Shown here piece by piece: positions 1 to 64,000 of a stretch of 64,000 nt of DNA. Made by a program: the position numbers and the translations under genes. The notes under the pieces are model-generated. The model was not told the origin of the DNA. It searched no databases and saw only the letters and a program-made list of their open reading frames with translations. Source of the DNA: Peribolospora baueri (taxonomy: Eukaryota); assembly GCA_029717555.1 (NCBI GenBank), contig JAMDHS010000012.1, positions 124,001 through 188,000 of the forward strand, written 5' to 3'. Numbering within the stretch: position 1 is the first letter of the stretch; each line of letters starts with the position of its first letter.

Positions 1-164
1 GGATTGGATACATTGTCGATGTACGTGACACGAGAGAAGAGCTTGTAAGGCACGGCGGGGTCGAGGAACCATTTCAAAGAAACGAAGGGCACAAAGCCAA
101 ACTGGACGCGGAAGGATGGGACACAAATAAGGACAAGGACAGACGATTGCACCAACGCAAGGGT

Positions 165-1598
165 TCAAGCGGCGACGGCGACGGGCTTGCTCTCCGTCAG
201 CGTCTCCATGCCCTCGCCTTTGCCGTTCAACACGTTGAGATCTACGAGCGCGCTGTCCACCTCCTCGCCCCTCTCCTTCCTCAAGGCCTTGACGGCGCGG
301 CACTCCTGCACAAAGTCGGAGAACATGCCGATCGTGTCCAGGGGTCCTCCCGCCGACTCGGGGTGGAACTGCACGCCCCAGATCTTCTTGCCCGAATCGT
401 TCGTGCTCTTCACACCCTCCACCGAAGCGTCATTGGCGTTGATGAAGAAGGGCTCCCAGCCGTCGGGGAACTTGTCCTCGAGCGTGAGGGCATACTGGTG
501 GTTCTGGCTCGTAATGTAGCATCGGCCCGCTTTAATCGAGGCAGCGTCGGCGAGGGCGAGCACGGGCTGGTTGTGGCCGCGATTGCCGAAGCGCATGCGG
601 TGTGTCTTGAGACCGGCGGCCATGCCGATAATCTGGTTGCCCATGCAGATGCCAAAGATGGGTCGCTCGCCCCATTCTGGCGAGTTCATCACCTTGCGCA
701 CATTGGACGCTGCCAGGCTGCAGTGCTGCGGGTCGCCAGGACCGTTGGAGAGAAAGAGACCGTCGAAGGAAGACATGATCGTCGACATGTCCGTGTCCCA
801 CGGCAGCACGGTCACAGACGCGCCGCGACGGACGAGCGAGCGGAGGATGTTGGCCTTGGTGCCGAAGTCGAGCACGGCGATCTTGACGTCGCCGGTGGGG
901 TTGAGCGTGTAGGCCTGCTTGGTGGACACCTTGGCCACCTGGTTGTCTTCCGTCGGGTCCCAGTACTCGCTCACGGGGTCGAGGTGCGAGGGTCCGACAG
1001 CGAGCTTACCGAGCGTGGTGCCTTGCTCGCGAAGGACGCTCGTGATGGCGCGCGTGTCGACGCCGGTGATGCCCGGGATGCCGTAGCGGTGGCACCACTC
1101 TGACAGGCTGTTTACGGCGGTGTAGTGGCTGTACCGGTCCGCGAGGTCAGCCACGATCACACCGGCGACCTGAACTTTACGCGACTCGAGGAGACATCCG
1201 ACGTCGATGCCGTCACCGAAGCCGTACGAGCCACTGGCGGAGGGCGAGGCATAGTTGTCCGGGACGCCGTAGTTGCCGATCATGGGTGTGGTGAAGACGA
1301 GGATCTGGCCGTCGTACGACGGGTCTGTCAGAGACTCAGTGTAGGAGGTGATCGAGGTGGAGAAGACGGTCTCTCCGAACGACGAACGAGGGGCGCCGAA
1401 CGCACGGCCGGTGAACTTCTCGCCCGACTTGAGATGCAGCGTTGCGGGTAGGTGAGGGTGCGAAGGCGGCTGGGTGGACGGGCGATAGCCGGACTCGACG
1501 GTAGCGAAGGCGCGAGAAGGGCCAACGGTCGCACGAGCGAAGACGGCCGAACGAAGGACGCCGACGTTCGCAGCGCTGGGACGGAGGAGGGCAATCAT
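165..1598 (-). CDS. CPA1: Arginine-specific carbamoyl-phosphate synthase small (glutaminase) subunit, mitochondrial precursor
   Basis: Uninterrupted 477-aa ORF. It has an N-terminal mitochondrial-type presequence, CPSase small-chain motifs (GETVFSTSITSYTESLTDPSYDGQILVFTTPMIGNYG, GVDTRAIT) and class I GATase motifs (SNGPGDP, FGICMGNQ, SQNHQYA, VQFHPE). Confidence 0.97.
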   Translation of the reverse strand: MIALLRPSAANVGVLRSAVFARATVGPSRAFATVESGYRPSTQPPSHPHLPATLHLKSGEKFTGRAFGAPRSSFGETVFSTSITSYTESLTDPSYDGQILVFTTPMIGNYGVPDNYASPSASGSYGFGDGIDVGCLLESRKVQVAGVIVADLADRYSHYTAVNSLSEWCHRYGIPGITGVDTRAITSVLREQGTTLGKLAVGPSHLDPVSEYWDPTEDNQVAKVSTKQAYTLNPTGDVKIAVLDFGTKANILRSLVRRGASVTVLPWDTDMSTIMSSFDGLFLSNGPGDPQHCSLAASNVRKVMNSPEWGERPIFGICMGNQIIGMAAGLKTHRMRFGNRGHNQPVLALADAASIKAGRCYITSQNHQYALTLEDKFPDGWEPFFINANDASVEGVKSTNDSGKKIWGVQFHPESAGGPLDTIGMFSDFVQECRAVKALRKERGEEVDSALVDLNVLNGKGEGMETLTESKPVAVAA

Positions 1599-1676
1599 TC
1601 TGCTTATTTGAGAGAGAGGGGTTGGAAGATAGTTGAAGAAAGAAGACGAAGAACTGGCGTTGCCTGTTTGTCAAGT

Positions 1677-2038
1677 TCAAATGTAACCGAGACTCTTGTA
1701 GCTGAAACCCGAGGGAGCAAAGAGGGGGGGTTTAACAGGGACGGGTGAGCATGGAGAAACTCTGGCAAAAGCACGGCGGCTCCCGTCACTCACACAGCGT
1801 CGGAAATGTAACTGGTTAGAAGAGGAAGGAAAGGAAGACAAGGAAGGAAGGAAGGAAGGAAGGAAAGGATGAGCGGTCCGTAGACTCGATGGGGGCCATG
1901 CTCTTCGATGATGATAAGGTCGTGCTCGCGGTCGCCGTGCTGGACACGGGGCACGCCGTTGCGCAAGGAGCGGGCAGGCTCGAGCGAGCCATGGGCGCGG
2001 ACTACTCACTCGTCGCGAGTGTTTTGAGCGAACACCAT
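1677..2038 (-). CDS. Spliced uORF encoding an arginine attenuator peptide (AAP) homologue, 23 aa
   Basis: Exons 2038-2010 (29 nt), 1811-1794 (18 nt) and 1701-1677 (25 nt), joined at GTGAGT...CAG introns, give MVFAQNTRDDYISDAVYKSLGYI*. This aligns with yeast CPA1 AAP (TCQDYISDHIWKT) and Neurospora arg-2 AAP (TSQDYLSDHLWRAL). The stop lies 78 nt upstream of the CPA1 ATG. Confidence 0.9.
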
Positions 2039-2992
2039 CGAGTGGTCGACGGGGAGGGCCGGGTGGAGAAGCTAAGAAGGCGGGAGGGTGCTGAGGTGGT
2101 GGTGGTGCGAAAGAGCGATGCAGAACGAAGAAGGGGTTCGTTTCGCTTGACTCTTCCTCGTCCCCCTTTTTTCTTCTTCCTCCATTCCGGCCGCTCCCAT
2201 TGGCTCCGGCGCGCAGGAGGACGCCTATCGCGGCCGCAAGTATACGTGTACCGCGCGTACGAAAGTACAAAAGTAGATTACGTGGATCGCAAGTGAGAGC
2301 GAACGTCGGATTACAGCCGCCGTAAGTGCGACATTGGCTTACGTGACCTGCGCCGCAAGTAGAGTATGCATATACGCAAAGTAGATTATCAGCGTGTGCA
2401 GCACTGCTGTCAGCCGGAGAGAGGCGAAGGCCGATCGGAAGAGAAGAGGCGGCAACAGGCAGACGAGCAGAGCAAAGAAAGACAGACAGGCAAGGCGACC
2501 GAAGACAAGACCCGCGCGAAGACCGACCGGACCGACCGTCGACCACCATCACCTCCTTGTGGACGACGAACGACGACGGAGACCATCCTCGTCTGACCCC
2601 CTCTTGCTATCCGTGAGTTACACCACCATCCACAGCTCCGCCCTGCCGTCGCCATAGCTCGCGGCGGGCGGGCGGACGGACGGACGAGCGCATGTGGACG
2701 GGAGGAAGGAGAGAAGGAAGGAGGGACAGAAGGAAGGAGTGAAGGACGGAAGGAAGGAAGGAAGGGAATAAGGAAGGATGCACGGATGACGAAGAGCGAG
2801 GCGAGAGAGGAGGAAGGGAAGGGAGGAGGAAGAACATGTCCGGCAGGCACATGACATGATGACCATTGCGCGCATGCAGAAAGAACCAGTCGCACTTCAC
2901 TCACCGCCGCGCCCATCTTGCTCGCCACCCTTCCCTCACAGCCCTCTCTTCCATCGTTCCTCCAGCACACGCAAGGGAACATCAGCTCCTTC

Positions 2993-5186
2993 ATGTCCAC
3001 AACCCCATCCGGCCAGCCGTCCCAGTCGACACAGGCGAATGCAAAACCGAGCCTAGCAGGCGTCAGGCTCAAGGCCAGGAAGGGCGTCCAGCGCTCCCAG
3101 GCAAAGTACGAACCAGACGGTGAGTGACGGCGTCGTCTCAACGATCCCTCGTCGGCTTCTGCGGTCGACCCCGCTTTGGATGCTTGCGTCCATGCATGGC
3201 AAGGTTCATCGATGGACGGATGGACGGATGGGTGGATGGGCCCACGTCTGCAGGAGGAAGGCCGGGTAATCGGAAAAGAGGGGGAGAGAGGGCCCGGGTT
3301 TGGAGGCCGGATCCCTTCGTTCCCTTAGACCTTGGAGCTCACCGGAGTCGTCGTCGTCTCACTCCCTGTCTGTCGCACAGTGTTCCGGGATCAACTCTAC
3401 AAGCAACTAGAATCAGTGCCCCCCTCCGACTTTGACGCCATCACTCTAAAGCTCGACCAAGCCGGCAACACCCTCGACTATCGCCGATATGCTGACCCGC
3501 TGTTCGAGATCTTCCTCGTCGGTGGCCTGCTCGCCCCTGGAGGGCAGTTCGTCGATGACGACGCCCCGCCTAGCCCTTTCAGCATCGCCAACGTCAAGGA
3601 ACCCGTTGACGTTGCAGAGGTGAAGAAATACATCGACGTTCTCAACAAGCTCATTCGGAGGTCAGTCGCCCGTTCGTCCCGACGGCCCTAGCGTATTTTG
3701 TTGCTTTCCCCTAGGCTGAACGGCCCCCGTCCCCCCCTCCATGTCTTCCATCCTCCCTGGACGCCCACAGGTACAAATACCTTCAGAAGCCTCTCGAGGA
3801 GTCGACGCTCAAAGGCGTGCTCCAGTACATCAACCGCTTCTCCAAGGAGCTCGACGAGAAACTGGCCATCGCCACAGCGCTCATGATGTCTACCGGTCTC
3901 GTCAGCGCCAGCGTTCTGTCCACCTTGCAGAAGGAACATCTGGTTAAAGATGGTGAGCGTTGTGGGTGCCTAATGGGGAGCCGGTCGTTGTGCGCCCGTA
4001 GATGTTTCGCATTCTTATCGAATGGGGCTCTCCCGCGTCAGACCTGGCACTCCACTTCATCGACCAGGTCTTCCGTACCTACCTGAACGAAGCTTCCATC
4101 GACCACCTTGCTGCGTCGCTGAAGCGGGGCGGCATCTACGATCTCCTCCTCTTTTGGCCCACCACCAAGCGCGACGATTCTTCCGTCGTCGTTCGCCACT
4201 TTAAGGAGGTCGGCTTGCCCCAGGTCGCTGAGCATTGGCAGAGGAGGCAGGTCAACGCGATCAAGGAGCAGACGTTGGAGGGGCTCAAGGAAATGGTCAG
4301 GAATGAAGAAGAGCCTAAGGACGTGAGTTTGAGCTTGGAGCTGTCTAGACGACTTTGGTGGGCGACCGCTCACCTCCCTTTGCCTATTTTCGCCGTCTTT
4401 GGGCCGGCAGATCATCGCGAACCTCAGGGGACAGCTTGCGGTTCACCCGATCGCCGAGCATGACTTTGTCTCCCTCGTCTGGCAGGGTCTCATGGACGGC
4501 GTCGATTGGAGCTCGAGGTCGGATCAGATCGAGGCTTTCTGTCTCAAGGAGGTGAACGTGAGTGGACAGGGGTGGATGGATTCGTTGGTTCAACGACCAC
4601 TTGGGCAGCGACGTGCTTTTCGAATCGCCTCGTGCCGTGCCGTGCCGTGCCGTGCCATGGCGAACCATTTGCTCACTTTTGTCCGTGACTCGACGGCCCG
4701 GTCAGAAAAACTCGCCGATCTTGGAAGCGTTCACAAAGGGCGCGCGTACCGAAGTGGCGCTCATCTGCGCGATTCAGGTGTACTGCTACGAGGACACGAG
4801 GATCATCAAGACGTTCCCTCAGATCTTGAAGGTGAGTGGTCGGAGTCGGTGAACCGGACCGGGGGTGAGTGAAGTGCTGACGGTTTGCGGTTTTTCGTCG
4901 TTCGGCTCGGCTGGCAGGTACTGTACAACCGCGACGTGATTTCGGACCAAGCGATCCTGTACTGGGCGCAGAAGGGCTCGAAGCCGCAGGGAAGGCAGCA
5001 CTTCCTCAAGGCGACTGAGCTGCTGGTCAAGGTGCGTTTCGGTGTATGGCGAGGCGAGCTCGCTATCGTGCCGTCTAAGCGTCGGTTTCGGTCTATGGGT
5101 CGGACGTCATTGACTCGACCATCGTCTCATGACCGATCCAGTTCCTCCAAGAGCAGGACGACAGCGACGAAGAGGAGGAGGAGTAG
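2993..5186 (+). CDS. eIF5-mimic protein (5MP/BZW family, C-terminal W2 domain), multi-exon
   Basis: Exon translations KPSLAGVRLKARKG...YEPD, VFRDQL...LDYRRYADPLFEIFLVGGLLAPGG, LICAIQVYCYED and LYNRDVISDQAILYWAQKGSKPQGRQHFLK, plus an acidic tail (FLQEQDDSDEEEEE*), match BZW1/2 (5MP). Confidence 0.9.
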
Positions 5187-5415
5187 GAGCGGACTGCGAC
5201 GTGAAGCGTTCGATTTGCAGGAGCACCCGCCGGTGGGAGGCGAGCGAGCTTGGAAGGGGTACCTCGGCGTCATCGTCATGGTGATACGGTCCGGTAGGAC
5301 GTGAAGGATGCGGGGAGAAAGAGGAGGTGACTTGTAACGGATGTGTCGGTTTGAATGTCCATCGGAGGTGTGCTCCACAAAAATCGTCCCATCCTCGTTT
5401 GACACACAGTCCAAT

Positions 5416-5766
5416 CCATGAAATGATCCTCCTAACTGAACAGAAACAAACTGAACCGATTGGGATTGCATTGACGGACGAACGAAGTCGACGTTGGCAC
5501 ACCAAGGTAGAAGATGATGATCATCATCTCCGTCGGGATAAATGGATCGATAGATATTTAGATGGACACAAGATTGCGATTCACATCCTCTTCCTCCTCG
5601 CTTCCTTCACGTCATCGGACCGCACGACGACGACGCCGACGAGGCCATGAAATAATCGAATCGAAACGAACTGAACCGGTTGGGATTGCATTGACACCAA
5701 GGTAGGTAAGATGATGATGATGATGATCATCATCATCATCATGTCCGTCAGGATAAATGGATGGAT
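5416..5766. repeat. Imperfect direct duplication (about 5416-5551 and 5645-5766) containing a 32-bp perfect palindrome at 5711-5742
   Basis: Both copies share CCATGAAAT, AACTGAACCG(A/G)TTGGGATTGCATTGAC, ACACCAAGGTAG, AAGATGATGA and TCCGTC(G/A)GGATAAATGGAT. The second copy has ATGATGATGATGATGA|TCATCATCATCATCAT. Confidence 0.8.
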
Positions 5767-6652
5767 CCCTTCCCTTCGCTTCACTTCTTTGCGTCTCTGC
5801 TTTGCGTTGTAGCAAGCGACCGCATCGCGCAGGCACGGCCGTTTTCGATCGACGCGCGCCCGTCTGTGTTTGTGTGTTTGTCTCAGTGCCGGCCAGGGGA
5901 GGGAGGGTTATTGGAGCGGCGCGACATGATATGATATGGCATGGCATGGCATGGCGAGGCGAGACGAGACGAGACGAGGCCAAGAGGGCGGATAAAAAAA
6001 TAAAAAGTAAAATTCAGGTTGGTAGTCAGGCACGGCGGTGATGGAGGACGGATGACGGATGAGGTGACGAAGGCGTGAGTGGGAGCGGTGCGCGCGTGGG
6101 CGGAGCGCGTCGCGACGCGGAGGCGGAAGGGAGGCGGGGCGAGGGAGGGAGGCAGTCCGTTTTCGTTTTCGTTTGTGGGAGGGACGGACGGACAGACGGA
6201 TAGAGGGGACGAGGGGCTGTCGCGGCGATGGCATGTATGTACGTGACGGCGACGAAGGCGACACAGGACGCGCATAGAGAGGACACGGATGGACATTCAC
6301 GTCGACCGACACGACACGCGCCCGCGCCATGTCGACGACGACGACGACGACGACGATGACGCCCAGCCCGCTCGCTCGTGCCACGGCCCCTGCGTTGAAG
6401 CCAGCGGGAGCGGGACCTGGTGCGGAGCGTCCGGTCGTCCGACGAACCGAGCCGTCCGGACGGTCGTGCGCATAGGTGGGCTGGCCGTCGTCGCTCACCG
6501 GCGCGCTCGCGGGGGCTCTTTGGTCGTATGCTGGACTGGAGGGATACGGAATGCGTGCATGCGGTGCGATCCTCGACTCCATTTCGGGCTCGGATTTTAT
6601 TTTGTTCTATTCGTCGTCGTCGGTCGTCTTCGTTCGTCGTCGTCGTCGACCT

Positions 6653-6695
<43 letters not shown>

Positions 6696-7503
6696 CTCGT
6701 CGTCTTCCTTCATGCCCGCTCGCAGGTTCCGGCTCGTCGGCTCGTCGGCTCGACGGCGCGTCTGTGTGTGTCGTCGAGGCGCGTCCCGGCCGGGCGGCGA
6801 GGAGGGGCAGGAACTAGCCAGCCAAAGCAGCCAGCCAGCGGGCAGGCCCAAAGTCAGGCCAGGCCAAGCCAGTCAGAACCGAAGCTGAGGGAAGCAGAGT
6901 CACGCGAGTCCAGACCGCGACCGAGACCGGGCGGGCCGGGCGGGGAGAGAAGAAAGAGGGAGGCGAGGCGGGCGGGGCATGGACGGACGGACGAGGAAGG
7001 CGAGGCGAGGAGGCGATGGTCGGATGATGACGACGGCGTTCAACGACGACGACAACGACAACGACAACGACACCCATCTATCCACCTTCCTCCTCTTTCT
7101 CTTCCTCTTGCCTCCCTTCCACCACCACCCCACCGCACCCACCAATTCCCCCACGCTCCTTTCTTCCTCCACACGCAGATTTCGCGTCGTAGATCATCCG
7201 TCCGCCCTAAGAGACTCACGATCAGGACTAGCGCCCGGTCCCCGTCCCATCACCCACTACACTACTCCCCCCCACCACATGATTCTCCCCGTTCCCCTTC
7301 CCTCTCTCTTTTTCTAAGACGCTCCCTCTTCGAGCGCCCCTCGGATACCCCACACCCACACCCTCTTTACAGCGCACAACACGCGTAGGCGACAAGACAA
7401 GCACGGGACGAGCGCGATACACCCTGCGCAACGCATACACGCATTCGCATTTGCATACACAAGCAGTCCAGCCCACGCCTGAGGCATAGAACAAAGAAAA
7501 AAA

Positions 7504-10030
7504 ATGGTCAGGCCGCCACCCCCGCTCTACGGCAACATCCACGCCACGACGAGCACAGATGCCTTCATGAACGACGTGCCCCCGACGCCGCATACTCCTC
7601 AGACGCCGCGCACGCCTAACCTGCCCCTCTCCCCCGGCCGGTGGGAGACCACGCCGCTCTCCTCGCCCTATCGCGACGATCCCTCCAACGCCAGCCAGTA
7701 CTCCCTCCTCGCCGCAAAGGAGGGATGGCCCCCCTCGCCCACCGTCCCCAGCACCCCCGGCACGCCGTCCACCTTTCCAAGGGGTAGCAGAGGCAGCTAC
7801 GGCGGCACGCCCCTCGTCGCCTTCCAGGTCTACGACGCACCCGCCAAAGGAGGGAAGAAGACCCTCTTCGGCAAGCCCCTCTGGGCCGTCCTCGGCTTGA
7901 TCTTGGGCGGCATCGTCATCGTCGCCGTCGCCGTGGGCGTCGGCGTCTCCCTCGCCGTCTCCAACTCCCGTCATTATGCCACCTCGGCCGCTACCCAGAC
8001 CAGCGGAGGCGCCGTCGGCCCGAACGCGAACAAGACGGGAGACGCGCTCAAGACGCTCCCTCGGTGGGACTGGACGTCGACGGACCAAAAGGTCATCGGC
8101 GTCGGCCTAGGCAGCTGGCTCGTCGTCGAGAGGTGGCTCAACGAGGACTGGTTCGTCCAGCAAGCCGGTCCCGACGCCTGGGACGAGTGGTCCTTTTCTC
8201 AGATCCTCGGCCAGGACAAGGCGAAACAGGTCCTGGCGGAGCACTGGGATACCTGGTGCGTTTCGCCATCGTTCATCGACATGGGTCGAATTTCCGTCTT
8301 CCGTCGGCCGAGTTCGATCGATTTTTCCCCGTTCCTCCATGGACCGTATCCGCTCACCGACCCTCCTTCACACAGGGTCACCGAGGACATGTTCGATACC
8401 TTCAAGCAATACGGCATCAACACCGTCCGTATCCCCACCGGCTTTTGGGCGTGGATCCCGACCGCCCCGGGCGAACCCTACGTCGCCCAAGCCGGCCAAC
8501 TGGATCGTGTCGAGAGGGCCCTGAGGTTAGCGCTTTTTTCTCATCGCTAATAAACGAGGCATCCGCCCTGAGCTCATCTCGCATTCCTTCCATCCATCAG
8601 CTGGGCTCACGACCGCGGCATGTACGTGCTCATCGACCTGCACGGTATGCCCGGAAACCAAGACGGCGATCAACTCACCGGTCACAATACCAGCCAGGTA
8701 CGTCGTAGGGTGAAGCGGACGACCAGGTTGTCCCATCCTCTCATCTCATCTCCTCTTCCCCTTGACGCGTGCGTGCCCCCTCTCCGCAGATCGAGTTCTT
8801 CACGCCGGAGAACCAGGTGCGAGCGGATGCGATGCTGCGCGCGGCAATCGACTGGGTCGAGAAATCGCCGTACAGGAGCGCCATCAGCGGCCTCGCCATC
8901 TGTAACGAGCCTCGTCCGTGAGTGGGCGGGACGGCGAATCCCCGCACCCGGTACCAAAGCTCTGACCTGCTTTCGTCCCTCCCGACGACAGCACTTCCAA
9001 TATTAACTTTGCTGTCCTCCGCGCCTACTACGACCGCGCTTGGGCAGCAATCACGAACATGAGCGACCCCGTTCGTGAGTTCAGTCTTCCCGTCGTCCTA
9101 CAACGCGTTTTTTGTCTTGTGCTCACATAGATCGTACCTTTCCTTTCCTTTCCTTTCCTTTTCGCCATCGTCGACCGACCGACGCTGACCTGCGATAGCC
9201 ATGCTTTTCCACCACGGCTACCCGCACGACGGCGCGCCACAGGCGGATCGTTTGGCATACTGGCTTGACTGGGTGCAGGGCAAGGATCCACATCTGCTCG
9301 TGATGGAGGACCACCCGTACCCGGGCATGTTCCCGCCCCAAACCGACATGGGAAGCATCACGGGACAAGTGTGCTCCAACTCGCAGCACTATGAGGGATA
9401 CCCCATCCCCATCGCTATCACCGAGTGGTCCGTCGCCAGCGGCATCGCGTACAATTTGGGTTGGGACGCACAGTTTTACGCTCAGCAGCTCCAGTCGTAC
9501 TCGTGGTCTGGCGGTGAGTATGGTCGAGCTAGTGTCGCCACCGACCGGCATGGCGTACGTACGTACCGACGAGGTCGTCATTACTTAACTCCTGCCTTGT
9601 TCGCCTTCCATGGGTCACGTTCTGTTCAGGTTCCACGTTCTGGAGCCACAAGAGCACCAACTCATCCAACCCTGTTCTCGCCGCCGCGCCGTATATCATG
9701 TTCGGCTACTCCTTCCTTGACCTCGTCGCCGCCGGTGTCATCCCCAAGGCCACCTCGCTCACCGTCGGAAAGTCAGGCTACCAAAGCTACATGAATGCCC
9801 TGCCCGCCCAGAATGCGTGCGGCCCGAACCCGGGCGAGGGCTGGGCCAACATTACCACCTCGCCGACCACCACCACCGTCGGCGCCGTCCAGTCCGCCGC
9901 AGCCGCCCCCCTCTCCGTATGGCCGAGCCTGTCGACCACCCCGTGGGCGCCCGGGACGAAATCGGGCGTCACCTGGCCCCGCAGGACGGCCGGGGCCGGG
10001 GTCGGTCCGCGGCGGAAGAAGCACCATTGA
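7504..10030 (+). CDS. Glycoside hydrolase family 5, exo-beta-1,3-glucanase-like, type II membrane anchored, multi-exon
   Basis: Pro-rich N-terminus and one TM segment (LWAVLGLILGGIVIVAVAVGVGVSL). GH5 motifs GVGLGSWLVVERW, DEWSFSQ, GINTVRIPTGFW and LIDLHGMPGNQ. Catalytic acid/base ICNEPR and nucleophile ITEWS. Confidence 0.9.
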
Positions 10031-10566
10031 AACGCCTGCCCGCTCAGGTGTGACTTTGCGTCGCGCCCTCCGGCGCTTGACTGGGCTGGCTGGCTCGATG
10101 CGCCTCCAGCTCGGTTCGCTCTCGAGATTATTCTTCTTCTTCTTTTTTTTGCGGTGCCTTGTTTTCCTCCCCTCTCCTCTCTAACTCTTCTCTCATCGCG
10201 CTGGACACTCCCTGGAACACTCCCTCTCTTCTGTCTTCTCACCTCACCTCTCGCTCTCGCTCTTCGCTCTCCTCTCCTCGTCACACCTTGTCGCTTTCGC
10301 ATTCACTCATGCGCGCCTCCCTCCTGTCTCGACGCCGTGCCGTGCCGTGTAACTAAAGTAGGATTGGGGGGGGGTTTGGAGCGGAGCCGGATCTGTCCTT
10401 TCACTACCTCTCTGTTTGTTTTTACTCTCCGCCTCCCCTCATCCCGTGTACTTTTTTTTTTTTTTTCTTGATCGTTTCTCGACCGAGTTACAAGTAGGAA
10501 CACTCCGGTACAAGTACTATCGCCGCTCCTCCCACCGCACCGCCGCCACGTGCCAAAAAAGCGAAT

Positions 10567-11926
10567 TCAAGCAAACACGTTCCTGTCCGCAAGCTCATCC
10601 TCAGGCAACCGAACAGCCTCCATCTTCCTCTTCCTCTCCTCTTCCGCCGCCTTGCGCTCGCCAAACTTGGTACCCTTGGCCAGGCGTTGTTGGTGTCGGA
10701 TGGCGTTGGGGGAGACGTATTCTGTAAGGGGTGTCCAGATCAAGTCAGTCACGCTTCCGGGGGCCGTAAAGAGAAAGAGAGAAAGAAAGAAAGAAAGAAG
10801 AAAAAAAGAAAAAGAAAAAGAAAAAGCAAAAAAGCTCACCAGAATTTTCAAACACGACAGCGCCATTGAAAGACCCTTCAAAGATCTTGATGGGCGTCAA
10901 GACGAGACGCGGCCCAATCTCTGTTAGCGTTGTCTTTGGCGTTGGCTTGTCCCTGCCTTTTTTCTTTCCCTTGCCCTTCTCCTTGGTCTTGCCCTCGCCG
11001 TCCTCGTCTTCGCCATCGACATCGGTAAAGCCGGCATGAGTATCTTTCTCAATGATTTGAAAGTTGCGGAACCATATCTTGTTGTCCACCCAGGAGAAAC
11101 TGAGGACGTGGTCGACGAACGGCTTGGATCGTCGAGCGCTTTTGGGCACGCCGAAGATCTGTGGACGGAGGTGGCGGTGGAGGAGAAGAAGAGCAAGTCA
11201 ATAAAAACCAAACAAGCACGACACGGGCCGGCCGGCAAAAATCAAAGAACCACGACATGGAAAGGGAGAGGGAGGACCAAAGCTCGCAGCGCCCTTTATC
11301 AGACCCGCTCATCCATCGACACTCACATGCGACAGGAGCTCCTTCATCAATCGCAGATGCGGCTGGCCATCAAACGTCTTGTCAAAACTCAACAACGGCC
11401 GACTGCCCTTGAGACAGTTGCCCGTCATCTTCAGCTCGTCCATGGTGTGAATGTTCTGAACGTGCATCTTGACGCTCGGTCCGTTTGGCGTTTTGGACAT
11501 CCACATGTAGAGGTCCTGGTGCCGGCGCGCCTCAAAGTAGAGCGTGTTGTTGCAGTTGTACAGCTCGGCCAGCTCGTTGAGCATCAGTAGGTTCGACTTG
11601 GAGTCCAGCTTGGAATCTGGCGCCGCGGGGCGAGGTAGACATGTCAGACGGCCAGCTCTCGTTTCGTTGACGTGACGACCGATGTCCGCATGCTCACCTT
11701 TCTTGGCGTGAGGCATCAGCGCCTCGAGATCGTTCATCAAGTGTCTCATACGAAAGGTGATCCCCCTCGAAGACAAGAGTAGCACCCTCTGCTTGTTCTT
11801 TTTTAACGGCGCCGTCCCGCCGCCCACCACCACATCCTCCAGATCCCCCTCCGCCTTGCGCTTCCCCTTCTCCTTTGCCTTGAGTTTGGCCTCGTTCTTC
11901 TTTTGAGCTGCGAGCACGGTGGCCAT
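10567..11926 (-). CDS. BRX1: Ribosome biogenesis protein Brx1 (Brix domain), multi-exon
   Basis: KQRVLLLSSRGITFRMRHLMNDL, LNELAELYNCNNTLYFEARRHQDLYMWMSKTPNGPS, HTMDELKMTGNCLKGSRP, KSARRSKPFVDHV and EIGPRLVLTPIKIFEGSF. Confidence 0.95.
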
Positions 11927-12228
11927 GACGGGTTGATATGAATGCTTCGTCGTCTCCCTCCGCCCATCCGTGTCGCATCGCGAAGACGACCCAAAAGCTG
12001 CGGCAAGTGCGGGGTTCCCACGGTCAGCGAGCGCACTGGCCGCGATCGCCCATCTTGACCTTGACCTGCCAGTCCCAAGTCGAAGGCGGCGGCCCACTCC
12101 CCACCCGAAGCTCCCCTAGGCATCGCACCGCTTCGCTCGCTCGAGCGGCCAATGCATCCTCTCCATCACCTCAATTTTTTGCAGGTGCTTCGCTCAACCC
12201 GAGTGCAGACGCGGCACTGATGCGTGCC

Positions 12229-15200
12229 ATGGCTTCGCCCAACGGCCGCCAGTCCTCGTCTCCCAACGGCGGCCCCCACCCTTACCGACTCGAAAACGAA
12301 GACGAAGCCGGGCCCACGAGCCGAGGGGAAGATGATCTGGTTGGAAAGAAGGTGGCCAGCGGGGCCGGCGATGGTGGTCTGAGCAATGATCTGGCAGACC
12401 CAGGAAGCGCGCGCGACGAGGATGAAGATGAGCAGTTCGTCTACCCCGGCGACGACGCGGCCGAAGTGGAAGAGGAAGAGGAGGCGTTCACCTACAAGAC
12501 GAGGGTGGATGAGGTCTTACCGGATGAGGAGGGGGAGGCCAGTAGCGAGGTTGCTCGTCGAATGGCTGCGGACGAGGACAGTGACGAGGAGGTTCGGTAC
12601 CGTCGTCAAGTCGGCGAAGAAGAACGGGACGACGAGTCCGTGTCTTCTCGCACCGTGGATGACAGGCCGGGCATGGGAGTAGTGAGTGTACGGCGGAACG
12701 TCTGCTTCACAACGGTCCTGTCTCTGATCACGACATTGGCTTCACTTGGCTCTTTACCCGCAGGCTCCCTCCTCCATCTCGTCAGCCAACGGAGGGCAGT
12801 CCAGACCGCAATCCTACATCTCCCTCGACGAATCGTCCGCCTTTGGTGGCGATACTTCTCAGTACTCTCCTCTGCCCCCCCTGCGCCCCGCCATGCACCC
12901 TTCCGTGTCTCGTCTGCGCTCTGCCTTTTCTCGCAATTCGTCGGCCGTGTCCGTGATATCCTCCAACCCCAGAAGCGCCTCGTTCAGCTCCTTTGCTTCG
13001 TTGCGCGGCCCCTCCGCACCGCAGAACATGCGCATGCCGTCCACGCCGTCGATGTCTTCCCTAAAGACTTCCGCATCTATTCTTCCGCTATTCCCATACG
13101 CCTCCTCGGACGAGAAAGGCAAATCCCCGGAAACACCCGCCAGCCCAATGACCCCAACGTCGACGTATGACGCGCAGCTCCGACGGGATCCATTCCAGTT
13201 CTCCCCGCTTCGGAGCTTGTCTGCTCAGATTTACCCGGTGTCCAAAGCCGCCAAGCTCACGGCGTTGAACGCTTATGGTACTCCCACCGTCATGGCAGTT
13301 AGTGGCGTTATTGCCGTCGGTACGAGCAGGGGCTGGGTGATGGTCTTCGAGTACAATCAAGACCTACGATGCATATGCGGCACAGATAGTCTAGGTGAGC
13401 CTTGCTTGAGTCTGGGTCGTGTCACCCCTTTCGTCCTCCAAGCGCTAAACTTTTACTTACTCTTATTCGCCAGCGAAAGAAAGCGGCGCTGTGACGGCGC
13501 TGGCCATCAGCCACGACCACACCTTTGTCGGTGTCGGTCACGAAAGGGGACACGTCCGCTTGTATGAGTTGCAGAAACCCAACGTCCCAGCTCGTTCCGT
13601 CGCGCCCGTCACCCGGGCCGAAGTGGCCTCTGGTCGACGCGAGGGTCATCTCGCAGGCTCCAAGATCTTGCACATTGCCTTTGTTGCCGCTCGTCACACC
13701 GCCATCGTTACCGCAGACGAATACGGCTTGAGTTTCTATCACGCGCTCGGCAAAGTCCTCATGGTCTCCGCCAACGACACCCTGCGCATCCTTGGACGCT
13801 ATCCGGATCCGCTTCCGTCACGACCTATCCCAGACGGCCATCGCAGGCCACCACGTAAACCTTCGACTATCTTTGCCATGGCACCCTTGCCGTTGGGGCT
13901 TGTTCCGCACATGGCCGAGCGGTATCAGTTCATCGCACTCCTGACGCCAGCCAAGCTCGTCATTGTAGGCCTCAAGCCCGCGCCTCGGACATGGTTTCGC
14001 CGCATGGCTCCCAGAGGCGTCCGAGGAGGCGGTATCGGCAAGGCGTCGGGCCTGCAAACGGAGACTGGTGCGGCGAACGGTGCTCCGGGCGAGATGGCTA
14101 GGGACGAGGCGATCGACGGCTTTCGCGAGGCTTTCTTACGGAGCGACTCATTAGACGCTGAACCTGCGGACGACGAGTTGGCAGGAACCCTCGCCTGGTA
14201 CCCGAGCCGCGAGCTCAAAGGAAACGACGCGTCGACTCTGACCTCGGACAAGACCTCGGAAGGCGCCACTTTTTCATCCCTTGGTCCTGTCCTCGCCTAT
14301 TCGTTCGGCCGTCGTATTTTCATCTTACACTTCGCTGTCGTCAAGGTGCAGAAGCGGCAGGCGGGCGCGACGCCCCCAAACGGTTCGGAAACCCCGCGGC
14401 GCTCTGAACCTGAGGCGCAACGGGTTGATATACGGGAAGGGCAATCGTTCCAAGAGGAGGACACAGTTGTGGCTATGCAGTGGTTGTCTCAACATGTGTG
14501 TCCACGTCCGCGTATGAGTCCAAACGCAGCGGCCGGTCCGAAGCTCACGATTGTTCTCTTGATACTATGCACAGCTGCTCCTCGTCATGACGCGCCAATC
14601 CCTCTCCCTTTACGACCTTCGCAAGGGCTCTCGCTCCGAGAAGCAAGGCCTGGATTTCTGGACACATGACGTACTTGCCCACGACTGGTATCGCAGGGCT
14701 CTGCGCGGCCGTGGTAGCGGAACAGACGAGGATGATCAAGCTCGAGTGGCCGAATCAAGGGCTCATAGTTTTCGTTGTTACAAGGGAAAGGTTTTCCTTC
14801 TGGTGAGTCGCTATAGCCGGTATTCTCGGGCACACATGTACCGTAAACTGACACACAATCAATAACCTCGTCTCGAAGACGCGGACAGGCGTCCTCGTCG
14901 GTACGCTGGTCTCGTGGGCGGATCGCATCCTGGCTTGCGTTCGAAAGGGCGATTTCTTGCAAGCCATCGACTTGGCGACATCCTTCTACACTGGCGAGGC
15001 AGACGGTTCAACCGTTGGCCTCCCGGACGATCGCGACAGAGTGCAGGCCATTGTGGGCGAGAAACTGCGAAGCCTCATGACTGCATCTGTCCAGTACGCG
15101 TTTGCGGAAGAGCGCATGACGGACGGCACGCACGACTCACCGGATGGCCGAGGCGTGGACCGAACGCCGCTGTTCGAGGGCCTAGTTGCAACGGTGGCTC

Positions 15201-17932
15201 GCGCTTGCCTGGCTCTCAACCACTGGGACTTTCTCTTTGAGGACCTTTATGAGCGATACCGGGAGAACGGCATCCAGGGTATCTTCGTTTCTCAGCTGGA
15301 ACCCTTCGTCATGAACGGCTTCGTTCGCCAAGTACCGCCCAACATCGTACAGCAGCTCATCCAGTATCACGCCACGCGAGAGCAGTACGACCGAGCGGAA
15401 ACTATCATCTGGCATGTGGACCCTCTTTGCCTCGACCTTGATCAGGCACTAAGTCTCTGCCAGACACACCGGCTCTACGATGCTCTCATTTACGTCTATA
15501 CTCGCGCCATACGCGACTTCGTGTCCCCTGTCGTCGAGCTCCTCGGGCTGATCCGGCAGGTTCAACGGAGTCGAAGACAACGTCCGCGACGAGTGGGCGA
15601 TGCCAATGGCGACGCCAGCATGGACACTTCCATCGAGGCGATGGAGGCGGCCGCGAGAAACGCGTACAAGCTGTTTCGCTACCTTTCCGATGTCCTCACT
15701 GGACTCGAGTACCCCAGCCAGGAACCATTGTCAGAGGAGGAAGCGCTTACGGCCAAGTCGACCATCTACTCGTTTTTCTTCTCCGGACACACAGTCCGTT
15801 GGCCACCAGGCGCCAGTGGGCGGGATGTTCCGGCGTCAGAGGAAGATGGGGAGCCCGAGTCCACTTACCCTTACCTTCGACTCGTGGTGCGCTTCGATGC
15901 CGAAGCGTTCCTGGACGCTCTGGACAGCGCCTTCGAGGACTCTTTCCTCAACGACGATGCCGCTAACAAGCATGTCAACCGGCAACTCATTGTCAATATC
16001 CTCCTCGACATCATGGACTCGTCAGGGTTCACGCCATCGGACATCACCTTTCTTCAAATTTTCGTCGCACGCAACCTGCCTAAATACCCCCAGTTCGTCC
16101 TTCTTAAACCTTCAATATTGCATCGTCTCCTCGTCGGTCTGACAGTCAGTCCGGACCAAAGCACACGGGACGATCGCCAGCTGGCGGTGGAATACCTGCT
16201 TTCCGTCTACACACCCCATGATGGGGACCGCATACTGGAGCTGTTCGAGAGGGCTGGCTTCTTCCGCATTCTTCGATCGGCATACCGATCTGAAAAGGCG
16301 TGGGGGAGCCTCCTCTCGACGTACCTGCGCGATCCGGACGTCGGCAACGACATTTTCATTCACGCCGCCGACGTCCTTGCGATGAGCTCTCGAGATAGCA
16401 AGCAGGTTGACCGAGAAGCTTCCCTGACCGTTATGGATGCGGTCCCGCAATTGATCGACGCCGGCGTTCGACAGACGGCCATCCTGGTCGATCGCTTCCT
16501 CCCCGAACTGCATGATGACGTCGTGAGCCGTCTCGCCGATTCCGAGCACAAGCAGTTCGCTTATCTGCGTTGCTTCTTGGAGCCGGAGGCGAGCTTGGAC
16601 GAGGCGGAGGAGCAGGCAGGGGATGAGCCGCTTCTGGGAAACTCTGGTCTGCAGCAAGCAGCCGATCATCTCAACACTGCCGCTCGCAGCCTCTACATCA
16701 CGCTGCTCAGCAGACATGACCCGCGCGGCGTTTTGCGTAACCTCGATGCGCAGCCACGAGACTTCTTCGACCTCGAGCATGTCGTCTCGACATGTCGAGA
16801 TGGAGAGGTGTTCGACGCCATGCTGTGGGCTATTGATCGGCAGGGGGAGCCGATGGCTGCTTTCGATGCTCTCGATGAGGTTGTCTCAAGTCTTACGCAA
16901 CTCCTCACGAAAGCGCTTTATAATGAGGAGGCTACGGCCGTCGCGGAAGCCCGAGCACGGCAGCAACGGCTTCTGGAGCAGCTACAGAGTGTGGCGAGCA
17001 TGGGCGCACGGCTATGCGTCGAGCACTCGAAGCTCGTTCCGCAGCCCTCTGATTTCCACAGCGGTGAACTTTGGTTCCGCCTACTCCACAGCCTCGTTCA
17101 CCTCGTGCAAGCTGTCGCTCAGACCTGCCAGCCGTTGGCCGGGCCCGATTGGGTGGTCATGAGCAATGAGGAGAAAGTTCGAGCACAGCAAGCGGCAGAG
17201 GTCCTCGAACAGTGCCGCGGCTTCATGCAACAGTCACTCTCTTCCCTAGTAAGCACCACTTCAACGTCTTCAATATCGTTTCCCCTACTCTTCAAGCGAC
17301 TCGTCGAGGCTGGCAGCTCGATCCACCAGGACGATTCGTACTCATTCTCCGACGACGCGCCGCGGGGTGGCTTCTACGCCGAGTTCCGATCGATTCTATC
17401 TGGGATGTTGGACACGTACCGTCACGAGGAGAACCTTTTGCGAATCACCAACCGCCTTTTCGATCGGGACCTCTTCAACCACGTCGAGGAGCTACACGTT
17501 CAGAGGCTGCGCGGTTGGAGGATGAAAGGCTCCAGGGGGGCGCCACCGGCGTGCGCAAAATGCGGAGAAGTGATTGGCGAACCGGTTTCTGGAGGACGAA
17601 AGGCCGCTCGGGGTTGGCAGAGATTGGAACCATTGACGCCGCGAACCCCACACACGCCTCGGACACCTCGGACACCCAACGGGCATCCGCCCGTCTCACC
17701 TGGCTTCGTCGACAAGGGCAAAGCTGTCGATCGCACCGGCACCTCGCAGACGTATTACGACGAGCAGGAGGGTTTCCGGTGGGATCGCCGACCGTCGCAT
17801 CACGAGGAAGAGGAAGAGGGAGAGGACGATCTGGAAGATCATGCGGTAGTCATACTCATGAATGGGGTTGTCTATCATCGTCGCTGCGTCCCAGCGGATC
17901 TGGCCATGCGGATAGATGAGCAGCGGCAGTGA
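12229..17932 (+). CDS. VPS8: CORVET complex subunit Vps8 (WD40 region, CHCR repeat, degenerate C-terminal RING), multi-exon
   Basis: PTVMAVSGVIAVGTSRGWVMVFEYNQ, ALAISHDHTFVGVGH, GHLAGSKILHIAFV, ALLTPAKLVIVGLKP, CLDLDQALSLCQTHRLYDALIYVY, YPYLRLVVRFDAEAFLDALDSAFEDSFLND and RQLAVEYLLSVY. The start is inferred from a good-context ATG (GCCATGG). Confidence 0.9.
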
Positions 17933-18292
17933 CGCCAGATCAGACAGCAGGACAGATCATCCCTATGCTTTCGACCGTCTACTGCCAGACGCCAGAAGAC
18001 GTTTTCCTTCCTCTTTCTCGCTCTTGCTTTCCTCGATCTTTCTGCTTCTCCTATTCGCTCAGAGCATCGCTTCACATACCCCTATCCCACGTATACTAGG
18101 TATTCCGAACCTCGCTCCACGCTTTGCTTGCGCCATGCGCGCGCGTTATTCGTATCCCGTATCTATCACTTCACTTCAGAGACCTCTCTCACTCTGACTA
18201 AAGTCTCTCGAGACTCGGGCGGAGTGAAGAAAGGGAGGGGAGGAGAGAGGAAGCCGGCCGGTGCATCGGATCGTGTCTTCGCGTGCCTAGCA

Positions 18293-18330
18293 CTATTAAC
18301 ATAACGACGTCCTATTAACATAACGACGTC
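18293..18330 (+). repeat. Perfect tandem duplication of a 19-bp terminal motif (CTATTAACATAACGACGTC x2)
   Basis: Units at 18293-18311 and 18312-18330. One inverted, slightly diverged copy lies at 20590-20608. Confidence 0.9.
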
Positions 18331-18990
18331 TGCAAAACTTGATTACGTAAAAATATATCTTGAGTTGTCGAATATTCGTCTTGCCTGTCCGAATGGTTTT
18401 CCTGCAACCCTTCAGACAATACATTGCTAATAAAGCATTTAGGTAATCTTGCCACCTAGACCATACCCTGTCAAAAAAAGAGAAGATCTCGAGACTGACC
18501 ATGCCATATCTCGCCTTCTGAATGGTGCAAAGTTCTGGTTAGCATACTCGTAAACCTTTCTAAGGTCGCCGTAATTCTGTTGACTTTGAGATGGTACTGT
18601 AACGACTTAAGAGGCTCAGTGTATTCCAATTTCCAAGGGGACAACCCGGGCGGACGGTGATGACCCCTCTGCCACGCCAGACCTAACCTACACGTCACTA
18701 GGGGCACATGAACCTGCACGTGACCCCCTGCGCGTGAGGGAGTGCCGCTACAGGTACATCTTGAAGAGAGACATTCGTACGTCTTGCGACGGATCCCCGT
18801 CAAGCAATGTGAATCTTGCTTGTCGCGGTCCTGTATAACTTTGCCGCGGTAAGGGTTAGGGTAGTCAGCCCGCTTCCGCTTGATCCGTGTTTTCTTTCTT
18901 GCTCGGGAGTCAGTCTCCTACGTCCATCCGCCAGCGACACTGGGGCGGCAGCCGTATCGGCCGCGTCTCACCGAAGAGCTTTCTTCGTGT

Positions 18991-19333
18991 CTACGTGTCA
19001 ACGATGGCGAAATCCGCAAGAATCCCGAAATTGACCATATCCGGCACTCCAATACCCTTCCCGTCGCCCTGAGGCGCACGGTACCCATCCTCTGGATCAA
19101 TCCACATGAAGCGAGAGGGCTGAGTAGGCGCGTCGATCGTGAGAAGCTTTTTGATCCACAAGAATCGCATCGGCCGCACCGCCGCTTGTGTGCTCCCCAG
19201 CTCGACTCTATCAAGTCGCCGAACCGCCAACTCCGACCGGGATGTTCTTCGGCTAGCTTCGCCAAAGGTTGCTTGGGTAAAGGGAGGAAGGCGCCCCTCG
19301 AAAATGGACGAGGCAGGCTTGAAGATCGCTTGG

Positions 19334-19366
<33 letters not shown>

Positions 19367-20328
19367 CGGAGAGGGCGTGGTTCGAGGAGCAAGCCGCCGC
19401 GGGGACGTTGCCGGAGGGGATCGACGTCGCGCTTTGGACGGCTTGCGTGGAGGCAGAGGAGAGGCATCGGAAGGAGATGAGGGCTTGGATACCGAGGGAC
19501 TGGAACAGCCGGCGACGGTGGGATGTTTTGCTCGTCGACGAACACGTCCCTGACGATATTCGAAAGATACATCATATCGTTCGACCTTATCCTCTTGGGT
19601 TCGTACTGGCGTGGTTGTAAAGGATTTGTAATTCAATGAGACCGAACAGGCACGTCGACAAAGTAGGGCAAATTACTCACAAATTCCATCACGGGAAACT
19701 TCGCTTGCCCTAGTCCGTGCAGGTCAGTCGCTCTCCCCATCGCCCACATACTTTAGGCGGTCGCTTTGAGCGCGCCGTTCTTCACGGCCAAGTCTGTTTC
19801 TGGGGCTGCCTCTCTCGCCTTTCGAGCCATCTCTACCTCGAAATAGTTGGAGAATCGTGTGCAGAGAGTGGGCGGTATCGCAAACGAGATGGTGTCCCAA
19901 AACACAAAAAGGAAAGTATCAACGGCGCAAGACATGGACCCACTACGAGGGCCTCCCTCATCCTTCCGCGCCCCCCACGGGAGCCCCAACTTGACCTTGG
20001 CCTTTTTGGAGCCTTTCACCCGCGTACGGGGTAGGTACCATGCCGCGCCCTCGACCTTGATCATAATCTCAACTGGGGCGAACGGCGCCTGGGGACCTTG
20101 GGAGTACAAGTCCTTGCCCTCATGCCGCCGCGGTTACATCGGCTCTGGAGGCTGGTTTCCCCTTGCCGTGCTTTTTGTTCGCGCCTTTCTTCGTTGGGGC
20201 CTTCCGACGAGGGGGGACAGCGACGAGTTCGATAGGTGTCTGCGAACCGGACACGTACTCCTCGTGTTCCACTTGTAATGCCCCTCGATGTTCGCGTCCG
20301 AGAAGCGGTATTGAAGAGCCCCAGTCAT
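18991..20328 (-). pseudogene. Decayed spliced gene inside the TIR element (about 420 codons, two in-frame TAA stops, one intron)
   Basis: ORFs 20328-20134 and 20109-19753 share one frame, which continues to a GTGAGT donor at 19680. An intron 19680-19606 (ending CAG) joins it in phase 0 to the frame of ORF 19575-18991. It contains LGLPWG...SMSCAVDTFLFVFW. Confidence 0.5.
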
Positions 20329-20421
20329 GACAGGATGGATGGTCTAGTGGGCAAGATTACCTAAAAGCTTTATCAATGCATTGTCTGCAGGGTTGCAGGA
20401 AAACCATTCGGACAGTCAAGA

Positions 20422-20582
20422 CGAATGTTCGACACCTTGAGATTAATGTTTGGGTAAGCAAGATGAATGTTCGGCAAATGGATGTTTGACACCTTAAGAT
20501 TAATGTTTAAGCAAGCAAAATGAATGTTCGACAACTCCAAATTGATGTTTAGGTAAGCAAGGTTAATGTCTGGGTAAGAATG
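20422..20582. repeat. Degenerate approximately 21-bp minisatellite within the right TIR
   Basis: Recurring (G/T)(A/G)ATGTTY units spaced about 21 bp apart. The minus-strand translation shows a 7-residue period (NINL/NIHL). Only about 1-2 such units are present in the left TIR. Confidence 0.7.
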
Positions 20583-21539
20583 TTTCACAGACATCGTTTT
20601 GTTAATAGTAGGGCATGCCTACACGCCGATCAGAAAGGAAAGGTGTCGGGGAACCTCCCGGCGGGGTCTTCCTGATTTGATTTGGCATCGGGGACAGACG
20701 CTCTCGAAGATATTCTTGTGGAACGCTCACGAGCGAACGCTCTGCGAGGGGACGGGATCGCGCTTCTTCAAGTCGAGTCGGAGAGGAGAGGATGGAACGT
20801 GGGGTCGGGGCCACAAGAGACGGAAGGAGGTGTCGTCGGGCACATGGCGCCACCACGCATGTTCACTTTCGCTTCGCTTCGCTTTCGTGGCTGTGGCCAT
20901 GACCGCATGAGGGGGAAAGGAGAAAAAAAGGACCATCATACTGGAAAAAAAGGGCTCCCGTAGATAAACAAACGTAAAACGAACGGAAACGCGGGACGCG
21001 AAAAAAGGTACATCGACACGACAACGTATCAACACAGCGTTAGTACACATCAACCTATCGTCGGGGATAGGCGTTACAGAGCGGAGCGGTCGGCCGATCC
21101 GTCGTTGACAAACAAGATAAAAGGGAAAAAGGGGGGAAAGGAAAAAAGAAAAGAGAAGGGTATGGGGCGGGAGACAAGGGGGCGAGTCATAGTTCTTGGG
21201 TATGGGGTATATGCGGTCGGCGTCGGCGCGGTGGCGAGGGGAGGGCGCGCAACTGTTCCGATTCAGGGTTGTTGAGAAGAGACGGGAGAAAGGCGCACGA
21301 ACGGACGGGGAAGTATGGATGGAGGGCCGAGGCAAGGTAAGCCAAGCCAAGTTAAGTTGAGCGGAGTCGGGAGCCACCGAGAGACGACGAGAGGGAACGG
21401 TCTGACGAGCGAGGGCCGTTCGAACCGAGCGAGACTGGCCTACCACGCCGGGGGTCTCTGCTTATCGGGGTTATCGCATTCCGCAAGCGGCGGTGTGACG
21501 ACGTGAGCGGGTTGGTCGCCGAGTCACACGTCTTCGCGC

Positions 21540-22866
21540 TCAGTACTTGGGGCGGCGGCCCCAAGGGCGGTAGGAGTCTGCGTGGATGGAAGGAGAGACA
21601 GAAGAAGGAAAGAAGAGGAAGACGAAGGCGAGAGAGGAGAAGGATGAGCACGCGGACGATATCAAAGGGAAGAAAGGACACGACCGGACGACGGTTGGAT
21701 GCACTCACAACCGCTGTAATAATCGCCGCGTTTCTTGCTTCTCGTGTGGCCAAAGCACACGGTGACTGAGGCGAGAAGGAGAGCGACGAGCGCCGCTAGG
21801 ACCATCCAGATGGCCGGACCCAGCGTGGCGGTGGCATCGGTGACGTCGTCGTTGATCTTGTGGCCTGTATGGAGAGGTTGGCGGGAAGTGTTAGAGGAAA
21901 AAAAACGAGGATCGACGCCTCCTCCCCCACGGGGAGGCCAGAGAAGGCGAATAAGCAGGGGCACACTCACGAAGGGTAACGAAGCATCCCAAGTCCAACG
22001 CGAGCGCGAGCGCGGTGACGAGGGCGGCAAGGAAAGAGAGTAAGGCGGCGATGAGGTCGAGGACAACCGAGTTGCTCAGGGCAAAAAGCCAGGCAACAAA
22101 GGTGAAGGCCGCTGCGATGGGGTTGATGACGAGTGACTTGGCGAGTGCCTCGGAGATGACTGCGCCCACTTGACCTTCGCCTGGGAAGATGCGACTACCA
22201 GAGGCTGGAGGCCAGGGGAGGAGATGCGAGCGGGAGATAAAAACAAGGCAAGGCGGAGGGTTGAATTTGGTGAAGTAATTAGGAGAGGGGTTAGGAGAGG
22301 GGTTGGAAGCTCACTCAAGCCATATCCGAGCTGCTTTGGGGTGCAAGACCAGGCGTCCGAACCCGATGCTTGGGAGCAGATGGACCAGATTCCCCACTGA
22401 GCGGCGCAGCAGTGGCCATGGAACAGCGAGAGAGGAGGGAGGGAAAGGTCAGCAGGGCGCGATCCGACGATGCGTCGCTGTCTCTGTCGCTCCACGGGGA
22501 GTCAGCCGCTTCGCGTCGCATCGCATCGCGTCGCTCCCGTCGCTCACCCTGACTTGAACGTTGGAACTGGAGCTGAAACCGTTGGTGCCGAGGACGGCCT
22601 TGAGGTAGTATATGGAGTGGATATAGGGCTCAGAGATGGAGACCTGCGGGAGGAAGCGGAGGCGAGTGAGCGCGGGTAAGAAAGAGGGGTTCGGGGCTCG
22701 TCTCATCTCTCCCGTCCCTCGTTCGTCCAGGCAGAGCCAGTTGTGGCATCCGCCATCGTGGGCGATACAATGGAGAAGAGGAAGAGGAGGAAGGCGCACG
22801 CACGAGGATGAGGAGAACGAGCGCCGCGGTGAGAAAGAAAACGCCGGGGACGAAGAGGGACCTCAT
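21540..22866 (-). CDS. SUR7/PalI (Rim9-like) four-TM membrane protein, multi-exon
   Basis: MRSLFVPGVFFLTAALVLLILV|SISEPYIHSIYYL, the claudin-like WGIWSIC...C motif, LVINPIAAAFTFVAWLFA and LGPAIWMVLAALVALLLA. The inferred last exon reads YSYRPWGRRPKY*. Confidence 0.85.
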
Positions 22867-23783
22867 GGTGGATGGATGGCGAGTTGTCTGAACGATGGAT
22901 TGGGTGGGCTCGTGAGTGGCGTCGGTGTCCACACAGCACGCACGGCGCTGCACAGGGAGGGTGGCAAAAGAAAGAGGTGGCGAAGGAGGAGGTGAAAGCA
23001 AAGACGAGGGTGAGCGAGGCGACGGAGTGAATCGAGTTGCGCGCTTTTTAATGTCGCACGACTCCTCGCCGACGCCGACGCGGGCGATCGTCGGCCCAGA
23101 GTGAGGCGCGTCGGTGGCGGTGGCCTCGGCCGTGGTACTCTGTAGCTCCAAGGCGCTGGAAATGCATTACGCAAACGACTCGAGCGGGTGTGCAGAGCCT
23201 GTCGCCGCTGACGGCCCTCCGTTGGCACTCCACTCCAGCTACCAAGCTCATTACTCTTGACGCACATCGCACATGATAATGGTCGCCCTGTGGCTGAGCA
23301 CCGAGCAGAGCCACACCCCAACTGCGGTCGGACAGAAATCAGCAAGCACGGCGACGTCATCGTCCTCATCAAGCCGCAGCGCCGGGTCCGCATCGTCACA
23401 GTCGGGAGCCTCAGTCCTTCTTGGCGGCGACGGATGCGGTCGCATCGGAACGGAAATGAGGAACGCGTCATCATTCATGCCATGCTACTTTGGGTGGAAA
23501 ACACGGGGGGAGCGTCGCCGTGCCAAGGGAGACTAATTGAAGAAAAGCTGGGATGAACGGGTTCGGGTATAGCGGCACAGGGGATGGTCTCTGTGTGTGT
23601 TTTTTTGCCCTTGTTGGAGGGTGGCTAGGGCGCGCGTGACGAAGAAACGCAAGGGGAAGAAATGTGCCAAAAACCCGCAAAGTCGTCAAGTCGTCGGAAG
23701 AGGCCGTTAGAGCGAGGAGAGGAAGAGAACCGGAATGGAAGGCCATGCCGTCGACGAGCCCGCCTCGTCACTGCAAGAGAGCA

Positions 23784-26188
23784 TCAGACAACCCCTCCCC
23801 ACGCCGCCAGACCGCCCACAACGAGCCCGAGAGCGACGAGTAGCGTTCCGTAGCTGACCGTCGGTATGCCGAGCCTGGGAAGCCCGAGCGCCCACACGGC
23901 CGTGAGGATGATGTGGAAGAGCGTCAACGCGCTCCACGCAGGCGCGATGAGCGCCAAGAGGCGCCCGAGCGGGGGCGGTGGCGCGCCGCCGGGCGGGTGC
24001 GTGGACGCGGATGCGAGGGCAGAGAGCGAAACGGGTGCGGACGAAGGGGAATAAAGGGAGGAAGGGTAGATGGACGAGCGCGGAAGAAGTAGGAGTGGAG
24101 AGGACAGGAGGGAGGAGCGGAGGTAGGTCGACGACGGGTCCACGACCGATAGGCTCGTGACCGTCGAAAGCACAGGGGAGAGGACAGACCGGGCATGCGC
24201 GTATGTCGCGGTCATGAGCAACTGGGATGGAAAGAGAGTGGGTGGCATCAGCGGCGCTTCCTTGCCCATGCCCACCCATGCATTCCTAGGCAAAACTCAC
24301 TGTAAGCCCAAACCCAACCAAAGCGGCGTCCACCCTCCAAAGCGCGACCACAAAAGCGGGCACGGAAGGTAGAGGCGTGCCGTACACCTCCTCGAGGTCG
24401 TGTCTCGCCCTCATCGCGAGCAGCGCCTTCATACGCTCGTCGAGGGAGGCGCGAAGGTCGAGCAAGGACGGCGACGACAATCGTCGAAAGGAGTGCAGGC
24501 CTCGCGGAGGCGGCGCGGATGCTAGGGGCGCCAGGCGTTGCTGGCGACGCAGACGTGACCGCGCGGGCGAGACGGAAGGCGAAGACCACGACAACAACGA
24601 GGTGCACTCGCCCGCCATTCCATTTTCCTCCGCCCGCTCGGCGAAATGGCGTCCTCGACGGAGCGGACTCCTGCTCGACGCCTGCACCGCCCTTTTCCAG
24701 CGGACGTCATGTCCCACTTCCTCATCGACATCTGCCTCCGCGCCATACCCGTCCGTTTCCACTCCCGCATCCTCCTCCGTCCATTCTCCTCCCATGCCCA
24801 ACGGCTTGTCCGCTGCCGACCTCCGATCGCCGCAGGCTACCTCGAGAGCAACGGCCGCGTCCGGGTCCGCCATGTCCATGTCGTCCTGAAGTCGGAGCCG
24901 AGAAGCTGTGAGGGCGCCCGAGGTGGGCAGGACGTCGCGGTACAGCGCGAGCTGCTGGAAGGTTTGGATGACGCTGACGAGCGTCTCCGCCGTCGCCCCT
25001 GTCATCGTTAAAGGAAACGAGCGTCAGCCATGGTGCTCGCAAGATACTACAGAGGGAGACGGATCGACATCAAAACTCGGAACATCACTCACAACCGACA
25101 CCAAACCACATGGCCCTCCTGAAGGCCTGAGTGTGAACGTTCAGAGCCGTGGACGCGTGACCGTCGGGATCCGGTCGGCGATAAGTGTTCGGCCTGATGC
25201 CGAGAAGGGCGATGGCGCTCATCCTCAGCGCCTCCAATACGACCGTGTGCAACGCGACGCTCGCCAGTGTCGTCCAACTCCCGCCACTAACGTACGCCGC
25301 CGGAACGCCTTCTGCCGTCGGAGACGTCCTTCGGCTCCCGCAAAGCCGGGGAAGCATGGAAGAAGTCCAAGCGACGACCTCGTAAACCGGCCCTCGGAGC
25401 GTGAACGAGACGAGCCACGCCGCCATCCCAACGAGAAGGTCTCTGCCGTAGATAGGGTAAGGATAACGTGGCCTCCCTGTGGGTGTCTTGTCTTCTTCTG
25501 GAGCGGGTAAAGGTGGCCATCCAAAAATTGCAAGAAGGGCGAGTCCTACGAGGACGAGGAAGGGCAGGGGAAGAGCGAGGAGGTGCATGCGGATGAGACG
25601 TGGATAAGGGATGGAGAGGAGCGAGTCGTCGCTCGAGCTACTGGCGTCAGTGCTGGATGTTGAGGTCAAGACGCTCCGCCGAGACGAGGAAGACGCGGAC
25701 CTCCTTTCCGGCCCTGCACTGCTCTTTCCTGACGACCTCCGCGAGCGCGGACGAGGATACGAAGCTGTCGGAACGACGCGAGTGGGCGAGATGGATGTCG
25801 ATGCAGGGATGGTGGAGAGTGGTTCAAAGCGATCCTTGCCCTTTGACGCTCTTCTGTTCGAGTGAGAAAAGAGGTGTCCCACCCCTGAAGCATCTTCCAT
25901 TCGTGGCCGTCGGCGCCCTCTCCAGCCGCCGCCTTCCGAGACGTCGCTATCTGCCTCGCCCGGCTCGCCCTCCCCCGCTACGCCCGCCGTTCGATCATCA
26001 ACAGTAACCTGGTCAAGGTCGGCTGCGCGCATGGCCATCGACGCTAAAGGCCCGTGTCCGCCATGCTCGTCCTCATTCGCGCCGTTTGTCTCAACGCCGA
26101 GTGCGCCGTACTGGGTGTAGGCGGGTCCAGGATCTCGTCGCCGTCGATTCGCAGTGACGGCCGCAAAGAGAGAGGCAAAAGGGGGCAT
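23784..26188 (-). CDS. Hypothetical multi-pass membrane protein, multi-exon
   Basis: ORFs 26188-25085, 25005-24286 and 24293-23784 are linked by plausible GT-AG introns. Several hydrophobic segments are present (LLALPLPFLVLVGLALLAIFGW; YGTLLVALGLVVGGLAAWGGVV). Family not recognised. Confidence 0.65.
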
Positions 26189-26659
26189 TAAAACGCAAGA
26201 GAAATGAAAAGGGGGGGCCTTTTGCCACTGGAGAGGTAGACTAGGAAAAGAAGTGAGAGAACCGAAGCATGTCGAACACCGCGATAGAGGAAAGCTTGGG
26301 GATGTCGGACGCTGATATCTCATTCCAGCTGATCAGCCGCCCGCTGACTGCGGCGCCCTCGTACAGAGTACAAGTACAGGTATACTCAGCCTGGCGTATA
26401 TGCTGCGCTCCGAAGGCCGTCCAAGTCCGCCGCCGACATCATCATTCAACTGCTCTGGCGTTACCTCCAACCTCCGTCTTCCTTCGTCGTCGGTTCCCGT
26501 TGGTCGTCGCATTCCACCCCCACGGAAGCGACGCATTGTCTGGGCCTGTCAAGTGTCCTTGGACGCTGGCCGTCGACAGTGGAGCTCACGTCTTGTGCTG
26601 ATCGGGGCGCTCAGACTGCCTGCCAGCTTGCTCGCCCTCGTAAACCGCAAGGTTGAACC

Positions 26660-29600
26660 ATGTCGACGTGAGTACTTAGTCTCCCTCAACACAACGAAGC
26701 AGACAGTGGTCGAGGACCCATACCAGTTGATTTCCTCTAACCTGCTCCCACATCTGTTTCGTGTCTACTCGTGCGGCTCCGTGCCCTACTTACAGCTACG
26801 AGAAAGTCGTCAAGGCGGCCACCAAGCCCAAACACGCGCCGCCCAAGGCAAAGTACATCGACCCCATCCTCGCCGCCACTTTTTCACATGATGGAAGTTT
26901 ACAGGACATTTGCAAGGCGCTCTCAGCGCGCTTGCGGGAGCCGAACGTTACGGTGAGTTCACCGTATTTGCCGTCATCGGTGTCTGTGCAGGAGTGCTCT
27001 GGCTTTTCCTTTGCACCTTTCCGGCATCCTGATATCTTGCCCCGTCCTGTTCATCTGATTGACAGGTCGTCTTCAAATCGCTCATTGTTCTTCACACGAT
27101 GATCCGCAACGGCTCCTGCGAGAATGTGCTTGGCTATCTGGCCTCGGAAGCGCATAGTCTTAGACTCAAGGCTGTAGTATCAGGGTCGTGGTCGGGTAGG
27201 TGTCCACCGGACAACGTCCAAGCACTGTTTTCGTCTGTCAGTCGCTCACTGTTTTCTACTCCCCCTCTCCTCCCAGGCTACGCCCCGCCAGCGAACATCT
27301 CCTTTTACGCCAAGTACCTCGACGAGCGCATCCGGGCTTTCCGCGAGCTCCGACACGACGTCATTCGCGACCGAGCGGAGTCGTCACGCTTGTCATCCCG
27401 CGTCAACGGGTACGATGGCGATGAAGGGACGAGCAACCGTCTGCGACGGCTCACCGTCGAGAAAGGCTTGGTACGGGAGGTTGCGGTCCTACAGAAAGTT
27501 TGCGATAGTCTGGTCGAGTGCAAGGTGGGGGCCCGGGTCCCGTTCAAGGCATGATTCGTCGTGTCTGGGTCGTCGTGGTGATGAGCTCACGTAGTCGACC
27601 CCTCGTCATCCTGTCATCCCGCTGCGGCGCAGTTCTTCATGGACGACATCGAAGACGACGTGACTTTGACCGCCTTCCGCATGGTGCTCAAGGACCTGCT
27701 GGCCTTGTTCACCGCCCTGAACGAAGGCGTCATTAACATCCTCGGTAAGCCGTTGCCATTGACCTGGTCACAAACGCTCCGTGCTTGCGCTGACCATTCT
27801 CTACCCAAAACTTGGTCTGGATAGAGCATTACTTTGAAATGTCTCACGTCGACGCGACGCGGGCACTCGATATCTACAAGAGGTTCTGTCGCCAGACCGA
27901 AAAGGTCGTGGGCTACTTCACTTTCGCTAAGAACATGCATACTACCATCAACGTGGCCATTCCGAACTTGAAACACGTAAGTACCCAGATTTAGTCACAG
28001 TCCATGTAGGTGGGATGCCTCGAGCTGATTGCAATGCGTGACTTTCCTCGCGCTGCAATAGGCCCCTGTGTCCCTTGGCAAAGCGCTCCAAGAGTACCTG
28101 GACGACCCGAACTTTGAGCAGAACCGATCGGAATACAAGGAGAACAAGAAGGTCTCTGACAAGGCTTCTTCGCGCGGCAGCGGCCCTAGCACGAGCGCTA
28201 CGGCGGCAAGTAGCGAGAGGGCTGCAGCTGTTAAGGCCGCGAATGCTGCGTCGAAGAGGGGTGAGTCGCGCACAAAGAGCCACCTTAGGCCTTGCTAGTC
28301 ACCTTGTGGTCTAATGAGCCCTTGCCGTTCGTCTCCGAGCAGTAACGATTGCCGAGCCGGAAAAGCCGGTACGAACAAATACTTCCAAGACTGCGCCGAG
28401 CTCGAACAAGGAGCTGGTCGACTTTTTCACGTCCATCGAGAGTGAACAGACGGACATGTTCAATCCTGCTGGCCAGCCGAATCTACAGCCCCAAATGACA
28501 GGCTTCACAGGCGGCGCAAACGCATTTAATCCGTTCGGGATGGGAATGGGGCCAGCGGGTCTGCAGCCCCAGATAACGGGAGTACCGTTCGGTGGCGGCG
28601 TGCAGCCTCAAATGACGGGCTTCCAGGGGCAGTCCCCGTTCGTGCAGCCTCAACAGACCGGCTTCCCAATGCAACAGCAGCACCATCCCATGCAGATGCC
28701 ATTTTCTGGCGTTGTCCAGCCTCAGCCAACGGGCTTTAACCCTTTCCGTCAAAGCATGATGCCGACCGGCATGGGCATGAGCATGGGAGGGAGCTCCCCG
28801 TTCGGCGTCAGTCCTTTCAGCCCATCTACCCCCAACTCAGCTCCGCCAACTGGTTTCCAGCAACCGCAACAAACGGGCGCGACCACTGGGGCGTCCCTCT
28901 TCGGAGCCTTTGGTGGTGGCGCTTCCAACAGCCCGCAGACGTCCGGGTTGGTCACTTCTCCATTTAGCGCCGCCCCGCCGTCTATGCCTGCGCAACCCGC
29001 CATCTCCTCGTCGGCCCCAGCTTCTGCATCTGGTGCGCCCGGTGGAACCTCCACGCCCGCCCTCCAACCGCAAAAGACTGGATCTCGAAACCCGTTCAAC
29101 CCGCCGCCCGGGGAGACTCCTCCGCCTCCTCCGCCGCCGACGAGTACCGGCCCGAGCTTGAACGACTTGGCGATGAACGCGTTTAGCGGTGGACAAGGGC
29201 AAGGACATGGTGCCTTTGGTGGGCAGCAGCAGACGCCATCGTCTTCGGCGCTCGCGTCTCAGAAGACAGGAATGGGGGCGAGTCTATTTGGGCAACCAAC
29301 AGGGATGGGGTCGAGTCTGTTCGGCCAGCCGACTGGGGCCCCGCAGGCGTGGCCATCGTCATCAGCATCGGCGCTTGGGCCTCAGCAGACAGGTATGGGG
29401 GCGAGTCTCTTTGGGCAGCCAACTGCCTTGGGAACGGGGTTGTCGCCGGCGTCCGGGCTTCCACCTCGTCCTGCCTCTGCGGCTCAAGCGCAGCAGACAC
29501 CCTCGGCCGCGCCATCGTTGACGCCTCACAAGACGGGCATCCCAAGCGCCACCAGCAACTTCTTCTTCTCTCGGCCTGTGGCTTCGCCTATGCCTGGCTC

Positions 29601-30291
29601 GAGCATGGCTCCTGCAACGTCGTCAGCGCTGGCAGGTCTCTCCACTCCGCCCTCTCTGGCTGCGGGCGCCGGCGCGTCTTCCCTCAATCCCTTGACTGCC
29701 CAGCCTACCGGCTTCGCCGGAAGCAGCGTACGTCCTTTCAAGCCGACGAGCGATTTCGGTGCCTCCCTCGTGACCGACCAGAGCTTGTCGTCCGGCTCAG
29801 CTCCTGCTGCCTCCGCTGCTGGACCTCAGCCGCCCTCCATGACCCTAGCGCCTCAGAAGACGGGTATGGCGAGCATAGCAAGCGAGTTCGTCTTTTCTCG
29901 GCCTGGGACATCAGCGACCACACTAAGGACGAGTCCTAACCCTTCTACATCGTCAGCTATCGCCGGTCTCTCGTCTCTCTCCATCTCCACGGCCTCTCCA
30001 GCTCCTTTTTCTGCAATCACGACCACGTCTACGCCCTTCTCTGCGCCCACATCTGCGCCCTCACTGGTAGCTGGCACTGCCTCTCCTTTGACCACCCAGC
30101 CGACAGGTTTCGCGGGCAGCGGCATACGTCCCTTCCAGCCAACGTCTAGCTTTGGAGCATCGCTCGTCGCCAGCCATGGTCTCGGAAGTCCACCGGTCAC
30201 GAGCTCTGCTCCCGCATCTTCGTCCGCTCCTACGGGCGCGATGAACGCGAATGGGGGATCGTCCGCGTTTGGAACGTCCGTACTTTTCTGA
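26660..30291 (+). CDS. ANTH-domain clathrin assembly adaptor (AP180/CALM/Yap180-like), multi-exon
   Basis: An 8-nt first exon leads into YEKVVKAATKPK.APPKAKYIDPIL, then VVFKSLIVLHTMIRNG, YAKYLDERIRAFREL, LRRLTVEKGLVREV, LFTALNEGVINILEHYFEMS and LQEYLDDPNFE. The disordered tail has NPF motifs and many QxTG repeats. Confidence 0.92.
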
Positions 30292-30678
30292 GGTGGGACA
30301 ATGTAACCCTGTCTAAACTCTTCATCTGCATGCGCCGTCGGACTCTGTAAGCTCGGAGGTGAAGAAGCCCGAACTGCCGGACGATCCAGGTGGGCGGCCG
30401 CAAAGGTGGAGACCTGATGGCCTTCTTTCAGTCTTTGTCTGAACTTCCTGTGCGATAATAGATTCTCGTCTTCCTCCGTCTTGGTTTTCTTTCGGTGCAC
30501 ATCGACCCGCTTCCGATTTGTCAGATGTCAGTTACCCTTAGGACACTTGCCTAAAATTACGTTCATATTCGTTTCGCTGCCTTTCCATGCTTCCGAAACG
30601 GTTCATTCCTTGGTGGATGAAAAAAAGACATTTGAAACGAACTAAGGTCATGGACGAAGTACTTGGCGGGACACGGCA

Positions 30679-33600
30679 TCAGTCATACTCCATCATCATC
30701 GTCCGTCTCCTCTCTTCCATTTCCTCCTCCGTCATCTCATACCCATCATATTCATCTGCCATCATCGTCTGGCTCGCCCCTTCCTCCTTCCCGTCCGCCA
30801 CTCCATCTCCATCTCCGCCATCTTCTCCCAGCTCCCACACGCCTTTCTTCCCCTCCCGCTTCTTGTCCACGGACTTTGACATATTTCGAGGTGGAGGAGG
30901 CCTGATATTAGAGTGCAAGCTGGGGACGCGGAGGTTGCGGGACAGGCCTGGCCTGCGCACGTTGGTGGGGCTGCCGTATTTGGTGGTGAGGAGGGTACCT
31001 AGAGTGCGTTTCCGCGTAGCGAGATTGGCGAGTCTGCTGGTTGGGGTGGTGGGGTCGGTTGTGGACGGGCAGACAGCGGTCTTCATTGAAGGTTTGACGG
31101 GAGAAAGGGAAGAAGGGCAGGTCGAGAGGGGAACGCTTTCCTACAGGTGCATATGCGTACGGTGAACGAAGAAGTGTGAGATAAACTTCCAAAATGATCT
31201 ACGCCTCAAACATACCTTGTCCAGTTCAACTTCATGTTCCAACTCGTTTCGCTTCTTCTGAGACCTTGAAGGCTGAACGTGAACGTTCCGGTTGTCACTC
31301 TTGTCATGGAGATCTTGCTCAACCCCATCCACCTCACTTTCGCCATCCACCTCTTCGCTGCCCTTGCCTGCGCCATCGGCCTTAGCCTGATCATGAGAAA
31401 CCTCTTCAGTGGGCTCTGACACCTCTTGGTCCGATCTTTGGGTGCTCTCCCGCGTTGTGGACCGACGCATCTTCGTGGCCGCCAGTCCTTTCTTGACCCT
31501 GGTCTTGGGCTTGCGTTTCGCGGGTGAAGGGTTTCCCTCCTCTTCCGCTCCACCTTCCTCCGCACCATGGACAGAGGGTCCGCCTTCAGCTTCCTCATAT
31601 AAGTGACTCCTCTTAACCTTCCTTGTGGACTTCTCCACCGGTACAGAGGCGGGAGACGAGTGCGACCGCTTGGCCAATTGGCTTCTTCGTGGCACTTCCA
31701 CTGATATCGGCGCCCACGGCCCAGAGGTTGGGGAATAGTGGTACGTCTTGGTGATATCGTCCTTATTGTTATGTGCAGACCTTGAGGTGGTCGCTTTTTC
31801 CTCCTCGACGGGAGGGCCTCGCTGGGCCAATCCGCCATCACGTTCGCCACCATCGTTGCCCCCGTTATCTACGAGCCAGAACTCGTCATCGTCAAAATGA
31901 CTCGAGCGTGCCACCTCCTCGGAGGACCTGGCCATTTTTGTCCCGTCGAAGTGTACTTTGCTTATTGAAGACGAACTCCTAGCGATGCTGGCCAGCGGTA
32001 GTCTTTTGCCCAACTCTCCATCGACATCCCCGTCCGTCTTTGGCGAGCTGGATCTCACCGATGCTATGATGCGAGGTCCAGAAGGTGGAGATGGAGGGGA
32101 GAGGGACTCACCATCATCCGAGATAACAATCGGTACGTTCTTTGCCTTTTTCTTGGACTTCCCGGGGCAGTCTGCCTGTCGTGTTGACCGCATAGGTGAC
32201 GCGAGTGACCGAGCATTTCGACCTTCTTCCACGTCTTCTTCCTCGACTTTACCCTTCTTGCCGTCTCTCCTCTGCTCCTTCGACGCCCTCCTTCTCGATT
32301 TTGCTGCCTTGCCCTTCCTCTTGGCGGAGCCTGATGCACTTTTGCGCCTTGATCGAGAAGCCACAAAATCCTCATCTTCAGGGTCCGACCACGGCGCCGG
32401 GACCGGTGTCGGGGCCGGAGACGACGAGCGGTGATCACAAGCGTTGCCAGTTGTCTTCCGACGTGATAAATGCTCGTCTGCGATGGCGAAAGGATGCGAA
32501 CCGGTACGACGTCGTTTGGAAGGCGGGAAAGGCGACGTTTTGCAAGAGTCTGAGAGTTCACCAGCGCGTTCCCGAAGTCCCTCGTCAAGTTGGCTGCCGA
32601 GCCGGACGATCGGTCGGTTTCCACTCGCATTCAAGCCGCTTCCTTCAGCTTCCACGTCTTCCATGCTTTCTTCCTTGTTTGGCCATCCGGTGTCATCTCT
32701 TTGAGAAGAAGTCACAGCGCTGTCGGTTGAAGCGGGGTAGGAGGACAATTTAAGATCGGGTTTGAGACGCGAGCCAGACGAAGAAATATGGGATTCCGAC
32801 GCGCACATTTCTGCACTTGTATCGCCATGTTCGGCCGGAGTGAGTGGAGTGGTTCGTTGACCGGCGGTGCTGCAAACGGTGGCGGGTTCAGTTGGTGTGC
32901 CGGTTGCTGCGACGGTGGGAACAAGCGACTGAGTGGTGGTTGTGAGAAAGAAATCTAACAAGAATTATGAAAGCATTCGAACGTAATTTGTGTTCAGCAG
33001 TAGAAGAGAAGGGTAGGAGTTGGCCGCCGGATGAGCATGAAAGTGCTCGTAGAAACCGTCAATCAGCGCATATACTCACCGTCCCCGGCTTGCTCCAACT
33101 CGGCCGCGCCTTCGTCCTCGCTGTCGAGGATGACCGCGTCTGACCGAACGGGTTTCTTGCTTTGCCTTCTTTCTTCTCTGCGCCCCTCGGACTTCTCCGT
33201 CGGACATTCAGCCGAATGCCCCATTGCCGGCGCTTGACCACCAATGCCCGCGAGCTGAGCCACCTTCATCGCCTCGGACAAGTCAAAGCTCGAAAGGCTG
33301 CTCTTATCCGACACGTGTAACCTACTACCTTCACTGTCATTGTCTCTCGCCGAGCCGACCTCCATCTGTCCTTCTACTCCTTTCAGCGAAGTTCGAGCCT
33401 CGTCCGGGCTTTCGCTCGATTCGGCGGCGAGATGAGAGTGCCCGATGGCGTGTGCGATCACGTCGTCGTCAGAGCGGGAAGATGGACGTATGAAGCTGAA
33501 AGAATAGTGAAGGGCGTTCGGCGGAGGGTCACTGCCATTTATACCGCGAGAAGAGGAAGGGTGCGTTTGCCTTTGTTCAAGTGGATTGTCCCGAGCGGGA

Positions 33601-33823
33601 CTGTCGACGAGTGCTTGAGCGATCGTTGAAGGGGTAAGCGTGGCGCTGACGCGGTGGGTGTCATGGCCATTGCTCTCGGACAAAAGCAGCGCGTGCTCGA
33701 GCTCGGCAGCTTCGCGGCGTAGGGACATGGATATGGAAGGTAAAAGAGATGGAAGAATGTGCGTACGAGCTGGCTGCGTCGCTCAAACTGGCTGTTCATT
33801 AGCGATCGGCGGCGCGTCCTCAT
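30679..33823 (-). CDS. Hypothetical disordered nuclear protein with a C-terminal RxGLSR..RVxxLH motif, multi-exon
   Basis: Long low-complexity ORFs (33728-33063 and 32961-31141) with K/R clusters. A GTATGT donor near 31215 and a TAG acceptor near 31141 join the last exon (frame of 31086-30679). The 5' end is uncertain. Confidence 0.6.
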
Positions 33824-34511
33824 TTACGCGTCCAGACGCGTGACGACGTCTAATCATCTTGTCCCGAGCGTCTGTGACATTGACACCAACACGCGCCGGG
33901 AGCAGCACATTTACGAACTGCTCTATCAGGTCCTAGTCCCTCTCGTTCCCATCTCATACGAGGTACGTGATGGCCGTGGTCGTGACACTCTCGCCTGTAT
34001 ACGCACCTGATTTTGCGTCGTGACCGTGTAAGCAGGGCTCCACTGGGCTCTCGGTAAAATGCGCTAAATTCCGCCGTTCACCGTTCACCGTTTCCCAGGT
34101 CCACCACGTGGCGATGTTGCAATGATCGCGATTGCGTGCTCGGCCGCAGCTTTGTAGTGGAACGGAGATAACTAGGTACGCACCTCGCCCATGAAGACAG
34201 CCGGCGGATGCGAAGGGGGCGCCAGACAGACAGACAGGCGGTTTGCTTCGTCTTCGAATCGGGACGTTTCGGTGGATGCAGAGCCGATGCCGATGACCGA
34301 ACTGAAAAGCCGGGAGGCGAGTTAGGCCGAGGAAAGCGGCCACGTCCCGGACAGAAGAAAAGCTGGTTCGCATTCGTTCCTTCACCCAAGAAATCTCTCG
34401 CCCCTCCTGTTCTCTCCCACTTTCCCTCGTCCATCTCCCCTCTCATCTCCATTCCGTAGACCTTGAAGACCCGCTCTCCTCTCCCTCCTTCATCTATTGT
34501 CCTCCTGTTAG

Positions 34512-37472
<2,961 letters not shown>

Positions 37473-38696
37473 TGGGCGGGACGTTCGGACCACCGGCTGG
37501 GATGTATGGCTGACTGGCTGCCGCATTTCGTCGGTACACCCCGTCCTTCGCTCGTCGTCATCTTCGGCATCCATTCTTTCTCACACACGGAAAATGTTAT
37601 AGTCTCGTCCCATGGAAGAGCGCAGACAGATAGTCGATCGAACGGCTCCAGCGGCTCGTCTCGCCTGCCGAGTTTGACCGCTGTGCAGGCCTATGGCGCG
37701 ACATGGGGGAACTTAGCTATCTATCTGATCTGTCCGTCTCGGCGGCTTACATAGATTGCATGGCATAACGGAGTGCATTTGCCAAATCTCGATACCATCC
37801 GTCCGTCCGTCCGTCCGTCTGAATTCTTCGTTGAGCGCTCATGCCATACGTACTCGATGCCGCCCCTCCTTGACCGGAAAAAAAGAAAAGGAGAAAATCG
37901 ATCGCCCCAAAGGTTTCTCGAAGCGAGCGGCGGCCTTTGCCCATCATGTCGCCGGATGCTTATCCTCGTGCCCGCAGCCTTCTTTTACGCCAGTCCCTCC
38001 GCCTCCGCCGACCGACACTGCCTTGGCCTAGGCCTCCGCCTCCGCTCCCTCCCGCCCGCACGTCGTTGGCTCTTCCTGGCAGCCCACCACGCGCTTAGGA
38101 GCCGTGCCCTTGCACCTTTTGCACCTCGCAATCCGATCCGACTCGCCGCGGCGCTTTCTTCCCCCGCCCTTCTGCCTTGTCCATCACGGATGAAAGCAGC
38201 GTAGACACTCGCTCGTCCCAATGCAATGAACACGTCTCGACTCGCCCCTCCAGAGTGGGTGCATGTTGCGCCACGAAAATCTCGGAGCCCCGTTCGAGCG
38301 GACGACGCCCTGACGTGCAGGACTGCTCAACCATTGTATCCTTCGACGACCGTCCCGTCCCCGAGGCCGGCGCGGCTCCGTGCGACGCCGCATGCTGACG
38401 CCGCCAAGCGAACGCCTGCATTTCTTCTGCCTTGGCGTCGCTTTGCCTTTTTCCTCGACCCGACCAGTCGTCGTCGCCGCGCTGGACGCAGGTGGATGGA
38501 TATAAACTGGTCTGTCCGGCCCCGTTCAAACTGGCCGACCCTTCCGCCTTTCCCTCCTCTCCATAGACGTCCTTCCAAAGGACCAGTCAGCTTTGCCTCG
38601 TCTCGTGCGTCGGCTCAGACAACCCTTCTCTTTCCTCCTCTTCCTCCTCTTTTCTTCCCCTTGGCCCCACCAGCAGAATACCCTTACCTGAACACG

Positions 38697-40154
38697 ATGG
38701 CGGCCTCGGCTCTCCTCGTCGCCTTGTCCATCGGCATGGTCTTCGCCAACGTCGTCTCTTTCATCGCCATCGGCATCGTCGCCAGACTTCTCTACGAATT
38801 CGCACAGGCCATCTCTTTTCTCTCGGGCTTGGTGGACTACAGCTATAAACCGACCCCCATCTTAGCGACCTCGTCGGTGCTACTTGTCGCCGCCGTTTTC
38901 ACCGTCGTCGAGGCCGTACTCTGGGCCTGGTCCGCGCGCGGTGGCAGTGCCGCCGTCGCCAACGGCACCCGCCTCAAGGGATTGCGGTCGCCCAAGAAGC
39001 ATGCAGCGATTCTCTTTTGTCTCACTATCCTCTGGCTAGTCGGAGTTCTCGGCACGACCGTCGTGGCGGTCGTCAGGTCGTGAGTGACCCAGAATGGGAG
39101 AGTGACATGGCACGATAGCGTGTCCGCCAGATCGATGGTCGGAATGGAGGTCTTATCTCGTTGACTCGATATTCTTTTCCTGCGCGCCTCCTTATGATTC
39201 GGTCAGGCCGGCCCAAGACACGGCTAGCAACGGCGGGAGCGTGAACGGTATAGGCGGGTATATCTCCACCGATTATGTGACCATGTTCGACTACACGGAA
39301 GTTCCTATCACGACGGTGACGAGTCTGGACCGCTTCACCGACATGACCTTCACCAATACTCTAACCGAGTACACCATGTCCCGAACTGCATATTCGACCG
39401 ATACATTCTTGTGGACCTATTATGGAAATTATGGAGGCATAATCGGGGCCGCCATTCGAACCGCCGACAACAGCAAGGTCACCAGCGCTGCTCCAACGTC
39501 CACGCTTGCTCCTCGCGTTCCGGCCAGCCAGCCCACTCCTGCTCCTCGTGTCCTAGTTCGAAAGCACGAAGAGAGGAAGAGGATACGGGAGGCCAGACTT
39601 TCCCAGGAACAAGCGATGCAACGGGAAGCCAAGCTTGCCCAGGAAAGGGCGATCCACGATAAGCATCATCAGCGGGCGCTCAGGCGACGGGCTCCGGCCA
39701 AGATCGAAGCCAGGCATGTCGGCTTCACTTACCTCGCCGATCCCATTGTTCTAGCTACTGTCATCATCGGTGAGTCACCTATGCGCAAGATGGCAGTCAC
39801 GTCGCGTCTATTCCAACTCGTGTGCGCATCCAGATGATATCTGACCTTCAGCGTTTTCTTCTTACTTTCCATTCCTGACCTGCTCCACTAGGTTGGATAG
39901 GGTTTGCCCTTGTAGCCAGCCTGGCACTGCCGCACATGATTTTCTCATTAATGGCGCCCAGTGACAATTCCGCCGCTCCCTCAGCGCCCTATCTCGCCGC
40001 GCAACAGTTTGCAGCGCCCTATATGGTCGCACAACAGTCTGGAGCGCCCTATATGGTCGCGCAACAGTCTGGAGCGCCCTCTATGGTCGCACAACAGTCT
40101 GGAGCGCCCTATATGGTCGCGCAACAGTCTGGAGCGCCCTATATGGCCGCGTAA
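38697..40154 (+). CDS. Hypothetical four-TM membrane protein with a C-terminal 10-aa repeat tail
   Basis: Approximate exons 38697-39077, 39207-39770 and 39892-40154. There are three hydrophobic segments, a Thr-rich loop, a fourth TM, then APYMVAQQSG repeats. Confidence 0.6.
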
Positions 40155-40158
40155 CAGC
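39983..40158 (+). repeat. 30-bp coding tandem repeat, about 5.8 copies
   Basis: Consensus AGCGCCCTATATGGTCGCRCAACAGTCTGG, with units starting at 39983, 40013, 40043, 40073, 40103 and 40133. Confidence 0.95.
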
Positions 40159-41742
40159 CTGCTGCTTTGTCTGGATATCCCGCTAATGCAGGCCATCTAG
40201 CTAACGCCAATGCCAGTTGATATGAGCTGGTTGGACGATGCAGCACGCTGGCGCGAGTCATTTCCAGTCACAAGTGCTGAACAGGATTAATCTGACCTAT
40301 ATCCAGCTGTATTGAGCAGCACGTAGTCCTTTCGGTCCCTTCCCTTCATCCACTTCTGTCCCTTCTCTTCCAAAGCGCCTGTCTTGCCTCCCGCGCTTGT
40401 CCACTGTCCCTTCCTATCCCTTTTTTGACAAGGATCATTCTCGGCCCATCTTCGATACCATCCATCTCGTTTGCAATGTGCGATCCTACATTCTCTACAA
40501 CGTCCCAAGTCCATCTCTCTCGCTTCCCTGTCTCTTCGCTTTGGAGTCGAAGGCTTTCCTCTCCAAACGCGCGCCGGTAACACCCTCTCGTTCTACCGTT
40601 CTACACTATATCTGCGCTTCTTCGTATCTTATTTGGAGTGCATTGGTTCGTCTGGAATAGAAATTGGCTGGCACTTGTCGGCGGAGGAGATGGGTGCTCG
40701 AGACGGAACTTCGAGTCAGCGGCGAGACGCGGAAGCAGTTGGCACGAGGCGATCAGGTACGCTGCAAAGTTAAAAAGAAACTTTTGAATGGCGCCCACTG
40801 AGTGAGTGGTTCACGTGAATACAGCGCCATGCGCCCGTCCTCCACATGACTTCTGTGCCGTGGCTAACTCTCTACAAACGCTGCGGTGACTTCTAGAAGG
40901 AGCCAGGGGTGGTTCGGAATGGCGCCTAACTGACATACCAACTGAGAAACTGATATGCGACGCGACGTCGATGACCGCGTCCGATTGACGGCCAGGGCTG
41001 TTTGCGCGAGAGAGCCGCATGTTGAGCAAGCAGGTGGACGTAATCGTCGCCGGAATGGAGGTGTCATACCCGGAGACGTCGTCTTGGGCAAGATGAAAAA
41101 TTAGGTTGCCGTGAGAATGCGGGAGGACAAAGCAGAGGTCTCTTCCACCGCGACTCCGCTCCCTTCACTGAACCTCCTCCCTCCGTCCCTCGTTCTTGCG
41201 CTTCAAGAACGCTGTCCCCTTCTCATCCACAATTTCAGAGGCGACAAGACTGTGCGACATTTCCTCCCATCGTACTTTGCTCATGCGCACACGTTCCCGT
41301 CGAACGGGCGGTGGGTCGGGTGCGACGAGAGGGGAATGACGTTCTTGCGCCTCAAGGTGGCCACTAGTCGTGGAACTCGTCCGACATGCCCATCGCCACT
41401 CCCTTCCTCCTCCAGCAGCAGCTTTGCAGTCTCTACCCTCTTCAGTATGTCATTTATCTACTCGTCGTCCGCGGAGCTCTTCATATCATATTTCGACACT
41501 ATACTTCCTGTCCCCGTCGGGTGAGTGAGAAAGGAAGAAGGTGCCTGCCTTCCTTGTGTCGGTTCGGTGGTCAATAGCGTGTAAATGAAGAGACGACGCG
41601 TCGCTTTCTCTCCGCAGCCCTAAATGAACCCCCTCTTCTGTGTGCAAGGGGGATAGAAAAGGAAAGAGAAGGCCTGAAGCGTCGCAGCGATTGTTTCTGC
41701 GTCTTCCACCCAGCACGACCTCTACACTACATCCCCATCACG

Positions 41743-44140
41743 ATGACCTACGTGGACATTAAAGTTGCCGTGGAAGGAGACGCCACATCCTGGACGTTCA
41801 CCCTGCCTCGCAATACCAGAGTGAGCCAGGTGTATCGCATTCTCGAGCGCGAGTTGGGCAAGGTGAGCGCACGCGTGTACCGGAAAATAAAAGCGCCGAT
41901 GGCGGCAGGGTGGGAGACGGGAGGTGTGGATGGGTGGGGCGGGCGAGAAACGAACCTACACAGATCGTTGACACAGACTTTCTTGGTCGTTTCTGCTCAC
42001 CATTTTCGTACCGGTTAGGCATGTGTCCTGTACTGGAACGGACGGCCTGTAGGGACAGAGGAGACCGCTGATACGGTGAGATCTCTTCACCTTCAAAGCT
42101 TACCCCGTCTTCCACCATCATCTGATTTGTCCCTTTTTATCCTCTCTGTACTGACAGCTCGGGCTGCTGCCTGCAGTCACCTTTACGGCAAAGGTAAATG
42201 TCGAAAAGGGGGAGAATGCGACTCGCGTAGTCGGTTCCCATACCTTGTCGTTCAACTCCGTGGAGCCACACTTCGAGGGCATTTTGCTCGAAGAAGAGGA
42301 AGGAAGCGTTCAGCGGACCACAGAGACGGACAGATGCGGGGACAGCATGGTCCTCAATTCGGAAAAGGAAGACGTCTCCGAGCTTTCACTATCCCCTTCT
42401 CAGACGAGCGAGAGGGAGAAGAGGAAACGCAAGTCTCTAGACGCTCTTTCGTCATCCCCACCACCTTCTACGAAGAGGTACTTGCCCGACTTGGCCGCTC
42501 CCACAGCTGCCTTGCGTGCCGAAATCCCAAGGACACTCTCGTCGAGCCCTTCGGCTCGTAAATGCGCGCATATAGTCTACTTCTCTTCTCCATCGACGCC
42601 GGCAGGAGCAAGGACCGCATTGGGCGTGGGAACGAGCGCGCACGAAGCCAAAGAAGACAACATCAAGCAAGTGCTCTTGCAACACGTTAATACGGACGCC
42701 CAGTTCCGCATGGATATCCTAAAGGAGCTCCGCAACGATATTCTCGATGAGGTCAAAATGGCCGTGAGGAGGGAAATACGCGAGTCACGCCCCTTGACAG
42801 CGTCCATAGTACCCGTCGCGCCGATGGACGAAGTACATTCGGCCTCTTTTGCGGAGCGGGGCGCCGTCAACTCGCCTGCGTATATTTCCGCTGGTCCTGA
42901 CAACACCGGAGAGGAGAGCTGCGACTTGCACACAATCCTGAGCACCAGTGCGAGCGAGACACTGCCAGTGGGAGAGCGACCAAAGAACCATAATTTCAAG
43001 GCAGTGGAGATGACCCTCGAGATGAAGCGCGCGGCGGACGCTGTCGGTTGGATTTACGACAAGGTCAATGCGCTTCATGAGGCCTTTCGAACGGACACAG
43101 AGGCGCTTGTCAAGGCTTTGAACACGGTGAAGCATATGTCAGCTGCGAACGTGGATGAGGAAAACGGGAGAGAGCAGTTGCTGAGACGGCTGGACGACAT
43201 GGAAGGGAGTTGGAAGAAAGTGAACGACGTGATTCCTGAGCTCCAAGGTAAGCTCTCCAACCTGGAGATGGTCCGCAGGGTGGATAAGCATATGCTCGAG
43301 AAGTTGTTTACGGAGATGGACAGAAAGCTCTCCGGGCTGGCGGTCGTGTTTGGTGCACGCCTGAACACGCTCAGCTCGGCGCTCGTCTCGGAGCTGGAGG
43401 CTGGGATGGCGTCTGTGAACGGATTAGTCACTGAATTGAAAGACACGATGAATAAGGTGGACATCAACTGTGAGTGTGTCGCCATCCGTGCGTGTCCCTG
43501 AGCTCGAGCAGAATGTGATCGATTCCTTAAACACTTCCGCCGTCTGCCACGGTTCCCATTCGACGCCGCCCCTGCTTCTTCGCCAGCCTCGCTCCAGCGC
43601 GAACATATCGGCCACCGCCTTTCTTTCCTCGAGGTACAAGTTCTCGGGGCGGCTCAGCCTGGTTTTACATCGATCTTTCCGGCTTGCGGAGCATCCGGAC
43701 AACAGGTTGCCCAACCCGCGGCTACTACCGGGGCTCCGGGAGCGCGGCCTGCTAAGGCACCGAGGGGCGCTGTAGCGACTTCCGTCCCAGTCACCCCTGA
43801 AGCTGTTGCTTCCTCTAATCCTGCGAGGGCCTCGTCCGCTGCCTTCTCAGGTCGTCCGCTGGTATCGACATACCCTCAGCATGGTTCTGTGGGCGTGAAC
43901 CCGACGTTTTCGATGACGACGGGCGGCATCCGCAAAGTCTCCGCACCCCCTTGCGCTCTCGCTCGCAATGGTGTCACCCCGCCCACGCCGAGCAGGTCTC
44001 AAGAGAAAGACAGCACGGCCGTCGAAACGTTTAGCGCTACGGGAGAACCGGCTCTGGCCGGAAGTGGTGATGTCAGCAATGTTGAGTTCTGGAATGCCTC
44101 GTATGTAGAGAAGTATCGAAGGGCGAAGAGGACTAGTTAG
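41743..44140 (+). CDS. Hypothetical protein with an N-terminal ubiquitin/SUMO-like domain and a central coiled coil, multi-exon
   Basis: Short exons give MTYVDIKVAVEGDATSWTFTLPRNTRVSQVYRILERELGK|ACVLYWNGRPVGTEETADT|LGL, a beta-grasp-like pattern. They are followed by the 418-aa ORF 42245-43501 with heptad-rich segments. The 3' end is approximate. Confidence 0.55.
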
Positions 44141-44897
44141 ATCAGCTAGAGGTGAACGAGGGCGGCGAGAATGGGAAGGTGGGAGGGTGGAGCAATGGAG
44201 ATTTCCGTCGTTGTACTGTATGTAATCCGTGCCGGTCCTGGCGACTGGCTTGTATTGGTGTTTGTCCCTAACGCACGGTTCGTCGGACTCGTGTGTGTGT
44301 GTGCTGAGGTGAGAAGGCCCGTGCGCGATCGGATCGGGTTTCCGCTGAAAATAGTCGTTGTCGTTGCTTGGCCGCTTTTGCCGTCGTGTGACTCGGTGGA
44401 TGAGGGGCGGGGAAGCGCATGCAAACCCACAAACCGACGGTGACGGTATGTATATGAAATCCACCATGGATGCACACATCCGGATACCGATACCGAGCAG
44501 CTGGGCTTTCCAAGACGCTGCACAGATAGACGTTGAAGCACACGCATGATGGAATTGACTTTGCACACACCTGAACATTGAGGGACGATTAAGAGGTATA
44601 TTCACTTGTAAAGGAGCGCGGGGGCAAAGAGGAAATATCAAAGCGAACAAAAGAGAGGAGGAAAGGGCTTGAAGAGAGAAAAGGAAAACGTGGGAAAATG
44701 GGAGGGCTAGGATTACGATGCGACGGGGAGCGAGCGAGCAGAGTAAAGCGAGGAGGGAGGAGTGGAGGAGGAGGGAAGTAAGCGAAGGGAGGGGGCGGTA
44801 GGATACGATGATCGGTCGAGTTCGATGAGCGAAAGAAACCGAAGGAAACAACAAGACACACACACACATACGGGCCTGTCATCGCCCAGCACCTAGC

Positions 44898-46335
44898 CTA
44901 GCGCCTCCTCTCCCACTCGTCCACGGCCAAACACCACCCCAAATGCGCCGCGCACGCTTCCACCTGCGTCTCCAGCTGTCGTCGGCTGGCGGGCCGAGGC
45001 AGGGTGTCGGACAAGAGGAGGTGAAGGTGGGCCGAGATGCGGAAGTGAGGGCCGGAACCGATGCCGTTGGCGTTGCAATCGGTGCGAGATGGGGTGGGGA
45101 CGGAGGTGGAAAAGGTGGTGGAGATGGGTGTTGGAGGAGGGCTGGGTGGCAGCCAGGTCGGCGGAGGGGGTCCCGCCTGCGGCCTTGGCGAACCGACGAC
45201 GCGACCTCGGTCGGTGCCCATGAGCAAGAACCATTGGACGAGCGCGTCTAGATCTGCGTTCGTCCTGGCGATGTGCGTCTCCACGGCTTGCGAGTTCGAA
45301 GCGGATTCTTTTCGAGGAGCGGAAGGACGGGTCAGCGTCGTCGTTGAACATGGCGACAAACGCCTTTCGTCGTCGTTGTCGTCGTCGTCATCGTCGTCGT
45401 CGTCGTCGTCGTCAGGGCTATCAGGCGCTCCGACAAGCCTAGCAAGCCGTCGCCGAGCCGGGACGAGGATGACCATAAAAGCGTGCAAAAAGGTTTCTAT
45501 GCTGAGCCGAGGGATTTCCTGGCCAGATCGGGGTGCGGCTGCGCCCGGGCGGCGGCGGCCAATGATGGCACCCGGAGCTGGAGCCGGCCCCGGCGGAGTG
45601 GATGGAATGGGCGGGTTGACGATTGTATCTGTACCCATTCGCAGCACCCGGTCGTGATCGTCCACGGCGAGATGGGCAGGCTTGTCCGTTGTCTCCTCGT
45701 CGACGAGCGTCATCATCGACAACGACTCCATGAGGGCGCCGTCGTCGTCGAACCCCTCTTTGTCGTTCTCTCCGCTCTTGCCAGCGGCGCCCGACTGCTG
45801 CTCAGCTGCCAAGTTGTTGCTCCCCACGAGCCGGGCGAGTCGCACGTATTCGAGCCCGTCGATGACCAAGCCGGCCCTTGTCTCGTCCATCGGAGCATGA
45901 CGAGAGGCGTCGACGTCATCGGGCAGGCAAGTGGAAAGAGGAGAAGGAACAGGGTTGGAAAGGGAGACGAGTTGGATGAGTACGTCGACGAGCTCCGAGG
46001 CTGCCTCGCCTGGGTTGGAGGAGACATCGACGGGGTGAGAGAGTAGACGGAGGCGAGCGGAGGTGACGGCGGCGAGGGCGGAGGAACGGCCGGCGTTGTC
46101 GGGCTCGGTGTCGGTGTCGACGGCGGGATCGTCTTCGGCGGCGCGACAGGCGTCGATGAGGAGTCGTCGGACGAGTCGGTTCGTGTCTACGACATGCTTG
46201 CTCGCCTCAGAGGGGCGGCGGCGGGCGTAGGTGGAGGAGAGGAAGGAGCGGGAGGCAAACAAAAGGGTGCGGATGGAGCGGAGGTGAGGCAAAAGGACTT
46301 TGTCGAGGGCGCCGCCGGCAGACGACGTCGGTGTG

Positions 46336-46388
<53 letters not shown>

Positions 46389-46481
46389 GGCCATGGCTCG
46401 CTTGCTGGTGTTGTGTTTGGTGGGACACATCCGAGCCCAGCGAACGCAGGAGAGGATGGAGAAATCAACGGGGACGGGCAT
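44898..46481 (-). CDS. Hypothetical protein with (PT)n and poly-Asp tracts
   Basis: 527-aa uninterrupted ORF with helical-looking segments (LDKVLLPHLRSIRTLLFASRSFLS; LDALVQWFLLMG). The true start may be the MAAPTP ATG near 46394. The (GTCGGT)n repeat lies at about 46328-46384. Confidence 0.55.
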
Positions 46482-47867
46482 GACGTGGGCCGGGGCAGGG
46501 TTGGGAGACCATCGCGGGTGAGGAGAGTGAGGAAGAGAGATGTCCTATTAAGTGCACAGGCGATGCGAGCGGTGAGATGGGCTAGGGAAGAGAAGGGGTT
46601 AGGAGAAAAAAGAAGGAATGGCGGAGGATGAAAAGAGGAGGAGAGGAACGAGGACGTGAAGTGCATCACCATCGTCATCACCATCATCATCGTCGTCGCC
46701 GATAAAGAGCAGCACGTTTGTCCGTCTCTCTCTCTCTCTTGCCAGACAGGACAGTGAGCGAGCGATTTAGCAGCAGTGCGTCCGGGCAACAGTCAGCAGT
46801 CCAACCGTCGGTCAGCCCGTCATTTCTCGTCCTCCATCCATCTGTACCGCTCTTTCCCTCCCTATCGAAGGAGACGGCCTCGAGGCACCGCCGCGCAGGA
46901 CGAGGTGGGACGCAGGGGTGTTGGAAAAGAAGACAAGGCAGGGTGAAGGGAGGCGAGGGGGCGAGGGCGGTGGGAGGTCGAGGCGCAACGTGCCTGTGAG
47001 AGGACGAGGAAAAGGAAGAAGTCAGGATGGAGGAGTTGTGTCGATTGCCGGTCCGACCTCGCCTCCATCCATCCATCCATCCAACCCTAAGAAGTCTTCC
47101 TTCATCCCTCGCATCTCCTCCACGCTCTCCCACTCACTCCGCCTCGCCTCGTGCAAGCCGGCAACAGTCAGTCGACGACCATCACCCCCGTCTGCCTGCC
47201 GCTCCCTTTTCTTTCTCCCGCCCCTCCCCACCGCGTACCACCGCTGTGTCCCGGCTGGCCGGGCGGAGATCAGGCTGTGGCTACCATAGATACGTTCTTG
47301 GAGACGGACGGGCCCATCTACGCATGGCGATCCGACTGGCCATCGAGAGCGAGACCAACGATCGAACGAAGCGAGCCGAGTCGAGTCCGAGCACAAGTCC
47401 GCGTTCTCCCACGCAGCGCCGCTGCTATCAACTGAACGACCGTCGGTAATACCTCGTTTCTCATCTCCCCCGCCTCTCCCGAGCTCCCGCGCATCTCCGA
47501 GCTTCCGCAGTCCCGACGATCACGTGCCGTTCGAGACGGAGGCGTACCACCCTCCTTGCCTGGCCGGAGGTGGTACGTGCGTAACGGGTGGGCATCATTT
47601 CTGAACGCGTCGCTGTCGTTGCCACGTAGCAGACACACCTTCTATCCGTCAACCTCTTCTTCTTCCCTCCTCCATCTCCCTTCGTTTTCCTTTTTGTCTT
47701 CTTCGCCCTCCCCCTTCTCAACTGCATCTTGGCCTTCCGTCCTCCCCTCCCCTGTCTGCCGGATCAGACCTCGCCTCGCGGCCCCCACGCCACACCGCCG
47801 TGTCCGCCACTGCTCCCGTATTCTCTCTTCCTCCTCGTTCCCTTTACACCGACTTTGGCTCCTCGTC

Positions 47868-50683
47868 ATGCACCGCGTCCTTGCCCGAGCGCACAGGCCA
47901 ACAGCCCAGGCCGACGTCCTCTCCTCGCGCCCGGCACAGCGACGCGGACGGCGACGACGCCTGCCGCTCGTCGTCCTCCCTGTCATTCTCGCCGCCTTCG
48001 CCGCCCTCCTCCTCTCCTACATCCCCCCACCCACCCAAGCCACAGCAGGCAAAGGGCCAGGCCAGCCCGCCTTTCCCGCCACGCCCCTTGACCCCATTAC
48101 GAGCGCCTCCAAGCGCACCGCCTTCATTCAAGACGTCCTTGACAAGGAGCCCGGACAGAACATTTGCAGCGTGCGTCCGCCTAGGCCCGCGGTTCGCGCC
48201 CTCGCCCCCTTCCTAGATGGTCATCATCCGTAGCTAACCATGTTCATTCCTATCCTCATCCATCAATCCATCTGTCCGTTTCCAGCCCACCGGCCAGATC
48301 CAAGACGCCTGCTGCGATTTTGAGACAGTTGAGCAGCTCAACACGAAGCTTTTCGGACAGCTGTCCGACCTCGTGCAGTCGAGATATTTCCGATACTACA
48401 AGGTGACTGCCCGTGCCGTATTTCCTTCCTCTCCCATCTTGTTCTCCACTTGCTTACACTCCAACTCCCTCAGGTCGATCTCTTCCGCGACTGTCCCTTC
48501 TGGGTCGAAAACGGCTTGTGCATGAACCGCGCCTGTGGCGTCGAGACAGCCGACGAGTCCGAGGTCCCCGAGATGTGGAGGGGCGAGGCGCTCAGCGGCG
48601 TCAAGACGGCCTCCGAGGAGGAGGTGCGTGTCGGCGTCACGTTCGGTGGGCGCAAACCCCTAGGATAGCTCTCGTGCTCATCCCTTACATCATTCTCTTA
48701 AAAGGTCTTCGGAGGTCGTTCCCCCGTGTGTCACTACAAGGATCAAGATTTTTGCGAGATTGAAGACGAGTCCAACCAAGGTGAGCTAGCCGGCGATCGT
48801 CGCCTCGCTCTGGCCATCGGCCGGCTTTTTCGGCTGATACCCTTTTCCCCTTCTCGTTTGCCCGTGGCGGCGCAGAGAGCGTTTACGTCGACCTGATCGC
48901 CAACCCGGAGCGCTTCACAGGCTACGCCGGCGCTTCGGCGAATCGAGTGTGGAAGTCGATCTACGAGGAGAACTGCTTCGGCGCCGTCCCCTTCCTCGCC
49001 CCCGCTCGTTCCTCGGACTCGGGTGGATCCGGATTCATAGACCGACGACTCCTCTCCAACGCAGGCGCCGGCGCCGGCGCTAAAACCTCTTCTGAATCCG
49101 GAAAAGCGGACTTGGGAAGCTCGTTAGCCCCCGGCGCTGGCGGGTTGCACAGCTTGTTGGCGAGCTTGGAGGCGCCGAGGGACACGCAGGACGAGGAGGT
49201 CTGTCTAGAGAAGAGGGTGTACTACCGGATCATCTCTGGTGAGCCTCGGTTTTAGCCCGACGATGTCGAAGATACAACCCCGTCTCTGAACTACGATTCG
49301 TTTCTGCTTCTAGGCTTGCACGCTTCCATCTCCATCCATATCTGCCACGAGTACCTCAACCAAACCACCGGCGAATGGGTGAGCGTCCCGATACGTCTCC
49401 GTATCCCCTCACCAAACCCATCTTTTCTCATGCCTCTCATTTCTTCATTACTCTTCCCCCGCTTAGACGCCCAATCTGGAATGCTTCCTCACTCGCATAG
49501 CCGAGCACCCAGAACGCCTCGAGAACGTCTACTTCAACTACGGTCTTCTCGTGCGCGCCCTGGCGCGTGCCGGAGAGTACATCGAGCACTTTGACCTCAA
49601 GGCCGGAGATGAGATTCAGGACCGGGAGACGAAAGAAAAGCTAGAGGCGATCGTGGCGACGGCTAAGGATTGTCCGACGACGTTTGATGAGAAGAGCATG
49701 TTTGTTGGCGAGAACGCTTCGGTGAGCCGGCTGGACGACCGAACTTTTTCTTTTTTGTTATCTCGGTTTTTCTGACGCCGCCCCGCCCTGCCCCGCCCCG
49801 GTCATAGATACTCAAGGAGCAATTCAAGACACATTTCCGAAACGTCTCCACCATCATGGATTGCGTCGGCTGCGACAAGTGTAGGCTCTGGGGAAAGCTT
49901 CAGGTCAGCGGCTTGGGAACGGCACTCAAGATTTTGTTCAGCTATGAGGAGGCTGAGTTTGAGTGAGTGACGGCCGGTTATTCGTCTCGTTCCGCCCGTA
50001 TTCGTCTCATCACCTTGCCACCCTGCTGCAGTCCGAAAGTAAACCCGACGCTGCTGCAGCGCTCCGAGCTCGTGGCGCTCATCAACACACTCCACCGCTT
50101 TTCCGAGTCCCTCCACGCCGTAGATGCCTTCCGACACCTCTACCAGGACGCCCTCGCCGAGATTGAGGCGGCGGAGAGGGCCGAGCAGGCGGCGGCGGCG
50201 GAGGAGAAAAGGCTCGCAGGTTCGGACTCGTCGTTGGGCGGTGCGAACGTGTCGAATGCGCAAGGACGGCTGGCTCGAGCGGTGGCCGCTGACGACCAAG
50301 GATGCGGAGACGACGCGGCGGACGGTGACGGGAAGGAGGGGAGCGATCGGCGGGTGCGACGACGGTGCGCGTGCAACGCCACCTCCACCCTCTCCTCCAG
50401 GCTCTCCTTGCTTCTTCACCTTGGCGGCGGCAACGAAAACCACGGACCGCTCTCCCTCCTCGAGCACTACTCGCCCTTCTCCCTCCTCTCTTCCCTCCTC
50501 GACGCCTGCTCCTTCTCTTCCCTCGACGCCTGCATGCGCAAAGGCGCGCAACGCGGCGCAGAGATTTGGCAGGCCCTCCTCGATCGCACGCGCACGCGCA
50601 CGCGCTCGGCGAGCGGCCGGGATGGAGGAGCGTGGACGGGATCGACGGTGAGGACACCGAGGAGGGGCGAGGGCGAGCTGTAG
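47868..50683 (+). CDS. ERO1: Endoplasmic reticulum oxidoreductin 1, multi-exon
   Basis: Signal anchor, [77 protein letters not shown], the active-site [16 protein letters not shown] and [20 protein letters not shown]. The protein ends GEGEL. Confidence 0.96.
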
Positions 50684-50789
50684 GCCTCTGAGGTGTGAAC
50701 GCGAGGAGGAGGAATCGTCCCTTTTCACCGTTTTCTACTTTTATTTATTTATCGGATCGGTCTTTGTTCATCCGCTAACGTAGTCACGC

Positions 50790-51590
50790 ACGTAATGAAT
50801 CTGATAGAGAGGGAGAGCTGCGGCATTCACGTGCTCTATCCAGACTTTCGTCTTACGTTCGTGCAGCGTCTCAGCGGAGTTCTTGAACCGGATGAAAATC
50901 TCAGTCTGCGACTTCAGCGCCATGAAAGCGAGTGTCGTATATTCTCATCCTTCTCAACCTCCTTCTCCCTCTTCTCGTCCGTCACGGAGCTGAACTGTCG
51001 GTCCGGCTGAGGTGTGACAACTGACGTCCTGATTTTAGACGCGACCGGTGTCGACGTCTTGAACCCCCGATCGTTGCTAGGTTGTTCGACCGTCGGTTGC
51101 GGCGTACCTTGCACATCGGGAGGAGGCTGGGAGATCGACGGATGGAAAGGCGGCCATGGCAAGTAAACTTGCTATTGGAGGCGGCTGACCTTGCGTGGTC
51201 TGGGGCCAAGGCATTGGAGCCTGTTGACCTTGTACAAGTTGAGGCCAAAACGCAGGAGGCATCGCATAAGAGTGCGGCCCTCCAGGCACTCCTGGCACAT
51301 TCGCAGGCCACTGAAACGTCCACATAGGCAGCTGCTGAGGCTGCTGTGGCGTGAGGCCTTGACGCTGTTCGGTGGTTTCCTGCTTCGGACGTTCCTCTGA
51401 GCCGACGTCGGCGCCTTCATTGCCTCGTGCGTGCGAGACTTCTTCCAGGACCCTATGAGGCGAGCTGTCTTCGACCGCAATGGACACGAAAGCTTCGGGT
51501 AATTTGTCGTCGTGCTCGTTCTTAGGGGTCGTTGGATGCGTTTGGTCGTCGAATACGTCGCTCGAGCGTCGCTTCCGGTGGGTCGACATG
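50790..51590 (-). pseudogene. Probable frameshifted gene relic (P/Q-rich protein)
   Basis: Protein-like text continues across three frames: MSTHRKRRSS...PPPIASL, then LPWPPFHPSISQPPP...EKEVEKDE, then EYTTLAFMALKSQTEIFIRFKNSAETLHERKTKVWIEHVNAAALPLYQIHY. Shifts occur near 51163 and 50945 with no consensus introns. Confidence 0.4.
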
Positions 51591-52738
51591 TTGTCGTCCT
51601 TGTTCTTGCTTGGTCCGTGCGCGGTTAGACGACTTGAGCCTGGGCTCATAACCTGTTCGCAGGGTTGGCGGGCTTAATTAACGGTCCCTTTCTTCTAACA
51701 CAGACCTAGATCACGCAAACCGTCCCGTCCGTCGTTCGACAGCTTCGTTCCGGCCCGGGTCCGGCTCTGGCTAGCCAAGAGCCTCCTTGTCGCTCAACGG
51801 TTTTTACAGGGAACGAGCTGCGAGGCCCGCCTGAGCAAATTAGACGCGGACGGACGGATGGAGGGACGGGCGACGGTGGACATGGAAGGACCGTCCAATT
51901 CGACCCTACCCCCGCGGGCTGATCGTACAAAAAAAAAGAAAAGCGCACACACTTGCTCACCGCAAAGTGTCCCCCCTTCATCCGTCGGCGCTTGAATGAA
52001 CGTGGCGGAAGGCGCGGAGGATCGAAGGCGTAATGAGACGTCCTCGCCGGTTGTCATTCATCATCCGACGGCAAGTCGGCATCGGAGAGCCGGAAGACGG
52101 GACCAGGGACAGCCGAGGCGCCATTGTAGAATCGCTTGTTTGTGAGGCACGAGCGAGTATCATACGCCAGGCCCCTGGCTTCTCTTCGTCGTAAGCGGTG
52201 AGATGGCTCGGCAGACGGAGAGGGGCGAACGGAAAACCGAAGCAACTTGCAAGCGGAGAAAATAGGCAAGGCGCGTCGCGTCGCCTCTTTTTTGTAGGGA
52301 TCCACCCGCGAACGGACAGGCCGCGAGCGGACGAGGGGGTTGGACCTCAGAGGGAGTATGAACGGGCCATGGGGTTTGACATCGGGAATCTTGCACGTCG
52401 TCGTCCAGCTTGCAGTTCCTCAACCCAACCCAAAGCCACGGCCCGTCCATCCTTGATATTAAGACCGCAGGTAGAGCACGAAGCTTGCCAAAAGCTAGCA
52501 AAGGCGCTGGGGGACCTTGTCGTCTTCCTGAGTGCCCCAGTTTAAGCAAGTGACGTACGAATATGTGAGGGTGGTTGGAGAGGTCCTGGGCTTCACATGC
52601 GAAGCTTGGCTCTCCAAGTCCAACTTGAAGAAATTAGAGGGTGGGCATTGTCTCTGCCAAGGACAAGGAAACTAGTGACACTGTCAATGTCCCGGTTGCC
52701 CGTCAAGTGCACGGGGGGAAGGCGAACGCAACTCGATC

Positions 52739-55099
52739 CTAATCATCCACCACCAACGGGATGACGACAAACGCGCTTTGCTCCTCATCCTCAGCCCCGT
52801 CGTCGCCGGAGCACAAGGGCTGCACCAAAGCCCGACAGTCGTCACACATAGGACAAGGTGTCTCTGCCAAACCGCTCCTCCGCGCTACTACAGGGGCAGG
52901 AGCGGGAGGTTGCAACAATCTTGGTCGACTCGCAGCAGCGTCATCGTCGTCGTCGCTGCCGGGAGATCCCGGCCGGTCTACTACCGCCGTTTGTCGAGGC
53001 CGGCTGGAATCGAAAAGACTCGAACCCTTCGCCCCGACCTCCGCCACCGTACCCGCACCTGACCCGGAGCCAGCCCGTTCGTTCTCCTCTGCGCCTCTGG
53101 CAAAAGGTCTCAAAACGGACCGACCTGGTCCAAAGGGCCTTTCGACGACCAGGAAGCGAGCCACGGCGCGTTCGCAGATCCTGCAGCGCCGAAGAACGGG
53201 AAAATCGATGGGGTCAATGGGGATGGAGGCGAGAAGTCGTCGTCGTCGTCGACGGCGTTGAAGGCGGTCGGCTTCTTGATCCCGTATAGACTCGTCGCCT
53301 GGAGCAGAATCGGCGTCGGCCGGCGTAGGCGAAGGAAGACGAGCAGAAGTCAAGTCTTTGAAGAGCGACTGTGCGGCAGGGGACGAGCGGAGGTCGCGGG
53401 GCTGGGAGAAGTGGTGCCAGCGAGGATAGGAGGACGGCTCTGCTTGGGAGGGTGAGGGGTGCATCCTAGGGCGGCGGTGCAGAGGAAGAAGGAATGAAAT
53501 GACGAAAGAGAAAAGTGAGACGTCTCAGCACGGGCATGCGAGTCGGTGTGCCAGTCAAAAAGCGGTGCCGAGAGAGGAGGTACACTCACCTCACGTCCTC
53601 AAAGCACCAAACATGCTCGCAATCGCCCTGATGCAGGTACCAGTAGGGCTCGCCGACGCGGACGGTGAGCGAAGATAGAGGAACGTGTCGCATGGGCCGT
53701 CCCTTGGTGGGCGGCCGCTCATCTCTTTTCCTCTTCTTCCTCGTGCGGTCCGAGCCGGTTGATGACAAGGCGGAGTCGTCGTTCGAGGTCATGGAAGAAG
53801 CATAATTTGCGATGAGGCTGGGGAGCGGAGGAGAGCGAAGACAAATAACCTCGTGAGAGGGGAGACGGACGTGAAATAAGACGCGGCATGGAGGCGAGCG
53901 AATCGCAAGGCCCAATATGCAATATTCACCTGGCGTAGTTCCCACCGTCGTCCCTTGCTCGGTCCCCATAGAGCACGCCTTCGATGCACATGACCGAATC
54001 CGTCTCGCGTCGCTTGCTCTCAAACATGGCTGACGACGACGTCTTGGCCCCTCCCTCAGCACCTTCGCCTTCGCCTTCGCCTTCGCCCTCTCGCGCCCTT
54101 GCAGGCATGAAATCGCTCGCACAAACAATGGCCTCCATCAAGTCCATCAGTGTGTTCGTCGAAAGAAGCTCGAACGTGTGGGTATGCGCGAGGGATGTCG
54201 GCCCTGGCTCTTCCAACTGTGCATTGCGCAGGCCCACATGAGAGGGATTGTATGCCCCTTGGTTGAAGGACAAAGGTGCTTGGGAGCGTGCTCGGTAAAG
54301 GGAATAGACGGAGATGGTGAGCAGCAGCGGTTGTGCGTGCGGGCCCGACGGCGCAGATATAGGTCGGGACGCTTCCATCATAGATGTTCCAGGGTTGGGT
54401 GGATCCGACTGTGGAGGGAAGAAAAAGGAGAGAAGCGTTCAGTCGTGTCCATCAGCCAAGGTCAGGCCCGTACTGTTGGGAGAAGCTCACATGTGGAGGA
54501 AGGACAGAGGCGTTGGTTTGATGGGCGTAGAGAGACATCTCTGGCGTGATCTTGAGCATCCTCAACCCGCTGCTTTCCATCTCCTCCATGACCCTAGGCC
54601 CGGCGCCGTCGCCGTCTCCGTCGTCGGCAGTCTCCGCTCGCTCTTCTCCGCAAGGCGCGGTTCGAGTGCCCTCCGAGTCAGCCCCTCTCGAGCCTTCCTT
54701 CTCCTTCCAGTCCGTCCTTCCCTTTCTGTTTACCTTTCCCTCGCCCTGCACCTTTCCCTTTCCCTTTGCCTTCTCCTTCGCCTTACCATCCTCCACCAAA
54801 CCATCCCACCTCTCCCTCACCCTCCTCATAACGCCCTCATCCCTCGCCAGCTCACCAACGCACGCAGCCACCGTCTCGGCGGCGGCAGCGCACCTCTCTC
54901 GCAGCGCGGCCCGATCGTCGGGCGCAAGCTCGTCGAGGCCGGCGATGGCGGAGCGGGGAGAGGGGAGAGCAGAGAGAGAGGAGGAGAAGAAGGCGAGGTC
55001 GATGGGCGAGGAGGAGGGTCCGAAGAGGTCCGGCGCGTATGGGAGCGGTCCCCCTCCCCATACTCCTCGTCCCCTTGAAGCCGACGACGTGAGCTCCAT
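52739..55099 (-). CDS. snRNA-activating protein complex subunit 3 (SNAP50/SNAPC3)-like zinc-finger protein, multi-exon
   Basis: FELLSTNTLMDLMEAIVC, SVMCIEGVLYGD, LSSLTVRVGEPYWYLHQGDCEHVWCFEDVR and C-terminal CRIC...PCPMCDDC match the SNAP50 C-terminal zinc-finger domain. The start could extend to 55367. Confidence 0.8.
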
Positions 55100-56178
55100 C
55101 GGTCAGGCCGGAGACGGTGCTTTTGCGGACGACCACAATGGAAATTGGGAGGACACCGAGCACGCACGCAGGTGACGAGAAGGAACGAAGAAGAGGTGCG
55201 TGGGAGGGATGAGAAGGCAGGTCGTTTCGTGCGCATGGCACGTGACGTGACGTTCGTAGACTTAGCGCGGGCTCAGTCCCCCCGATCGAGCCTGGTCCAT
55301 CATCATCAGCCTCGTCTGGCTGGCTTGGCTGGCTGGCAGGCTGTCTTGGAAGGAATGTATCGGACACGATGATGTCGCGATGCGACGCATGTCACGCTCC
55401 CGCTCGATCGCAGCCGTCGCGTCGGACTCGCTTGGCTGGGTGTGCCGTGCCGATACGTACAAGGAGAATGAATGGATTGAAAAGCGAGCGAGCGAGACCC
55501 AATAGTTCAAGTTCGAGTTCAGTTCTGAAGCGAGACCATGTGTGACGAAGGCGCCTTGACCGGGGGGAGTCGCGGTGATACAAGCTTAGCGCGACGCGAT
55601 GGCACGAGACGAGGCGGACCGACGGGCATCCGAGGCGAGGGAACGTACGATGGGTCGGCGTCGACAGCGCCCCGAGGTCCTCAGAGGGAGCGCAAGGTCA
55701 GGGGGGCAAGACTGACTGGGCTGGCGCACAAGAGAAAGGGGAGCAGCAAACGTTTCAAGGAAGGGACAAAAGAGGGTGACCGAGTGTATATGAGCACGAA
55801 AAGCGAGCTTTGTGCCCTAACCGAATAAGCGACAAGCCCGAACGAGAAAAGACCGAAATGCGTGCGTGTCAAAAAGAAGGGGAAATGCCGGGGAGATGAA
55901 AAAAGTGTCCGTTGTGGGAGTGGTGAATACAGATGGAGGACGAACCGATCGACAGTGTTAAGAGGAACGAGAACGAGAGTGATGGCAACAAGGGAGTGAT
56001 CTGGGCGGGCGAATGCCGAGAAAAGACAGACGGACGTCTATATGGAGGGTGGGCGCTGAGTGGATCGGTTCGACGGGCGGACAGAGCAGAGGGGAACGCA
56101 CGGAAAAAGGCCGAGGAGGCCAGACAGCGCTGGCGAGACGAGAGGCGAGCGAGAACGGCGGGCGAACGAGTGACCGAT

Positions 56179-58247
56179 TCAGGCAACGACCTCCCTCGTG
56201 AACGAGCGCTGGTGTTGTAGCTGCTGACGCTGGCGCTGCACGGCCTGCGATGCGTTTCCCGCCTCGTCGAGATCGAGGCCAAGGCCGAGTGCCGGCGGCG
56301 GAAGGCCGTCGCACGAACCAGAACCAGGTCGCTCGTGCGCCTGACGCCCTCTTCCATCCGACGATTTCTCCTCTCCGACACGTCCCGAAGCGCCCTCGCT
56401 GCGCTCGTCCTCACCAATCCTCTCCCCATCCTCGGCGTCGACGTCCACCCAACTGCCTGTAAGACTCCGACTCAGCCCATCCGTCGGCGATTTCCCGCCC
56501 GAACCTCCAGACGAGTGCGACGAGCTCGGGCTTTCCTCCGCTCCAGTCACTGCTGCCGGCGTGGACGGCGTCCACGGTCCTCCGGCGTCCGCGTCCGCGC
56601 CCGTATCCGTGCCCGTGTGCTTTCCAGACCTATATGCGCCCTCCTCCGCCGTCTCCGTTTGCGACGCCGCCCCTGCCACTGAAGTCGAAGCGCCGTGCCG
56701 GGGAGAAGGACAAGGAACGGGAGACGTGGGCGACGAGAGAGAAGGAGGAGGAGACGGGGAAGGAGAAGCGGAAGAAGACGTTTCCGAAGGGAGAGCGACG
56801 AGGATAGGAGTGTCTGACGAGGTAGGGATCCCTCCTGCACGTCGCTCCCGTCGCGACAGCTCGACGCTTTCGCCGCCGCTATCGCGCTCGGTGGCGCTCC
56901 CCTCGACTTTATCGCCCGCCTGAGGGCGGTCCTCGATCGCGTGCACGGTGACAGCAAGGGAAGGCGAAGGAGGAGAGCTGGTCTTTTCCTCCACAGGCGT
57001 GAACGCCATCCCTGCCCTCGTCTTCGCTTTGGCCTTTCCCTTCCTCTTGCTGACCACCGTAGCCGCGCCCGCATCCGCGCCGGCACCGGTGAGGACGGGG
57101 AGGCCATGCACGCTGGTGGTCGGACTCGACTCGGCGCTGGTTGGGAGGGAGGAGGAAGGGTCGGCGAAGCCAGTGCCGGCGCCGTTGCTCTCGTATCCGC
57201 TCTCTTCGCCCTCGCTGAGGGCGACCATGGGTCCTTCGAAGCCGATGCTGGGCACTCGGGCTCGATGGAGGCCGGCGGCGGAGTAGGTAGATGAGGGCGA
57301 AGGAGGCGGAGAGGAGGGGCGCGGCTCGCAGGCGCCCGCGCCGGCAGAAGACGGGCCAGGGAAGGCGAGCTTTGGCACCCGCTGGCCCAATGCAGTCGTC
57401 GATCGCAAGCGTAAAGAGGATGAGGAAGAAGAGGAAGATGAAACGGTCATGGAGGGCAAGCCGAGGACCGAGGGGCCGGGTGTGTTGACGGGGCTGTCGC
57501 GCGGAGTAGGGGTGACGGACTCGGAGGGAGGGAGAAGGCCGTAGCCATCATCGTCCTCCGGGTCCGTGGGTGGCTCACCCCAGCGCTTGCGGCCCCTGAG
57601 GAGTCGGGAGGCGTCGTAGGTGCCGGGGTAAAGGAGCCGAGCGTCCTTGGAGACGGCGGTGGGGCGTATGCTCACTTGGGGAGACTCGGCATTGAAGGTG
57701 ATGCTCTGCTCAGGGGGACGCTTGACACGAATGTGTGTCGGGCGATGACCTGACGAACGGGCATGAGGGACGCGAAAGGAAACCGGTCAGCGATCTAGGC
57801 TCTGCGAAGAGGGAGAGAAGCGCAGATGGAGCGACCTGGCGTCTTCCGGGCGTTGTCTTGTCTTGAAGGGCCCCCTCCGCCCCGTCCCTGGCGCCCGGGC
57901 GAGGCAGAGAGGGGTACTGGACTCACCCCCTTGCAAGACGTAGGACGGACGCGGGCGGCGACGAGTGGGTGCGAGTGCGGCGGATGGTATTGCTATTGGC
58001 GAGGATGGGTCCGAGACTCACCAAGGGTCCTGAAGATGACGTAGCCACTGGCGTCGACGAGGGTGAGCAAGAGGAAGGGTAGGGCGATGGAGAGAGCGAG
58101 GATGCGGAAGAGGAAGGGGAGAGGGGCGAGGAACGAGGGTAAGGGTGGGGAGAGGAGGGCCTGAAATGGGGTAAGGTTGGTAGCGGCGGCGGCGGCGCCG
58201 GCGGCGGTAGGAGGGGTGCCGAAGGCGAACTCGAGTGGGTCGGCCAT
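56179..58247 (-). CDS. Hypothetical single-TM protein with a long disordered tail containing an AIM/LIR-like motif
   Basis: Exon 1 (58247 to about 58022) has a hydrophobic segment (FLFRILALSIALPFLLLTLVDASGYVIFRTL). A GTGAGT...CAG intron joins it in frame to exon 2 (about 57749-56179), which is Ser/Pro-rich and includes SLTGSWVDVDAED. Confidence 0.65.
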
Positions 58248-58413
58248 GACGAAGCGGGAGTGGGCGCTTTTGAGAGAGATCCTTCGCGAAGGAAAGAGAA
58301 CGTCGTGGTCGGCTGCCGTCGTCGGTCTCGTCTCCCTCGTCTCGTCTCGTCTCGTCTCGTCGCCCTAAGTGTCCTCCGCGGCACTGTCCGTCTCCGTCCC
58401 GTCCTCGACCTCG

Positions 58414-58446
<33 letters not shown>

Positions 58447-60567
58447 TTGTCTCGCCTTAACGGCGCCCCGGAATTCCGTAATCAATCGCTCGTCGTGTTG
58501 GCTGGCCCTCGGATGCGACGCTTCCGGCGGCCCTCCTTGCCCGATCTATCTACCTGCCCGCCGACGAAAAGAAAAAGAAAAGAAAAAAGAAAAACACTAA
58601 AGGCAGCGTCGGCCGGCAGCCACGGCGCGGTGGCAAGGAGGCTCGAGGCGTGTGCGGCGTTGGGCCCTGTAACTGGACGCCGTAACACGACGACAAACAA
58701 CAGCTGGCCCAAGCGGTCGGGTCGTCGGAACGGCCGTCGGAAAGGGAAAGGACGCGGGGGCCGGCGATCGAGGAGAGGGCGGCGAGAGCACGAGCCTAGC
58801 GTTGCGTTGTGTTGCCTTGCCTTGCCTTGCGCAAACAAGGCGGAAAACGAGGCGACGTGGGACGGGCGGCGGCGAGGGCAGGTGGCCGGCGTATGTGGAT
58901 CAACGGAGCCAGGCAAGAGGTACCTGATTCTGTCTGACAGATTGGATCGGGAACGAGGGAATGGGTGGACGAGACGAGACGGGGGACAAGAGGTAGAGGT
59001 GGCGTGGGTGGGGGGCGCTGGCTGGAATTGGGCAAGGCGCCCGGCGGGGTATCTGGATCTGGACGGCGAGGAGAGGAGAAGGGCCAGGGGAGGGTGGCGA
59101 GAGGAGGAGGGTGGTGGCGAAGGAAGGCGGGAGGGAGACGAGGTGGGTTTGGTTGCGGTTTGGTGGTGTTTTGAGGAATCTCGGTGTGGGCCCCCAGACA
59201 GACAGAAAGATAGATGGGATGGGCTGGACTGGCTGGTGGGCGGCGCAGGGCGGCAGAGAGAGGAAGGATGAAAAAAAGGGTGATCGATCGGAACGGGCTG
59301 GAGTGGAGAAGAAAGAGAGTTTTCTCTCAGCACACCACTGATATCATATCGGCTCGAACGGATGAACAGACGACGAACGGACGCCTATCGGAAGGAACGA
59401 GGGCAACCGTCATCTACCGTTCTCGCTCCTCCGTCCTCAGAATTCGCATCGCTGGACGACGAGACGAGCGACGAAATGAGGCGAGACGAGACGAGTGCCG
59501 CCGGCTTCTGCAGTGCGCGCTTTCTCACTCTACGCCAGCGTCGCTCGGAACGACGCTCTGAGCCCGGCCAACGTGTACGAACGCTTACATAGATCGAGCA
59601 ACCAAATGAGAGTTCTATCATAAAACGGTGACGAGCTTGGACGCAGCGAAGCGTAGGCGGCCCTGGCCCTGCCCTGCCATGGCCGGCCCCTCGTTCCCCT
59701 TCCCATGCCCTACCAAGTCACAGTCAAGTTGCGCTGGGCCCACCGAATCTTCTTTCCTTCGCCAGCGCCGACCCTCGCGCCCCACATCCGTCTTTCTCCG
59801 GCCCCCTCGCGATCCCCGCCAGCATCCGAAATCACAAACAAGCTCTGGTCAGGGCGCCCACCACTCGCGTACATCGCGCGTGGACGTTGAGCGGGGTACG
59901 TCGCAGCGCAGCTCGCAGTAAGCAAACGACGACGAGATATGAGCTGGATGGGATGGCATGAGTCCCACACTACCACAGGCACACGCCTCCCAATCTCCAA
60001 GGCATTCGGACATAATCGATCATCTGTCTGCTCGACGCCCGAGACAAAGACCAAGGTGGAGAAGAAGAAGAAGGAAAAAAACGTGCTCGCCCCGGTCGGT
60101 CGGTCGCAGCAGGCTTTTGTGAAATCAAACTTTGTCAGCGTTCTTAGTTATCGATCGTACGCCCCGCCCTTCCTCGCCAGCCTGCCCGTGCCCTGTCCTG
60201 GTAAACGTTCATGACAAGAACGAGGACGAGCACGAGCACGAGCACGCACACGCACTCACTCGCCCTCCCTACCGCCAAGCACGTGCCTCGCCCGGCTTCG
60301 TTCGCCGCAGCCGACCGAGCCGGTTCGGACAACCCCGACAAGAGCCTGCCTACGCGTGCCGCGTTCATTTACGCCAGCCCGGGCGCGTCATCATCGACGA
60401 CACGACCGTCCGCTCCTTCCTTCCCCTTCCTCCACTCTCTCCACCGCCTCGACGTTCTTTTCTTCCGCTCGCCGTCCATCGCCGCGCCGGCCCACCGACG
60501 TCGACTAGGGAGTTCAAGACAAGAGGGCACGTGGTTGGCTCTCTCTTCGACGACCCCGAGTCCCACC

Positions 60568-63009
60568 ATGAGCGAGACCGTCCGACCGTGGCTCCTCCTC
60601 CGCCTCGCCGCCGTAGCGAACCGCCAAAAGGGCGCGGACCACGACGTGGACGACTTGCCGCCCGTGAGGGGCAACAGGGTGCAGGTGATCAAAGTCAGTT
60701 TTTTTTTTTTTTTTTTTTTTTTTTAATTATTTTCATCTTCGTTCCCCGTCGGCGTACGTCGCTCTCCTCCTTACCCTCCGTCTTCCTCTTCCTCTTTCTC
60801 TCCCTCTCTTTCTCTTTCACAGTTCCTCACGTACAAAACCGAGGCGGACCCACACGCACAGATATGGGCCGAGATCTCGGATCGGCGCCATTGGGTTTTA
60901 TGCGTCTTTGACCGCGAGGCCGTCGATCAGTTTGAGAGGTGCGTCGCCGATCGGCCTCCCTTCCTTTCAAGTGTCGTGTGCGCTTACTGTCCGGCCTGCA
61001 CGGCTTCCCCCCCTTCTGCGCTCAAGACTTGACCCGAGCCGCCGTCTCACCTCCACCCGAGGCGGCGTCCTCCTCCTTCACTACGTCTCTCTCCACATCG
61101 GCCCCTTCCCGCTCCCCGTCCTCCTCTCCCTCTACCCACGGGCCGCCCCCTCCGACTTCTCCACCCACCCTGCCCTTCGACAAATGCTCGTCGCTCCCCG
61201 CCTCGTCGTCCGCGTGCGCGCTTTCCGCCTCCTCGGCTCCGTCGGGGAACCCATCTGGGGCAAGCCGGTCCACCTCGAGCGCGTCGGGCGGCCGCCACTC
61301 GAATTACCTGGAGGCGATACGTCGGCGGCACAGCCAGGAGAGGAGGAGGAGAAGGACGAGGACGAGGACGAGGACGAGTTTGAGGAGAGGAAGGCGGCCG
61401 GCCGCACTTTGTACGAGTGGTGGACGGCCATCGCTAAGCAGCAGATCCGACTTAATCTGTCGCGGTCGTCTAATACGGAACCGGGGACTAGGCACAGGCA
61501 GAACGGAGGACGGGCCGACCCGACAGGAAGTGGTTCCAACGAACGCTTGGCTCCAGAACACGGAGCGGCAGAAGCTGCGACGGCGATGCCGACGGACACG
61601 GCGGCGACCGCCGGGGTAGTCCCCGGACGGTCATCTTCACCACAACCGGTAGCGCTCTCTGGGGCGACGGAGTCGCCTAGGCTACCCACCCCGGCACAGA
61701 GGATTAGAACTCGGCCGCCGCATGAATCCTCTCCGGCGCATCGCACCACGGCCGCAGAAGACGCCGGGGATGGCAGCTTCTTCAAGTCCCTCCCAACCTC
61801 TACGTTCTCTTCCATCGACTATGCCGCCGCAGCGTCCTCGACTCCCGCTCCCGCCCTGCACAGTTCCACGGCGCAGCCCGCTGATGCCCAAGAGGCCGCC
61901 CCTCCCAAGGCCGCGAAGGAAGTCGGAGAGGAAGCGAGGAGGAGGGCGAACGCGTCGAGCGTGGTGCTCGTTCCATCGCACGAGGCGATGGAGGAGGAGG
62001 CGGTGGAGGAAGAGGGTTTGAGTAAGCGAGTGGCGGAGAGGATGGAGGAGGCGGGGAAGGGTTTGAGTAGGCGAGCGGAGAAGAGGTTGAAGAAGGTGAC
62101 GCGCTGGCCATTGCATCCCGGTTGGGGGGTGAGTCTTGACTTGCCACACTGGACTGGACTTGTCCGTCCGTCCGTCCTTCCTTCGCCATCTCCAAAGTCA
62201 TAAACATTCCCTCATCCGCCCTCGTCTCCTTCCGCCGCTCCCGACGGACGGCGTCTCCTTTTCTCTCTCTCACGCAGCGCATGACCTCCCTCATGGACGC
62301 CGACTTTGTCGTCCCAGAGGATCAGCAACGATTGCTCGCCGAAGCTGGTGGGTCATTCCTCGGTGTCGTGACGTCGTCCACAGGCGGCCAGGTGCAGGTG
62401 CAGGCCGCAGGCCACAAGCTTACTTTATCGACCGGGACCCCGCTTTCTCATCTCGTTTGGGATGGTGCAGACTGGTACGATTGTCGTGTAAAATCGTCGT
62501 CGCCGACAGGGTTGCAGGGGCCAAACCCTTCCCGACAGCACGACGGAGCGGACAAAGGTAAAGGTGCCACCATTCGATGCGACGACCCGCTCTCGTTGGC
62601 CGAGTTTCGTTCCCAGCCGTCGAGCTCTGAGGCGCCGTCTGGATCTCGGAAGCGCAAGGTCTCTCCCGATGTGGAGGTGGCGGACGGAGGTGAGGAGGAA
62701 GAGGCGGACGGAAGTGGGGAGGAAGGGACGGATGGAAGTGGGGAGGAAGGGACGGACGTGGACGACGCGAGCGAGAGTGGGCTTTCCGACTACGAGCGGG
62801 CACAGAGGCAGACTCGAGGGGTGAAAAGGGCCAAAGGTGACGCGAACGAACCTTCTCCGAACGCGCGCGCCACCAGCGGCGGCGGCCGACGAGAATCGAA
62901 AGAATCGACGCGGAGGACGGTGACGACGACGTCGTTCTACCCCCTCGACTCGTCCTCCTCGCCTCCGCCCATGCAGCCCGGCTCGTCCGGAGCGAGCTCC
63001 TCCGGCTAA
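60568..63009 (+). CDS. TPP1/Est3-family OB-fold telomere protein (shelterin-like), multi-exon
   Basis: The spliced N-terminus MSETVRPWLL...RVQVIK|FLTYKTEADPHAQIWAEISDRRHWVLCVFDREAVDQFER|LDPSRRLTSTRGGVLLL follows the TPP1/Est3 OB-fold pattern (PW; VQI; ISD..H.I...F; R.T...G..I.L). A long disordered tail follows, and the 3' end is uncertain. Confidence 0.7.
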
Positions 63010-64000
63010 ATCTCCCCCTCCGGTGGTCATCACATCACGTCCCCAGACGGCTCTGAAAACGACAACTCGGGAGGCGGAAGCGAAAATGGTGGCCATATGC
63101 AGGACGACGACGACGACGAGCGCGCTTGTCCTGTAATGCGCTAACTAATCTCTTGGGTCGGGTCGTGTCATCTTCTGACGAAAGCATGAGCCGTTTTGGA
63201 AATCGGCAGGAAGCAGCACACCACGTCTTGACTCGCTTTCTTCTCCATCACGTCCGTCTTCGAACGTTGCAGCTGCAGGTGTACGCGCGCGACGCTCGTC
63301 GACCGATGCCAATGCGAGTTCCGCCCGCTCTCGCTCGGACCGGCCAGCCGGCGCGGGAGGAACGATAGTGTATTAGAAGGAAAACCTTGGGGCGGCGTTG
63401 GCGGACAAGAGGAGGAGGAAAGAAGGAGCGAGTCGCCGTTTTCGTCACGCCCTGCTCATCACGGCGGAGCGTTTGCCCCCGTGCAAATATTCGCGAACGA
63501 GGCCGTTCTCAGGGGCCGAGGTCCGTGAGCGAGGGGGAGAAGGAGGCGGCGACGACGAGGCGCGCGTTGAGGCGCAGCGCGACGGTGGCTGACGAGCCAA
63601 GAGGGGGGGACTGCGAAGACGACATAGGTAGGTAGCGGGACGGGCGCACGTCGACTTTTTGTCGTCTGTACGATCTTGAGGGTCTCGTGTATGTGTGTTA
63701 CGGCGCCGTATAGATACAATCCCAAGCGCCGCCGCGCAACATTACCGCCTCGGAGGGACACCGCGGAGCCAAGTCGCACAGCGTCGCAGCCGGAGGTCCC
63801 ATTGAGAAGACCAGCAAAGTGCCTCGGGGGGAAAGCGCCAATTTGCCAAGGAAGTGGGGAGCGGAAAGGCTGGGACGACACAAAGTCTCAAGAGTGCAGC
63901 AGTGATGGATTAAACAGGCGAAGACGAGAGCGGGAGGAAGAAGAAGACAAATGACGAGACGACGCAAGGAGGACGAAGGACGAAACGACATAGGAGGACG

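Follow-up and report, generated by a model that had tools for sequence, protein, structure and literature searches.

The CPA1 gene and its surroundings

We analysed a stretch of 64,000 nucleotides, called here the window, in which a minus-strand ORF of 477 codons occupies positions 165-1598. This ORF is intronless and has an A at position -3 of its ATG, and Pfam recognises in it the two domains CPSase_sm_chain (1.2e-42) and GATase (4.6e-43). The 120 relatives listed for the encoded protein are all 62-72% identical to it; the named ones that could be recognised are basidiomycete, the best of them (62-72% identity) being annotated as "carbamoyl-phosphate synthase arginine-specific small chain", and several in the list bear either the name arginine-specific small chain or CPA1. 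By domain content and homology, the ORF running from 1598 to 165 is CPA1, the glutamine-amidotransferase small subunit of the arginine-specific carbamoyl-phosphate synthase. In a CPA1 tree, obtained by a quick search and rooted at the midpoint, the window protein forms a long branch that falls outside the Agaricomycotina and Microbotryomycetes sampled, a position with weak support (SH-aLRT 85), and no taxon is drawn from this tree beyond that of a basidiomycete without a close match among the named proteins.

The leader of CPA1 holds a short uORF whose start codon begins at 2038. An ATG map of the mRNA strand is empty between 2185 and 2038, which leaves an ATG-free stretch 5' of the uORF start (2039-2184, minus strand), the probable site of transcription initiation and of the beginning of the leader. 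Still farther 5', a promoter-like stretch (2203-2345, minus strand) has the motif CACGTA three times (at 2345, 2284 and 2248) and a CCAAT box twice (at 2337 and 2203); a TATA match was looked for in the promoter-like stretch and none was found. One GAGTCA, the reverse of the TGACTC core of Gcn4/Cpc1 sites, occurs at 2153 on the minus strand. The CACGTA, CCAAT and GAGTCA motifs could be elements of amino-acid control.

The divergent neighbour of CPA1 (3329-5301, plus strand) is a gene of the 5MP/BZW type, an eIF5-mimic, and is itself a regulator of translation initiation. It is split by several short introns, with Pfam matches to HEAT_5MP1_2 in three successive frames and to W2. Elsewhere in the window, Pfam identified a Brix-domain protein (11312-12115, minus strand) and, on the plus strand, Vps8 (14852-17929), an ANTH-domain protein (27063-27551), a fused ATP-sulfurylase/APS-kinase (36067-37288) and ERO1 (48333-49772). 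A Pfam family was matched by 12 of the 77 stop-to-stop segments of the window that were tested.

Architecture of the uORF

An earlier note on this DNA had assembled the uORF from three exons on the minus strand. All its coordinates hold to the base, and joining the exons by script reproduces the 23-residue peptide exactly. Exon 1 (2010-2038, with the ATG at 2038-2036) comprises 9 2/3 codons and ends in Thr-Arg-Asp-GA (GAC GA). It is followed by intron 1 (1812-2009), which is 198 nt long, has the borders GTGAGT...CAG and lies in phase 2 in the Asp codon before Tyr. Exon 2 (1794-1811) is a microexon of 18 nt encoding the peptide core Y-I-S-D-A-V, its first and last codons both being split by introns. 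The predicted intron 2 (1702-1793), of 92 nt and again with the borders GTGAGT...CAG, interrupts a Val codon in phase 2, and exon 3 (1677-1701) closes the frame with Y-K-S-L-G-Y-I as tail and TGA (1679-1677) as stop codon. From this stop to the start of CPA1, which was identified as such by Pfam, we measured an ATG-free spacer of 78 nt (1599-1676), the same distance that had been reported before.

Without splicing, the frame of the uORF stops after 10 codons. Removal of both introns leaves the leader from 2184 to 1598 with the uORF AUG as its sole upstream AUG; three more are present before splicing, all of them intronic (1992 and 1899 in intron 1, 1752 in intron 2). The start contexts are also as claimed: a U stands at -3 of the uORF AUG (CACTCGATGG) and an A at -3 of the CPA1 AUG (AGCAGAATGA). 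The arrangement is the same in five of five sequences, where position -3 is a U for the uORF and a purine for CPA1. A weak uORF start followed by a strong main start fits leaky scanning.

Homologous uORFs in related CPA1 leaders

Metagenome contigs were scanned with the CPA1 protein, and 65 loci were obtained. Seven of them (L001-L007) are fungal-like, with 60-67% identity, and the rest reach at most 36%. L007 begins inside CPA1, and hence six loci (L001-L006) have upstream sequence; since L004, L005 and L006 are near-identical, these six represent four distinct sequences. Among named proteins, those nearest to them come from Agaricomycetes (Armillaria, Mucidula, Ganoderma, Hohenbuehelia), with an identity of about 75-83%. 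In all six, a frame with Y-L-S-D-L-V-F is present just 5' of CPA1. The uORFs of these relatives have 22 codons, end 7-21 nt before CPA1 and share with the window both the N-terminal half and the core. L001 is a contig of 1,435 nt in which the uORF and the CPA1 match are both contiguous, the uORF (nt 37-105) reading MLFTQSTRDDYLSDLVFSLLPF; L002, L003 and L004-L006 are genomic, and their 22-codon uORF is broken by a single intron of 49-55 nt.

A profile was built from the four distinct Agaricomycete uORF peptides and compared with virtual peptides of 10-40 residues, enumerated by starting at every ATG of the 1-kb leader and allowing at most two GT-AG introns of 40-300 nt. The 23-codon uORF peptide scored 33.1 bits, at the top of the 1,265 virtual peptides of the leader, and the best of 982,480 control peptides, derived in the same window from 123 other 1-kb segments on both strands, scored 12.0 bits. 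Because of this distance from the control maximum, we conclude from the profile comparison that the uORF is real and not a chance assembly. GT and AG dinucleotides are plentiful in a GC-rich leader, and with 1,265 virtual peptides in the leader alone a functionless GT-AG combination might be expected to turn up; but neither the score nor the fact that the relatives have an intron at the same place agrees with such an origin, whose probability we regard as negligible and which, as far as sequence alone allows, is refuted.

The contribution of the exons to the score is uneven. Exon 1 joined to unrelated sequence gives about 20 bits, the addition of exon 2 brings the score to 33.0 bits, and exon 3 adds just 0.1 bit. 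A model of 16 codons, in which only intron 1 is removed, scores 33.0 bits against the 33.1 bits of the 23-codon model, so the profile test backs exons 1 and 2 and is silent on exon 3.

Exon 1 is conserved with the relatives as M-x-F-[TA]-[QA]-[NS]-T-R-D-D, and 11-12 of the first 17 residues of the window uORF are identical to those of the relatives, by a manual count from the codon table. At the nucleotide level, the codons vary: across the five sequences the conserved Arg is encoded by CGC, CGG, AGG, AGA and CGT and the Val by GTC, GTG, GTA, GTT and GTG, and the Ser of the core is TCC in the window and AGT or AGC in the relatives. Since the residues were kept despite this turnover of the Arg, Ser and Val codons, selection, as read from the codon comparison, is on the peptide and not on the RNA. 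The N-terminal half and the D-Y-[IL]-S-D core have been kept between basidiomycete lineages whose CPA1 proteins are about 66% identical.

Intron 1

The place and the phase of intron 1 are identical in five of five genomic relatives (L002, L003 and L004-L006), where the junction reads GAC GA|GT...AG|Y TAC. In the alignment, L001, which is transcript-like, is without exactly the GT...CAG segment that L002, L003 and L004 contain; to judge from this alignment, L001 shows splicing at the place of intron 1 in a relative, not in this organism. Considering both the intron of the relatives and the conserved in-frame core that follows the CAG at 1812, there is little doubt that the predicted intron 1 is real. 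The proposal that the CPA1 leader has a uORF of the arginine-attenuator type which needs splicing is borne out by the homology with the uORFs of the relatives, by the conservation of intron 1 and by its lack in L001.

The length of intron 1 is 198 nt here as against 49-55 nt in the relatives. Two (AGGA)n tracts of the plus strand, which are (TCCT)n on the CPA1 strand, were observed at 1823-1865 and at 2703-2778; the former is the pyrimidine tract of intron 1 and the latter belongs to the shared promoter region, some 700 nt farther upstream. An expansion of the 1823-1865 repeat may explain the length of the intron. Near its 3' end the sole exact match to CTRAY is CTAAC at 1819-1815, only 4 nt from the acceptor G, and in other candidate introns of the window CTRAY motifs are found about 25-30 nt upstream of the acceptor. 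As CTAAC is far nearer to the acceptor than the motifs of these introns, the working branch point is more likely CTCAT, a weaker site that precedes the (TCCT)n tract by position and lies about 58 nt upstream; between it and the acceptor, a gap filled by the (TCCT)n tract, there is no AG. We also considered an acceptor at the AG 1790-1789 with CTAAC as branch point and rejected it, as it would skip the conserved core.

Concerning the number of introns, the coding region of CPA1 has none in this genome, versus two predicted ones in its 72-nt uORF. In L002 the CPA1 match exceeds its matched residues by about 120 nt, an indication of coding-region introns in that locus, against one intron in the L002 uORF; in this respect the intronless CPA1 coding region of the window differs from that of L002. 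CPA1 taken together with its uORF is a case of strongly 5'-biased intron retention within one gene, and the uORF intron has here outlasted all the introns of the CPA1 coding region.

Intron 2 and exon 3

No counterpart of intron 2 was found among L001-L006, and its removal is predicted, with good confidence on our side, from consensus signals, from an acceptor at the first available AG and from the aromatic residue that the splice restores. The donor GTGAGT sits directly after the peptide core. This hexamer occurs 46 times on both strands of the 64-kb window, or about once per 2.8 kb of strand, and many of the occurrences are probably real donors. Counting from 40 nt past the donor, the first AG met is the acceptor at 1702, and, of nine acceptors within 300 nt, it alone puts an aromatic residue in register with the relatives' Phe and yields a length of 20-26 codons. 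Exon 3 puts a Tyr at this place. In ascomycete AAPs a basic residue (Arg or Lys) follows the aromatic one, and Lys is found in the window uORF; we take the Tyr-then-Lys after the intron 2 junction to resemble this aromatic-then-basic pair. The length of intron 2 (92 nt) and its donor also resemble the other candidate introns of the window, a weak support, as the norm used (GTGAG[C/A/T] donors, about 90-110 nt) is a rough impression gained from genes split in the Pfam search.

The alternative is that the uORF is real and only intron 1 is removed. If intron 2 is retained, a TGA inside its own donor (1792-1790) ends the uORF at 16 codons, 191 nt before CPA1; both the aromatic residue and the tail are then lost, and what remains could be a plain, perhaps arginine-insensitive, barrier or a decaying attenuator. 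This shorter uORF fits the profile as well as the longer one (33.0 bits), and the relatives offer no intron at the place of intron 2. On the other hand, a perfect consensus donor right after the core is unlikely to arise by chance at the frequency given above, even with real donors included in the count, and the earliest AG 40 nt or more past it restores an aromatic residue at the relatives' Phe and gives 23 codons, compared with 22 in the relatives. With retention, the leader would also keep a further AUG (1752), and only 6 residues would lie from the critical Asp to the stop, where all four relatives have 12. We consider the 16-codon uORF unlikely.

A further combination was noticed in this region. 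Joining the intron 2 donor (1793) to the CAG at 1602-1600 fuses the first 16 codons of the uORF in frame to the whole of CPA1. This 1793-to-1599 fusion was rejected: its acceptor is not the first AG, one of three acceptors would be in frame by chance, and the fusion is probably meaningless.

Key residues of the attenuator peptide

The earlier note had aligned the peptide to the Neurospora numbering, and soundly so. Its reading of Q11>D, H17>A and W19>Y as divergent residues does not survive the comparison with the relatives, as all four distinct relatives carry Asp, Leu and Phe at these places. Judged by this alignment, Asp-11, a residue other than His at 17 and an aromatic residue other than Trp at 19 make up the basidiomycete form and do not set this genome apart. 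In ascomycetes, His-17 belongs to the AAP consensus. Neither His-17 nor Trp-19 of the Neurospora AAP is present in these peptides: the window has Ala and Tyr, the four relatives Leu and Phe. The alignment with CPA1 leaders of related basidiomycetes, which had been put forward as a check, gave a homologous uORF in six of six loci and at the same time residues that are not specific to this genome.

What is specific to the window, with respect to the relatives, is Ala for Leu at 17 and Tyr for Phe at 19, as well as the layout of the uORF, with a predicted second intron that would create the 18-nt microexon, the 198-nt intron 1 and a spacer of 78 nt versus 7-21 nt. With intron 2 removed, 13 residues separate the critical Asp from the stop, one more than in any of the four relatives. 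The conserved core, made of the critical Asp and then Tyr-[Ile/Leu]-Ser-Asp, is present across the junction of exons 1 and 2.

When the contiguous uORF of L001 (22 residues) was submitted to Pfam, no family was reported at E up to 10, a search in which the HMMER filters lose weak matches of short peptides. The Pfam family of the AAP is, we assume, PF08252 Leader_CPA1, and by that profile the basidiomycete form, judged by the L001 peptide, would fall outside the AAP family as curated. A sequence search of the PDB with the same L001 peptide returned no chain, and a text search of the literature for two peptide strings returned no match. By its position, core, predicted length and start contexts, and by its homology among basidiomycetes, the uORF is nevertheless the same device as the AAP.

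It could be argued that the uORF is spliced and conserved and yet blind to arginine, His-17 and Trp-19 having been replaced, so that it represses CPA1 constitutively or answers another signal. In the available part of PMC3299997, Trp-19 is named as important for stalling, and Asp-12 and Trp-19 are placed near elements of the tunnel; the failure of the Pfam AAP model to recognise the peptide of a relative (L001) goes in the same direction. Against it, the peptide, and not merely an open frame, has been kept with respect to the Agaricomycetes despite synonymous turnover, as predicted for a peptide that acts inside the ribosome. The D-Y-[IL]-S-D core is also kept, together with the Asp whose change to Asn (Asp-12 in Neurospora) abolishes the arginine response, according to the accessible text of PMC7038982. 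Moreover, the portion of PMC7049704 at our disposal states, citing Hood et al. 2007, that in a cell-free system from Neurospora a reporter was repressed by orthologous uORF peptides, apparently with the Cryptococcus homologue among them. An arginine-blind peptide seems to us, on balance, quite improbable, and arginine-dependent attenuation by the spliced uORF is the reading followed below.

Comparison with known attenuators and proposed mechanism

When arginine is scarce, ribosomes largely pass over the uORF of yeast CPA1 and of Neurospora arg-2; when it is abundant, the nascent peptide makes the ribosome stall on the stop codon of the uORF, which blocks scanning and triggers nonsense-mediated decay (excerpts of PMC11550727, PMC7038982 and PMC3299997). 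The window uORF resembles the AAPs of Neurospora crassa arg-2 and Saccharomyces cerevisiae CPA1 in lying in the leader of the orthologous gene, in its predicted length of little over 20 codons, in the D-Y-[IL]-S-D core with a Thr three positions ahead of the critical Asp, in an aromatic residue three places after the last Asp of the core, and in having a weak uORF start and a strong main start. By analogy with what the excerpts of PMC11550727 and PMC7038982 describe, an arginine-dependent stall at the uORF stop, blocked scanning and nonsense-mediated decay would be expected here too. Unlike the Neurospora AAP, the window peptide has Asp for Gln before the critical Asp, Ala for His and Tyr for Trp, and, unlike in arg-2 and yeast CPA1, its coding sequence would be split by two introns. 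Both ascomycete AAPs have 12 residues after the critical Asp, whereas the window has 13.

With the Agaricomycete uORFs of L001-L006 the window shares the N-terminal half M-x-F-[TA]-Q-[NS]-T-R-D-D, the core, Asp for Gln-11, a residue other than His at 17, a non-Trp aromatic residue at 19 and the U at -3, and with the genomic ones (L002-L006) also the intron inside the Asp codon. It differs from them in Ala for Leu, in Tyr for Phe and in a tail that is one residue longer and contains Lys; in addition, intron 1 measures 198 instead of 49-55 nt, a second intron is predicted and the spacer is 78 instead of 7-21 nt. For other basidiomycetes, the comparison is one of presence: the sections available of PMC12230235 mention a putative AAP homologue in Coprinopsis cinerea, and those of PMC7049704 a CPA1 uORF that is conserved and ribosome-occupied in two species of Cryptococcus, with CPA1 mRNA up 5-fold in a upf1 mutant.

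The following mechanism can be proposed. The pre-mRNA would start upstream of 2038, and splicing would remove the old intron 1, kept at the same codon as in Agaricomycetes, and the lineage-specific intron 2, making of the 18-nt exon 2 a microexon that carries the peptide core. The mature leader would then have a single upstream AUG in a weak context. At low arginine many scanning ribosomes would bypass this AUG, and those translating the uORF would terminate and leave, with the result that CPA1 is produced. Under high arginine the emerging peptide, with its Thr-Arg-Asp-Asp-Tyr-Ile-Ser-Asp and aromatic residue, would hold the ribosome at the uORF stop codon; the stalled ribosome would block scanning, reducing CPA1 translation, and the mRNA would probably be exposed to nonsense-mediated decay. 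Taken as a whole, a basidiomycete AAP uORF in the CPA1 leader, with both introns removed and arginine-dependent attenuation, is what we believe to be likely, intron 2 removal, the transcription start and the stall being its inferred parts. By analogy with the ascomycete peptides an arginine response may be expected of this peptide but is not assured, because Tyr stands for Trp-19 and Ala for the His adjoining the core.

The location of the core on a putative microexon suggests one more possibility, namely that splicing sets the strength of the arginine response of CPA1 by switching the nascent-peptide sensor off. Skipping of exon 2 keeps the frame and gives a uORF of 17 codons without the core. 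If this were true, exon 2 skipping or intron 2 retention would free CPA1 from arginine-specific repression with the uORF still in place. An override of a nascent-peptide sensor at the level of splicing is not described in the searchable literature, and we regard such a switch as speculative and very improbable.

Significance

The attenuator peptide is among the best-studied nascent chains that sense a small molecule inside the ribosome. Basidiomycete arginine attenuator uORFs are already in print, and the present one is a fairly ordinary example that opens no new question; its 18-nt microexon is a curiosity of its own. A uORF that, like this one, comes into being only through splicing will be overlooked by automated annotation. 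The suggestion of the earlier note that this uORF is a natural variant with which the contacts needed for arginine sensing might be mapped is reasonable, but the idea is not new, considering the Cryptococcus CPA1 uORF reported in the text available from PMC7049704. In the basidiomycete peptides the place of His-17 is taken by Leu or Ala and that of Trp-19 by Phe or Tyr. Should these peptides stall with arginine, an aromatic ring would be enough at position 19 and His-17 would be dispensable, which would narrow the contacts that matter.

Follow-up and report, generated by a model that had tools for sequence, protein, structure and literature searches.

A long inverted-repeat element between convergent VPS8 and PalI-like genes, possibly the relic of an old non-autonomous Mutator/Foldback insertion

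Locus and Features

The element described here lies where two ordinary fungal genes, VPS8 and a PalI-like gene, face each other with their 3' ends, within a window of 64 kb, that is, the whole stretch of DNA that was analysed. The convergent arrangement of these genes, claimed in an earlier note on this DNA, is confirmed by their strands (plus for VPS8, minus for the SUR7/PalI match), and all coordinates of the earlier note agree with the sequence; the features are collected in Table 1. The overall GC content of the window is 0.594, and the arms of the element form its two lowest-GC islands with a minimum of 0.36. No tRNA was detected in the window by ARAGORN, and Rfam gave no match at E ≤ 1 in the interior of the element.

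Table 1: Features of the element and of the flanking genes, in window positions.
Feature	Position	Strand	Basis
VPS8	frame stop at 17932	+	Pfam TPR_Vps8, 2.6e-75
Left copy of flanking direct repeat (putative target-site duplication), GCGTGCCTA	18281-18289		8/9 match with 20613-20621
Left arm, 184 nt, GC 0.39	18290-18473	+	repeat search, blastn, alignment
Terminal 20-mer, then perfect 19-bp tandem second copy	18292-18330	+	copies 18293-18311 and 18312-18330; repeat-finder D2
Inner conserved core of left arm	18363-18473	+	gapped alignment with reverse complement of 20328-20437
Unique interior, 1,854 nt, GC 0.57 (near the window's 0.594)	18474-20327		GC/CpG computed
Block with codon-like three-base periodicity, ~770 bp	18865-19632		GC by phase
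(CGA/GAC)n triplet tract inside periodic block	19338-19366		TRF period 3, 9.7 copies; matches other window triplet tracts
Open frame, 126 aa, host-like codon usage	19753-20133	-	ORF list, codon score
Right arm, 285 nt, GC 0.39	20328-20612	-	repeat search, blastn, alignment
Array of 21-bp units (AACATY... on minus strand)	20417-20590	-	TRF, RATGTT spacing, motif count
Terminal 20-mer of right end	20590-20609	-	18/20 match with left copy
Right copy of flanking direct repeat, GCATGCCTA	20613-20621		8/9 match with 18281-18289
SUR7/PalI-family match	21891-22310	-	Pfam, 7.3e-08

Inverted Arms and Terminal Repeats

Terminal inverted repeats are present at both ends of the element, as is typical of class II transposons. 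When the region was compared with the window by blastn, positions 18338-18473 and 20462-20328 were recovered as inverted copies with 84% identity over 138 columns (E 2.3e-36), and a repeat finder returned the same inverted repeat in two pieces, I1 (93 nt, 85%) and I4 (35 nt, 91%). The best preserved part is the inner core, where 99 of 108 aligned bases are identical (91.7%) with 5 additional gap columns between 18363-18473 and the reverse complement of 20328-20437. The collinear inverted copy is limited to the outermost 20 nt of the arms and to ~111-138 nt on their inner side, so that the earlier description of two inverted-copy arms of 184 and 285 nt stands for the lengths and for the inverted repeat itself and only in these two segments for collinearity.

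The terminal 20-mer ACTATTAACAWAACGAYGTC occurs at 18292-18311 (plus strand), at 18311-18330 (plus strand, one mismatch), and at 20590-20609 (minus strand), with no further site in the 64 kb and no chance match in 100 shuffles. At the left end TRF described the tandem as period 19 with 2.0 copies and 100% matches. In addition, the sequence CACTA is present at the left end (18291-18295), and taken by itself it suggests a superfamily other than the Mutator-like one.

Inward from the terminal motif the right arm carries the array of 21-bp units, seen in the motif RATGTT at 20424, 20445, 20466, 20481, 20502, 20523, 20544, and 20579 with a spacing of mostly 21 nt; these are eight of the 21 plus-strand occurrences of the whole window. 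TRF reported the same arm with period 57 (20425-20534) and period 42 (20476-20560). The left arm holds only about two degenerate copies of the unit, and the right arm is longer by ~100 nt because of the expanded array. A related count was obtained for GTCGAAYATTCRTCTTG: of its six matches in the window, against 0.41 expected, the left arm has one and the right arm three. The 21-bp units may be regarded as candidate transposase-binding sites. Each end consists of the terminal 20-bp motif, 21-bp subterminal units in varying number, and a conserved inner core of ~110 bp.

Long composite inverted repeats built of tandem subrepeats and unequal at the two ends (184 versus 285 nt) are a Foldback-type trait. 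Classic FB elements consist mostly of arms, with a unique middle that is small or absent, and the present element departs from them: its arms together make only 469 nt of the 2,323 nt from arm to arm, the unique interior taking 1,854 nt. Neither a second copy nor a fragment of the element was found in the 64-kb window by blastn and motif scans, and two scans of a prokaryotic genome collection with the arm motifs gave 0 matches, as expected of prokaryotic data.

Interior and Search for Coding Capacity

No repeats of the termini were found inside the interior, nor another copy of the interior in the window. Its periodic block shows GC by phase of 0.64/0.64/0.48 (chi-square p 4.8e-05), a GC1/GC2/GC3 pattern similar to that of VPS8, and is open on both strands, from 18865 to 19620 on the plus strand (251 aa) and from 18991 to 19632 on the minus strand (213 aa). 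The sense-versus-antisense codon score of the block is -1.4 bits over 251 codons, compared with +16 to +38 bits per 100 codons in 12 window genes, and its codon usage is not host-like on either strand. By its look this block of ~770 bp resembles former coding sequence. The 126-aa minus frame scored +28 bits over 126 codons and an overlapping plus frame +33, so that the score does not tell the two strands apart. To call the open frames of the element genes would require further evidence.

The Pfam scan of the interior covered 36 of the 43 listed ORFs (10 larger and 26 smaller), the other seven lying mostly or wholly outside the element with four of them reaching a few bases into an arm. None of the 36 ORFs (~40 aa or more) reached the cut-off for a transposase or any other Pfam family, and chance-level matches were seen in six (E 0.031-0.3). 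In the window at large 98 of the 103 ORFs of at least 170 aa were scanned, the five skipped ones being shadow frames inside VPS8, and no transposase domain (MULE PF10551/PF00872, KDZ, hAT, or EnSpm) was present in these 98. The absence of a recognisable transposase, as proposed in the earlier note, is thus borne out in both ORF sets.

Searches with the individual frames were similarly negative. The 251-aa plus frame had no match among proteins of 138-440 aa or 441-2000 aa and the 126-aa minus frame no relative among proteins of 69-221 aa, and nine interior ORFs compared with the window by tblastn had no match beyond the element with an E-value under 0.015. In the protein atlas there was no usable match for the 251-aa frame and only unnamed clusters at 0.91 for the 126-aa frame, with a recognition of 1665 (useful level 2300). 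The PDB sequence search of the interior frames returned 0, 0, and 1 matches, the single one for the 126-aa frame at E 0.85, and AlphaFold2 models made without alignment, with mean pLDDT of 31.8 and 38.4, were uninformative.

Among 1,835,955,588 cluster representatives the 213-aa minus frame had a sole match (E 1.2e-18), a 2,108-aa protein of ~17 near-identical tandem repeats. All repeats of this protein align with the same ~40 residues of the frame, each of them weakly, and the match was judged to be a repeat-inflated false positive.

Pack-MULEs of plants have long terminal inverted repeats, a duplication of ~9 bp, and no transposase, and they are defined by interior fragments demonstrably homologous to host genes elsewhere. 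The present element resembles them in its long inverted repeats, its ~9-bp duplication, the lack of a transposase, and an interior whose composition is unlike that of a transposon, and it was previously called a cargo-carrying, Pack-MULE-like element. A capture of host gene fragments would agree with the GC (0.57) and CpG content of the interior, which are near those of the host and unlike those of the arms, with the codon-like periodicity of 18865-19632, with two convergent open frames recognised by eye (the plus one running to 19620 and the minus one to 19753) and separated by an AT-richer spacer, and with the minus-strand frame having no start codon, as in a captured fragment. Plant Pack-MULEs are mentioned in the accessible parts of PMC10799480 and PMC6710886, the latter of which also documents gene capture by a transposon in fungi, namely, by a hAT element.

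However, the homology that defines Pack-MULEs was not seen here, either for the frames searched or in the window: no parent gene or homologue was recovered for the 213-, 251-, and 126-aa frames in the protein ranges searched, no paralogue or parental copy lies in the window, and the Pfam, PDB, and atlas searches of the interior yielded nothing. The periodic block is not host-like in codon usage on either strand, and the assignment to MULEs is itself only plausible. Captured host gene fragments are therefore an improbable content of the interior, and the label of a cargo carrier is unsupported by the searches run. The more specific idea of a Foldback-type Mutator element that, in the compact genome of a basidiomycete yeast, carries two convergent captured coding fragments of host or foreign origin, one of them with its codon periodicity preserved, and that would represent in fungi what Pack-MULEs are in plants, is given a very low probability.

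Flanking Direct Repeat and Age of the Insertion

Directly outside the ends, with two to three unmatched bases intervening (GC between the left 9-mer and the first matching arm base, AGG on the right), lies the direct repeat expected of a target-site duplication. The two copies, GCGTGCCTA and GCATGCCTA, are identical in 8 of 9 positions, which was equalled by 0.44% of 20,000 random flank pairs drawn from the window with a slack of up to 5 nt allowed at each end. Among lengths of k = 6-11, nine is the one least expected by chance. An 8-mer reading of the flanks matches in 7 of 8 positions with a null of 1.5%. The perfect core of the repeat has only 6 bp (TGCCTA), the sole mismatch between the two copies is a G/A difference at a CpG, and the GCATGC within the 9-mer equals its own reverse complement, which allows the alternative view of a weakly extended inverted repeat. 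The 9-bp target-site duplication of the earlier note accordingly holds as a flanking repeat rare by chance, which is imperfect and nearly as well fitted by 8 bp.

The divergence is alike in the three parts of the element, the inner core being 91.7%, the terminal motif 90%, and the flanking repeat 89% identical (each ~8-11% diverged). Arms and 9-mers that were identical pairs at the time of a single insertion would be expected to decay equally, and the equal decay of core, terminal motif, and 9-mers therefore indicates one old insertion, in agreement with the old age previously proposed. Because arms, terminal motif, and duplication have drifted by ~8-11%, this copy is most likely immobile now, and the arm divergence of ~9% would argue that the arms are not undergoing recombination or gene conversion with each other. 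Methylation or RIP-type decay was considered as the main process and rejected, since CpG observed/expected exceeds 1 in the window and CpG transitions make up only 2 of the 12 substitutions that separate the paired parts.

These data also bear on an origin other than transposition, such as a local inverted duplication that arose by accident during repair or replication, an inverted repeat of the host that encloses an orphan gene and has a structural or regulatory role, or a non-autonomous DIRS-like retroelement. The presence of a single copy within the 64-kb window and the lack of a transposase among the interior ORFs in Pfam are compatible with it, and inverted terminal repeats of unequal length are known in DIRS elements. 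Against it stand the 8/9 direct repeat exactly outside both arms and the AT-rich arms made of tandem units, unlike the surrounding DNA. In DIRS elements an internal complementary region is required, and they are not known to make a target duplication; the interior here holds no region complementary to the termini (blastn, word size 7, E ≤ 10), and its ORFs contain no reverse transcriptase or recombinase domain in Pfam. A non-transposon origin is accordingly considered highly improbable.

Assignment to a Superfamily

MULE duplications measure 8-11 bp and typically 9 bp. With 9 bp as the best-fitting duplication the Mutator-like assignment made earlier is plausible, its sole basis being the length of one imperfect flanking repeat in a single copy, and no MULE domain occurs in the element or in the window ORFs scanned. 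MULEs are listed as ubiquitous in fungi in the part of PMC5751038 at hand.

The element could instead be a non-autonomous relic of another superfamily with terminal inverted repeats, mainly of the KDZ (Zisupton/Dileera) or hAT elements with 8-bp duplications and less likely of CACTA/EnSpm, a possibility rated as clearly less probable than the Mutator/Foldback reading. The flanking 8-mers match in 7 of 8 positions, and a ninth base would agree by accident in about one case of four; KDZ elements are common in Basidiomycota. Zisupton and Dileera are described with 8-bp target-site duplications, and the ends of KDZ and CMCT elements as often 5'-CA..TG-3' (PMC12730594, accessible part), while Cryptococcus KDZ1 has 236-bp inverted repeats and 8-bp duplications according to the corresponding part of PMC11343200. 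The basidiomycete host and the long inverted repeats are thus shared with the present element, and the KDZ duplication is one base shorter than its best reading of 9 bp. In contrast, KDZ elements are ~6-11 kb long and carry a KDZ transposase, as given in the same parts of PMC11343200 and PMC12730594, compared with 2.3 kb without a transposase here.

The null of 0.44% for nine against 1.5% for eight supports the longer duplication over the 8-bp superfamilies, and neither KDZ nor hAT nor EnSpm domains were found by Pfam in the 98 long window ORFs or the 36 interior ORFs. Furthermore, the inverted repeats of hAT elements are usually short. CACTA/EnSpm elements have 5'-CACTA...TAGTG-3' termini with a duplication of 2-3 bp, and unequal subterminal repeat arrays at the two ends are classic in En/Spm. 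Here CACTA stands on the left (18291-18295) and TAGTA on the right (20606-20610); however, the adjoining triplets TAG and GGG match in one of three positions, and a CACTA reading leaves the 9-mer repeat to coincidence.

Comparison with Known Elements

The closest description was found for Tm1 of root-knot nematodes, a Mutator/Foldback element of the Phantom clade with composite unequal inverted repeats of tandem repeats and 9-bp target-site duplications, whose non-autonomous members exist alongside one copy with a MULE-type transposase and bear short non-inverted terminal motifs (PMC3169594, as far as its accessible part goes). In Tm1, according to the same part of that report, the arm lengths differ by the number of short tandem repeats with a conserved inner segment, the flanking duplications are of 9 bp with few non-inverted bases at the extreme ends, and most members are without a transposase and ~1-2.6 kb long, the two inverted repeats being ~93% identical on average; in all these traits it is similar to the present element. 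The differences, within the same part of the source, are the repeat units of 13-15 bp as opposed to 21 bp here, the many copies with one carrying a MULE-type transposase as opposed to one copy visible within the window and without a transposase, and the animal host as opposed to a fungus, the likeness drawn here being one of structure.

Among basidiomycete yeasts Cryptococcus T1 is a 2.7-kb intergenic element with terminal inverted repeats and no DDE ORF (PMC9942834, in the portion available). It shares with the present element the type of host, the position between genes, an ORF of unknown function, and the absence of a DDE/DDD ORF, by which it is presumed to be non-autonomous. T1 differs in its 11-bp inverted repeats (arms of 184 and 285 nt here) and in its five full copies and demonstrable mobility, and in the portion of that study available T1 did not insert between convergent genes, where the present element lies. 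Another Cryptococcus element, T3, combines a MULE transposase domain with terminal inverted repeats (PMC11343200, accessible part). With T1 and T3 known from these parts of the two reports, the statement that this class is little described in basidiomycete yeasts appears overstated. No literature was found on a Foldback/MULE transposon in Basidiomycota, which is weak evidence of absence, as subscription journals and Repbase reports were outside the scope of the search.

Proposed Origin and Significance

The inverted repeat, the flanking repeat, and the terminal arrays are confirmed as the observed anatomy, and the class II organisation of long terminal inverted repeats, internal tandem arrays, and a flanking direct repeat rare by chance is upheld. 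The explanation that fits these features best, held with middling confidence, is the relic of one old non-autonomous class II insertion with composite Foldback-like ends, pointing most to Mutator/Foldback. According to this explanation a transposase encoded elsewhere in the genome would have bound to both arms, at the terminal motif and at the repeated 21-bp units, and excision would have been followed by integration at a ~9-bp staggered cut in the 3' spacer of VPS8 and the PalI-like gene, the repair of which would have left the flanking 9-mers. The 9-bp duplication together with the long unequal inverted repeats of tandem units would place the element in the Mutator/Foldback lineage, near Tm1 and Phantom.

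The element is a fairly ordinary decayed transposon relic, and being a single decayed copy it is of importance mainly for correct repeat annotation. In compact genomes of such kind only a handful of transposons has been reported, as stated in the accessible part of PMC5751038. If the family assignment is confirmed, a Foldback-style non-autonomous element with long terminal inverted repeats would join the short list of DNA transposons of basidiomycete yeasts, and its old insertion between convergent genes could be used as a phylogenetic marker among strains.

Structure and genomic setting of the element

The feature at 18281–20621 is real and was correctly observed in the earlier note, whose description agrees with the sequence read there; the best explanation for it is one old relic, left by a non-autonomous transposon that carries terminal inverted repeats (TIRs) as well as Foldback-like ends. 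In a blastn search of the element region against the whole window 18338–18473 paired with 20462–20328 (84%, 138 columns, E 2.3e-36), and the arm pairing was recovered by a repeat finder as two inverted-repeat segments (I1 and I4). Gapped alignment of the inner core (18363–18473) with the reverse complement of 20328–20437 gave 99 identical bases among 108 aligned, with 5 gap columns. Both extreme ends carry a common 20-mer (18292–18311, plus strand; 20590–20609, minus strand; 18/20 match) with a second tandem copy at 18311–18330, and its pattern is absent elsewhere in the 64 kb and had 0 matches in 100 shuffles.

What makes the right arm longer is an array of 21-bp units, detected by TRF with periods of 57 and 42. 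The motif RATGTT is found in this arm at 20424, 20445, 20466, 20481, 20502, 20523, 20544, and 20579, which accounts for 8 of its 21 occurrences on the plus strand of the window; a 17-nt sub-motif is present once in the left arm and three times in the right, and the arm middles differ in repeat number. According to the array and motif counts, collinear inverted copies are limited to the outermost 20 nt plus the inner ~110–138 nt. The two arms are also the lowest-GC islands of the window (minimum 0.36 versus 0.594 overall). Further short islands of GC 0.39–0.43 lie at 10701–10950, 30426–30700, and 60676–60850 and have no sequence in common with the arms by blastn within the window.

Since VPS8, whose frame stops at 17932, is on the plus strand and the SUR7/PalI-family match is on the minus strand, the element, starting 358 nt past the VPS8 stop, lies in the spacer where two genes converge at their 3′ ends. 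Elsewhere the window carries ordinary housekeeping genes, none of which showed a transposon-related domain. No transposase domain was found in the 98 scanned of the 103 window ORFs of at least 170 aa.

Arms of the element and protein-coding matches in the window
Feature	Position	Strand	Remarks
Left arm	18290–18473		184 nt
Right arm	20328–20612		285 nt
CPSase small chain with GATase	165–1670	−	
Brix-domain protein	11312–12115	−	
VPS8	12728–17932	+	TPR_Vps8 2.6e-75, plus beta-propeller and C-terminal repeats; several frames (introns)
SUR7/PalI-family match	21891–22310	−	
ATP sulfurylase with APS kinase	35811–37288	+	
ERO1 C-terminus	49967–50680	+	below cut-off
SNAPC3	53589–54137	−	

Flanking direct repeat

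The 9-mers GCGTGCCTA (18281–18289) and GCATGCCTA (20613–20621) match at 8 of 9 positions; before the arms start to match, GC (2 bases) intervenes on the left and AGG (3 bases) on the right. Among 20,000 random flank pairs drawn from the window with the same spacing and a tolerance of up to 5 nt at either end, this match was equalled by 0.44%, while the fractions for other lengths were 1.5% (10-mer, 8/10) and 4.0% (11-mer, 8/11). An origin from a family with 8-bp duplications has to be considered, since KDZ elements are abundant in Basidiomycota, the Cryptococcus DNA transposon KDZ1 being described with 236-bp TIRs and 8-bp duplications (PMC11343200), and such duplications are attributed also to Zisupton and Dileera (PMC12730594); against this, the 8-mer (7/8) was equalled by 1.5% of the random pairs. 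Thus, a duplication length of 9, with the lowest null fraction among the lengths compared, is best supported, with 8 a less likely alternative, in one imperfect instance. Because the core of the 9-mer, GCATGC, is identical to its reverse complement, some of the flank match might instead represent a ragged continuation of the inverted repeat. Removal of the element together with one 9-mer gives a reconstructed empty site (18276–18289 joined to 20622–20630) with the sequence GCGTG-CCTA-CACGC, which at this single site forms a small palindrome with the insertion point at its centre.

A CACTA-type element is suggested by CACTA at the left end (18291–18295) and TAGTA at the right end (20606–20610), one transition from perfect termini of this type; however, the 3-bp flanks next to them, TAG and GGG, fail to match, which makes this reading weak. 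An origin other than transposition, or a DIRS-like element, is disfavoured by the presence of the flanking repeat, by the lack of an internal complementary region in blastn against the window, and by ~9% divergence between the arms.

Interior of the element

The interior (18474–20327) has a GC content of 0.57, near the host value. Its block 18865–19632 shows clear three-base GC periodicity (0.64/0.64/0.48 by phase, p 4.8e-05) with a GC1/GC2/GC3 pattern resembling that of VPS8, contains long open frames on both strands (251 aa, plus; 213 aa, minus), and has the look of sequence that codes, or once coded, for protein. The sense-versus-antisense codon score favoured neither strand, at −1.4 bits over 251 codons; per 100 codons, 12 window genes scored +16 to +38 bits in leave-one-out comparison. 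By eye the interior resembles two convergent blocks, a plus frame ending at 19620 and a minus frame ending at 19753, with an AT-richer spacer between them. The latter frame lacks its own start codon; a possible 49-nt intron on the minus strand, also seen by eye (20084–20132, GTAACC...CCCCAG), would fuse two minus-strand frames into a longer one, in which the upstream frame would still be without a start codon, as in a decayed gene or a gene fragment.

The Pfam cut-off was reached by none of the 36 interior ORFs, six of which had chance-level matches (E 0.031–0.3). Rfam gave no interior match at E ≤ 1, no tRNA was detected in the interior, and blastn against the window revealed no copy of the termini inside the interior. 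Among 1.84 billion representatives the 213-aa minus frame matched one (E 1.2e-18), a 2,108-aa protein made up of about 17 repeats of ~110 residues that are nearly identical; it was rejected as a homologue because every repeat weakly matches the same ~40 residues and these weak scores are summed; the case illustrates the inflation of phmmer scores by repeat proteins. For the 251-aa plus frame there were no matches among proteins of 138–440 aa or 441–2000 aa and no usable match in the protein atlas, and for the 126-aa minus frame there were none among proteins of 69–221 aa and unnamed clusters only, with low recognition, in the atlas. Searches of PDB sequences with the interior frames gave nothing below E 0.85, single-sequence AlphaFold models were unconfident (pLDDT 31.8 and 38.4), and when nine interior ORFs were compared with the window by tblastn, no match beyond the element had an E-value under 0.015. 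The only blastn matches outside the element belong to a (GAC/CGA)n triplet tract (19338–19366), similar tracts lying at 6333–6704, 45363–45413, and 53236–53258, and were rejected as element copies owing to low complexity. The earlier proposal of a cargo-carrying, Pack-MULE-like element is unsupported: searches of the protein libraries and the window yielded no host homologue for any part of the interior, so the defining test of a Pack-MULE, as far as run, failed.

Age and decay

Divergence is equal in the inner core (91.7% identity), in the motif at the termini (90%), and in the flanking repeat (89%), the expected outcome if a single insertion began with identical arms and identical 9-mers that drifted afterwards. 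Inverted arms, their ~9% divergence, and the lack of a transposase bear out the earlier note's description of an old non-autonomous long-TIR element. The 19-bp tandem duplication of the terminal motif (18293–18330; TRF 100% matches), which is perfect and confined to the left end, must be younger than the insertion, because its copies are perfect while the arms are otherwise ~9% diverged. Methylation-driven or RIP-like decay is not indicated, since the window shows no CpG depletion and CpG transitions account for 2 of the 12 substitutions between the paired parts.

Relation to described transposons

The view that such elements are little described in basidiomycete yeasts was overstated: Cryptococcus T1 is presented as an intergenic 2.7 kb element with TIRs and without a DDE ORF (PMC9942834), T3 as carrying TIRs and a MULE transposase domain (PMC11343200), and a review counts MULEs among Cryptococcus DNA transposons (PMC7175516). 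No foldback-type MULE transposon of Basidiomycota was found in the library of papers searched, which hints, weakly, that the Foldback-like architecture is undescribed in this group.

The terminal motif, reiterated subterminal units in both arms, conserved inner TIR segment, flanking duplication, and absence of a transposase together make up a class II anatomy. The element was probably a cut-and-paste transposon mobilised in trans and since decayed, with the 20-mer and the 21-bp units as candidate transposase binding sites. The closest described architecture found is that of Tm1, a Mutator/Foldback family of root-knot nematodes, reported to have composite TIRs of unequal length made of tandem repeats, duplications of 9 bp, extreme ends with a few non-inverted bases, and members mostly without transposase (PMC3169594), and MULEs are given as ubiquitous in fungi (PMC5751038). 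Assignment as Mutator-like, made in the earlier note, is plausible and unproven; given the likeness to Tm1 and the ubiquity of MULEs in fungi, Mutator/Foldback is favoured as the leading assignment, its basis being the length of one imperfect duplication.
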